NCBI GenBank assembly: GCA_002269645.1 | Contig: NIVC01003519.1 | Span: forward strand, 1 to 64,000 | Source: Macrostomum lignano | Lineage: Eukaryota | DNA length: 64,000 nucleotides | Direction of reading: 5' to 3' | Shown: positions 1 to 64,000 of the stretch, piece by piece | Position numbering within the stretch: position 1 is the stretch's first letter | Layout: every line of letters starts with the position of its first letter | Translations under genes and position numbers: made by a program | The notes under the pieces: model-generated | What the model saw: the letters and a program-made list of their open reading frames with translations, nothing else | Databases searched by the model: none | Told to the model about the DNA's origin: nothing

Positions 1-139
1 GCGAAGGCGCGCTGGCCTATGTGACTGAGCTGGCTCCGGTTGTGTCTCGCTGTTTGACAGGCGGCTAAGGCTGGTTAGTTTTGGCTTCTGTATGCACACA
101 GGCCAGATAAAGAATTCAGCTCATAGCTGCGGGCCTGAT

Positions 140-600
140 ATGAAATAAAATGCGAGAGAATAGAAGATGAGAGAGGGGAGAGATGAAATGAGATAAGGGA
201 TAAGAGAGCAGATAAGAGACGAGAGGAGAGACGGGAGAGGAGAGGAGAGGAGAGAGAGCTGAGAAGTGAGGAGAGATGGAAAGAGAAAAGGAGAGAGGGG
301 TAAGAGGAGAAGAGAGAGGGAAAGAGAAGGGGAGAGAGGGGTGAAAGGAGAAGAGAGGGTAAAGAGAAAGGGAGAGAGGGGTGAGAGGAGAAGAGAGGGT
401 AAAGAGAAAGGAGAGAGGGGGTGAGAGGAGAAGAGAGAGGGAAAGAGAGGGGGAGAGAGAAGAGAGGAGAGGAGAGAAGGGTGAGAAGTGAGGAGAGATA
501 GAAAGAGAAAGGGAGAGAGGGTGAGAGAAGAGAGAAGGAAGAGAAGGGGGAGAGGAGAGAAGAGAGAGAATAGAGTAGAGAAAAGAGAAGAGAGCTGAGA
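140..600. repeat. GA-rich low-complexity tract in COQ6 intron
   Basis: Almost pure purine (GAGA/GGAGA) sequence; it explains the S/L/P-rich minus-strand ORFs. Confidence 0.95.
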
Positions 601-660
601 GAGACAAACCTTGAGCAGGCCGGATTGCTATTGTGAAGTTTCAAAGAACCCGAGGGCCGG
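585..660 (-). mobile_element. Dispersed repeat fragment (probable retroelement 3' end with TC-rich tail); second copy at about 2800-2870
   Basis: GAGAAGAGAGCTGAG..AGAGACAAA..TGAGC.GGCCGGATTGCTATTGTGAAGTTT.AA.G.A.CCC is present at about 587-650 and about 2803-2870, each adjoining a GA tract. Confidence 0.55.
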
Positions 661-979
661 AGTTCGTCAACCCCTGACTTAGACAGATACTTTGTAGACC
701 TTGTGAGTTTCTGCACGCATGTCCTAAATTCATTAGACTCTGTCTCTGGACACATGCGTTCCAGAGAGTTTCTCTTCTGTCTGTGATCTTTTATAAATCT
801 GAATAAACTTTCATAGTCTGTTAGCTACCCATTTAGTTCACTAAACTAAACATCATGACATCTGTCTTGATTTACACCCCTGCCCTTTGCGATTTAGTGG
901 ATCAAATAAGCCAAAGTTATTCAATCAAGGCTCTTTGCTTCCCCATTTCTTTACTTTGGGTCAAATCGGTCTAAATTTA

Positions 980-1245
980 ATGCTGTGCCAGCCTCCCAGA
1001 TCCTTAGTTGCTGGGCCAGCCTCCCAGATCCTCAGTTGCTGTGCCAGCCTCCCAGATCCTCAGTTGTTGGGCCAGCCTCCCAGATCTCAGTTGCTGTGCC
1101 AGCCTCCAGATCCTCAGTTGTTGGGCCAGCCTCCCAGATCCTCAGTTGCTGTGCCAGCCTCCCAGATCCTCAGTTGCTGGGCAGCAGCTCCAGCCTCCCA
1201 GATCCTCAGTTGCTGGGCCACCAGCCTCCAGATCCTCAGAAGCTC
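980..1245. repeat. About 28-bp minisatellite (CCTCCCAGATCCTCAGTTGCTGGGCCAG)n, COQ6 intron
   Basis: About 9 imperfect tandem units are visible; they generate the repetitive ORFs 887-1274. Confidence 0.93.
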
Positions 1246-1333
1246 ATGTAGACAATAACAAAATAATATCCTAACTACAATCCGGTGTAATAATATCGAA
1301 CTATAAAAGTACATTTAAACTCAATTTACCCAG

Positions 1334-3202
1334 GAGCCCAACTTTGCGAGGGCTGCCGCTTGGAATCCATAGACGGTGACAACAGTTTTGACAGGCAGCC
1401 GTTTCTGCACCTCCGTCTAACCAATAAAAGCTCACTGCGAACCCGACTGCTCATCGGCTGCGATGGTTTCAATTCGCCTGTTCGCAAATTAGCCGGAATA
1501 GAAGCTGTGGATGTGCCTTATCCTAGGCATAAGGCTATGGTTGCAACACTGGAGGTGCGTGTCTTTACTAGAATCGTGTAGTTATTACTGATCGACTCAT
1601 GGCTCAAGAGTATCGTAAATTTGGTAAAGGAGATGTGAACTTAGATTCAAAATGGAGCCCGAAACATTCGGTGCCGATTTCTCTACGCCAATCTCTTCAT
1701 TTGGAGTCAAATAGCTCCCGTTATTCCGAAAACCCGACCACTTTAGCATTTGGGGATCTTTCAATGTCCCCGAAGGTGCTGCGCCAGGGTTGCCCGCAGC
1801 CTTCCTACGATACAAAATTACAATATAATCGTTATATTTGTTATTCGACATTGCACCCAACTCGAACAGATCGATGGTCCCGACGGTCTCAACGGCGAAG
1901 CTTTTCAACGCTTCCTACCAGACGGCCCCATCGCCCTGCTGCCCCTGCCGGGCCGGTTCGCCTCTCTGGTCTGGTGCTCCAAATCTGACCGAATTTCTCA
2001 TCTAATCAAGACTAGCGATCGAGAGTTTCTAGCCGATTTAAATCGTTGCCTAGCGACCGGACCGGCACCAGCGGCGCCCTTAGTTACCGCTGTACAAGCT
2101 GATAGCAGGGCGAGTTTTCCATTGGGTTTCATGCACGCTAACAGGTACGCATCGGGTCGGATTGTTCTGGCTGGCGATGCGGCGCACCGACTGTCGCCTC
2201 TGGCTGGCCAGGGCATGAATCTGGGCATGGAGGATGCGGCTTGCTTGAGTCGATTGCTTCTAGAAGCAGCTAGCAATGGTGCAGACCCGGCCGATCCGGC
2301 CTATCTGTTGGACTATGAGACTCAAAGACAGCGTCAGGTGAGCTTATATTACCGATCTATTCCTAGGGATCTACGAGTGCGAGTGTCTGTAAAATTTCAC
2401 GTGTAAAACATTTGCATTGAAGTAGGAAAAATAATTATTACCGTCAACGATAATTTACAATAATGGTGGTAGCCTAGTGGTTAGCGTCGGACTCACGACT
2501 GAAAGGTCGGGGTTCGATTCCCCACCCACTCGGAACAATTTGAGTCCTTGTGCAAGACACTTAACTCTGCATTGCTTCAGTTCACCCAGCTGTAAAATGG
2601 GTGCCAGCATACCTGGGGTAATTGAGGCTGTGTGTGGCGAGGCGACCCCCCAGTCCTTGGACTGAACAGCCGTACGCAGCCTTCAGATGCGCCGCGCAAT
2701 AGCTGCGGCTGAGCTGTTGTTGCACATCTAGGGCAGATGTGATCAACTATCAACATTATCAATTATTAATTAATAATGTTAAAGAAAAGATGAGATTAGA
2801 GAGAAGAGAGCTGAGCAGAGACAAATCATGAGCGGGCCGGATTGCTATTGTGAAGTTTAAAAGGATCCCATGGCCAGATAGAGAGGCTTTGCGGTCGCAT
2901 GTTTACCGACCCCCCTGATCTATCTATCAGATAATACCAGCTTTAAAGCAAACAGTTTGAATGTTTTTAAGATTTGTACAAACATAATTATTCTCGACCT
3001 CGATCACACCCGTCTCCAGGTAGTTCCAGTTGCCATCGTCAACGAAACCCTCGGCTGGTTGTACTCGCTGCCGCCAGATTCTTGGCTCACCGCCCCGTTA
3101 AGGTGGGCTCGAACCACCGGCTTCCGACTCACCAATACGTTTAGCCCGGCGAAAGAATTCCTCAGACGCAGTGCTACTACTGGTCGGATTGATCTGCTCT
3201 AG
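1334..3202 (+). CDS. COQ6: Ubiquinone biosynthesis FAD monooxygenase COQ6-like, 3' exons (5' end upstream of window)
   Basis: Exons 1334-1554, 1870-2337 and 3020-3202 have AG/GT borders and consistent phases. Motifs: LLIGCDGFNSPVRKLAGI, FQRFLPDGPIALLPL, RIVLAGDAAHRLSPLAGQGMNLGMEDA (UbiH/COQ6 GD motif) and a COQ6-like C-terminus. Bases 1-73 (LAYVTE...AAKA, GT at 74) are probably the preceding exon, with an apparent 1-nt indel near 57. Confidence 0.88.
2465..2775 (+). mobile_element. tRNA-derived SINE family 1 with CORE/MIR-like central domain
   Basis: A box TAGCCTAGTGG and B box GGTTCGATTCC (2511-2521). Central CCTTGTGCAAGACACTTAAC...CAGTTCACCCAGCTGTAAAATGGG resembles the CORE-SINE consensus. 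AT-rich tail. Second copy at 22547-22860 on the minus strand. Confidence 0.8.
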
Positions 3203-3749
3203 TAGTATCTACTGCTGGAGTAATCCAGATTGATCTTATTAATATACTTAAAGCCCTGCTATCTAAGTTAGTTATTCGTTGGAACTATGCATGCACTATA
3301 TGCTATTATTAAACTACGAGTAATAAACCGTGCATTTTGTTCGTAATTAAATTTCAATCAGTAACATTGCTTGCTTTTCGTCCTTTATATAGTTTCTGTA
3401 ATAATAGTTTAAAAATGCAATGTGTTGTTACTCGCAGGGCCTCACAACTCCTGCAATTAAGGATTCCTGTAAAGTTTAACTTACGAGGGGTGTTACAAGG
3501 ATGTACGATATTTGTCTATGGCATAAGTAGTTATTTAGGTTTAGACACCAATAGTACAGGTGTATATTATAGTGGTTAAGTTAGCGTTATAGTTTTATTC
3601 GAGTGCGCGGATGAAGCTTTTGTAAAAAATCTACTGGTATCATATATTGTAGTCGAAAATTTAGCTAATAAAATATCATAAGTAACTGAATATCGGAATT
3701 AAGCCGGTTGTAGTGCAGAGGCACTCAACTTAGACTAACCATCGATGCT

Positions 3750-4000
3750 TAAGTGGTGTAGCGGTGGTCTAGACCGGTGCTCTGATGTGCCAGCGACCCA
3801 GGCTCGATTCCAATTCAAATCTCGGCTTGGCTCTGCTCGTGAAGTGTACATGCTTAACGATAATAAAGTTAGGGCCGCTGTACACTCCTGTGAGTGTGTG
3901 GCTGTGCGTATAACTGCGTACGTAGCCGCGCTTGTGTGCCTGCTCAGGGGAGTTGGGGGAATGGGCAGTAATTCCGGGTGCACAGTCTCCTGACTCTAAC
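3750..4000 (+). mobile_element. tRNA-headed SINE family 2 (internally deleted copy)
   Basis: GTGTAGCGGTGG...CCAGCGACCCAGGCTCGATTCCA head and body match the minus-strand copy at 22880-23244. Confidence 0.72.
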
Positions 4001-6636
4001 AAATTAAAATCCACGATCCTTGTTGGCTTAAAGTAAGACGACAATTTTTTGACGTTTTGGTGACTTTTCCGGCTTGAAAATACTTTAAAGGAAGGGCCTA
4101 GCGTGGAGTGCTTTTCTTAAGCCGGTTATTTTTTGTTTTAAGTAATCGAAAACCTTAACTTTTCAATTTGGTTGGAAAAATTTTCTAACAAAGTTAATTG
4201 ACCATTAACCCGCATAATATGATCTGGCGAAAAATACTTCTTACTGATTCGTATATATGTTGGCGCATCATTGGCAGCTTATTTATAGTGTTCTGGCATA
4301 GAAGCATGTTTGAAACATTGCCGCAGTCCTGCTTTAGAATGTAACTAGCTATGTTGGGGCATATCAACCTAGCAACAACTCTCAGCCTCTTCTTCCTCAA
4401 GTTGGGTAAATTACTTAATTATATCTCATGACGCCACAATTCAATTCATTTGTTCATATCCATTGTTCCAAATCGTATTTTAATGAAGCCTGGTTTTATC
4501 CTGGAATTATTGTAAATGGCCACTGGACTTTTTCAAGATATTACACTGGATGTTATTTGAAACATGTCACAACTGAATGTGGGGCAGATATTTTATCAGC
4601 TGCTTTAACGGCTACTGTATATTAACAGCTGCATGCGGGGCTATCTCTTTTTATTAAAGATAAATCACTAAACACGACAGCGAACGTTTATCAAAGTAGA
4701 TACGAGAACACGTAAATAAGTTAACTTTAACAAAGTTTGATTTTGAATATCTTTTCTGCACTTCGAACTCTCTCACACGTGAAGTCTGACATTAAGCATG
4801 TGGTGCCTGAAAAGACACCTGTAGGTCCATGTTTGCACTAAAACTAAACACTTATAGCTAGCAGTTATAATCTTGAAATAAAAAATTGGAGACCCAACCA
4901 AACCAGGTGACGAACATGGTTTGAAAGTGCTCTACTTGGACGGAGACCCGATTGCACTGTAGATAGCAGCAGTTGTATTTAACAGTCGCAAACTGCTATA
5001 ACCTTAAACAGTTGTTAAAATACAGCTATGAGAAACCAGAATTCAGCCGGACCAGTTGGTTAATGCATGCAAGAAGCAAATTGGTTTGGATTTATTACCA
5101 CTTTATAATTGTACGTCCGTCTGCACTTGATTTAGTATTTAAATTTGATTTAAATACTGGTCATAAAACAGTGAAAGTGCACAAATACTTGACTGGGGTA
5201 AAGCCGAAACGTCAACTCAGAATGCAGTGCAGTATTATCAATGAGTTGCCGGCACTGGAACTCCGTTGAAGTGTTTTGTGTCTCACAGCCTTACTATAGT
5301 AGACGTCTTACTGAAAGATTTTATCTTGGCCGTTACAGAAATCCGACATTGGCACCGGTATCCAAGAGCAGGTCGACTCAAGTAAAATTACAATAAAGTC
5401 GATGTGTGAACTAGTCGAAGAGAAAAATTTAGGATTAGCAAACCAGTTGAATTGGTTAAGATCTAATTAACAGCTACCAGATAAGTTGCGGGGGTTCAGG
5501 GATGCTCTTTTATCTGCTGCCACTTGATCCAGTGTTTATAATTTATGTTGACCAACAGAGCAAATACTAATGCAGCAACTAGGGCTGCCAAAGTTCCCTG
5601 TTCCAGGCCTTGCTAGTTAGTTAGAAGCAGTCCGTCAGTGCTAAATAAACAAAAGTTCATTCGGCATTATTATACTAGTCATGTAATTCTATTGATTAGT
5701 TTATTTATTAAACGGATTGACAATAAATTATGGCATTATTACAAAAAGGAGCATAAATATTTTTGACAGTTTGTAACTCAAATTTTCAAACAATTATTGA
5801 TGACATCAGCGATCGAAAAGGAAGGTGTGCGTAGCATGTTATCAAAAAATAGTGCGCATCAGTTACAATTTTACTTTCAGTGATACCAATAAATAAGTTT
5901 TCCTCTTGATGAAATTCTCGTCCGTAACATTGTAGCTCGTAACTCGACAGATTTAACATTACCGTTAAATCAAAGCACTGATATTGATCGAATTGAAAAA
6001 AAACGGAACTTGAAACATTTTCATCTGATACTTAAAATAAATTACACTGATATCTGATATTATAAGCTGGACTCTTGTTCTGTGTAATGATAAACCTTGA
6101 ACTATTTTTACAAAAAAAATAAATATTTATCAGTAATGCTTAGTAATAGTTATGCATTGGCAGGTATAATATCTAGATCCATCGAATAAGTTTTATGCCT
6201 AAAACATCAAAATACTGAGGGGTCCATGAGAGAATGCCCACCGAGGTTTTCCCGCTTTGCTTTTTTGCTGCAGTGCATTTTAGCCACGCGGCAGATTTTA
6301 TATGCATTGCCCCCCCCCAATGTTTATTTAGTCTTAATAAAGAAATTTACCAAGGACCACTATCAGTGGTATGCTGCTAGTGGTCAGCGGGGCAATGTCA
6401 GTGGTCAGTGGGCAAATCTTGCCAGGCAAATCTCGGCGGGCAAATCTCGGCGGGCAAATCTTGACGGGCAAATCTCGGCGAGCAATTCTCGTGCTCCCAA
6501 TACGGAGTCCGAAATCGTTAAAATCATATACTGTCTCTCTTGATAGTACGATGCAACTACTTACAACTACTCACAACTACTTACGGAGCTTCCAAAGTGT
6601 CTAATACTTCGCACAATAGTCTGGAGCGCTGAAAGT

Positions 6637-7985
6637 CTATTTATTAAGAGCGGACAGCTTTTTATAGCAAACCGAATTTAAAATGAAGTCCTGAAGTTCC
6701 TCCAGCAGTTTCATGAAACCAGCGCGGAAGATTGGACTGCCCATTGCAGACAAGATAGGCACGCTGTCGAATATTAACGTTAGAATTAAGTAGCTACCGA
6801 TGAAACTTGAAAATCTACCACTGCCTTTCGTTGGGCCATTCAGAATAGATACGAGGATGTAAAGCATAGTCAAGCAGATTAGCATTGGAATCAGCAGCTG
6901 ATAACAAACAATAAGTTGCTTCAGTTCATTCAAAAGCGAACAGTTCTGATTGCTAGAGGGCAGCGATTCGATTACCACTTCATCGCTGGCCGCAGAAGTC
7001 TCGATTCCAGCTTCATCATTTTCAGGCTCGTCGAAATGTCGCCTGTAGGCTACGGACTCGCCCACCGTCTGCTCAGCAGGCGCGCCTCGGCAGCAGGCGC
7101 AGCACTGCTTGCAGCCGAACACAATGAGCGGAATAAACGCCAGTAAAAACTGGACGAAATAAACATAAAAGCTGATGGTATAGTATCGTCGGATACCGCT
7201 ATTGAAATAATCAAATCGCATATAAGGATCGGACAACACATAGGCAGTGTCGTTGTTAACACAGTAAAGGAAGCCATGTAGCATCAAGTCCAAGCATGTT
7301 ATGCCCAGGGCAATCAATGCCGCTGAGCCGTACACAATGCAAGTCCGACGAACATGGGTGAAGAGCAGAACTCTCTGAGCAGGATGCGAATACTCAACTT
7401 GGACTATAGCGGTCAGGAAGTAGAAGCTTACGAAAGCAACCAGGCTGGCTTTGTGCATCCAGTTGCAGAAATTGATGAATAGGATGAAGAGCGCTGCGTG
7501 CGGAACCGATGTTACTCTCACGGAGCTTTGAACAGGCCACCACTGCGAAACTGCTTCCGCGATCGAAAAGACAAAGCCCAGTACACAGAAGAGTCTCAGC
7601 AGCAGCAGTTTAATGCGGATCTCTGGGTTGAGGCTTTTCGGCGACACCAGACAGCCAGTGCGGTAAAATTGGCCAGAGCAGACAGGCAGTTGATGATAAT
7701 CACTGCTTGATAGATGTTGATCCATTCGCTATTATAAATTAGCTCGTAGCCTTGAGTGGCTTCGCAGTTGTCGCTTCGCCTCGTGACGCACATCAGCGGC
7801 TTCAAGGTGTCATTTTCACTGCCGATGAGCCAAGACCACTTGGACAGTCGCGCCTGACTTACCGAGCATCTCCAGTGCGACCGGGGCTGAAAATAGATTT
7901 TGTGATGCTCTTTGCTCCATAGAGATAAGTTTCTGGCGTACTGCTCGGCAGAATACTCTTCTGACAGGTAGCCCTCGTCCAGCAT
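6637..7985 (-). pseudogene. Intronless divergent 7TM GPCR-like gene A with a frameshift after TM1
   Basis: ORFs 7596-8057 and 6637-7725 join into one protein that aligns along its length with the 9845-11205 paralog. About 7 hydrophobic segments; TM1 ALANFTAL; TM7/helix-8-like DSVPILSAMGSPIFR. A frameshift near 7630 corresponds to about 10 nt missing relative to the paralog. Confidence 0.62.
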
Positions 7986-9844
7986 GTCAGTCACTTTGTC
8001 AATGTTGCGCACATAGTTACTTGTCAATGGACGCCTGAACATTGCTTGGCCACACAACTGGATTTTTTTCAGCGCTTCCTCAAACAGAATTCGCGCTACT
8101 ATTTTTCTTTAACTTTTTTTCAATGCGCTTTGTCGTTGGGACACATAAGCGAGTTAATTTCAGGCGAATATTTTTATGTCTTTGCAGCTTGGCCAGAGGA
8201 TTAATGGTCAGTTGCAAGGGGACGAAAGTTTACTGTCTATGCTGACCATTGTCCCTGTTCACTTTCAGCCAATTATAATACCTTATCAATTGCTGGTTCT
8301 GTTCGGGCATAGATTGACATTTTGATTACTATGAACCATAAGAAACGCTTGTATACTATTTACAGTAGTATCTATAGACACAGTTGGTTATTATTAAACT
8401 AAATCTGTCGTTTGGTATTTAATTCAATGACATTTACCTTGCATTAGGGAACAAGTAGAATTTACTTTAAGTTTTTTTATTATACAGTGCGAGACTTTTG
8501 TCTATAGTGTGTGTTGGATTATGCTTGATTCACGATATCGACATTGCTTTTTTGCTCTCGTACTAACAATACTTATTTCTATCATATTAGTAAGGCCCTA
8601 CAACCCTGAGTAACTGAGTTGAGCATGGAAGTTTGGCCGAAGGTCGTCAATGCGCTAGCCAATGAAAATCGGCTAGTCAGCTGCTAGAACTTCATCGAGT
8701 GTCGTTTGTCCTTTAACTACAACGAGTCTGGTACCCATGAACTCAAGATTCCTTGGCCATGGGCAGTGCTAGTATCTGATTGGTGGGGTGAGAGGCAACT
8801 TAATGGGAGTACTCCTCATCTGACCCATTTTCCCCGTTTTATTGGGTATTGCACTTTGCTCGCTTTTCATGTAGTCAGCTTTTTGACGCAGAAATTCGAT
8901 AATATAATAATACATCCACAGACCATACTCGTAGTCTTGCCTTACAAGAACCCACTGCAAAAAAGTCCTCTGTGTCCCTGCATGGTCAGTGCGATCCCAT
9001 CCTAGCAGCGAACCTTAAATCATCTATGACTTCGAGATCGACAGCTAAAAGACTGATTGGCAGGTGAGTTCAGATCGAGCCCTTGTAGTTAGAAACCCGA
9101 TTTTGAGGGAGCTGGTTTGGTAAGCCAGATCGACCGGTTTTGTGGCGGCGGATTAGCTGGGGGCGCTAACAAGAGACAGCTATTTATTATATTAGATATT
9201 ACTGGACAGACGCGCCTTCGATCAGCTTCAGTATCGTTCAGTTGGACGTTTGCTTTCTCAGTGTTTTGGCCAATGGGAAATTTATTTGCCAGAAAAAGAC
9301 TACCTGTATTGAACGAGCGCAACATTCCTACATGTATCTCCAACGACGCATCCAGTCGTACCCGACGCCGTCGAAGAACGTCACTGACACTAAGTATTTT
9401 TATATTACGCCGACGTATAAACGACGTCAAATTTTGGCTGGACCGTGTAAAATTACGAGCTACCTGTAATAATGTAAAATTACCCATTTAAAAAGTCACC
9501 TCCTTTGACATCAGGTAACGTTGGATAATTCGACAAGCGGATGACGCCAACGATTGGGCAATCCGACATCGGTTCGCTGACAATAATTTGATTGGTTGGT
9601 TTAATCGAAGCCCTGGTTTTATTCTCTATCTACTTTCTGTTCTGTGAAGCCAAAATTTTGTATAATTTAGCTGTAAAATTTTCCTAATTATAGCGCCGCT
9701 TTTAAAACTTTGGCCAGGCCAAACAAATGACGTCGTTCTAACCGCATTCAGACCAACCAAGTATATAAGCCTTTTAAAATAGCTGTCTCTTCATTTCGTA
9801 CCGAAGCATATTAATTCGATTCAGTAATTCAACGGCACTCAAAA

Positions 9845-11205
9845 ATGGGCGAGCGCGACCTAGCGGAAGAAGAAATTGACAAAGAATGGCAGGCAAGCGA
9901 GATTTCCTTGGAGACTCAGAGTCGAAATGGAAGTTCAAAATTGCATCCGCTCTGTTCCGCAAGCCAGACCAAACTATCCGGCTATGCTTGGCTGATTGGG
10001 CGGCCTCACGGTGCCATCAAACCGCTTATGTGCATTGCGCCTGTGCAATCAAATTGTACTCTTAGCAGTATTGCTAGCAATGATGATACTATCATGGGCG
10101 TATTTGATTGGATTTTGATTGTCTTCTAGTGCTTGTTCGTCCTGGCCAATTTGATCTCTATGGCTGTATGGTTCCGACGAAAAGCGCCGATCCAATGGAA
10201 CCGGGAGGTCAGAATTCAGCTGCTCCTATTGAGGCTCTTCAGCGTTCTTGGCTTCGTTTTTTCGCTGTCGGTTGTTGGAGTGATCTGGTCGATTGGTCAT
10301 CCGTCGTTTCGCGTCATCTCTGTACTGCACGCGGCTTTGCTAGTCTACTTAGAGAACTTTATATTTGGCTTGGTGCCTACTTGCTCGCTCTTTTTACCAG
10401 TGCTGAGTTTTATAACGGCCATATTTCTGATTGAGCACTCCCAGCCGTCGCGAACTGTGTTGCTCTTTAGCAGTTTTACTGTTGCTAAAGTTCTTATTCT
10501 GGTGGCCCTGCTAGTCTGCATAGTTATAGAAAGCCCCGTTTTTCTATTGCACGGTTTCGTCTATTGTGAAAGTTCTGCAGGTGCCACTCTATTACTAAAT
10601 GAAATGTTTCTGAGGGTGCCATGGAAATTTTTGAGAGTAATTCGGATTACTTCCGAATTTATGTCACTTCTGGCGTCAATTCTGGTCATTATCTTGCTAT
10701 TTGTGTTCGCCTGTCTGCGTTATTGCAATAGTTGTCAAAGCCAGCCATTCGAGCAATCGGCCTCCGTATCGGCCGTCGCCTACAGTCGTCACGTGGACGA
10801 TTTGGACGAAGTCGGGGACGACGAACAGACTGAAAATGTGGTAATCGACTCTCTACCGTCGGTGCCAAATGCCGTCCGGGTGGCTGACGAACTGCGGCTA
10901 ATCCTACTCTGGCACCAGATTTTATTCGGCGCAGGCTTCGTACTTGTAGTGTTTACTCTTGTCGTAGTGCATGTAGTCGCCATTCTGCACGGCATGGTAT
11001 TTTCAAAACTGGTTAGTGGCCTATTTCACCTGATAGGACAGTGTCTGTTCTTTAGCAGCCTTGTTATACATCGCCGCTGATGAGCGCAACAATCCGAGAT
11101 GACATCGTGTCAGTTCTAGTTGCGATCAAACGGCTGCTCCAGTCATTTATCTGCTGTCGCTGGGTGCCAGCAAGGCGTGGGGACGGCTTAAGTTTGCTGA
11201 AATAG
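9845..11205 (+). pseudogene. Intronless divergent 7TM GPCR-like gene B with an in-frame TAG and a late frameshift
   Basis: ORFs 9845-10129 and 10133-11080 are in the same frame, separated only by TAG 10127-10129 within TM1. After about 11062 the alternative frame (TSPLMSA...LLQSFICC, stop 11203-11205) matches the paralog tail (PILSA...LQDFIL). Confidence 0.62.
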
Positions 11206-12629
11206 CTAATTGGTACAATACTACCTAATGCTATCTATGTTCGAAACAGGTTATCACTTACCACTGAGGCAGAAAAGCGTGTAGAAAAGGTCTTCTACTT
11301 TTGTTTGGCAAGTTGAAACTCTAAATAATTACCAGTATACAGTTAAAGTACGCTCGTACGATTTAATTTGGCGTTGTGATTTTTGTGTTGATTTTACTAA
11401 TTCTAATTTGAAGGCTAAATTGTTTCTTGATTGTATTCAATCATTCATCAGTAATAACTTAATAAGTTTCAAAAGCCGTCAAGTCATTTAACCTCAATTT
11501 CAATAATTTTTTCAATTACTAAAATGCGTCTGATATAAAAAACAAGAGAAGAGATTTTCTTAAAGTTTTTGGTAAATTTTTTGCACTTTTGCGCTTTAAA
11601 TGGTTTTAAGAGAGTTCATTCGATGATTACAAGTATTTAATGAATTATGCTTAATAAACTTTATTCACTAACAATGTAGAATTATTTTTCCTAGTAGAAT
11701 GGGTAACTCAATATTTTTACGGAGCTAATCAATCAGTGTGTCTACATGTATCTTTAAACTTTAACTTTATCTGCGCATGGTAACAGTTGCCAACATGTAG
11801 CTAGCTATCCCATTCAGCTGTGAAAAATATGGATTTGTGGTGTGTAAAGGCAGTAAAAATTTATGAAGGTGTAAAGCGCTGAACCTTCGGAATTTTTCAC
11901 TTGCCGGCTTGTTTAATTTGACAATGTCAGCAGAAGTAGAAACGCTCTAATCTAAACAAAATTGCCGATGGAATTTTAGATAGCCACGAGGCAAGCGTAG
12001 GTTCAAACAATTGTAGCAAAGAGAATTAATCCATTGTCGACTTATTGATGTAAATTTCTGCCAGCGAAAATGTCCACTTAATGATGCGTGCGAACGCAAA
12101 TCATGTGACGCAGAGTGTAAAGATTGCCATTGTGATAGCTACATGTAAAGCGCTTTTCAAATCGCTTATGGAAGTTTCTGCGCAGATTTTGTTGGCCTTG
12201 CTAATAACGACCTAGCTATCTCTGCCAGCTTATTCTTAAAGTTATTTTTCGTTTTATACGAGTTATGTGCGTGTAGTACTATATTTAAATCTCTTACAGT
12301 CTTATGTAAACTATTGCATGCAGTTGGAACCATGTGACCGTATACCAGCTAAGATAAGGCTATTTTACAGGTGGATTAAAACCTCGACGCAAAAAAGTAA
12401 CTTTGTATGGCTTGTTTCTTTCACGAACGCTCCTAAGTGTTGATATAGCTGGAGCGATTTGTTCAGCGAAGCTCCACTGCTCCATGCAATTCGCACTCAA
12501 CTTTGATGCACGAACCTCATGCTTAGTTTTACTGCATGTTAACTGATATGTTATCCTAATCATTATTTCAATATATACACAAAGATTTTTTTTGGTCTAC
12601 ACATTACGCAACAACAGCGAGTATTCTAT

Positions 12630-15600
12630 TTGCCTTCACACGCGTAGGTGATACTGGGTCGAATAATGCCGGTGTAGATCCACCTGACCGTCTTGGAGAT
12701 AGTCCCCAGGTAGGCCGGATGGCTCTCCTCACCTGCGCGAAGCAGCGTTTAGCGCGCCCAATGACATTGTCAGCGTGCTTGGTCCAACGCAGATCGTGCG
12801 TGAGCGTCCCACCTAGATATTTTGTTTTATACCAGGGCAATGCCGTTACAATGGCTGGTGAGGTTCCGCATGCTCCACTTCCGCTTCCTGGTGAAGATAA
12901 TGGCAACCGTCTTAGCGGTGCTAGGTTAGGCCGTGCCGGGTAGCCCAGGTTTGCGCCTTATCGGCGAACTGCTGCATCAAGCTTCGAATGGTGCTGGTGT
13001 CAGGGCCACTGACAATAGCTGCGACATCATCAGCGTAGCCTGCTTTGACGATGCTGCTGGGGACGTCAGCCGTCAGGAGATCGTCCACCACGAGATTCCA
13101 GAGCAGCAGGATGAGCACCCCACCTTGGGCTCCGCCCTTTGTAACCGTATGGGTGCAAGTGGCATCCCTGAGGGTAGAAGTCACTTCTCTGTTCCGGATC
13201 ATAAAATCGATCCATCGCATAAAACGTTATTGAAGGCCCCATCGATGTCACAGAAAAGACCACAGGCGATCTTCTTGCTCAGGATAGCTTTCTCAATGGC
13301 TGAGGTAATAACATGCAACGCGTGCTCAGTAGTTTTACCTGGTTGGAAGGCGAATTGGTGCGTACTTATGGGTGCCATCCTCAACTCGCTGTCCCGCAGC
13401 CTCCACAAGAGCTCTCTCCATAAGCTTAATACAAAAGGATGTTAGGCTGATGAGGCGGAAGGATTTAACATTAGTATAGTTGCCTTTGGCAGGCTTGGGA
13501 ATGAAGACCACTCGAGCGGTCCTCCAAATAGTGGGGATGTACCCGGTTGTGAAACAGTCAATGATGAGCTTGGAGAAAACTGCAGAAAACTCTGCAGCTT
13601 AACCGCTTCCTGGAGAACACAGGGGGCGATATTGTCCATACCAGGGGCTTTAAACGGCTTAAAGGTGTTGGCGGCCAGCTGTATTAAGTTCTGCGTGGCG
13701 CATTGCTCGAAAAGCTGCCGATCTCTCGGGTTATGATCAGCAACAATTTGCTCAGGACGTTTGCAGGTGGGAAAACACGACGAGAAGAGCAAATTGAGGG
13801 ATTCCCCGGCGGTTCTGGAATAGTTTCCATCCAAATGGAGGAGGGAGTTGCACTGGGCGAGGTTGTCGTGCCTGAGCGACTTTAACAGCCGGGCTGTGGG
13901 ATGGCCCTCCAAACCGGCGCAGAAAGCCTTCCAGGTGTCCTTTTTGGCCTTCCGGATACAACTCTTGTAGGTTCTCAAAGCTGAGTGGTAGATCTCCCAG
14001 TCCTCTGGGGTGTTATTCTGGTTGGCCATCCGATGCAGCCGACGGGAGGTCTTTTTCAACCGGGTGAGCTCCTTGTTCCACCATGGTGAGTACTTCTTCC
14101 TACCGACAATTAGAGGGGCGTTTTTCATCGTGGCTGCATTTAGCAGCTCGACAAGCTTTTTGCATCGGGCTTCAATGCTCGGGATTTCTTCGCAGCCTTC
14201 CAGGTCTTCGGCCGGTTCGCTGCTGATCAGAGATTCGAGGTCTCTTCTAAAGCCGGTCGAGTCCGCCCTTTTTAAATTTGGACGGTTCGCCTTGGTGACG
14301 CGAGTGCCGCCAACAGTAACGCTGAAATGGGCGTAAAAATGATCCGAGAGCGAGGGAATGTCGTCTCTGACCATCCAATTTTGAATCTGGTTAAGGATGC
14401 TACTGGACGCAAGGGTGAGGTCAATAACCTCTTTCCTGCTAGCGTTTGCAAAGGCGGGTTTTCTCCCCAAATTTCAAATATGCAGATTCGACGTGAGTAT
14501 GAAGTCAATAAGCATACTACCTCTGAGGTTGGCGTTACTGCTAATAATGAGGTTTTTGTTCTCGATGGTACAGAAGTTGGCAAGATCCTACGGGAGGGGA
14601 GACGGAAATTCATCCTGAATATCCATGTACACGAATGAGAAAATCATCCCGTTAACGGTGAAGGTACAAATGTCTTTATTGCAAAACATCGGCATGAGCA
14701 TGGCTGAGAGCTCGCGCTTGACCAGGGCAATGGCCCTAGGGGTTTCACCTCTAGAAAGGGAGAGAATCTGGTAGCCTTTCGGCAGCAAGGTGGGCTTACC
14801 TCGCACGGTGTAGGGCTCCTGAATAAAGTAGATGTCCACACCGGTGCCACCAAGAGTGTCAGTGAGGCTGCTGGAGGCTGCGACCGCGTGGTGCAGGTTG
14901 ATCTGCACGATATGCAGGTTAGGATCCCTGTTCTGCGTGAGTGTGGTAATATCATCATTGGACTCACCCGCAGGTTTGGCCCTCAGACGGTCACGCCTCA
15001 TCATTAATAATGTGGGCATGGCGGGTCGAGAACAAGTCTCGCCCTCAGAGCTGTCCGGGCTCTCGGAGTCGTCCCGGCGCTGCTCACCGCCGGCCTTGCG
15101 CTTCCTCCTCGGGATGAGGTGGAAGACTACCTTCCACGCTCCAACGTAGATAGCGTGGCCGTTACCTTGCATGTAGCACTCCCAGTCGGCGGAGAGGTCC
15201 ATGTAGAGGGTTTTCCCGTTGCCATCTTTGGCCGGCACCTCCTTGAAGGCCAGGAGGCCGTCCGCAGGCAACTCGAGGTGCTTGGCGACCAGACGACCGC
15301 GTATCTCCTCGATCGTCCTAGTCACCGAATAGAAGGCCCTGTACCTCTTACAGGGAGGCGGAGGGCGAGCTTTCTCAATGAACAGCTCCGGGAGCTATGT
15401 CTTGGAAGTACCCCAGTGGATGCTGGGGAGGTTAGCTAGGGCGGCGTTCAATTTGTCTTCGCTTTTGAAGGCGAGGATGAGATTGCCGTTAGCGAATCTA
15501 ATGGACTCGGCCTCAACACCGAGTTGGTCATTGTCCCAGAGGAAGTCGATGTGAGCGACGGCGCCTTCTATCTGAGCATCGCTCAGTGTTCCACTAGCTG

Positions 15601-16157
15601 TACGGACACAGATTTTGTGGAGGGGCTCAACTGCCACCTTGGCGTAGGAGCCGGCTGTCCCCCTGCTCTTAGAGCGCGCTTCGGGTCCTGTGGGACAAGC
15701 GTGCGGTCCTCTGGCTGCTGCCGCTTGCGGACTGTGCTGGGGGCCGCGTTTTACTTCGCTGTCGCGGTGCGTGGTGGTATCACCACCAAATTCTCCACCA
15801 GTGGGAGTCGAACTTTCCCCACTAGGGGTGTTAACCGCGGGGTTCGCGAAGAGAATTACCTCCGAGTTGGAGGGTTGGAGAGATTTTTTGCTCAGAATCC
15901 ATAGAAGAATAGCTGAAATGGGGAAGAGACGCAAGTTAGAAAAGGCAGACCGACGTTCGGGGACTGGAAATACCCCCAGTCAGCCAGAGGCTACCCCCTG
16001 CCACGGCGAACAGCGGGAAGGCTTTGGGTCATCATCTCTGACCCGGGATTTCCCCCAGGCTAGGCTTCGGCAAGCCCCCGGTCCACACTCTGCAAGATCA
16101 GGGGCGGGGGCCGGGTGTAGGGTTGGGTTCACAGCGCCAGGTCGGGTGGTTGACTGT
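12630..16157 (-). mobile_element. Degenerate non-LTR retrotransposon (ORF1-like + APE endonuclease + RT), R1/LOA-like, 3'-truncated
   Basis: APE: IVQINLHHAVAAS, DIYFIQEPY, SDHF. RT: [69 protein letters not shown]. Several frameshifts. Coding similarity stops at about 12635 with no RNase H or 3' tail. Clade assignment is by motif recall only. Confidence 0.93.
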
Positions 16158-17636
16158 TAGCAAATTTCAAGAACAAATCCCTTTATAAATAACGAAAAGC
16201 CAGGAACTTGCGCCCTATCCTACTAAAAGAGTAAAGCAAAAAGGAGATGCATGTACATGTAAGAATTAACTCAGGTGCGATTAGATGGCACAAGGAAGTT
16301 TCCTAGAATAAAAAAATGATTGACTACTAAATATTCATCACTACATGTACATTCCAATTCTACATGTATTTATTTAGATATTGCAATCATGGCAGATTGG
16401 ATGACATTAAATTGCATTTATGAAGGACTACTTAAATTATTTAGCAAAAAACTACAATTGATCGTAGCTGTCCTTGGTATATAATGTAGTGTACATGTAC
16501 ATGTTTAAAAGTGTATAGCACTAAAAACAGAATCAAAACAAGACCGAAGAAAGAAATCCATCAATCTCAAAACAATGGTCTAACTCAGTCAAGCATTACT
16601 CATCACATCATGCGTAACGTTTCTAGTCCGCTGTCGGCCAACCAGTCAGTCGCCCTTGAATCGGTTCATTAGCTAACTGAGATCTAGCTTTTTTAAATTA
16701 AGTAAACAGATACCCTGCTTTTCTGCGATAGATCGAGAAACACTATTGTTAAAAAGCTAACAGGTAAAAAATTAAGTCTATTATTAAAACATTTCATAGA
16801 AAACTTCGATGCATCACCGTAAAAAATATTTTTTAGGCAAATTTAAAAAAACGGTCAAACGGTTCTTGAAAGATCAATTACAGACAAAAATTAGTATATA
16901 GATTAAAATAGCTACATGTACTTTAAAATATAAGAAAATTTGTTGAATGTGTTATAATAAGTAAATACGCACCAAAATAAACAATCAATTTTCTTAAAAA
17001 TTTACGTGCAGAATTCTATAGATTCGAAACCTTCCAGAGTTCAAATATTAGAAGTAGCTAGCGATCCTGAATTTCCGGGCTGACAACCGATAAAAATTAA
17101 TAAATTATAAGTTGAACATAATATTTTATATTATATATTTTACTCTATAGCTTTGAAATTCGTGACTTGTGGCAGTCAACATCAACATATAATGGGCATA
17201 CGAGAGCAATAGGCTTTCATGTTGTTGATTCTAAATCAAAATTAGTTTGAGAATTTTTATTCTTTTGGCTTGTCTTTTTTCAGATAAACTTGAGTGATTA
17301 TAAATGTTTGTTAGAATATCCTTTCTAAACTAGTCTTTGCCATTAACTCTTATTTATAAAAAATATAACTTATTGCAGTCCCCTTGTCCCTTGAGAGATC
17401 TTTTAAGATATTTTTCAAATGAAAGCATGCTATCAGTTTAAACTGTTTATTACTTTTTAGCTGCTGATGTGATTTAGCAAGGTTGTCAATGGTAAATTGT
17501 AGCCTTATGAGCATTTTTAACGGTGTTCATAAGTACATAAGTCAATGGTATAAAATAAAAAATTCTATATGAACATGTATTTGAGATTTAAATAATTCCA
17601 ACCTAGTTGTCTATGGAATATTTCAGTCAGTTCGCG

Positions 17637-19431
17637 ATGCTTTATCCAATAGCAAATAATTTTCAACTTGGCTTTGAAAGCTCAGAAGCTGACCAAATCC
17701 GACTAGCAGCTGTGGGACTATCTAACTTCCTCGCAGCTCCATCACCTTTGATTCAATGTGAAGAATTGTCCAGTGTGATTGGTCAAACAGTGCTGCTCAA
17801 GCTTGAACACACTTTACCCAGTGGATCATTCAAGATTCGTGGTGCATTTAATAAGATCAGCAGTGTGTTGAAGACCGCTGACCAGGATCAGGTAAAACTT
17901 AAAACATTTTGCTAATAACTTTAGCATTGAAAATTAAATTAGATGGACTATCTACCATGCTTTAAAAGTCTGCAGATCTCAATTGAGCTAGGCCACTTTT
18001 TATGCAAATTGCATCGCTGGTATACAAAGTTTTTAGTTTATATATAGCACATTATAGCACAGTTTATACTATAAACAAGTATGTTTTTGTCTATTAAAGC
18101 TATTAAAAAAGACTTCCTTTTCTTCGTAAATGGCCCAACAATGGGGTTTGTACCCTGTGGAACAGTAGTGCAAAGCACCCTTAAAATGGATTTTACCACT
18201 GACAAAACGTAATGGAAACATCTGGCAAGAGTACACAGCCAAGAGATAAGAATTCGGCCCATCATTACTAGATTTGCACATTAGTTCTGTATGTGTATGT
18301 TTTGATCTCTACAAAATGAAATGATAACAAACGTCACGTGGGAATTCTAATTTCTGTGAGCAGAAACCACAGTTTGTTACCAGTAGCGCTGGCAACCACG
18401 TGCTCGCCTGCTGTCACGTGTGGCAGCAGCTGGGGGTGTCGGGCAGCGCGGTTTTCGTCCCCACCACGGTGGCCCCGGCCAAGGAGGCCAAACTCGCTCG
18501 GCTGCACGAGGCTGGCCTCATTCGGCTCAGCAAAGTCGGCCGCGAGTGCCTGGAAACCGAGCTGGCAGGTCGCGAGTTCGCTCTCCGCTGTCCCGCCTCA
18601 GTGTACGTGCCGCCCTACTCGGACTGGGAGGTCATCCGAGGTCAGGGCTCGGCCGCGTTCGAGCTGCTCCCGGACCCGACTGGGACCGGCTGGGCCGGGC
18701 AGCTGTCCGCCAACTCCGATTGGCTGGCGGCTGGTCACGTGACTCTGCTTGTGCCGACGGGTGGCGGCGGCCTATTGGCTGGCGTGGCTCTGTGCGCCAA
18801 GCTGGGCCGGAGCGGCCTGCGGACGACTGTGATTGGCTGCCAGCCCGAGGCGGACCAGGTGCTGGCCAAGTCTGTGCAGGTAGGCCTTATCTTAATTTGC
18901 TTATCAATAATTAGCAGGATTTAAATAGTAAAGGTTGTCTCAGTTCCAAACAAGTTTCTATTGGCTGAGAGCGAGTCACGTGATACAGAATTGTAGCAGA
19001 TGGCACCGTGGCTGTAAAACACACCATTAAGAATTCTTAGTGAGATAATTACCTGATAAATTACATTTATTATCAAGGCCGGTCGACTTCTAAGCTACGA
19101 CGAGGCCGGTTCGCGCGAGACGGTTGCGCAGGGTACGGCTGGCGCTGTAGAAGACGGCTCGCCGACCTTTGAAGTTTGCCGCCAGCACGTGGACCGCTGG
19201 TGCTCGGTGACGGAGCAGGAGATCGCCCGGGCGTGCCTGCGACTCAACAGAATTTTAGCGGCCGAAGGGCAGCCGAGAGCGGAGCCAGCGGCCGCCTTGG
19301 GAGTCGCTGCAGCCCTGAAGCTGGCCGGGTCGCTGCCTGCGGGGCCCGTCGTGGCCTTCGTAACGGGCGGCAACGTGGGGGACGCCGAGATGGAGCTGGT
19401 GAAGAGGCTGGCTGATGAGGCAGTCTTGTAA
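17637..19431 (+). CDS. PLP-dependent fold-type II serine/threonine dehydratase-racemase family, copy 1 (SAGNH type)
   Basis: Exons 17637-17891, 18364-18879 and 19078-19431, all phase 0. Motifs: LKLEHTLPSGSFKIRGA (PLP lysine), TSSAGNH, GQG, PTGGGGLLAG, TGGN. Stop TAA 19429-19431. Confidence 0.88.
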
Positions 19432-20039
19432 TTGAGCTGACTCAATATTTACAGTAAAGACTTTTACTCAATGATTTCTTGTGGACAGCCGAAGTCAAAG
19501 ATCGCCGCACTTGCAACTAATGCAAATTTTGCTATAAGCATGAAGCATGGCGCTAAATTTCGACATGCGCCACAAAGTCGCTGGGAAATCTCTCTATAAA
19601 AATTCACTAAGGATGCAGGAGGAGCGCTCTTTGGCGGCAATCGTCAATGGGATGATTAGCTCAGCCTTCTGTCGTGTTAGTTATATATAAAAGCTCTAAA
19701 ATTCTTCCAGTAAGTCATGCTTTTCAGTGTAATTCCTTATTTAGTTTTCAATATTGATTGTATAAATAATTTTTATCTACACTGCGCCTTGGTGACGTTG
19801 ACCATCCATTTTATTACAATAGTAGTATTCGAATCGCAATATTTCGAACAGAATAAAAGTGCGCATTGATATTTTTTACTATTTTTCTTAAAATTTGGAA
19901 ATTTCGAATTGTAAATAATAACTGGAGACTTTTCAATATTATTTTAATTATATTTTATTCACGGGAAGATTCGTTATTTACTACTGGAAATGGTGCAAAT
20001 TATGTAGCTGTAGTGCGTTATAGAGTTATTTTCTCTTGT

Positions 20040-20290
20040 ACAGTCTAATCTGCAGTGAGTCACATCCTAATGGATAATGTACAGTCTAATCTGCAGTGAG
20101 TCACATCCTAATGGATAATGTACAGTCTAATTTGCAGTGAGTCACATCCTAATGGATAATGTACAGTCTAATCTGCAGTGAGTCACATCCTAATGGATAA
20201 TGTACAGTCTAATCTGCAGTGAGTCATACGAGTATTCTAATTAATAATGTACAGTTTAATCTGCAGTAAGTCACATCCTAATTCGCATCG
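20040..20290. repeat. 41-bp minisatellite between the two dehydratase-family genes
   Basis: TACAGTCTAATCTGCAGTGAGTCACATCCTAATGGATAATG, about 6 units, degenerating to the right. Confidence 0.93.
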
Positions 20291-20491
20291 TGACAATCTA
20301 ATATTAAGTTAGTCACATCCTAAAGGTGTATTATGCATTCTAACGTTTATTAGGCGACATGAATATGCAGTCTGCTCCGTGATCTTCCATAATGCATCTA
20401 TACTATTCTATATACCAATCTGGTTTTTGAAATAGGTGCAACCATCAAATACTGCAATTGCTCTTCATCAAAACTTCAGCTGGCAGCCAGC

Positions 20492-22546
20492 ATGCTGCAG
20501 TATCCACTCAGCTGTGACGTTGCCCAGTTCTTAGAAAGTTCATCCGAGGCCGACAAAATTCGCTTAGCCGCCATGAAATTGTCCAGCTTCCTTGGAGCTC
20601 CATCGCCTTTATTGGCATGTCCACCAGAGTTCAAGTTTAGAAACAACGATGCTAATGGCCCTCTACTGCTCAAGCTTGAGCACACTTTGCCAACTGGTTC
20701 GTTTAAAGTTCGAGGTGCATTCAACAAAATTAGTAGCACAATGCAAAATGCTACTGCTGACGGACAGGTGAGTGCCGGGGGTCTGAGACTGATGAAATCG
20801 TGAATAAAGCTATAGTTAATGATAGTGCATTTAGCAGCCACCAAATTCCATAGCTGTAGGTAATCTTACAGCGATGACTCAATTTATTGCATGCTCAAAA
20901 TAGAACCTGTGAGAGTTGCTCAGCTTCACGCTTATTGGAAAAGACAAATAGGAACAAAAAGCAACTTAGGTCAACCGAGAAATAAAAACTAGAAACTGCA
21001 GGGACCGACCTCAACGACCAGCCAGTAGTATGTCTCATTTTCGGGCCTGCCAGACCGGTTGCTATGTCGCATATTGGCTGCACCGGTGTTGCAATTTCGC
21101 GACTATCCTGGGTTTTTTGTCTGGCCCAGATATCCGAACGCGCTAATTATTATACGATATCCCTCCGGATACTGCCAAGCAAAAAACATGCTTTGTTTTC
21201 TCCTTCCCGGATATCTTGAGCTGCAGTTTAGGCCAAACTGCAATTTTTACACGATGTCTATGGCAATTTCCTATCCCTGACCAAATTGATCGCAGTTTTG
21301 GCCCACTTTCGGCTTCAACTGTTCGTCCTTATTGGCACCCTGTACAAGGCGAACTAACTAAATCTTCAATCTGCAGAATAGTCAGACTCGCTGAAATTGA
21401 TCTCGGAGCGAAATTAAGAGAATATTTTGATTATTGATATCTCATTTCATTTCTCATTTCGATGGTTTCTATTGCCTCTACTCCATTCTTCGATCGGTTT
21501 GAGGACCAAGTAGTCATTTGGTTTCTCCTTGCAAAACAGCTCGTTCTGTCGCACATTAACAGCCCATTGTTATTCGCGACGCGCATTGTCTGGAATAGCG
21601 GAGGCCAGTTTTGCTTCTATTTCCGCATCATCTACCTTTGATCATCTATATCTAAACTTCATTTGGTCTGTCAATATTATAGAATATTATAAATCAGAAA
21701 GCACAAGCGCGAGGCAAGATATGTCGTCTGGGATAAAAAAAGCCAAAACAATTGAGCCTCCAGCGAAGCAGTTCTTGCTTTCATCCGTTGGGACATTTTT
21801 TGACAAGAGCCCGACTGATAAAACCTGCTCATATGCTGCATATCTGCACGAAAGCATAAAACTATTTTACCATTTTATTTCTGTTCTCTACTTAACGCAG
21901 GCACCGCCGCACTTCGTCGCTAGTAGTTCTGGCAACCACGTGCTCGCCTGCTGTCACGTGTGGCAGCAGCTGGGGGTGTCGGGCAGCGCGGTTTTCGTCC
22001 CCACCACGGTGGCCCCGGCCAAGGAGGCAAAACTCGCTCGGCTGCACGAGGCTGGCCTCATTCGGCTCAGCAAAGTCGGCCGCGAGTGCCTGGAAACCGA
22101 GCTGGCAGGTCGCGAGTTCGCTCTCCGCTGCCCCGGCTCAGTGTACGTGCCGCCCTACTCGGACTGGGAGGTCATCCGAGGTCAGGGCACGGCCGCGTTC
22201 GAGCTGCTCCCGGACCCGACTGGGACCGGCTGGGCCGGGCAGCTGTCCGCCAACTCCGATTGGCTGGCGGCTGGTCACGTGACTCTGCTTGTGCCGACGG
22301 GCTGCGGCGGCCTATTGGCTGGCGTGGCTCTGTGCACCAAGCTGGGCCGAAGCGGCCTGCGGACGACTGTGATTGGCTGCCAGCCCGAGGCGGACCAGGT
22401 GCTGGCCAAGTCTGTGCAGGTAGGCCTTGCTGTGTGTTTTGAGAGATTTTATATGATGTGCGTGAAGTGGGGACTCTGTATGATAGTGTGAGGATTCTGT
22501 GTGATACTGTGACAATCGTGTGCCATAGTTTGAAGATTATTATGAC

Positions 22547-22585
<39 letters not shown>

Positions 22586-24115
22586 TGATTACACCTGCCC
22601 TAATAGGCAGATGTGCAACCGACAGCTCAGCCGCAGGTATTGCGCGGCGCATCTGAAGGCTGCGTACGGCTGTCCAGTCCAAGGACTGGGGGGTCGCCAC
22701 ACACACCCTCAATTTCCCCAGCAATTGCTGGCACCCATTTTACAGCTGGGTGAACTGAAGCAGGGTTAAGTGTCTTGCTAAAGGACAAAAATTGTTTTAG
22801 TGGGATCGGGAATCGAACTCCCGACCTTTTAGTCGTGAGTCTGACTCTAACTACAGGCCCTCTAACCTCCAGTTGTGATTTTTTTATTTTAGAGGCAGGG
22901 GGGTTGTGTGCACCCTGGCGCACTTTAAGCGACATAGGCACACAACCGGCGAGAGGCATTACTGCCCATTCCGCCGACTCACCTGAGCAGGCACACAAGC
23001 GCGCGGATACGTACGCAGGCACACACTCACACAGGAGTGTACAGCGGCCCTAACTTTATTTTATCGTTAGGCATGTACACTTCACTGCGCCTTGGGGGGT
23101 TGGCTCTCAAGGCGGTTAATTGCACGAGCAGAGCCAAGCCGAGATTCCAATTCAGCCCCAAATTAATGTGACTGCACTTGGAATCGAGCCTGGGTCGCTG
23201 GCACACCAGAGCAGCTGCGCTACCGCTGGGCTACGGCCCCCCTTTCCAGTTGTGATAGTTGTGATAGATTCCGTGTAATGTACAGTACGAGTCTGACAGA
23301 TGGTTCAAACTGATTGATAGACAGTTAACTCACGGGGGAATTTCTCAGATGTCAAGACTCAAAGTCGATGATGTTATTCTGACTGTTATGACTGTATAAG
23401 GCTTCCTGTATGTCAAGTTTTTACTTTTTTATTTTTCATTTTGTTACCTCCCTCACGCGGGAATAGGATTGCAACGACGTAGTTTTGAAACTAAACATTT
23501 AAAGACGATAAAAGAAAAGCGCAAGTGCACTTTACAAAACACACCTGATCACTTGACCATTGTTGGTGCTGTTTCCCCCCACAAGTTTCTATTGGCTGAA
23601 ACCGAGTCACGTGATAACTATTTCATCCTATAGCAGCGCAGCTTGTAATAACGCAGTCAATAAAGACCAAAATGTACCACAGATGGCACATTGTGATTAT
23701 AAAACACACAATTAAGTATTCTCAGTGAGATAATTACCTGATAATTACATTTATTATCGAGGCCGGTCGACTTCTAAGCTACGACGAGGCCGGTTCGCGC
23801 GAGACGGTGGCGCAGGGCACGGCTGGCGCTGTAGAAGACGGCTCTCCGACCTTTGAAGTTTGCCGCCAGCACGTGGACCGCTGGTGCTCGGTGACGGAGC
23901 AGGAGATCGCCCGGGCGTGCCTGCGACTCAACAGAATTTTAGCGGCCGAAGGGCAACCGAGAGCAGAGCCAGCGGCCGCCTTGGGAGTCGCTGCAGCCCT
24001 GAAGCTGGCCGGGTCGCTGCCTGCGGGGCCCGTCGTGGCCTTCGTAACGGGCGGCAACGTGGGGGACGCCGAGATGGAGCTGGTGAAGAGGCTGGCTGAT
24101 GAGGCAGTCTTGTAA
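20492..24115 (+). CDS. PLP-dependent serine dehydratase-racemase family, copy 2 (SSGNH, racemase-type)
   Basis: Exons 20492-20767, 21901-22419 and 23762-24115, phase 0. Motifs: LKLEHTLPTGSFKVRGA, ASSSGNH, PTGCGGLLAG, TGGN. The exon-3 acceptor is an unusual GAG. Confidence 0.84.
22547..22860 (-). mobile_element. SINE family 1 copy (CORE-like) with (TTA)n tail, intron 2 of copy 2
   Basis: Reverse complement matches 2465-2775; B box AGTTCGATTCC; trinucleotide tail at 22547-22585. Confidence 0.8.
22880..23244 (-). mobile_element. SINE family 2 full-length copy with 12-bp TSD
   Basis: A box TAGCCCAGCGG, B-box-like GGCTCGATTCC and an A-rich tail. TSD TCCAGTTGTGAT at 22868-22879 and 23245-23256. 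Confidence 0.82.
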
Positions 24116-24534
24116 TTGAGCTGACTCAATATTTACAGTAAAGACTTTTACTCAATGATTTCTTGTGAACAGCTGAGGTAAAAGATCGCCGCACTCAGCT
24201 TTTCACTTCAGTCAGAACCGATACTACAGGCTGTTGACCCTCTGCGCTTTGTAGATTTTTGCTTTCTCAGCCTCCTCATGTTCTTCTGTCCGTTCTTCGC
24301 CCTTCCTCTTCAAGCGGTTCCTCTTGTACTTCTTCCTCTATGGCTTCACTACTGCCCTCAGCCAGCCATCATGGTTGATTTGAAAGGTCTATAGTTTATA
24401 TCCCGTTAGCACAGGGTTTTCTTTTCCAAGTTAAATCGGTTAGGAACACGCAGCTTTGTCCACACTTCGGTTCCGACTGAATTTTAAAGCTATCGAACTT
24501 CTATATTGGTTTCAGAAAATCTATCAAGTCAAAC

Positions 24535-24744
24535 CATGGATGAATAACATAACTGGATCGCCAAATGTTCGGTTTTTTTGGTCATAGACATAGACAATTG
24601 CGCCAACATCACAAGAAGCTCAGGATTCTGTACTTTCATGCACGAGTTGTGACCCCACTTTGAGCTTCTTGTGATGCCGGTGCTTGTCTATGGCTAGGAC
24701 CAAAGCAATAGAGCTTGGCGATCCAGTTATATTATTCATCCATG
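24535..24744. mobile_element. 210-bp hAT-type MITE
   Basis: About 30-bp TIR CATGGATGAATAA(C/T)ATAACTGGATCGCCAA with further internal symmetry. 8-bp TSD AGTCAAAC at 24527-24534 and 24745-24752. Confidence 0.85.
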
Positions 24745-26872
24745 AGTCAAACTCCCTTACGTCTGTTTCAGTGTCCAAATTGATGCTGTCTCATGATTTT
24801 GCGGGCCGCACGGTCCACGGAATCCTCAGTGTGCCCATGAATCCATTCCGTACTCGCTAGTTTCGTCCATGGTTAATGGAAGGTAATAGGAAGGGAGAAT
24901 TTTATAGTTAAAGGTTCCATCTGCTGCATTGGTCGAAATGCCACTTCGCGGTTATAACCTCTGATTAATGGTCAGTCATCAACTGTATTGTATGTTCCTT
25001 AGAAATTGTATGTATGCTTCGTCCATAGACAGTGTATATATGCGTCGGCCATAGACAATGTATGTATGTCTCGGCCATAGATAATGTATGTATGTTACGC
25101 ACTCGTGACCTTGGCTAATACCTTAAACTCTCGCTCCACATAAAACTTCCCTTAATTGCATTGTCTATGGCCGAAACAGTCGGTCAGTATAACGACAGAG
25201 AGGTCATTGATCGAAATGTCACTTCACGTTAATTTCCTCTGATTAATGACCGGTCATTAACTGTAAGACAAACGGCAATTTTAATAGCCTGTGGCTGTAG
25301 AGGCGCTGGTTTCGGCTTGCCTGAAATGTTGAGATGTGAGTCTTGCTGGAGAGGCATGAAAGTATCTGGAGAGAGATGGAAAGGGCTGGAGAGGGCTGGC
25401 GAGGGCTGGAGAGGCCTGGTGAGGAGGTAGAGTGAGGCTGCTAAAGAGACTGAAGCCACAGGGAGACGGGAGGAAAGAGTATCGGATAAATGGGGAGCAA
25501 GGGATACGAATACAACGGGATTTGGACTGGGTCAAACTTTCGACTGGCGGAAAGTAGAATGTGGGGAGCTGAAGCTGGTCTGGGCACAACAGGTACTTGA
25601 CTAGTCAGACACTAAGACAGGCAGCCAGCAGATTAGAGTTCAATCGACCTGACTCACTTTTCTTGGAAGACGAACACCCTTCGCTGCAGAGCAGTGTTGC
25701 AGCAAGACAGCCCAGAAGCAGCAGCCATCGGACAGACATCTTCAATGCAGAAAGAGCAGCAAAAACGCTTTAAAGCTTAAGATATCGAATTCGACTGACG
25801 ACAAAAACTTTCTGCAAAGTCGGTCTTCGCTCCGAGGGTGACACCAAGCGCTTGCGAGCCTCTCAGCTGCTGAGCTGCAGCCATAGACAGTTCTGTACAA
25901 AGTGATTCCTGTCTCACTAGCAGCGTCTGAGGGCCGACGATTGTCTATGGCAAAATACCGGCCTAATGAAGATGCGGAGGCGTGCACTTTTAATACAGTC
26001 ACTACTGAGTCTGCAGTCAATCAATGCAGCTAACCTACCATTACCATGCAGTGACATTTCGATCAATGCTTAGTGGCGGCAACGAAACGATGAGACAACA
26101 CCGCTCTGCTTATGCCTATGGATTCGAGGGCCCGAATTAAGTCCGCCCGAAAATCCATTGGCAGAACCATTAGTTCGGCTTGTTCAAAAAATAGGTAGGT
26201 TTAGTTAAATTTAGTTTAGTTAAAAATTATAGATTTTGTTAAAAATAGGAGGCAAAAAGGTGTCGTTGTTTTATTTGAAACTCGAAATATCTCAGAGACT
26301 TTTACAGTGAAAAACCGGCGTCCCATGTTAGTTGACGTTCTACTAACAAATAAATCTAGAGTCTCTAGAGTCTCTAGAGTCTCAAATAATTAGAGACTTA
26401 TTTGACGTGGATTTTGAGTTTTCTGATATGTTAATTTACAGACTAAATTGCAATTAGCACAACAGATTTCAACAAAATCAATTCAAGAAAAACCACCAAT
26501 GGAAACCAGGGCTTTCTTCCAGAGACCCATGTAAATGATAAATTAAATGCACTTAATTTTGGTACAACATCTTGCCAAGTCGCGTATACAGGAATCAGCT
26601 GTGTCTAAAATCGATGCTTGGATGTTCACTTTTGGTAGTTGAATCATCCGCGGAATTTTTTATCATATCTAATCGTATCGCTGTTTGGCGAGATATAACA
26701 CAATTGAAACGTCCCAAAATAAGACTAACCTACTTGATACTACTTACAAGCCAAAGTTATAGTAGCACATGCCGACTCTTTGGTCTCGAGTGTTCGCTTC
26801 AAATTATTTTTGCAAAAAATACTTCATCTTACTTGACAGGTGACACCACAGAATATTCTGTGGGCGACACTG

Positions 26873-27525
26873 ATGACTCCTCTGTGTCTAACAGGTGACT
26901 TCTCTGTGTCTAACAGGTGACTCCTCTGTGTCTAACAGGTGACTTCTCTGTGTCTAACAGGTGACTTCTCTGTGTCTAACAGGTGACTCCTCTGTGTCTA
27001 ACAGATGACTCCTCTATGTCTAACAGGTGACTCCTGTGTCTAACAGGTGACTCCTCTGTGTCTAACAGGTGACTCCTGTGTCTAACAGGTGACTCCTCTG
27101 TGTCTAACAGATGACTCCTCTCTGTGTCTAACAGATGACTCCTCTCTGTGTCTAACAGATGACTCCTCTGTGTCTAACAGGTGACTCCTCTGTGTCTAAC
27201 AGGTGACTCCTGTGTCTAACAGGTGACTCCTCTGTGTCTAACAGGTGACTTCTCTGTGTCTAACAGGTGACTCCTCTGTGTCTAACAGATGACTCCTCTG
27301 TGTCTAACAGATGACTCCTCGTGTCTAACAGGTGACTCATGTGTCTAACAGGTGACTCCTCTGTGTCTAACAGGTGACTCCTCTGTGTCTAACAGGTGAC
27401 TCCTCTGTGTCTAACAGGTGACTCCTCTGTGTCTAACAGGTGACTTCTCTGTGTCTAACAGGTGACTCCTCTGTGTCTAACAGGTGACTTCTCTGTGTCT
27501 AACAGGTGACTCCTCTGTGTCTGAC
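26873..27525 (+). repeat. 22-bp minisatellite (GTGACTCCTCTGTGTCTAACAG)n
   Basis: About 30 units, downstream of the NWD-like gene; an inverted counterpart lies at 29806-30504. Confidence 0.96.
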
Positions 27526-27821
27526 AGTTTGTTTATGAATCCATTACATGTATATAAAATTAACACTACAGAGTCTAACATAATCTGAATGGAGTTCAGA
27601 ATAAAAACAAAATGTAAATGAGAAAAATCAATTTTACTTAGTGTTTAAAGGTACGTTTTATTTATAAAAAAATAAGAAAATATTTAGAACACGGAAGTAT
27701 ATTAACTTTTGAATAATTTAGCGACTTCAGTTTGATTTACAGTCTATCACAATCGGCTTCATAAATGAAATGAAAGTGAAACGTTATCATAAATGACTGC
27801 AAATGACACTAAAAGTAAGTA

Positions 27822-28045
27822 CACCTTTTCACGTTCAATCCTGAACAAAGTCCAGTTCCAAAAAAACCAGCGGAAATTCAATTCAGACAATTCAGACTGG
27901 GGCAACAAACCCCAGTTCAAAACATTCTGCTACGGAAGCGAGGTTTAGCCATAGACAAAATTGTCCCCAGTCTGAATTGTCAGAATTGAATCTCCGCTAG
28001 TTTTTTTAGAACTGGACCTTGTTCAAAATTGAACGTGAAAAGGTG
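27822..28045. mobile_element. About 224-bp MITE with TA TSD (Tc1/mariner-type by TSD)
   Basis: TA|CACCTTTTCACGTTCAAT ... ATTGAACGTGAAAAGGTG|TA, with imperfect inverted symmetry extending about 80 bp per arm. Confidence 0.78.
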
Positions 28046-28948
28046 TAGTACGCGCGGCTTGTAAATTAAATAATCTCCACAATGTTAAGCTGGTGACAGA
28101 AAATCTCTTAAAATCATAATTAAATTTTTTTTAGGTTTTAAAAATCGATAAGAAAATTGTTAGATTAAAATTCAAGAGAAATTGACAAGTTCAAGTTAAA
28201 TAAAATAAAATAGCAAGAGGAAGTGTGAAAAATCTAAGATAAACTTTAAGGCAGCAATTAAAAGTACCCTTTGCTTGGTAAACTTTAAATAAACCACAGA
28301 ACATACTGCATAGTCTATGGTACCATCTGTTTTCTTCACCTCAGAAGAGATTTCAGCTTAACGCTTGTTAATCCGTTGAGAATGTCTATGGCCAGAAGGC
28401 ACACTTGGATTAAGGCACGTTTTGCCTCACGTGGGAAGGTTCTTGACGTCTGTTTACCTGGTAAGTCTCTATACATAGCATAGGAGAAAAAGCCAATGAC
28501 TACTTAAGTATAGAAGGACAAGAAACTATGATTCTTAGAAATGGTTAATGAGGCTGGTTTTCGCCTAAAAATACACTACGGAGATAGGAAATTTCCATTT
28601 CTTCAGAACAAAGTTTTTTTCAGTACTTTAGTAGTCCTTGGAAAGAGCATTCTAGAACTTTCTAGAAAGCTAGAATGCGCACGAGGTGGCCACGTGATTT
28701 AGTGTTTATGCTGGTGTCCGCTTTTTTGTAATTTATGTCCACAAAGTTTTGTCAAAGACTTAATTTGCGCGGTAAACAACTTGTTTAAAATCAAGTGCAA
28801 GTTTTCATGTCGAATGTACTTATTGATACATTAAGTACTTATTATAAAAGGCATTCCAGGCAATCATTAAAGACTAATAAGAAGACCACATTTTCTAGTA
28901 AAACTTTCTAAATTATCGACGCATGAGCACTGACACGTAGATTACACG

Positions 28949-31900
28949 TTACATTACTACACACGTAGCAGACTTCGGATTAACGCTAAATGTTCCCGTA
29001 ATTTCGTTGAATGCGACGCCGTCGTTCTCACTGCCGGTTTCCACGGATGTAGCAGCGGCAGTAGCTGCAGGTTGCGCAACAGAAGTGGCTCCTGTTGCTG
29101 CTGTCGGACGTTTCGTCAGCTTGAGCCCGGCATAGGCAGCCACGGGTCCGCAGTCGATGGCCAAATAGTTCAAGTCTGGCGTGAATGCCAAACAGTTGAT
29201 GCCGTGCAAAGATTCGAATGCGCTCAGCACGGTCCAACGAGCAGTCTCCCACACGATGAGGCAGTGATCCATGCCGACCGTCACCATTCTCTGATAGTCC
29301 GGCGTGAACTGCAGCTTCAGTACGAAACTTTTGTGCCGCCGGACGCACCGTTCCAAGCTGCCGCCTTCAACCGACCAGAACAGCAGCGACCGAAATCCTG
29401 CGGTGACAAGAGTCCGACCATTCGATGGGAAGAATTTCATGCAGATGCAGGAGCTGCGAAGCTGGAACTTTTTCAGATATTTGCCTGAATCGGCTTCGAT
29501 GAGTTTCACGGAGCCGTCGGTGCTGGCTGCCGCGGCCAGTCGGCTGTCGTCGCTGACGGCGATGGCGCTGCAGCCCGCCATCATGGTGTCCATCTGGTTG
29601 GGGTTCAATGGCCCACTGTCGCCCGTCTCAAGGCTGTACGCGATTGGAAAGTCGAAAAAGGTGCCGATGCACTGGGGAATGGGAGGTGTTTGAAATTTAC
29701 TTGACTTCACTTTCAGATGACGAGCCGTAATTTTTATAATTAAAATTTTCAACAAAAGCAACATTTTAGACGGGCGAGAAATTGCGAATCTAGTTAGACG
29801 GAGAAGAGTCACCTGTTAGAAGTCACCTGTTAGAAGTCACCTGTTAGACAGATGAGTCACCTGTTAGACACAGATGATCCACCTGTTAGACACAGAGGAG
29901 TCACCTGTTAGACACAGATGAGTCACCTGTTAGACACAGATGATTCACCTGTTAGACACAGAGAAGTCACCTGTTAGACACAGATGAGTCACCTGTTAGA
30001 CACAGATGATCCACCTGTTAGACACAGAGGAGTCACCTGTTAGACACAGATGAGTCACCTGTTAGACACAGATGATCCACCTGTTAGACACAGAGGAGTC
30101 ACCTGTTAGACACAGATGAGTCACCTGTTAGACACAGAGGAGTCACCTGTTAGACACAGAGGAGTCACCTGTTAGACACAGGTGAGTCACCTGTTAGACA
30201 CAGATGATCCACCTGTTAGACACAGAGGAGTCACCTGTTAGACACAGATGAGTCACCTGTTAGACACAGATGAGTCACCTGTTAGACACAGATGATCCAC
30301 CTGTTAGACACAGAGGAGTCACCTGTTAGACACAGAGGAGTCACCTAGCTGTTAGACACAGAGGAGTCACCTGTTAGACACAGAGGAGTCACCTGTTAGA
30401 CACAGATGAGTCACCTGTTAGACACAGATGATCCACCTGTTAGACAGAGAGGAGTCACCTGTTAGACAGAGAGGAGTCACCTGTTAGACAGAGAGGAGTC
30501 ACCCGTTCGACATGGGTCCACCCCAACTGCCAGCCGGAAAACTGCCAGCCGACAACTGCCAGCCGACAACTGCCAGCCGGAAAACTGCCAGCCGACAATT
30601 GCCAGCCGACAACTGCCAGCCGACAACTGCCAGTCGACAACTGCCAGCCGACAACTGCCAGCCGACAATTGCCAGCCGAGAAAACTGCCAGCCGGAAAAC
30701 TGCCAGCCGACAACTGCCAGTCGACAATTGCCAGTCGACAATTTCCAGCCGAGAAAACTGCCAGCCGGAAAACTGCCAGCCGACAACTGCCAGCCGAGAA
30801 ATCTGCCAGCCGACAACTGCCATCCGACAAGTTCTAGCTAATTGAATCTACTGTAGCCTACTTATTAGCTAAGTAAAAAGCACGAAACTGTTTGGCTAGC
30901 AAAAGGCTTGTGGGGTAGCCTTAAATGTCGCCCTTCCCTACCCTAATTTTTTCAGATTTTCATTAGAAGTATATATGTGAAGGAGAAAGCATTCAAATTT
31001 CGTATTTTAGGTAGCCTTTGGTCTTTCTTTGAAAGCTTTATTTAATTAAAGTAATTTAATAGACTTATCTAGGATTGCGTCATATAGCAATCGCAAATTA
31101 AATAATAAAGTAAATAAACTTTCAATACAGAAATATTTACAATAGGCATTACAGAATGCCATCTCCTTCACATATATACTTCTAATGGAAATCTGAAAAA
31201 ATTAGGGTAGGGAAGGGCGACATTTAAGGCTACCCCACAAGCCTTTTGCTAGCCAAACAGTTTCGTGCTTTTTACTTAGCTAATAAGTAGGCTACAGTAG
31301 ATTCAATTAGCTAGAACTTGTCGGATGGCAGTTGTCGGCTGGCAGATTTCTCGGCTGGCAGTTGTCGGCTGGCAGTTTTCCGGCTGGCAGTTTTCTCGGC
31401 TGGAAATTGTCGACTGGCAATTGTCGACTGGCAGTTGTCGGCTGGCAGTTTTCCGGCTGGCAGTTTTCTCGGCTGGCAATTGTCGGCTGGCATTTTTCGG
31501 CTGGCAGTTGTCGACTGGCAGTTGTCGGCTGGCAGTTGTCGGCTGGCAGTTTTCCGGCTGGCAGTTTTCCGGCTGGCAGTTGGGGTGCTCCCGTTCGACA
31601 TGTACTTTACCACCAGTAAAATATCTAACGACTTACAAAGCTCTTAGCAAAATACACAAAATATAGCATTAATTTCTATTCACCTTTTTCCCATTTGGCG
31701 TGAGCCCGACCTGATTAAAGCCGTACAGTCCGGGCATTTTATGCATTCGCTCCCCAGTTGATAGGTCAAATACGTATCCGTAGCATTCCATACCGGCTTT
31801 ACCAGCCACTAGAATGTTGTTGCTAAGAGCCAGACAACTCGGCTCGCCTCCCTCGATCGATAGAGTGTGCAATTCTGCGCCTAAAATGCATTTAGTTTGT

Positions 31901-34900
31901 TACATATATATATACTTGTTACAACGTACACTACTTTGTTTAATATACTTTAGATGCTATTAACTTACACTTCTTCAGTAGTATGCAGTGCAGAACGCCG
32001 TGCTTTTCGGCAACAACGAGCCAACTTTCGTTGGACTCTGTCAGGCAGATGGGCGATTCGTATTTGCGACTTTGTTTCGGTTTCAGATTTCCGCTGCCGA
32101 GGTCGTGGAAGAGAACCCAACCGCTGGATCGAATGCAGGCTAACAGGTTGTACTGGCTACAGAGTTTTTGTGTGGGTGCAAATGTAATTTGGTTACTGCC
32201 TTCCAGTTACATTAGCTACTGGCCGTTGTGGCTTAAAGTACACTTCTTTTCTAGCATGGCTTAACTACCACCACGAATCTATGATGGTTGTGGCTTAACT
32301 ACTATCACAAATCTAACAGTTGTGGCTTAACTACCCTCAGTTGTACCACAGAACTCACACGCTCAGATGCAAGCCAACAGTTTTCTCCGATTCAGGATTT
32401 TTCTCGTAGCCAGTCTGAGCTTCCAGCTCTTGCAGTTCTCGCATCACTTCCGGATTCGTGCTCCGTCGATGACTGACTGCTCGATCAATCAATTTCTGTC
32501 GATCCCAAACGCAACAAATATTGTCCTTAGCAACGGTTAGTAAATAACCTCGCCAAGACCAGCACAATAACAGTTCGCTCTCGTGCCCACCAATGCTGCA
32601 TAGCGTTTCGGCTTCGTCGAGATATTTACTAGCTTGCAGGGTTGCCGGTCGAAAAGTGCTGACCGTGAGATGTCGATCGTGGTTGAGGCAGTGGCACACC
32701 AGGCCCTGTTCAATTGACAGCCAAGCCATGCCGGTCACAGCGTGCCTGCTGGCGGGAATTCTGCTGACAACCCGATGTCTGGCCATGTCGTACACTAGTA
32801 TTGGCCACTGACTGTTGCCATTGATGATTATGTGCTGATTGTAGGCTGCCAATAGGAATCTAGCGTCCGGACTGGGACACAGCAGGCTCAGCTTGTACTT
32901 TACGTAGCCATTCGGTAGACGCTGTGCTTCGCCCTTGCTGACGTCAATCAGAGCCAAATCGCATTCGCCAGTTTTGTCCAAATGAGACGTACTCAACGAG
33001 GGGAACTCGCTTGTGACGAAGGTGTGCGGACCGACTGGCACGAGGAGCTGATTCCAGGTAGCTAGGAACTCCAGCTGGTCTCTGACCAACGAAGCCGTGA
33101 ATTTATCTTTATCGGAGTACTCTTCGCCAATAAACGAACGAATTCTATAAGACAGTTTTTCGGACTCAACGGGCCAGACTAGGTACTCGAGTAGGCTGCT
33201 AATTCCTACCACGTAGCGACCGCACACAGACGTGAATGCGTGCAGAAGAACGTCCTCGGAGTCCAGAGAGTACACGACTCGAACCTTGGGCGCATCACTG
33301 CTGGACAAAGATTCCAAGGGGAAATCGAACAGCTGCAGTCTAGAGGCTTTCGGATTGGTGAGGTCAAGACAGAGAAGCGACCGCCCGGAGTGAGTAAAGC
33401 AGAGACGCCAGCACTGCTGCGGCGACCCGAATACCAGAGACTTGCTGACCGTGTCAAACACGGCGTCCATGCCCTGCGACATTCGTGAAAAAAAACAAAA
33501 ATGTTTAGTTCTTCCTTCTAAGGACAATGTTACACACAATGACAGACGCACTTTAATAAGTCGCTATTTTTTCTGAACTGCACTGGCACAACAGTAAAAA
33601 GTCAGCAATTTAACCAACCTTAGCCTGTTCGTAACTCTTGTCCCGATTAAAAGTGACGGACAGAATAACATATCGCTGATCCGCAGCATTCTGCTGTTTA
33701 ACCTGATGAATATCGAACGGCAGGTCGAAGCTGTCAGTCATGCGCAGCCGAGTGTCCAGCATCTGCAGCTGTGAGGTCCCACCGTGTTTGAATTGCGTCA
33801 CGAATAGCGATTGGTAATCCAGCGAGCGAGCGAACGGGCTGTCGTTGAAACTACCTGACATGAAATTGAACAGAATGTTTGACAGGATTCTACCCTCGTA
33901 AAATAAGATTATGAAAATATATTTAATATTTTGACACTATTGACAGCATCTTTGACTCGCGTAGAGGTCATCTCATCTTTCTTACACGTAGAGGTTACCT
34001 ACGTGTTAGAACCGATGGGTCAACCCATTGGGAACTAGGTTCTCGAACTTTTTAGTACACAATTTCCACTGATTATAAATTAGACCCCCAACCAATTTTC
34101 ACGTGGAAAAATAAAAAAGCAGCAATTACCAGTGTTAAATAAAAATCTACTCACCTCCGGGGTATCCGCACACAACTTCCCGCCTAGCAACAAGTTCTCC
34201 ACCTGGCTGCGGCACGCACTGGCTTAATGGCAGCAGACAGGGAGCCTGCTGACCTTCAGCGAGCTCTACGGCGCGCTTGCAAAGGGTTTTAAAGTGCGCC
34301 GGCACGCTGCTGCAGCCGGCCCACTGGCCAACCAGCTGCGCAGTAAGCGATCTGGGGCTCGAGATCAAACAGCTGTGCAGAAGCTCCAGCGTTGCTAAGA
34401 GATCTTCGCAGGCTCGTTTCGATTTGTTATCGGCTTCGTTTATGGACGTCTTTTCGATAGCCAACTCCAGGTCACTGAGCAGTCTAGACAGGCCTAGGGC
34501 TTCAGCGACGCCGATCAACCAATCGACGTTGCAGGCGTATCGATCGACAAATTCGGCAACTCGACCGCCCAGCATGAGGTGGTGCGGCAGCTCGTCTAGT
34601 TGACGAAGATTCAACTGGAACGAAGTCAGTCGAAGGGGCTGCGCAGGAGCGCCTCTGTCGCAGTCGGCGTACGAAGCTTTCTTGCGCTTGAACAGCTCCA
34701 GCGGTTTTGTTTGACCGTACCAGCGTCCTGTGTTGAAGGGTTAAAAACAACACATACATACTAATCATTCATACGAAAACAAAATCCTTATCACTTCCCT
34801 CCTCGCAGTACCGTCTGTGAATTTCTAAGAAAACTTACCGCTAAAGTAATCGGCAAGGCAGCTGTGCAGTTTCTCGTTCAGCTGAGAGTCGCTGCAGTAG

Positions 34901-37900
34901 CGCCTCTCCGCAGCCTCGGCAAACTGTCTATGGTACCAGGCCACAACTCTGGAGCCGCCGAAGCCCTGCCTAGTGACTAAATACTCTCCGCAATCGTCCC
35001 TGATTCTAGTCCACAGCAGTGGCGGGAGGCGCACCATCTTTGGATCTGGCGGCAGCTGATGCAGATAGGTATCCTGGAGGACCTCGTCGTCTAGCGAGAG
35101 CACGTCTTCGAGCTCCTGCTCGGTGAGGCCGGACCGACTCAGCGCTAGATAGGCGAATGCTCGAGATACTAGCATCTGACCATGGCTTTTCTCCAAGCCG
35201 GTCAGGACCTGATCGATCGCCTGATCCAAAGTTGTTGGCAGTGAGTCGTTCCCAACCTCAGTAAATGAGCGCCATTTTAGAGCCTGATCAACCAGAAGCT
35301 TTGAAAACAACGGCTGGCCAGTTTTGGATACTGATTGAAGCAGCACCTGTCTCTGTCTATCGTAAGGGTTGGGAAACGGGGCACGGAATGTAGGCGAGCT
35401 CAAATGACCATAGGAAAGTATCGCGGGATCATTTTTGCACAAATACACCAAGCGAGACTTACTTTCCCGTGAGACTTCTTCCAGCAGCTTTGAGAAGCGA
35501 CTCAACTAGAGCCTGTGAATCGGCCGGAACCATCGGGTCCAGCTGCACGAGGCAGTCATTGGGAAATCTACCGCGAGCGCTGCTCAAACAGACGCCGAGG
35601 CAGCGATCGCTAGCAAAAGTGACCACGAGTTTGACATTCGCTGGCAGCTCAGAGGGTAAGAAGCTCAAACTATGAGCACCATCACTAGTCTCAAGTTGGT
35701 CCACCGAGTCGAGCACAAGAAGCAGAGCTCGTCCGTCAGTTGCAGCCGCTGACGCTCGATAAAGCAGCGCTTTGAAATGCTTGACAAGAAAGTGATAGTC
35801 TGTCGACAGCTCTGGATCGGTGTGCACGTCAAGTTCGTGCAAGCTGTACAGCAGGCAGATCTGGTGGCACATAGACGCCAAGAGTCGTTTGATAGTCAAC
35901 GACTGAGCAGATGTTCCTAGGAATCTTAGCACTTTCACCGGCACGGTTGGGAACCAGGCGTCTGCAGTGGATGCCACCGCGGCGGCTAAGGACGTCTTGC
36001 CGCTGCCCGAAGGTCCGTGCAGGATCACTGGGCGGGAAATCAGATCGCCAGGCTGTGACAGCGGCGACTCCGTCAGCTTGCGCTGTCGCTCGCGCTCGCG
36101 CTCCTAGAGAGGAGGGAATAAATATTTGTGAGCTACACAGGTACATATTATATTGAGTTTAGGCTCAAGGGTACTTATGTTCGCAGCGAAAAGTACTACT
36201 GAAAATCAAGTTCTATAGCGTCAACACTGAGCTTAGTTTGGCCCAATCTAATGCCTAACCTCTGTGTCGTCCATAGCGAAACTGACTCCCATTTGCTCCT
36301 GCAACGCTTCGCCCATCTTCTGGTGCTGTTGGCTTAGACTTTCTTCTTTGTCTTCGTCCTTTTGAGTTTTGGCCGCGGTTGCATCACCCTGAGAACGGCG
36401 CTCACTCATCAAAGCGAGACGGACTCGCTCAAGATCAGCTGAGCGGCCAGCGAAGGTTTCTAGTTTACTGACAGCCAGATGCAGATGATGCAGTACTTCA
36501 GTGTACAGTTCCGGCGACTCCATACTGTAAGAAAATTGAGATGACCTAGCGGAGTCCACCTGTTGGCGAACAAGGTTGACGAAATCGCGACAGAGATTCT
36601 TTAGATAGTGCGTGTGCGACAGCAGGCCGCTGTCAACACCTTTATCTGTCCATTTCAGTCCCAAGTACTTCAGCATCTGCGACTCGGACAGCACGGCGGG
36701 AATCTTTGTTGATTTTAAACGGTGCAGAAGCGCCTGCGGTTCAGAGGCCACCTCGCCATCCTCAATGTCGATGAAACGACCTGAATTTGTTAATGTAAAA
36801 CGTTGCAAGTTTACAATTTCTATGATTGTATTAATGACGTGATACCAGATCAAACTCACTCGCTATTCTGTCGCCGATATTTATTTCGTCAAATTCTCGA
36901 ACTATGCACAGGCAGCGAGAGTCAGCATCAGCTTTAGCCTCGGCATCAAGTAGTCCCGCTTGAATTTCTTGCTCAGTAACAGAGGCTAGATACTTGAATG
37001 CGTCAGCTTCAGTCATTGTTGCCTTGGAAACGCAGGATTTGGCGCAGGATCGAAGAAATTCCGTTATGGAAGCGTTCTCCAATTGCCATTTTTTCTCGTC
37101 TTCCCGTCGGAGTCTCTCATCATCTCGATTGTCGTAGTTGACCAGCACAGCCGTAATTGGCAGCAGAATGTAACGTGGAGGTCGCGAGTTTGCGTCAAGT
37201 TTGAACCAACGATGAATGGATTGATCATCCAATTTAAGGCGTTTAGCTTCGTCAATGAGCTGATTGAATTCTTCAGTAGGAATCTCGTTGGGATAGTAGC
37301 GGTGACCATATTTCGCACCTAAGATTACCTGGAATATTTATTTTTCTAACTTTAAAAAAATATTCATAGTTGACTTGTAACTTATTGGCAGAAAAATAGA
37401 GACAGGTTTTTATTTCTAAATGTGTACATGTCTAGTCTTAGAAATTTAGTGTGTTACTCACAGCAAAACATGGTCCCAACGAAACCTGGCGACATTTCAA
37501 CACTTCTCGAATGCACAGATCCGTCGTTTTGTGCTCCAACGCTGCGTCGTCTCTGACGCCCCATCGCATGTCGGCAACCTTTGAATTATTCACGAATCAA
37601 TCAGTAACATTAAGCCCTCAATATCAAGACGGCTACCCGGTGTACTGAGATAAGCTTACCTGAAAATCGAGTCGTCTTTCTCGGCAGTAGACCCTGAGTT
37701 TAGGAATCGCATCACGAAATAAAGCATTGCGCTCTTCGCCAGTGTCTGAATGAGACAAGCATACGAATTATTTTTGTTGACATCTAGAAACTATCTGAAC
37801 CTTAATTGATCAACAAAAAGATTTAAATCGCTGAAGTAAGTTATACAGTTTCTCACCTGTAAAAGTTGAGCTCAAAAACACTCTGACAATTGTCTTCTCC

Positions 37901-37980
37901 TGATCTGGCAATTCGCGCAGGCAGCCTTCAAGGACCTGCTTAAACTTGGCTTCTGCACTCTCCCTGCGAGGTGTGAGCAT
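28949..37980 (-). CDS. DUF4062-NACHT-WD40 protein (NWD1/NWD2-like STAND NTPase), 13 exons
   Basis: Phase-consistent exons: 37980-37857, 37745-37660, 37578-37462, 37328-36860, 36780-36260, 36103-35463, 35356-34839, 34727-34155, 33854-33619, 33473-32359, 32156-31969, 31880-31684, 29671-28949. Motifs: VRVFLSSTFTD..ERNAL, DMRWGV, LGAKYG, Walker A GPSGSGKT, Walker B LLLVLDSVDQL, WYHRQF, and C-terminal WD40 repeats. Confidence 0.9.
29806..30504 (-). repeat. 22-bp minisatellite, inverted relative to 26873-27525, in the last intron of the NWD-like gene
   Basis: (CTGTTAGACACAGAGGAGTCAC)n on the plus strand, about 30 units. Confidence 0.96.
30514..31592. mobile_element. 1079-bp foldback-type non-autonomous DNA transposon (Mutator-like by 9-bp TSD)
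   Basis: Arms 30514-30994 and 31154-31592 are reverse complements carrying (AACTGCCAGCCGAC)-type subrepeats, with an AT-rich spacer of about 160 bp. TSD GTTCGACAT at 30505-30513 and 31593-31601. Confidence 0.88.
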
Positions 37981-39972
37981 GCTGGATTTACTGGATTTTA
38001 TCCAGCTATATTATTTTTGTTATTATGAAATTAAGTGTGTGGAAAATGCTTGGTTTAGCATTGGAATAAAATTGAAACAGCTCAAGTTTAAGCGACTATT
38101 AGGAATAGCAAGAACAAAAATAGCAACATGAGTTTGTGCACTAATATAAAATGTGTGCTACCAGCTTGTCTATATAATATTGCCATCTGTAATAATTAAG
38201 ATTGCATTATGATTTTAAAACATAAGTAAGCTTATAGTTGTGCAGAACTAGAAAAAAATCTACAGCTCTGTTATTGAATAAAATTTTCAGCATTTAATTA
38301 TTTCTATCTGTTATTTTTAACATAAAAAAGCTAGTGTGCAGGGCGATTGTGGCAGGCGGGTTGCCACTAAACTGTAATACTTAAAACTTAATAATAATAA
38401 TTTTTCCAATTTAAATTGGTGCCCAATTCCTGGACTTTTTATTTTTATTTTTCAACGTTTGTGCCGCATTATCCTTTCCCATCGTTGCCCTTGTGCTTCC
38501 CATTGTTGTCCCTTTGGGTTGCCCTGCCGTTGAAGCGATTTTTCCTTTTGTTGATCCCTGCCATTTTGCTATCCAATGCTATGTGTTTAATTCGTCCATC
38601 TGGTTGCCCACATGTTCGCCCATCCTGTAGCCCAGCTATCCGTCCCAACCCCCGTCCCTGAATTGAGTTTAATAATTTTGCTTATATAAACTGCGGTTCT
38701 GCCGCGATGATTTTTGCTCTCTGCCTAAACTCCAACTCCACCTCCTACTCCTGTTTAAGTTGTTTATTTGGTGATAGTCTTGTCCCGCCTCCTATAACTC
38801 ACTGTTCGTTTTGTCTGGTTGCTCGGTCGATTGTTTATACGTCGCCGCCCAAAAGAATTCTGGTGCGCAAGTAATAAATCTACGCCTGCGGATAGTACAA
38901 ATAAACCAACTACTCCTATAATATAACCAATAAATAACGACGACAAGTTAATCAATAACTTCTATTTATCCGTTGACATTGCCATAGCTTATCTTAAGTC
39001 ATTTGCCCGTGGGGCGTAAAATAACCAATTAGTCTCAACTCAAAGAAAGCTCGGGGACTCTATTCGTTCCGTAATACGTAAATTACGGTGGTGGCAGCAA
39101 CTACCCTACTAAAAGTAACAAGTTCAACTCATCGACGCATTAATTTACGGAGACAGAATCTCCTGTGTTCTACAACTGAACGACCGTGCCGCTCTACGAC
39201 CGCTCCGCTACGATTACAACTACCCTCCCCCCGGACTTGAGAACCCGGCTGTCGGAGTAAAAGGAGAAGAAATTCATTGAGATTATCGGCGCGAGTTTTC
39301 CGGCTTTATTCGTGTTTCAACAACGCCGGCGGCAATTCAAACGAGGAATCCGCCCCACCTCATTGGTGTCAGCAAATTTTCAAAACCGACCGATCAATAA
39401 TTCTCTTCTTCTCCACCCCCACCTCACGATCTATAATTGTATGAGTAATAATGTTTTTAAATTCGTGCCTAAACGCTAAGTAAATAGTTTGTTATACTGT
39501 ACGATTTTCTCATAATATTTTACAAATATAATTTTTGTTTTAAATCTACGAGTAAAATGGTATAAATAGAAGCAATTTTGGTGGAGGAAGAAGAAACCTC
39601 GCGCATCGCGGTTCAATAATAAAACAGTTGATAGCTAATCGTAAGAGTTCCAAGAAAATAAGAAGTGAAGAAGTGTTTTCTGTGTTAATTCTTTTTAAGA
39701 AGTAAGAGTGAAGTAGACAGAAGTGTGTACCGTATATACTACTGAGAAGGAAAGTGTTGAGTAGTAAGAAGTTGCGAAGTAGATCTGAAGTAATATGTGT
39801 AAGAATAATGGAGGCTGTGACCCTCTGATCTCGGTAACGCCCAAGGACTTGCAAAGTACATGAAATACATATACCAGTAAGACAAAATACCGCTCAGGCC
39901 ATTATTAAATAGAACGCTACCAAAATAATCAGAAGAGTAAAATCTTTCAGGGCTAACAGTTTTTCTAAGAAT

Positions 39973-40037
39973 AATACTCAGACTAAATACTCAGACTAAA
40001 TACTCAGACTAAATACTCAGACTAAATACTCAGACCT
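39973..40037. repeat. 13-bp tandem repeat (AATACTCAGACTA)x5
   Basis: Five units read directly, in the intergenic region between the NWD-like gene and AASS. Confidence 0.9.
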
Positions 40038-41331
40038 ATTCTAAGAAACATTTCTCGGATTATTCTAAGATTGATAAACTCATAACTTATTAATAGGATA
40101 ATCCTGGTGGCAGCTACCAACCTAAGAAGAACACTTAAGAGATTAGTAAATTAGCCCTGTGATAGCTTTTGGTGACAGTGTGAAATTATTATTAAGAAGA
40201 AAGAATCACCCCTGTTACAACTTTGGTGGCATTTAGTAGGATTCTCAGTGCACAGGAAACACACCTAGTACAACTTTGGTGGCATAACGGTGAAATTCTT
40301 ATAAAGAGCCAAAAGGCCTGTAACACTAGCAAGATAATTTCAAATATGTAAATTAAATACTTGTAAAACAAATAATGCAAAAAGTATGTATTTTAAAACT
40401 ATTCTAGTAACATAGTAATTCAGCTATGAAGTCATTATTGCATAACCCAAATTCTCAGAAGTTATTCATACTTCATTAATTTTTGTGGGATTCAAATCTC
40501 TTTTTAATAATGAATGATCTGCCTTTTGGCTTGTGCTTACAAAATGTGAATGAGGCATTCGAAAGGAAGCTGTATTGTTTTAAAAATTTATCTATTTATG
40601 TGAGAGCAGAACTTTTTATTACACTTTTAAAATATTATTCGATTTGCAAAAATTACTCATAGTAATAGTAAACAAACATCTTAAGTCGACCTTAGAATGG
40701 CTTAGATAAAACGTTTATTGATTAAATAGAAAATATCCTGTGTTTGTTACGCTGTAATAGTTAGAATTTTCGAGATAAAGATAAATTCTGTCATATGAGA
40801 AGTTAAAAAAACCTTTGTGACGGTACTGCCAAACCTCATCCCCGTGTTATTGGTTGATAATTTAAATTTATACATTGAAGTCATTAAAAATTTTATGCAA
40901 ATCACCGTATCGATTTTGTTCTCCTTATTTCGTTTTCTTTAGCAACGAATGTAGAAGCGTATTAATTTTATTTTAAAATTTTATTTTAAATTTTAAAATA
41001 GATTTATTTTTGTAGTTACTTGAGCCAATCAACAGAGTTTACTTTTTTATTTATTTTTTGTTTTGTACTTTGTTAAGATGCAGTTTTCTTTGAACTGAAC
41101 TAAATTAACTGCACGAATTTAAATAAACCTACATGCTTTATTGAACTTGGCAGACCAATTGACGCCAGATAGAACTGAGACAAATTTAATGGAGCACATA
41201 TGTTGCTCTAGTTTTGCTATTATAATTACTTCTCTGTCTCTATTTAAACTACGAGTAATCGCTGCGAATTCTCTCAAACTTTACGAAGATATCTCCTAGA
41301 GTGTGGCTGAATTTTCGCCGACTGCAGTATA

Positions 41332-44300
41332 ATGCTGCAATTTCTTCGCTTGCAATGCTATCATTATCAAGCTCGTAGATTATTTGGAAATTTTGCTGGC
41401 AGAGGCAATGCTAAAAAGGTCCTGGCTATTCGACGAGAGACTATTAATCTGTGGGAGAGACGCGCTCCACTGTCGCCTAATCATGTTCGCAAACTAGTCA
41501 AAGAAGGCCTTAAAGTTATCGTTCAGCCTTCTAATCGACGAGCCTTTACGCATAATGTGAGTATATTTTTAAGCTTTTTATTTGCTACACTTTAAAGTCC
41601 TTCAGAAAATAATTATGAGTTTAAGTTTGGCTGTTTAATTTTTATTTTTCCTGCCCCCCCCCTCTAATACAGGAGTACCTTCAAGCAGGAGCCGTGATTC
41701 AAGAAGATTTATCGGAGGCACCCGTTATTATTGGTGTGAAATCGGTGCCATTGGATTATCAAAGTCTCATGCCAAATAAAACCTACGCATTCTTCTCGCA
41801 TACCATCAAGGCTCAAGAGGAGAACATGCCCCTGTTAGACACTTTACTAGAACGCAACGTTCGCTTATTAGACTACGAAAAAATGGTGAATCCCGGTGGC
41901 AAAAGAATAGTGGCTTTCGGAAAATATGCCGGCATAGTTGGTATGATCAACATTCTGAATGGATTGGGTATTCGATTGCTGGCACTAGGGCATCACACTC
42001 CTTTTATGGTAAGCCCCTTAGTTTTAGTTAACCTTGGGAAAAATGAGGTTTGTTATTTACATGTAGCCACGTGGTTTTTGCTTTCATTTTAATATCATTT
42101 TCAGCTGCTCACTCAGCACTCACTAGTCTCTTCTCTGCATGCCTTTATTTACATTTGTAAACATGTTTACGATTCGAATTTTTTTCTTTTGGATTTTCGT
42201 CTTCCTGGCTTCACAACAAGAAACTTTATTTTCTTTAGCCGCTAAGTGACCCGGCCTCGAGGCCCTCCTCAACCTGCTAAACGCGTCAAGGCCGCGCGCC
42301 ATTCATTCATACCCTTCACTCTCTACCCCTACCCCAGCGGCTCAAGAGGGTATTCAGGAGCACGCACATTAACTGTCCTAATGTACATTGAACCCCTCGC
42401 CCAGCCCCCCCCCCGATGATATGCCAATGTACATCTCGTTGCCCAAAGGACGAAGGAATGTGGGTGTGGCTTTGATGCTCTGACGGGCCGCAAGCGCCAG
42501 GTCACGTGATCATTTATTTAAAGTTTAGAATGGCACTTTATTTTATTATGGCTCGGGGCGGGGTTGCCGATCGTGGGCCGAGATACAGAGTGAAGAGAGG
42601 GAGAAGAGAGAGGTAAAATTGTGAATAGCAGCTTGAATAAAAAATGAGCCCATTCAAAAGCCACTCCTTTTCTAGTCTTCTTCAGTCAATTCAACCAGTT
42701 TTTAGTCTAAAATTCGTTGTGTTTCCTAAACAAGAAACAGTGTATAACAAGAGCCCAAGAGATTCTATTATTTAACTATTTAACTAGGCATCAAACTATT
42801 TATTTGTCCAAGACCTTCCCGCATACCCTGGTCCTTTTCATAACCTACTGCAGAGTGCAGTCTACCACTTACCAGCAAGTTGTATCTAGATATGCCATGC
42901 CTTGTAGCTACCCTTATACAATTGAATTCGCTACCTTCATTGGAGTTCTCAGACAAATGAGAAGTTATAGTTAAGTTAAATGAAGCTACTAGGCTAGAGC
43001 TATTGAGGTGGGGTTGTGGGTTCGTTTCATTTTCATTTTCTATTTTATTACTCAAACTTTCTGCTTGCGGCCTTCGTGTCTGAGGCAGTCGATTGCGCTA
43101 TCAAAGCAACCGAGAAGTTTCTTCTACGAGCTTAAGTATTTGCAGTTGCATTATTTTAAAAGTACAAGTCCAACTTTAGTATTAACATTCTCTCATGTAG
43201 CCATAGATAAATTGGAGTATTTCTTACCAACGTTAACTTATATTATAATGTCGGATATTATTCAGATTGACCTTAATTGTTAAAATAAATCTAAATCGAT
43301 TCAGTGGTTAACTATTGTACTTAATTTTTTTGATGGTAAAGGTTGAGAGGATAATGAAGTTTGAGGAAATGGAGTTTGGTGATATGAAGTGTGTGGGATA
43401 AGAAGACTCGGGGTATGAAGTTTAGAGAGTGAATTTTGGGGGTATGAAATTTGGGGGTATGAAGTTTGGGGTATGAAGTTTTGGGGGTATGGAGGTTGGA
43501 GGGATGTAAAAGTTTGAGGATATGAGTTTGGGGAATACAAAGTTGGGGTATGAAATTTGGGGGTATATAAGGTTTGGAGGGTATGAAATTTGAGGGTATT
43601 TAAGGTTTGGGGGTATGAATTTTGAGGGTATGAAGTTTGGGGGTATGGAGTTTTGGGGATATGAAGTTTGAGGATATGACGTCTAGGGTGTTTAAAGGTT
43701 GGGACATATGAAGTTTGGGCAATACGAAATTTGGGGGATATGAAGATTGGGGGATATGAATTTTGGGGGTAAAAATTTTGTGGATTAAAAAAGTTTAGTG
43801 ATTTTAGGGGTGTGTAATCTGCGGATTGAAAAAATTCCATTGACAAAGGTTTACTACTGCATTTACTTACAAGATGACGATGCATTTCCTGCTTAAATTG
43901 AAATACATTTTACTTCCGCCTTTTACTTAATATGTTGCACCAATCGACAGCACATCGGACCGGCGCACAACTATCGCAGTGTGGAAATGGCCAAACAGGC
44001 TGTCCGCGACACTGGCTACGAGATATCGTTAGGCAATTTGCCGAAATCAATCGGCAACATGGTTGTGGTGTTTACCGGTTCCGGTAATGTCAGTCAAGGC
44101 GCTCAGGATATCTTTCGCGAACTGCCATTCGAAATGGTGCAAGTTGATCATCTGCCAGATATTGTGAAGCACGGTTCCAGTTCAAAGATCTACGGTTGTG
44201 TTTGTAGTCGTTCGGATCATATTCGGCACCGCCAGACTGGCAAATTCGATCCCGAGGATTACGCTCAGAATCCTCAAAACTACATTAGCCTGTTCGCTAA

Positions 44301-47300
44301 AAAAGTGGCCCCATACGCTTCCGTGATCGTTAATGGCATCTACTGGGACCCGAAATTGCCCAGGCTGATTAGTGTGCCGGATGCTAAACTGCTGTTGAGG
44401 GAGCAGCAGGATCACAGTCCATGGCTTGAGTCTTCAGCTGGTAAGAAATCTGAAACTTGGTGTTAATATACTCACCGAACATGGAAACTGGGCGGTCACA
44501 ATTGAAGGTCTATCAGCCACTGCCCCCCCCCCCCTATGATCCATCAGCGACTGCCCCCACCATGATCCATCAGCGACTGCCCCCCCCCCTATAATCCATC
44601 AGCGACTGCCCCCCTATAATCCATCAGCGACTGCCCCCCCCCCTATAATCCATCAGCGACTGCCCCCCCTATTATCCATCAGCGACTGCCCCCCTATGAT
44701 CCACCAGGCACTGCCCCCCCCCCTATGATCCATCAGCCACTGCCCCCCCCTATGATCCATCAGCGACTGCCCCCACCATGATCCATCAGCGACTGCCCCC
44801 CCCCCTATAATCCATCAGCGACTGCCCCCCCTATAATCCATCAGCGACTGCCCCCCGGCCCCCCCTATGATCCACCAGGCACTGCCCCCCCCCCTATGAT
44901 CCATCAGCCACTGCCCCCCCCTATGATCCATCAGCCACTGTCCCCTTGTTCTATTATTGTAGACAAAATTTTTAAGAACATTTCATTTTTGTAGCAGGCG
45001 ATTTGTATTAAATTTAAATCACTTTAGCAGCAACTGAGCAAGTTTAAATTTAAACAGAAAAAATAGTTTTATATTCTGTTTACAGGTTGTCCCCAGCTGC
45101 CACATCGAATGCTGGCCATCTGCGACATCAGCTGCGATCCCGGAGGGTCAATAGAGTTCATGAAAGAGATCACCACAATTGATAAACCATTCTGTCTCTA
45201 TGATGCTGAACAGAATATGAGCTACGATCAGTGAGTGCCTATTATAGAAATGGCGATTTAAAAAATGAAGTTCTCAATACTCTAGTCACTGTGATCAGTA
45301 GTCTGAACTGTTGTCGTTTTTTAACAACCTTGCCTTGTTTTGACTAAAGCCTTCGAAGGAATCGCCCCTTAGGCTCCTTAAAGAATCGCCCCTAAGCCTC
45401 CTTAAAGAACCGCCCCTAAGCCTCCTTAAAGAATCGCCCCTAAGCCTCCTTAAAGAATCGCCCTTGAGCCTCCTTAAAGAATCGCCCTTAAGCCTCCTTA
45501 AAGAATCGCCCCTAAGCCTCCTTAAAGAATCGCCCTTAAGCCTCCTTAAAGAATCGCCTCTAAGCCTCCTTAAAGAATCGCCCTTAAGCCTCCTTAAAGA
45601 ATCGCCCTTAAGCCTCCTTAAAGAATCGCCCTTAAGCCTCCTTAAAGAATCGCCCTTGAGCCTCCTTAAAGAATCGCCCCTAAGGCTCCTTAAAGAATCG
45701 CCCCTAAGTCTCCTTAAAGAATCGCCCTTAAGCCTCCTTAAAGAATCGCCCCTAAGCCTCCTTAAAGAATCGCCCTTAAGCCTCCTTAAAGAATCGCCTC
45801 TAAGCCTCCTTAAAGAATCGCCCCTAAGCCTCCTTAAAGAATCGCCCTTAAGCCTCCTTAAAGAATCGCCCTTAAGCCTCCTTAAAGAATCGCCCTTAAG
45901 CCTCCTTAAAGAATCGCCCTTAAGCCTCCTTAAAGAATCGCCCTTGAGCCTCCTTAAAGAATCGCCCCTAAGGCTCCTTAAAGAATCGCCCCTAAGTCTC
46001 CTTAAAGAATCGCCCTTAAGCCTCCTTAAAGAATCGCCCCTAAGCCTCCTTAAAGAATCGCCCTTAAGCCTCCTTAAAGAATCGCCTCTAAGCCTCCTTA
46101 AAGAATCGCCCTTAAGCCTCCTTAAAGAATCGCCCCTAAGCCTCCTTAAAGAATCGCCCCTAAGCCTCCTTAAAGAATCGCCCTTGAGCCTCCTTAAAGA
46201 ATCGCCCTTAAGCCTCCTTAAAGAATCGCCCCTAAGCCTCCTTAAAGAATCGCCCTTAAGCCTCCTTAAAGAATCGCCCTTAAGCCTCCTTAAAGAATCG
46301 CCCTTAAGCCTCCTTAAAGAATCGCCCTTAAGCCTCCTTAAAGAATCGCCCCTAAGGCTCCTTAAAGAATCGCCCCTAAGTCTCCTTAAAGAATCGCCCC
46401 TAAGCCTCCCTAAAGAATCGCCCCTAAGCCTCCTTAAAAATTCGTTTCTAAGCCTCCTTAAAGAATCGCCCCTAAGCCTCCTTAAAGAATCGCCCTTGAG
46501 CCTCCTTAAAGAATCGCCCCTAAGCCTCCTTAAAGAATCGCCCCTAAGCCTCCTTAAAGAATCGCCCTTGAGCCTCCTTAAAGAATCGCCCTTAAGCCTC
46601 CTTAAAGAATCGCCCCTAAGCCTCCTTAAAGAATCGCCCTTAAGCCTCCTTAAAGAATCGCCCCTAAGCCTCCTTAAAGAATCGCCCTTGAGCCTCCTTA
46701 AAGAATCGCCCCTAAGGCTCCTTAAAGAATCGCCCCTAAGTCTCCTTAAAGAATCGCCCCTAAGCCTCCTTAAAGAATCGCCCTTGAGCCTCCTTAAAGA
46801 ATCGCCCCTAAGCCTCCTTAAAGAATCGCCCCTAAGCCTCCTTAAAAATTCGTTTCTAAGCCTCCTTAAAGAATCGCCCTTGAGCCTCCTTAAAGAATCG
46901 CCCCTAAGGCTCCTTAAAGAATCGCCCCTAAGTCTCCTTAAAGAATCGCCCTTAAGCCTCCTTAAAGAATCGCCCTTAAGCCTCCCTAAAGAATCGCCTC
47001 TAAGCCTCCTAAAGCATCGTCTCTAAGCCTACTAAATAATCGTCTCTAAGCCTCCTAAAGCATCGTCTCTAAGCCTACTAAATAATCGTCTCTAAGCCTC
47101 CTAAAGCATCGTCTCTAAGCCTCCTAAAGCATCGTCTCTAAGCCTCCTAAAGCATCGTCTCTAAGCCTCCTAAAGCATCGTCTCTAAGCCTCCTAAAGCA
47201 TCGTCTCTAAGCCTCCTAAAGCATCGTCTCTAAGCCTCCTAAAGCATCGTCTTTAAGCCTCCTAAAGCATCGTCTCTAAGCCTCCTAAAGCATCGTCTCT

Positions 47301-50300
47301 AAGCCTCCTAAAGCATCGTCTCTAAGCCTCCTAAAGCATCGTCTCTAAGCCTCCTAAAGCATCGTCTCTAAGCCTCCTAAAGCATCGTCTCTAAGCCTCC
47401 ATAAGAATCGACATTCACCCTTCCAGAGATGCATGTGGGAAAATTATAGAAAAAGATGGGTTTTTCTGTAAAAAAATTTTTCAGTTTCTCAGGCCCTGGC
47501 GTGATAATCTGCGCTGTGGACAACATGCCGGCTCAAATGCCCCGGGAGAGCACCGAGTTTTTCGGCTCGCTACTGATGCCATATGTCTACGATATTGTGA
47601 GTCTTTGGGGTAGACTCTAAATCCCCATTCCAGTAGTCTCCAATGGGATAATTGGGATCTCAGACTCTAAATCCCCATTCGAGTAGTCTCCAATGGGATA
47701 ATTGGGATCTCAGACTCCAAATCCCCATTCGAGTAGTCTCCAATGGGATAATTGGGATCTCAGACTCTAAATCCCCATTCGAGTAGTCTCCAATGGGATA
47801 ATTGGGATCTCAGATTCTAAATCCCCATAGTATAGTGTTTCGAAGTTCTTTTAAGGATATGCAATCAAAATCCTAATTCTCATTTCCAATTCAGATGTCT
47901 TCTGACGCCAAGCAGCCATTCGACAAATGGGAAGCTGATCCCATTGTCAAAAATGCCGTCATTACTTCTAACGGCTCTTTGACTCCGAATTTCGAGTACA
48001 TTGCCGAACTTCGCGACGCCAAGCGCAAGCAGTCGGCTGGCAGAGCTCGATCCAGACAGGCCGTGAAGCACCGGCTGCTGGTGCTGGGCTCGGGGCATGT
48101 GGCTGGTCCGCTGGTGGAGTATCTGCAGAGGGATGCGAGCTTGCAGATCACCATTGGTGAGTGCACTGACTGACTGACTGACTGACTGACTGACTGACTG
48201 ACTGACTGACTGACTGACTGACTGACTGACTGACTGACTGACTGACTGACTGACTGACTGACTGACTGACTGACTTGAGTGAGTGGGTGACTCACTGACT
48301 GACTGACTGACTGACTGACTGACTGACTGACTGACTGACTGACTGACTGACTGACTGACTGACTGACTGACTGACTGACTGACTGACTGACTGACTGACT
48401 GACTGACTGACTGACTGACTGACTGACTGACTGACTGACTGACTGACTGACTGACTGACTGACTGACTGACTGACTGACTGACTGACTGACTGACTGACT
48501 GACTGACTGACTGACTGACTGACTGACTGACTGACTGACTGACTGACTGACTGACTGACTGACTGACTGACTGACTGACTGACTGACTGACTGACTGACT
48601 GACTGACTGACTGACTGACTGACTGACTGACTGACTGACTGACTGACTGACTGACTGACTGACTGACTGACTGACTGACTGACTGACTGACTGACTGACT
48701 TGAGTGAGTGGGTGACTCACTGACTGACTGACTCACTGACTCACTGACTGACTCACTGACTGACTCACTGACTGACTCACTGACTGACTGACTCACTGAC
48801 TCACTTACTGACCATAATGACAGGCCAACTCGATCCAAACAACTGCTTTTAAACGGAGTTTCCCTCATTTAACTTGCCATTTCCTTTCCTTCCTCAGCCT
48901 CCAACATCCGTCCAGACGTGGAGTCGATGGCATCCAAGTACAACTGTCAGCCCGTATTCGCGGACGTGAGCAGTCAGCCGGACGTGATCGAAGGTCTCAT
49001 AGCGGATCACAGCCTAGTGGTGAGCCTGCTACCCTACAGATTTCATCCGAGGGTGTTGAAGATGTGCCTGCGAGCGAGGCGCAATCTAGTCACGGCCTCC
49101 TATGCCACCGACGAGATGCGGGAGCTGAGCAAAGAGGCCAAGGAGGTCGGCATAACGGTGTCCATGGAGAATGGGTTGGATCCCGGCATTGATCACCTGC
49201 TGGCTATGGAAGCTATCGAGTCTATTAAAGAGCACGGCGGAATTATTGACAAGTGAGTCCGTGCTCAGATATATGCCTAGGCACAGTATACCCGGTCGTA
49301 ATTATCCCCGATAAAAGTATCCCCCATAAACATATCCTCCATACCCGAAAAATATGTATAATGGAATATCCTCATTATAACATTAATATTACTTTTTGCA
49401 GAGCATCAATGTAGAATTTTATGAGGGCGCTTACGGAGCAGCTTACGCGCCCTCACAAAATTCTACATTGATGCCCCGCAAAAAGTAATGTTTATATTAT
49501 TGTCATTAATGCAAGAGATTTCCGGGCATCAATGTCGAAAATTCCGGGCTCTGTGTTATTACATAGAATGCAGTTGAAATGTCTATGGCCATTCTTTCTT
49601 TTGATTTGCGAGCTCTGGGCCATAGACGAAGTTTTGATGGTCCAGGTCTAGAGATGGACAGTAAAACTGAAGGAGCTAGAAAAATGCTAAATGTATTTTT
49701 TTCAAATCTGTCAGGACTAAGCTTGAGTTCTGAAAATGATTAACCGTTTAATTAATTATTCCAATCTGCCGGGAGAAATGGTTTCCGGTATGTCGACCGA
49801 AGAGCTGGCGCGTGGGTATCATCCGAGTCGAACAGCCGGTATTTGGAGGAACTGAGCGAAGAATTTGCGCGCAAGATCGAATCAGAAGAGATTCTCGAAG
49901 GAGGACGTGATGCAAGAGTTGAATCAGCTTGAACGAGATGGAATACCGGACTCCTCCGCCCGGCAGATGGAGGACAATGTGAGCCGCTTCAAGACTTTTC
50001 TGGAAGAAATGAAACTGTCAACGGATCTGCTGCGAATTCCAAAGTCGATTCTGGCTAATTATTTGCGTTTCTTCTATTCGACACTGCGAACAAAGGACGA
50101 GCGGTACTATGCTCCAGCAAGTCTCATCTGCATTAGAGCCGGACTGTATCGCTTCTTCTGTCTCAGTCGCCCAGAGATTAACATTAACATTAACTTCTGC
50201 TGTTATTTGTTTGCCTCTGTTTCACACTGTTATTCTATTTCGCTCTATTACTGAAATAGAAAATACCATAGACAATTCAAGGCACGAATTGCCACATTGA

Positions 50301-52715
50301 CGCCCGGAAAAGGGACGCTTAAGCCCGCAAAAGTTAATGACAATAACAATACCGCCATCAAAAGTATCCCCTATTAATCATATATCCATTATAAATAGCC
50401 CTAATAAAAATATCCCTTACTAATAATATCCCCATTATCAATATCCCCAAAAAATGCCCTTACTAATAATATCCCCATTATCAATATCCCCAAAAAATGC
50501 CCTTACTAATAATATCCCCATTATAAACATCCCCAATAAAAATATCCCCAATAAAAATGCCTTTACTAATAATATCCCAAATAAAAATACCCCCCCCTAC
50601 TAATATTATCCCCATAATAAATATCCCCTTTAAAAGCATCCCCACGCAAAATATGCCCACCCAGATTCATCAGTTACTGCGGCGGGCTGCCGGCACCGCA
50701 GCACAGCACGAACCCACTGCGCTACAAGTTCAGCTGGAGCCCGAGGGCGCTCTGCTATCCACACTGAACGCTTCTCGCTACTTGAAGTCCGGCAAAATTG
50801 TTGAAATACCCCGCGGCGGTCACCTGATGCTGGCTGCTCAGGACATCGAGTACTTTCCCGGCTTCAATCTGGAAGGCTATCCCAACAGAGACAGCCTGCA
50901 CTACCGGGATCTGTACGGGATCGAGTCCGCCCAGACCCTGCTCAGGGGGACGCTCAGGTATCGGGGCTACTCCAACGCAGCCTGGGGACTCATCCAGCTT
51001 GGCCTACTGTCGGAAACTCCGCACGCCAGTCTGCATCCGGAAGGCCCAGACATCACCTGGAAACAGTTGCTATGCCAACTGCTCGGCAAACCTAGGGATA
51101 TTTTTGTTGGCACGCTTAAAGACGCCGTGTTTGCTAAAGTGGGCCGGGACAGGGAGAAGTTCCAGTGCATTGAGGAGCTCGGGCTGTTCGAGGATAAGCC
51201 TATTGAGAAGAGGCACACGCCTTTGAGTAGTATCAGCTGCATGCTGGCTGAAAAGCTGAAGTACAGTGAGTGCATGATGTACTTTTCTATTTTCAACTAT
51301 TGATCTTAGAATCTTAATCATTTGATGTTTTAGCCCTGATCCAGGAATCCTCAAATCTAATACTTCGATCCCCAATCCTAATCTCTTGATTCTAAAATCC
51401 CAATATCTAGATCTCTAATCCCAATAAACAGATCCCTAATCCTAATATCTAGATCCCTAATCCCAATATCTAGATCCCTAATCCTAATATCTAGATCCCT
51501 AATCCCAATATCTAGATCCCTAATCCCAACATCTAGATCTCTATTCATGCATGTATGTCTCAATCCCCAGACCTAGATCCCCAATCCCAATCCAATCACC
51601 TGTGAAATCATTCAGTACTGCTACTGCATCTAAAACTAAAAATCCGTCCATCCCCCCACAGAGCCAGACGAGACGGACGTGATCATAATGGTGCTGGATT
51701 TGTCGTGCCGGTTCCCCAACGGCACCCGGGAGAATCACGTGATCAGCCTGGTGAAGTACGGCGATCCTAAGGGCTATTCGGCAATGTCCCTCACCGTTGG
51801 CTATCAAACAGCTATCGCCGCCAAAATGCTGCTTGATGGTGAGTCTTGGAATGAGAATTTCAATGGAATGAGTCTGGGGAATGCTGCAAATGGATTGATG
51901 TGTCAGTGAATAGAACTGCTGTGTCACTGAATATAGCTGATGTGTCAGTGAATATAACTGATGTGTCAGTGAATAGAACTGCTGTGTCACTGAATATAAC
52001 TGATGTATCAGTGAATTTAACTGATGTGTCAGTGAATAGAACTGATGTGTCAGTGAATAGAACTGATGTGTCAGTGAATGGAACTGATGTGTCAGTGAAT
52101 AGAACTGATGTGTCAGTGAATAGAACTGATGTGTCAGTGAATAGAACTGATGTGTCAGTGAATGGAACTGATGTGTCAGTGAATAGAACTGCTGTGTCAC
52201 TGAATATAACTGATGTATCAGTGAATTTAACTGATGTGTCAGTGAATAGAACTGATGTGTCAGTGAATAGAACTGATGTGTCAGTGAATGGAACTGATGT
52301 GTCAGTGAATAGAACTGATGTGTCAGTGAATGGAACTGATGTGTCAGTGAATGGAACTGATGTGTCAGTGAATAGAACTGATGTGTCAGTGAATAGAACT
52401 GATGTGTCAGTGAATAGAACTGATGTGTCAGTGAATAGAACTGATGTGTCAGTGAATAGAACTGATGTGTCAGTGAATAGAACTGATGTGTCAGTGAATG
52501 GAACTGATGTGTCAGTGAATAGAACTGATGTGTCAGTGAATGGAACTGATGTGTCACTGGGTGACTCAAGCGAAGCCCGCTGTCATCTTTCAGAAGAGAT
52601 CCAAGACCGCGGTCTCGTGCTGCCGCTGTCAATGAACATCTACCGACCAATATTGAAGCGACTCAAAGCTGAAGGCATCTCAGCCGTCGCCAAGACAACC
52701 GAAATTGAAGGCTGA
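41332..52715 (+). CDS. AASS: Alpha-aminoadipic semialdehyde synthase (bifunctional lysine-ketoglutarate reductase/saccharopine dehydrogenase); one apparent frameshift at about 50741
   Basis: Exons 41332-41556, 41673-42008, 43951-44440, 45086-45230, 47485-47596, 47895-48156, 48898-49252, 50665-51265, 51662-51838 and 52594-52715 with consistent phases. Motifs: [108 protein letters not shown]-terminus resembles a mitochondrial targeting peptide. Confidence 0.95.
43380..43800. repeat. GGGGTATGAAGTTT-type degenerate repeat, AASS intron 2
   Basis: About 14-16-bp G/T-rich units. Confidence 0.85.
44510..44945. repeat. (ATGATCCATCAGCGACTGCCCCCC)n minisatellite, AASS intron 3
   Basis: Units of about 24-30 bp with a variable C-run. 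Confidence 0.92.
45350..47400. repeat. 24-bp satellite (AAGAATCGCCCTTAAGCCTCCTTA)n changing to a 23-bp variant, AASS intron 4
   Basis: About 70 units of the 24-mer to about 47000, then (AAGCCTCCTAAAGCATCGTCTCT)n. Source of the spurious 520-aa [11 protein letters not shown]. Confidence 0.97.
47606..47830. repeat. About 51-bp minisatellite with internal hairpin, AASS intron 5
   Basis: About 4 units; each contains CCCATT...AATGGG inverted symmetry. Confidence 0.9.
48165..48810. repeat. (ACTG)n microsatellite, AASS intron 6
   Basis: Long tetranucleotide run starting just after the donor at 48157. Confidence 0.97.
49495..50350 (+). mobile_element. Crypton-like (tyrosine-recombinase DNA transposon) remnant in AASS intron 7
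   Basis: ORF 49865-50254 (VSRFKTFL...[36 protein letters not shown]) resembles the N-terminal core-binding region of Crypton/DUF3504-associated proteins. Imperfect inverted repeats CCGGGC(A/G)TCAATGT at 49522-49535 and 50294-50307. No catalytic domain seen. Confidence 0.62.
50370..50650. repeat. (AATATCCCCATTAT..)-type AT-rich repeat, AASS intron 7
   Basis: Repeated ATATCCCC/ACTAATAATATCCCC units. Confidence 0.8.
51380..51590. repeat. 21-bp repeat (ATCTAGATCCCTAATCCCAAT)n, AASS intron 8
   Basis: About 7-8 units. Confidence 0.88.
51895..52560. repeat. 21-bp repeat (GATGTGTCAGTGAATAGAACT)n, AASS intron 9
   Basis: About 31 units, stop-free in the frame of the terminal exon. Confidence 0.96.
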
Positions 52716-53404
52716 CGAGCTAGCTGTGCTAATTTATATTGCTGTGATGTAAATGTCAAGGATCCTAACGTAGGAAAAAGAAAGTTCTTTTACCTCTGTT
52801 ATAATCTGTTTTTTGCACTTGCTTCAGAAAAGAAAGAACTTTTTCTTAGTACAATATTGTACTTTACTAGAAGCATATCGTTTGTTTACTATTTTATAAT
52901 CTCTCCAGGTAAACAATACATACTTTCAAACTTCTCACTTAAAGTCTCATTATTTATTTCAATTTTTATTTACAGATTTTATTTATACTATTTTTAAATT
53001 CGCTCTACTCACTCCAGTAGTATGTTGCGACTGCGAATTTAAAATTTATATGGAGTATTTTTATGCTTATATCAGTAACTCGTTTTTGAAAAATGCCAAA
53101 AATTGCTTTGTTTTTATTTCATTCCTTTCTTTGCAAATGCATTAATTAATATATATTTTGTGATTAAATAATTTCATACGATCTCCGCTACTTTCAGTAA
53201 GCTATGTAGTTAATTAACGAAAACATTGCAGCTGTGACAGAAAATATACGAACTGTGCAGACTATCACAAATTTTTTATTTACGAGTATTTGTATGTTCT
53301 GATATTTATAAAGCCAGGCGTAACTTCTTAATAAATTTAATTATTGGCTTTTATAATCAGTCATGAGTCACTGTCTCAGCCCCACCTCCACGTTTTGAGA
53401 GTCA

Positions 53405-53620
53405 ACTCCAGGGTCTCTGCCCTCTGCACTCTATAACCCATCCTCTCTGCACTCTATTATCAGCCCTCTCTGCACTCTATAACCCACCCTCTCTGCACTC
53501 TATAACCCACCCTCTCTGCACTCTATAACCCACCCTCTCTGCACTCTATAACCCACCCTCTCTGCACTCTATTATCAGCCCTCTCTGCACTCTATAATCC
53601 ACCCTCTCTGCACTTTATAA
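53405..53620. repeat. 23-bp minisatellite (CTCTCTGCACTCTATAACCCACC)n
   Basis: About 9 units, intergenic. Confidence 0.92.
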
Positions 53621-53639
53621 TCCAGAACCAACCCCTATT

Positions 53640-54120
53640 ATCCATGGCCCACTGAGGGGCGGTGCAAAACAAACCCCCGTTTTCCATGGCCCACTGAGCT
53701 AGGGGCGGTGCAAAACCAACCCCCGTTTTCCATGGCCCACTGAGGGGCGGTGCAAAACCAACCCCCGTTTTATATGGCCTACTGAGGGGCGGTGCAAAAC
53801 CAGCCCCCGTTTTCCATAGCCCACTGAGGGGCGGTGCAAAACCAGCCCCCGTTTTCCATAGCCCACTGAGGGGCGGTGCAAAACCAGCCCCCGTTTTATA
53901 TGGCCCACTGAGGGGCGGTGCAAAACCAGCCCCCGTTTTCCATAGCCCACTGAGGGGTGGTGCAAAACCAACTCCCGTTTTTTATGGCCCACTGAGGGGC
54001 GGTGCAAAACCAACCCCCGTTTTCCATGGCCCACTGAGGGGCGCTGGAGAACCAACTCCCGTTTTATATGGCCCACTTAGTGGTGGTGCAGAATCAACCC
54101 TAATTTTTCATGCCCCACTG
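53640..54120. repeat. 42-bp minisatellite (ATGGCCCACTGAGGGGCGGTGCAAAACCAACCCCCGTTTTCC)n
   Basis: About 11 units, intergenic. Confidence 0.93.
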
Positions 54121-54710
54121 AGGTTATACCATACACACATTCTTAATAACTGATTGCTTGGGTACAAACAAAGAAACAAACAAACAAGCAAAACTTGCAG
54201 ACAAACCCTCCTTACTTCTGTCTGTGGTATTATTAAAGTATTCTCCACTGCTTAGGCTGACCTAGCCGAAATTGAGAACTGTAATTGTAAGCACTGCTTT
54301 AGTTGCGCTATCTCTGCACTGACACTTAAAAACAGGGCAGAAAAAAGATAATATTGCTCTCTGAGCAGAGACTGCACAATCCGACGGTTACTTCAGATGG
54401 GCGCTAGAAAGCAGGTGAGCCCGCGTGCGCGCGTTGACGCCACCTGTCGCACCCTTTATACAATGCAGCTACTCCTATTGCAGAGAGAGAGACTCGCATA
54501 GTTTCACTTTGAAATAAACGACATCTCTAACCCAAATGTACAGTCATCAAACCCTGCAACCGAGGAATGAAAGCGAAACTGGGCAATGTTTGAAAATAAG
54601 CGCTACTTTTGGTGTATTTAAACTCGCGTTTTCATCTTAGGCGAATTTCTTTATCTGAAATATATTGAGGCAAGCAAATGCTATACATATAAACTAAGAC
54701 AGATACAGTA

Positions 54711-56679
54711 ATGCTTAAGAAGCAACTTCTAATTGCTTTGGCATTTCTGCTAGCTGGCATTGGTAAGTGTATTGGTGAGGACAGTAAAAGTAAGAGTTAT
54801 TAAAGGATTCAAAGATGGAAAAAGTGAATGACTGAATAGAAGAGAGTGAGAGAGAGAGTGAGAGTGGGGTAAAGGGGGAGAGGTGGAAGAGAGGAAGATT
54901 GGGAGAGAGGAGGGGAGAGAAAGACAGGGGGAGTGACAGAAAGTGGGAAACGGGGAGAGGGAAGAAGGAGAGATGGAGAGATGGGTCCAGGGAAGGAACA
55001 GGGAGCGATGGAGAGGGGAGAGAGAGGGAGAGTGGAAAGGGGATAAGGGAGGGAGAGAGGGAGAGTTGAGAGAGAGAGGAGAGGAAGAGAGGGAGAGTGG
55101 AGAGTGAAGAGGGGAGAAAGAGAGTGAAGAGTGGAGAGGGAAGAGGGGAGGGTGGGAGAGTGGAGAGGGAGAATCAAGGAAACAAGTGGGGTGTTGATTC
55201 AAAGACGCAGATGGACGAAAATAAGATTAGGCCAGTGTAGGCAAACCAGGAAATCAGTAGCTCTCCCCATCGCCAAGTGATGAAGTTCCGCCACCCACAA
55301 AAACCCAGCCGTGGACTCAGGCGCTGCCATCTTGTGCTACAGCCGGGACCAATCGACAGGCGTGGCCAATGGAACTGTAGACGACTGCCCGTCTGACTTG
55401 GCCTGCTATCTGTACACAAAAGATAAGGTAACTACGGGTAAAACTTTACACACTTTTTTGGGAAAGTGTATGCATAATGCCGCCAGGCCCAGATGTTCCA
55501 CACTTCCCTGAGTACTTGGTTTGAAACTAAATTCCCAATAGTATAAAAGTATAAAAATATTATCCACCAGATAAGCTACGCAGGATGCGGTCGCTGCACA
55601 GAAGAAAACACTGAAGATCACAACTGCGAGTCTTGCACATCTGACTACTGCAACGACTGGCCTTCGCTAATCGGCTGTTTCTATGCTAAAAGCGAAACTA
55701 AAAAGGAAAATTGGTTAAAAATATCCTGCAACAAGAAATTTTGCTACAGCTTTAACTACACTATCGGAGCCACGGTGAGAACTCGTTTCTGTAAAGCGAG
55801 ACTGCTGCAGATGCTTGCTTACAGAAATCTTAAATAGATAGATTCCACACCCCGCTGAGAGAAGTGTGAAACCAACACCCCCAATCTTCCACCCACACCC
55901 CACTGATAGCAGGTGTGAGACCAACCCCCCCCCCGATCTTCCACACCCTACTGATAGCAGGTGTGAGACCCCCCCGATCTTACACACCCCACTGATAGCA
56001 GGTGTGAGACCAACCAACCCCCCCGATCTTCCACACCCCACTGATAGCAGGTGTGAGACCAACCCCCCGATCTTCCACACCCCACTGATAGCAGGTGTGA
56101 GACCAACTCTCCCGATCTTCCACACCCCACTGATAGCAGGTGTGAGACCAACCCCCCCGATCTTCCACACCCCACTGATAGCAGGTGTGAGACCAACCCC
56201 CCGATCTTCCACACCCCACTGATAGCAGGTGTGAGACCAACCCCCCCCCCCGATCTTCCACACCCCACTGATAGCAGGTGTGAGACCAACCCCCCGATCT
56301 TCCACACCCCACTGATAGCAGGTGTGAGACCAACCCCCCCCCCGATCTTCCACACCCCACTGATAGCAGGTGTGAGACCAACCCCCCCCCCGATCTTTCA
56401 CACCCCACTGATAGCAGGTGTGAGACCAACCCCCCAATGCTTTACGAAGCGAAATAAATTGAAACTGTAGTGTAAGACAAAAGTGTCAAAGGAATTTTAT
56501 CCCCGAAATTGCAGTATTACGCTGCCGGTTGTGGTAACTGCTCTGGTTACGAGAAGTTCGATACCTGCAGAGTGTGCAGCACAGACTACTGCAACTCAGC
56601 TACTGCATTTTCAGCAGATAAATTACAATTTGTGGCCGGTGGCTTCATTATTCTGATCCTTCAGTCCTGGATAAATTGA
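54711..56679 (+). CDS. Secreted, GPI-anchored protein with two tandem 8-Cys modules (Ly6/three-finger-like), gene A
   Basis: Exons 54711-54762, 55309-55427, 55571-55774 and 56515-56679 (phases 1,0,0), not found by the ORF track. Signal peptide MLKKQLLIALAFLLAGIA. Module pattern C-x16-C-x4/5-C...GCGxC..CxxCxxDYCN occurs twice. Small-residue site (SATA) plus hydrophobic tail. Confidence 0.85.
54830..55190. repeat. GA-rich tract, intron 1 of gene A
   Basis: Purine-rich low complexity; the paralogous tract is at 58410-59260. Confidence 0.9.
55865..56435. repeat. About 40-bp minisatellite (CCACACCCCACTGATAGCAGGTGTGAGACCAACCCCCCGATCTT)n, intron 3 of gene A
   Basis: About 13 units; a related array lies in intron 3 of gene B. 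Confidence 0.95.
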
Positions 56680-57129
56680 CTCCTGGCAGATGCCGAGTAA
56701 GAGAGAAAAACGTACTCAAACTTGAAGAAACACGAGTCTCTTTTAAAGACAGAAATACCAATAAAGTGGTGTTTCTTTAATTTTTAAGCTCAAGTGTTGG
56801 TATCCAGATTTTAACTGCTATATAGGCTTTAGAAAACCCTTTTATCAGGGTTCTAATAACTAACTTCGATATACTTCATTTCTTCTGTTGTTAATGAGCG
56901 TTCGTCAGTAGCTTGCAAAAATTATTTGCGGAATAACTTAATTTGCCAGTTATTTGGAAAGCCACAAATAAATTACCAAATTAGCAGAGATTTTTTTTCA
57001 AACTATGTTGAAAATAGCGTAAAACCTAAATGAACACTCGCTTCTTCTATACAGCTTTCTTGGTGTCAAAACTCAGCGGTGTAAAAGTTATTTTGCCAAA
57101 TCAGTAGCTCTGTCAGTACTTGATAGGTG

Positions 57130-57880
<751 letters not shown>

Positions 57881-58334
57881 GAGGGAGCAATGAAAACTAT
57901 ATGAAGCATTATTCCTTCCATTTGCATTAGCGAACTTCCATTTGCTCTTTTCAAAAAAATTTAGTTTGTGTTTTTTGTTCGAGCCAAGAAACTACTCTGC
58001 GTTTAGAATAGCCAGCATCATGCTGTGTACTGTACTCTGATGAGGCTGCCTCTTTAGTGTAGTCACTGGGTCTCAGCCTCTCCATTCATGCAGTGAAGCC
58101 TCACTATCCACTGCAGCTCATTTTCAGTTTAGACTGAATTCATTTCTTCGGCTAAGATGACCCAGCCAGGTTTTCTAGCCCGAGACACAAAAATGAAACT
58201 CAAAGAAATAATAAAAATAGGTGCCCAGGTTGTGTATTTAAACCCGAAGTCGTTTGTAAGGCTTTCTTATTGTATATTTTTAATAAACAGTTCAACGACA
58301 CGAAAACAGGTTTTCTGTGACATCACGCAGACAA

Positions 58335-59123
58335 ATGTCACGGACAAAACTTCTAATCCGTTTGGCAACACTGTTTGCTGCTTTTGGTAAGACATTTGTA
58401 TGTTTACATTATTTTATTGAGGGAGAGATGGGAGAGATAGTGAGGGAGAGAAGGAGAGAGGGAGAGAGATAGGGAGAGAGGGAGAGAGGCATAGAGAGAG
58501 GGAGAGAGAGGGAGAGGGAGAGAGGGAGAGAGATAGGGAGAGAGGGAGAGAGGGAGAGAGAGAGAGGAAGAGAGAGAGGGATAGAGAGAGAGTGAGAGGG
58601 AGAGAGAGACAGGGGGGAGAGAGGAAGAGGGAGAGAGGGAGAGAGGAAGAGGGAGAGAGATAGGGAGAGAGGGAGAGAGGCATGAGAGAGGGAGAGAGGA
58701 AGAGAGAGAGAGGAAGAGGGAGAGAGGGAGAGAGGAAGAGGGAAGAGATAGGGAGAGAGGGAGAGAGGCATGAGAGAGGGAGAGAGGAAGAGAGAGAGGA
58801 AGAGGGAGAGAGGGAGAGAGGAAGAGGGAAGAGATAGGGAGAGAGGGAGAGAGGCATGAGAGAGGGAGAGAGGAAGAGAGAGAGAGAGGAAGAGGGAGAG
58901 AGGGAGAGAGGAAGAGGGAAGAGATAGGGAGAGAGGGAGAGAGGCATGAGAGAGGGAGAGAGGAAGAGAGAGAGAGGAAGAGGGAGAGAGGGACAGAGGA
59001 AGAGGGAGAGAGATAGGGAGAGAGGGAGAGAGGCAGAAAGGAAGAGGGAGGGAGAGAGAGGGAGAGAGGAAGAGGGAGAGAGGGAGAGAGGGAGAGAGGG
59101 AGAGGGAGAGAGAGAGGGAGAGA

Positions 59124-59174
<51 letters not shown>

Positions 59175-61023
59175 GCATGAGAGAAGGATGAGAGAGGGAG
59201 AGAGGGAGAGAGGAAGAGAGGGAGAGAGAGAGGGAGAGTGGGGGAGAGAGATTATGCAGGGAGAGAAGAGAGGCAGAGGCGATAGGCGAAGTCAGACAAG
59301 TTCATCCCGCAGCCAACAGCCAGCCTCATAGAATCCCTGTCACCTGTTCCCCCAGCCGTGGATTTCAGCGGTGCGATTTCTTGCTACAGCCGGGACAAGT
59401 CAACAGGCAGAGCAAATGGAACCGTATCCAACTGCACGTCTGATTCAGCCTGCTATCGCTACACTGCTGACGAGGTGTGTAAATTTGTGCTTGTAGTCAT
59501 TGGCGTCACGGATAGTGGCATTGGTGTCTAGGTGTTTAAGATGAACTAGGACGCAGCTGGGTTTACTAAAAAAAGTTTTTCATAAGTCAATCTCGAATTC
59601 ACCACCAAGGTAAGCTACGCAGGATGCGGCACCTGCTCAGCTGCTGACACCAGAGATTACAGCTGCGAGTCTTGCACAGCTGACTACTGCAACACTTGGC
59701 CACCGTTGACTGGCTGTCTGTATGCCAAAGGCGAGTACAGGAAGGAAAAATGGGTGAAAGTATCCTGTTCCCAAGCCAGCTGCTATCACTTCAGCTATGG
59801 ATACGGTCCTACTATTGTGAGATCTTTGACACTGTTATTCTAACGAAACTTAACAACAATCTAACTGAGGTGTAGCATTTGAAAATATTGAATACCCAAC
59901 GGGAGCAGGTACAAAACCAACCCTCCAATCATCCACACGCCACTGAGAGCAGGTGCGAAACCAACCCCCAATCTTCCACACCCCACTGATAGCAGGTGTG
60001 AAACCAACCCCCAATCTTCCACACCCCACTGATAGCAGGTGTGAAACCAACCCCCAATCTTCCACACCCCACTGATAGCAGGTGTGAAACCAACCCCCAA
60101 TCTTCCACACTCCACTGATAGCAGGTGCGAAACCAACCCCCAATATTCCACACCCCACTGATAGCAGGTGTGAAACCAACCCCCAATCTTCCACACCCCA
60201 CTGATAGCAGGTGTGAAACCAACCCTCCAATCTTCCACACGCCACTGAGAGCAGGTGCGAAACCAACCCCCCAATCTTCCACACCACACTGAGAGCAGGT
60301 TTGAAACCAACCCCCAATCTTCCACACCACACTGATAGCAGGTGTGAAACCAACCCCCAATCTTCCACACTCCACTGATAGCAGGTGCGAAACCAACCCC
60401 CAATCTTCCACACCCCACTGATAGCAGGTGTGAAACCAACCCCCAATCTTCCACACCCCACTGATAGCAGGTGTGAAACCAACCCTCCAATCTTCCACAC
60501 GCCACTGAGAGCAGGTGTGAAACCAACCCCCAATCTTCCACACCCCACTGATAGCAGGTGTGAAACCAACCCCCAATCTTCCACACCCCACTGATAGCAG
60601 GTGTGAAACCAACCCCCAATCTTCCACACCCCACTGATAGCAGGTGTGAAACGAACCCCCAATCTTCCACACCCCACTGAGAGCAGGTGCGAAACCAACC
60701 CACTATCTCCTACACCCCAGTGATATCAGCTGTGAAACCAACTCTCCATCAGTTACATTTAAGTACTTTAAGCTTTAACTTATCAAGTATAAACTCTAAC
60801 TAATCATGAACGAATAGTCAATAAAATTAATAAATGAAAACTTCAGTTTTTTTTTGCTGGCTGCGGTGACTGCGCAGATTACGGGAATTTCGACAATTGC
60901 AAGACTTGCGCAACCGACTATTGCAATTCAGCAAAGGTTCTGACTGCAGTGCAAACGAATTTGATGCTGACTGCAGCTGGAGGCCTTCTCGTGATGGTCA
61001 TGCAGCTCTGGGGTCATGGATAA
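58335..61023 (+). CDS. Secreted, GPI-anchored two-module 8-Cys Ly6-like protein, gene B (tandem paralog of gene A)
   Basis: Exons 58335-58386, 59356-59474, 59610-59816 and 60847-61023 have the same phases as gene A. Sequence: MSRTKLLIRLATLFAAFA, ISCYSRD, YAGCGTC..CESCTADYCN, AGCGDC..CKTCATDYCNSA, hydrophobic tail, stop TAA 61021-61023. Confidence 0.85.
58410..59260. repeat. GA-rich tract, intron 1 of gene B
   Basis: Purine-only low complexity with internal duplications. Confidence 0.93.
59900..60745. repeat. About 40-bp minisatellite (..CTGATAGCAGGTGTGAAACCAACCCCCAATCTT..)n, intron 3 of gene B
   Basis: About 20 units, with fixed differences (GAAACC, CAATCTT) from the gene A array. Confidence 0.95.
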
Positions 61024-61339
61024 CAGTTCCAATTTATCAGTAGCTAAAACTGATTGACTAACACTACAATGAGTTCTCTAAACTGACTCTGTTTATTTCA
61101 ACATTGACAAGTTTTTATGGGCTTTATACATTTCTTTATGGAAATTTAACAACCTGCGTGAAATAATATTACCGATTTCATCAATGTTTTCGATATATTC
61201 AAGTAAATTAAATCTTTTTTATTGTTAGATGCATATTGTTGTTTTAATGAAACGATTTGCACAAAAGTTTCTCGTGTTGAAACCTTTTATTACGCCCGTA
61301 TCCTAACTCTTTTGAAAACTCAGATTTTGTTCGCTCCTC

Positions 61340-63230
61340 TGGCTCAATGATGACCTCTCTGACTCAGTGATCATCTCTCTGACTCAGTGATCATCTCTCT
61401 GACTCAGTGATTATCTCTCTGACTCAGTGATCATATATCTGACTCAGTGATCATCTCTCTGACTCAGTGATTATCTCTCTGACTCAGTGATCATAATATC
61501 TGACTCAGTGATCATCTCTCTGACTCAATTATTATCTCTCTGACTCAGTGATCATAATATCTGACTCAGTGATCATCTCTCTAACTCAGTGATTATCTCT
61601 CTGACTCAGTGATCATCTCTCTGACTCAGTGATCATAATATCTGACTCAGTGATCATCTCTCTGACCCAGTGATCATATATCTGACTCAGTGATTATCTC
61701 TCTGAATCAGTGATCATATATCTGACTCAGTGATCATATATCTGACTCAGTGATCATATATCTAACTCAGTGATTATCTCTCAGACTCAGTGATTATCTC
61801 TCTGACTCAGTGATCATATATCTGACTCAGTGATTATCTCTCTGACTCAGTGATCATCTCTCTAACTCAGTGATCATCTCTCTAACTCAGTGATTATCTC
61901 TCTAACTCAGTGATCATCTCTCTAACTCAGTGATTATCTCTCTAACTCAGTGATCATATATCTGACTCAGTGATTATCTCTCTGACTCAGTGATTATCTC
62001 TCTGACTCAGTGATCATCTCTCTAACTCAGTGATCATCTCTCTAACTCAGTGATTATCTCTCTAACTCAGTGATCATCTCTCTAACTCAGTGATTATCCC
62101 TCTAACTCAGTGATCATCTCTCTAACTCAGTGATTATCTCTCTGAATCAGTGATCATATATCTGACTCAGTGATCATATATCTGACTCAGTGATTATCTC
62201 TCTGACTCAGTGATCATCTCTCTAACTCAGTGATTATCTCTCTGAATCAGTGATCATATATCTGACTCAGTGATCATATATCTGACTCAGTGATTATCTC
62301 TCTGACTCAGTTATCATATATCTGACTCAGTGATTATCTCTCTGACTCAGTGATCATATATCTGACTCAGTGATTATCTCTCTGAATCAGTGATCATATA
62401 TCTGACTCAGTGATTATCTCTCTGACTCAGTTATCATATATCTGACTCAGTGATTATCTCTCTGACTCAGTGATCATATATCTGACTCAGTGATTATCTC
62501 TCTGACCCAGTAATCATATATCTGACTCAGTGATTATCTCTCTGACTCAGTGATCATATATCTGACTCAGTGATTATCTCTCTGACTCAGTGATTATCTC
62601 TCTGACTCAGTGATCATACATCTGATTCAGTGATCATCTCTCTGTTCATCTCTCTGACTCACTGTTCATCATCTCTCTGACTTAGTGATCACCTCTCTGA
62701 CTCACTGTTCATCATCTCTCTGACTTAGTGATCACCTCTCTGACTCACTGTTCATTATCTCTCTGACTTAGTGATCACCTCTCTGACTCACTGTTCATTA
62801 TCTCTCTGACTCACTGTTCATCATCTCTTTGACTTAGTGATCACCTCTCTGACTCACTGTTCATCATCTCTCTGACTTAGTGATCACCTCTCTGACTCAC
62901 TGTTCATAATCTCTCTGACTTAGTGATCACCTCTCTGACTCACTGTTCATTATCTCTCTGACTCACTGTTCATCATCTCTTTGACTTAGTGATCACCTCT
63001 CTGACTCACTGTTCATCATCTCTCTGACTTAGTGATCACCTCTCTGACTCACTGTTCATCATCTCTCTGACTTAGTGATCACCTCTCTGACTCACTGTTC
63101 ATCATCTCTCTGACTTAGTGATCACCTCTCTGACTCACTGTTCATCATCTCTCTGACTTAGTGATCACCTCTCTGACTCACTGTTCATCATCTCTCTGAC
63201 TTAGTGATCACCTCTCTGACTCAGTGATAC
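61340..63230. repeat. 20-bp satellite (GACTCAGTGATCATCTCTCT)n changing to a 43-bp dimeric unit
   Basis: 20-mer to about 62640, then alternating GACTCACTGTTCATCATCTCTCT + GACTTAGTGATCACCTCTCT. Confidence 0.96.
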
Positions 63231-63671
63231 TATTTTTAACTTGGCGATAATCTCTTTATGTCGAGGAAGAGGATTTCTGAGTCCGAGTCTATGCATCATA
63301 AAAATCGTTTTTGATTGTAGTTTGCAGATAGCAAACAAAATACAATTAGAATTGCGCTTTCCTGAGTATCATATCGGCTAGCTGGATCCCATCAACCGGT
63401 ATTGCATATAAGTTGATATTTATCGATTTGGAATTTTGCTGTTTACATTCTCATCTGGTAGATACTCGTGTGAAGCATTCCCTACTGCAGATGCTGAAAA
63501 CTGTTTGCACTGCAGTTGAGGCACCAATCAGGGCTCTTGGAGACAATTAGCTATTAAACATTGTATAGCCTTTATCTGCTGAAGGTGACTATTTAATACT
63601 TGTCGATTTCAAAGACCTCTTCTGCAGCCATCTTTCGGGAAACGAAAATGGCATTCTTTTGGAACTCTGAA

Positions 63672-64000
63672 ATGAAATTGCACCTTATCCTAATTTGGTT
63701 ACTTCTCTCCGGGGCCTGCAGTCGTCAGCTCAATTATTATTTAATAGGCTGCTATGTTGACGACAATGGAGGCGTCAGAGATCTGTCCGGTTTTGTTGGG
63801 ATCAACAGCTGGAGCAGCTACGAGGTAGTGGCCGAACATGCTCAGGTGTACAGCGTGTCGATGACTCGACGATACTGCCGTCAGGTGTGCGGTCTTGGCG
63901 GATTCGCCTACATGGGACTGCAGAACGCGTACTCCTGCTACTGCGGCAACAAGTACGGCTCGCAGGGAGCTGTCGCATTAGCAGATTGCGGCAAACCGTG
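63672..64000 (+). CDS. Secreted WSC-domain protein, N-terminal part (runs off the window)
   Basis: Open from ATG 63672. Signal peptide MKLHLILIWLLLSGACS, then IGCYVD...RDL...MTRRYCRQVC..GFAYMGLQNAYSCYCGNKYG...DCGKPC, which is the WSC cysteine pattern. Confidence 0.88.
   Translation, partial: MKLHLILIWLLLSGACSRQLNYYLIGCYVDDNGGVRDLSGFVGINSWSSYEVVAEHAQVYSVSMTRRYCRQVCGLGGFAYMGLQNAYSCYCGNKYGSQGAVALADCGKP

What the first reader, a model, noticed from the sequence alone, without database searches (positions are those of the whole stretch)
17637..24115. Tandem paralogs that differ at the serine racemase/dehydratase switch residue (SAGNH vs SSGNH)
Seen: copy 1 exon 2 reads FVTSS-A-GNH (GCT 18388-18390) and copy 2 reads FVASS-S-GNH (TCT 21928-21930). 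From the very next codon the two exons are nearly identical. Established: in fold-type II PLP enzymes this position is human serine racemase Ser84 (THSSGNH), the re-face acid/base required for racemisation, while serine dehydratase has Ala there (A65), and swapping the residue shifts the activity. Inference: this may be a paired L-Ser dehydratase plus D-amino-acid-producing racemase that share a homogenised large domain but keep the switch codon and exon 1 distinct. That would point to a D-Ser/D-Asp pathway in this animal. Caveat: the racemase metal-site region reads CQPEADQV rather than AEPSNADD.
Basis: partly seen in the sequence, partly recalled or inferred. Interest (0 to 1): 0.8.

Follow-up and report, generated by a model that had tools for sequence, protein, structure and literature searches.

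The report
Tandem flatworm PLP dehydratase-like paralogs
Two neighbouring copies of a vitamin-B6 (PLP) amino-acid dehydratase-like gene in the flatworm Macrostomum lignano keep old, distinct front ends but have nearly identical back ends through gene conversion; they do differ at a known catalytic position, but they are not serine racemase genes and nothing yet shows that either makes D-amino acids.

Summary
The window comes from Macrostomum lignano. It holds two intact three-exon genes for fold-type II PLP enzymes: c1 (374 aa, SSAGNH) and c2 (382 aa, SSSGNH). The variable residue aligns with human serine racemase Ser84. The same tandem pair, with the same Ala/Ser difference, occurs at two other loci of a public M. 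lignano assembly, so it is not an assembly artefact.

- The genes do not belong to the serine racemase clade. They are divergent members of the PRK06815-like "threonine/serine dehydratase" family, which has relatives in Capsaspora, a sea anemone and a hemichordate.
- They lack the racemase metal-site ligands, Q89 and R135.
- In this family the site is Thr or Ser in 93% of the closest representatives, so the Ala of c1 is the derived state.
- Gene conversion homogenises everything from the next codon to about 80 nt past the stop, intron 2 included.
- The switch codon lies 25 nt from the edge of homology. A similar part-diverged zone exists at the non-coding 3' edge. The boundary therefore needs no selection to explain it.

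c2 has no gene model at either public locus, and I found no expression data for it. The window's c2 allele also carries a Gly-to-Cys change in the PLP phosphate loop. Racemase activity remains untested. Interest is modest.

The parts
17637..17891 (+). c1 exon 1 (85 codons), the old paralog-specific module. It contains the PLP lysine K66 (AAG 17832-17834) in SGSFKIRGA.
   Evidence: Splice model and translation. 100% identical to exon 1 at L002 and 96.9% to L001. K66 aligns with hSR K56.
18364..18879 (+). c1 exon 2 (172 codons). The first 25 nt are paralog-specific and the rest is homogenised with c2.
18388..18390 (+). c1 codon GCT = Ala94, aligned with hSR Ser84. This is the derived state in the family.
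   Evidence: Ala in c1 at all three loci.
19078..19431 (+). c1 exon 3 (117 codons plus stop TAA), homogenised with c2.
18391..19511 (+). c1 side of the gene-conversion tract: the rest of exon 2, intron 2, exon 3 and about 80 nt of 3' flank.
   Evidence: BLASTN at 98.0% and 96.1%. Variants shared within a locus, including in the intron. dS within a locus is 0.03-0.05, against 0.08-0.12 between loci.
20037..20323 (.). 41-nt tandem repeat (6.8 copies) in the 1060-nt spacer between c1 and c2.
20492..20767 (+). c2 exon 1 (92 codons), the old paralog-specific module. It contains the PLP lysine K72 (AAA 20705-20707) in TGSFKVRGA and a 4-residue insertion (PPEFKFRNNDANG region).
   Evidence: 100% identical to L001 c2 exon 1 and 94.9% to L002.
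21901..22419 (+). c2 exon 2 (173 codons).
21928..21930 (+). c2 codon TCT = Ser102, aligned with hSR Ser84. This is the ancestral-like hydroxyl state.
   Evidence: Ser in c2 at all three loci.
22303..22305 (+). c2 codon TGC = Cys227, replacing the second Gly of the PLP-phosphate tetraglycine loop (hSR G186). It is private to the window allele.
   Evidence: The column is Gly in at least 90% of 50 homologs. L001 and L002 c2 read GGGG.
22429..23580 (.). About 1.15 kb of extra sequence in c2 intron 2, including (AAT)13 at 22547-22585. It interrupts the homogenised tract and is absent from L002 c2.
   Evidence: Intron 2 is 1342 nt in the window, 936 nt in L001 and 245 nt in L002..
23762..24115 (+). 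c2 exon 3 (117 codons plus stop TAA).

Best explanation
The locus holds two tandem paralogs, in the neopolyploid flatworm Macrostomum lignano, of a divergent branch of the PRK06815-like "threonine/serine dehydratase" family. This family of fold-type II PLP enzymes is old in holozoans.

Each gene is a mosaic of two ages. The 5' module (exon 1 plus the first 25 nt of exon 2) diverged long ago: synonymous sites are saturated and omega is about 0.1-0.15. Everything from the codon after the Ala/Ser site, through intron 2 and exon 3, to about 80 nt past the stop is kept nearly identical by repeated gene conversion within each locus.

The residue aligned with serine racemase Ser84 is Ser in c2. That resembles the ancestral state, since the family is 93% Thr or Ser there. 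It is Ala in c1, which is derived.

Inferred mechanism: both proteins bind PLP through the conserved Lys and carry out alpha-deprotonation followed by beta-elimination on Ser, Thr or a related beta-hydroxy amino acid. c1 has lost the re-face hydroxyl and should be limited to elimination. c2 keeps whatever the ancestral hydroxyl does, whether substrate positioning or re-face proton transfer.

The Ala/Ser difference survives mainly because it lies in the short edge zone next to the non-homologous intron 1, where conversion tracts do not reach. Selection may add to this but is not needed.
For: Identity and organism:
- c1 is 99% identical to PAA62256.1 of M. lignano.
- Pfam finds only PALP, at 155-165 bits.

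Family placement:
- The best NCBIfam model is PRK06815 at 188/179 bits, against 114/105 for the racemase-like PRK07048. As a control, human SR scores BhcB 356, PRK07048 329 and PRK06815 263.
- In an NJ tree the Macrostomum genes sit inside the PRK06815-like clade with 95% bootstrap. That clade excludes hSR and IlvA in 59 of 60 replicates.
- An exhaustive HMMER search finds relatives in Capsaspora, Actinia, Glandiceps, Chromosphaera and an alga among the top ten.

The site: 97 Thr, 42 Ser, 7 Ala and 1 Ile among the 149 closest representatives. The 60%-identical outgroup transcript has Thr.

Real tandem pair: the same arrangement, intact ORFs and Ala/Ser states occur at L001 and L002.

Gene conversion:
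- L002 c1 and c2 share private variants in exon 2, exon 3 and intron 2.
- dS within a locus is 0.03-0.05, below the 0.08-0.12 between L002 and the other two loci. In the 5' module dS is 2.2-5.3.

Edge effect: intron 1 is unrelated between the paralogs, and a zone of about 30 nt of partial divergence also precedes the loss of homology in the 3' flank.

Chemistry: K56, S83, G85, N86, H87, K114 and the Gly loop are conserved. S84A removes racemisation but keeps elimination (PMC6424897).

Fold: the structure model has pLDDT 90.6 and matches TdcB, IlvA and SR about equally.
Against: - No enzyme of this family branch has, to my knowledge, been characterised, so "dehydratase" is a homology label.
- The Macrostomum proteins score far below the PRK06815 cutoff (188 against 371). 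They also carry a 17-residue insertion and substitutions such as D238 to Q, so their substrate could be something else.
- The exact coincidence of the conversion boundary with a catalytic codon at three loci is also what selection against converting that codon would produce.
- c2 has no gene model at either Mlig_3_7 locus, and no c2-type protein appears in the protein collection searched, so its expression is unproven.
- Constraint specific to c2 can only be read from its 5' module. There it is weak: 9 non-synonymous against 7 synonymous changes, p = 0.052.
Confidence: 0.6

Rival explanations
1. c1 is an L-serine dehydratase and c2 is a true serine or aspartate racemase. The pair supplies a D-Ser/D-Asp pathway, and selection holds the switch codon against gene conversion.
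For: - c2 has the full Lys/Ser two-base pair and the conserved K114 equivalent (K133) proposed to activate Ser84 (PMC6424897). c1 has Ala, which abolishes racemisation in three racemases.
- The Ala/Ser difference is fixed at three loci despite conversion immediately downstream.
- Both 5' modules show long-term purifying selection, with omega 0.08-0.17.
Against: - The genes lie outside the racemase clade.
- The metal ligands E210 and D216, the ATP-coupling Q89 and R135 are all replaced.
- Thr or Ser at this site is the family default, and it also occurs in proteins named threonine deaminase, such as PDB 1ve5.
- Six of 20 bacterial racemase homologs tested showed serine dehydratase activity rather than racemase activity (PMC11850409).
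- The boundary is explained by the edge of homology.
- c2 has no gene model in the public annotation, and the window allele has a Cys in the Gly loop.
Confidence: 0.13
2. The Ala/Ser difference has no functional consequence, and c2 is a redundant, weakly expressed or decaying duplicate. Its 3' two-thirds look healthy only because conversion keeps copying c1 into them.
For: - c2 has no gene model at L001 or L002 although c1 does, and no c2-type protein appears in the collection searched.
- Omega in the c2 5' module between loci is 0.28-0.36, against 0.14-0.17 for c1 in the two comparisons with L001.
- The window c2 has Cys at a Gly that is at least 90% conserved in the phosphate loop.
- c2 introns have taken up large insertions.
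- In L002 the c2 intron 2 is c1-type and carries L002-private variants shared with c1, which suggests c1 sequence was copied into c2.
Against: - The c2 5' module is intact, with start codon, GT-AG splice sites and the PLP lysine, at all three loci.
- Its long-term omega against c1 is about 0.1-0.15 even though synonymous sites are saturated, which indicates long functional constraint.
- Missing annotation may reflect transcript assemblers collapsing near-identical 3' parts (inference).
Confidence: 0.24
3. The two copies are a haplotype or assembly artefact, or a recent bacterial transfer or contaminant.
For: - M. lignano is a neopolyploid that is hard to assemble (PMC10733133).
- The first word-based search listed only bacterial or metagenomic relatives, at 41% identity or less.
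- Exons 2-3 are unusually GC-rich, with GC3 of 0.78.
Against: - The tandem order c1 then c2, with unrelated intron 1 and saturated exon 1 divergence, recurs on two independent contigs.
- Both genes have spliceosomal introns and sit among animal genes.
- The exhaustive search finds holozoan and metazoan relatives among the top ten hits.
Confidence: 0.02

Closest known systems
NCBIfam NF005292 (PRK06815) threonine/serine dehydratase family and its eukaryotic relatives (Capsaspora XP_004347933.1, Actinia XP_031559687.1, Glandiceps XP_077992677.1)
   Same: - This is the best-scoring curated model for c1, c2 and the outgroup.
- The Macrostomum genes share its IGCQP, GNHxLACC and VD(E/R)W motifs and lack the racemase metal site.
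- They nest in this clade with 95% bootstrap.
- c2 and the outgroup have the family's usual hydroxyl residue at the site.
   Different: - The score is 188 bits against a cutoff of 371.
- Identity is 41% or less to the relatives compared by BLASTP.
- The Macrostomum proteins have a 17-residue insertion (PDPTGTGWAGQLSANSDWLAAGH) and a longer N-terminus.
- c1 has Ala, which only 7 of 149 close representatives share.
- No characterised member is known to me, so the name is a homology label.
Eukaryotic serine racemase (human SRR, PDB 3L6B/5X2L; S. pombe 1V71)
   Same: - Same fold-type II fold, with target-normalised TM-scores of 0.80-0.87.
- K56, S83, G85, N86, H87, K114 and the Gly loop are conserved. 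c2 also has Ser at position 84.
   Different: - It belongs to a different clade.
- E210 is Gln, D216 is Val, Q89 is Leu, R135 is Thr, HPN is PPY and S313 is Thr.
- c1 has Ala at position 84.
Mammalian L-serine dehydratase SDS (PDB 1P5J) and its engineered A65S mutant (PDB 4H27)
   Same: c1 has Ala at the position equivalent to A65. The natural Ala/Ser pair mirrors the engineered A65S swap.
   Different: - The relationship is only distant (E about 1e-12 to 1e-13).
- SDS reads SAGNAG, not GNH, and uses Cys at the pyridine N1 (PMC6424897), where the flatworm proteins have Thr.
Bacterial threonine deaminases TdcB and IlvA (PDB 2GN0, 8Y1J, 1TDJ)
   Same: - They are the top sequence and structure matches in the PDB.
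- They share the PPY(S/D)D motif of dehydratases.
- They have Ala at the site, as c1 does.
   Different: - Identity is 22-27% in the structural alignments.
- The flatworm proteins have no ACT regulatory domain.
- They fall in a separate clade in the tree.
Concerted evolution of tandem duplicates by partial gene conversion (general phenomenon, from textbook knowledge)
   Same: - Paralogs within a locus are more alike than orthologs between loci.
- The tract includes an intron.
- Boundaries are sharp where homology ends.
   Different: Here the 5' boundary falls one base from a catalytic codon, so the only paralog-specific coding sequence is the first 94 to 102 residues.

Membership tests
Fold-type II PLP enzymes (Pfam PALP, PF00291) | Match to the PALP profile above the gathering score | tested here: met
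   164.5 and 154.9 bits against a cutoff of 35.
Fold-type II PLP enzymes (Pfam PALP, PF00291) | Schiff-base lysine in S-F-K-x-R-G, S-x-G-N-H loop, tetraglycine phosphate loop, and a hydroxyl or thiol residue at the pyridine N1 | tested here: met
   K66/K72, S93-x-G-N-H, GGGG (GCGG in the window c2), T353/T361.
Animal serine/aspartate racemase family | Placement in the racemase clade, with best profile match to racemase-like models | tested here: not met
   PRK07048 scores 114 bits and BhcB 96, against PRK06815 at 188. Human SR gives 329, 356 and 263 for the same models. The NJ tree excludes hSR from the clade in 59 of 60 replicates.
Animal serine/aspartate racemase family | Two-base pair: Lys56 (si-face) and Ser84 (re-face) | tested here: inconclusive
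   c2 has K72 and S102. c1 has K66 and A94. Presence of the pair is necessary but not sufficient.
Animal serine/aspartate racemase family | Divalent-metal site (E210, D216) and ATP-coupling Q89 | tested here: not met
   Q245/Q253, V251/V259 and L99/L107.
Animal serine/aspartate racemase family | Measured racemase activity | not testable with these tools
   No enzyme data were found for these proteins or close relatives.
NCBIfam NF005292 / PRK06815 threonine/serine dehydratase | Score at or above the curated equivalog cutoff (371 bits) | tested here: not met
   188.1 (c1), 178.8 (c2) and 183.4 (outgroup). P0003, P0004 and P0008 pass with 416-479 bits.
NCBIfam NF005292 / PRK06815 threonine/serine dehydratase | Best-scoring family and phylogenetic nesting within it | tested here: met
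   It is the top model, about 50 bits ahead of the next. The clade has 95% bootstrap.
Mammalian-type L-serine dehydratase (SDS) | Close sequence relationship, S-A-G-N-A-G loop, Cys at the pyridine N1 | tested here: not met
   E = 7e-13 to 8e-11 against SDS and SDS-like chains. The loop is GNH and the N1 residue is Thr.
Concerted evolution by gene conversion | Paralogs within a locus more similar than orthologs between loci, with shared private variants | tested here: met
   L002 c1 and c2 differ at 4 of 354 nt in exon 3, against 12-19 nt between L002 and the other two loci. The private intron variant gtaTgcc is shared.

The most novel reading that the evidence does not exclude
The pair is a natural version of the Ser84/Ala65 swap experiment. 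c2 keeps the ancestral re-face hydroxyl and racemises or epimerises an amino acid, while c1 has become a pure eliminase. Gene conversion erases every other difference downstream, so the functional split is encoded entirely in the first 100 or so codons, and selection pins the conversion boundary at the catalytic codon. By extension, the uncharacterised PRK06815-like family in holozoans, which is 93% Thr or Ser at the re-face position, would be an unrecognised source of D-amino acids in animals.
Probability: 0.12. Interest if true: 0.6.

Novelty: new member of a known kind. Interest (0 to 1): 0.3.

Why it matters
If the Ala/Ser difference changes reaction specificity, this locus would be a compact natural experiment. 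The two enzymes have large domains that conversion keeps identical, and they differ only in an N-terminal module that includes the re-face catalytic residue. It would also point to a biochemically unexplored PLP enzyme family found from Capsaspora to cnidarians, hemichordates and flatworms.

As the evidence stands, the locus is mainly a clean example of partial concerted evolution in a neopolyploid genome. It also shows that a single "switch residue" cannot assign racemase function outside the clade where it was defined. A practical by-product is that c2 is an intact gene missing from the public M. lignano annotation.

Tried and rejected
- **Bacterial transfer.** The first word-indexed search gave only bacterial or metagenomic neighbours, and two of these sit in dense prokaryote-like contigs. 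The exhaustive HMMER search then found Capsaspora, Actinia, Glandiceps and Chromosphaera among the top ten hits. Vertical descent is enough, and I dropped the idea.
- **GC-biased gene conversion as the cause of GC-rich exons 2-3.** GC3 is 0.78 there against 0.36-0.49 in exon 1. But intron 2, inside the same tract, is only 35% GC, and the outgroup transcript is GC-rich along its whole length. Rejected as the sole cause; the pattern remains unexplained.
- **Fold comparison to separate racemase from dehydratase.** TdcB, IlvA, SR and AspR all match about equally, with target-normalised TM-scores mostly 0.80-0.87. Uninformative.
- **Expression evidence.** No paper mentions both Macrostomum and serine racemase. 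The gene IDs Mlig018515 and Mlig017383 were absent from the supplementary files I could search.
- **Further copies in the window.** There are none.
- **tRNA or Rfam matches in the c2 intron insertion.** Nothing above threshold.
- **A second large protein search with the c2 N-terminus.** Not run. The c1 search would already have found any c2-type protein through the shared 3' part, and it found none.


Full report
**1. The observation**

Reading 17400-24400 and splicing the obvious exons gives two complete genes on the + strand.
- c1 has exons 17637-17891, 18364-18879 and 19078-19431, and encodes 374 aa.
- c2 has exons 20492-20767, 21901-22419 and 23762-24115, and encodes 382 aa.
- All four introns are GT-AG and in phase 0.
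- Codon GCT at 18388-18390 is Ala94 in FVTSSAGNH. Codon TCT at 21928-21930 is Ser102 in FVASSSGNH.

BLASTN between the two units aligns 18382-18888 with 21922-22428 at 98.0% and 18997-19511 with 23680-24195 at 96.1%. Exon 1 matches only over short stretches at 72-79% and is 54% identical at the protein level. There are no further copies in the window.

**2. Organism, and whether the pair is real**

c1 is 99% identical to PAA62256.1 of Macrostomum lignano, which UniRef names "L-serine ammonia-lyase". Two contigs of assembly GCA_002269645.1 (loci L001 and L002) carry the same arrangement. In each, c1 is followed 1.4-1.9 kb downstream by c2. All exons are intact, c1 has Ala and c2 has Ser. M. lignano is a recent polyploid (PMC10733133 and PMC5704211), so the three loci are probably homeologs or haplotypes. 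The pair is therefore not an assembly or haplotype artefact.

c2 has no gene model at either public locus. No c2-type protein exists in the protein collection that was searched.

**3. Mosaic ages and gene conversion**

I compared six genes: c1 and c2 at each of three loci.
- Differences fixed between the paralogs occur at 8 of the first 25 nt of exon 2. The last of these is the G/T of the switch codon. There are none in the remaining 845 nt of exons 2-3 (Fisher p = 1.4e-13).
- Downstream variants sort by locus, not by paralog. L002 c1 and c2 share private changes in exon 2, exon 3 and the C-terminus (KKLADEEDL), and even the first bases of intron 2 (gtaTgcc).
- By the Nei-Gojobori method, dS in the 3' part is 0.03-0.05 between paralogs of one locus. 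It is 0.08-0.12 between L002 and the other loci, and 1.35-1.5 to the outgroup transcript.
- In the 5' module, dS between c1 and c2 is saturated (2.2-5.3), with dN of 0.38-0.42 and omega of about 0.1-0.15.

The duplication is therefore old, and both 5' modules have been under purifying selection. Everything from the codon after the switch to about 80 nt past the stop, intron 2 included, is being homogenised within each locus.

**4. Why the boundary sits at the switch codon**

Intron 1 is unrelated between c1 and c2, although it is conserved among loci within each paralog. Homology therefore begins only inside exon 2. The switch codon lies 25 nt from that edge. At the other end of the tract, in non-coding 3' flank, a zone of about 30 nt of partial divergence likewise precedes complete loss of homology.

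Conversion tracts need homology on both sides. A short unconverted edge zone is expected without any selection on the codon (inference from general knowledge of recombination). Selection against converting the codon would give the same pattern and cannot be excluded.

**5. What the proteins are**

Pfam finds only PALP. The best NCBIfam model is PRK06815, "threonine/serine dehydratase", at 188, 179 and 183 bits for c1, c2 and the outgroup. All three are well below its 371-bit cutoff. The models related to serine racemase score far lower: PRK07048 gives 114 bits for c1 and 105 for c2, and BhcB gives 96 and 89. Neither model reaches the 1e-25 listing threshold for the outgroup. As a control I used human serine racemase. 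My recalled sequence matched PDB 5X2L at 100%. It shows the opposite profile: BhcB 356, PRK07048 329, PRK06815 263.

The word-indexed search found only bacterial or metagenomic neighbours, at 41% identity or less. The exhaustive HMMER search against 1.84 billion representatives showed a large gap: 775 bits for the Macrostomum cluster, then 196 bits. The next ten hits include Capsaspora owczarzaki, the sea anemone Actinia tenebrosa, the hemichordate Glandiceps talaboti (two genes on one scaffold), the ichthyosporean Chromosphaera, a green alga and Shinella. These share motifs with the flatworm proteins, namely GNHxLACC, IGCQP and VD(E/R)W.

An NJ tree places the Macrostomum clade inside this family with 95% bootstrap. 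The family excludes hSR and IlvA in 59 of 60 replicates. An AlphaFold model of c2 is confident (pLDDT 90.6), but it matches TdcB, IlvA and serine and aspartate racemases about equally, with target-normalised TM-scores mostly 0.80-0.87. Fold does not separate the alternatives.

**6. The residue**

In a MAFFT alignment, c1 A94, c2 S102 and outgroup T122 align with hSR S84 within an invariant S-x-G-N-H motif.

| hSR residue | State in the flatworm proteins |
|---|---|
| F55, K56, S83, G85, N86, H87, K114, Gly loop | conserved |
| Q89 | Leu |
| R135 | Thr |
| E210 | Gln |
| D216 | Val |
| S313 | Thr |

Ser-to-Ala at this position abolishes racemisation in the Dictyostelium, S. pombe and human enzymes, and the human mutant keeps beta-elimination. 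S84T keeps racemisation at about one-tenth the efficiency (PMC6424897). A human SDS A65S structure exists as PDB 4H27.

The residue is not diagnostic in this family. Among the 149 closest representatives it is Thr in 97, Ser in 42, Ala in 7 and Ile in 1. In the wider, IlvA-rich set it is Ala in 102 of 122. Six of 20 tested bacterial racemase homologs showed serine dehydratase activity rather than racemase activity (PMC11850409). By parsimony the Ser of c2 resembles the ancestral state and the Ala of c1 is derived. This reverses the direction implied by "dehydratase plus new racemase".

**7. State of c2**

In favour of function:
- c2 has an intact ORF and splice sites at three loci.
- Its 5' module shows long-term omega of about 0.1-0.15.

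Against, or uncertain:
- It has no gene model at either public locus, and I found no expression data.
- Omega between loci in its 5' module is 0.28-0.36, from only 9 non-synonymous and 7 synonymous changes (p = 0.052 against neutrality).
- The window allele alone has Cys227 (TGC 22303-22305) in place of the second Gly of the phosphate-binding GGGG loop, a column that is Gly in at least 90% of homologs.
- Its introns carry large insertions that vary between loci.

**8. Verdict**

The locus is a tandem pair of divergent PRK06815-like PLP enzymes, most likely beta-eliminases, undergoing partial concerted evolution. The inferred mechanism is as follows. Both use the conserved Lys for alpha-deprotonation. 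c1 has lost the re-face hydroxyl and should be limited to elimination. c2 retains whatever role that hydroxyl plays in the family.

The racemase and D-amino-acid reading is not excluded. However, it rests on one residue interpreted outside the clade where its role was defined, so I give it about 0.12-0.13.

One feature is unexplained. Composition breaks sharply within each gene: GC3 is 0.36-0.49 in exon 1 and 0.78 in exons 2-3, while neighbouring genes are 0.42-0.64. GC-biased conversion alone does not account for this, because intron 2, inside the same tract, is 35% GC.

Noticed in passing
window 17637-17891 and 20492-20767 versus 18364-19431 and 21901-24115: Composition breaks sharply inside both genes. 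Exon 1 has GC3 of 0.36 (c1) or 0.46 (c2), while exons 2-3 have 0.78. Neighbouring genes are 0.42-0.64, intron 2 is 35% GC, and the outgroup transcript is GC-rich throughout. The cause is not resolved.
   Followed up: partly
window 17637-24115 compared with L001 and L002: The window is a mosaic of the two public loci. c1 exon 1 is identical to L002 and c2 exon 1 is identical to L001, while c1 exon 2 is closer to L001. This suggests recombination between homeologs or haplotypes, or a different strain or assembly.
   Followed up: partly
window 22303-22305: A private Gly-to-Cys change (TGC) in the PLP-phosphate tetraglycine loop of the window's c2, absent from c2 at L001 and L002. It could be a damaging allele or a sequencing error.
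   Followed up: partly
window 22429-23580 (c2 intron 2): About 1.15 kb of extra sequence, including (AAT)13 at 22547-22585. Intron 2 of c2 is 1342 nt here, 936 nt in L001 and 245 nt in L002. No tRNA or Rfam family matched above threshold.
   Followed up: partly
window 20037-20323: A 41-nt tandem repeat, 6.8 copies, in the spacer between the two genes.
   Followed up: no
window 24521-24758: A hairpin-like element with a sub-threshold Rfam match (MIR821, 70 bits against a gathering score of 249), just downstream of c2. It is probably an inverted-repeat element rather than a miRNA gene.
   Followed up: no
window 13442-15934 (- strand): Three long ORFs that look like a retrotransposon. This is judged by eye from the translations and was not searched.
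   Followed up: no
window 6637-7725 (-) and 10133-11080 (+): Two paralogous ORFs with many hydrophobic stretches, in opposite orientation upstream of the PLP genes. They look like multi-pass membrane proteins, judged from the translations only.
   Followed up: no
window about 28949-37232 (- strand): Exons of a large gene of the NACHT/WD40-repeat type. A gene with those Pfam domains also lies downstream of the pair in L001.
   Followed up: no
window 41694-44466 and 50557-51303 (+): ORFs that resemble lysine-ketoglutarate reductase/saccharopine dehydrogenase (AASS) exons. This is from my own recognition of the translation and was not searched.
   Followed up: no
window 45464-47026, 47891-48868, 51541-52715, 55715-56437, 57120-57881, 59850-60703: Long minisatellite arrays that read as open frames on one or both strands, with repetitive peptide units such as SLLKESPL and SVSQ. 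They dominate the 3' third of the window.
   Followed up: no
P0130 and P0290 (Glandiceps talaboti): The hemichordate also has two very similar genes of this family on one scaffold, both with SSGNYG. This may be another case of duplication in the family.
   Followed up: no
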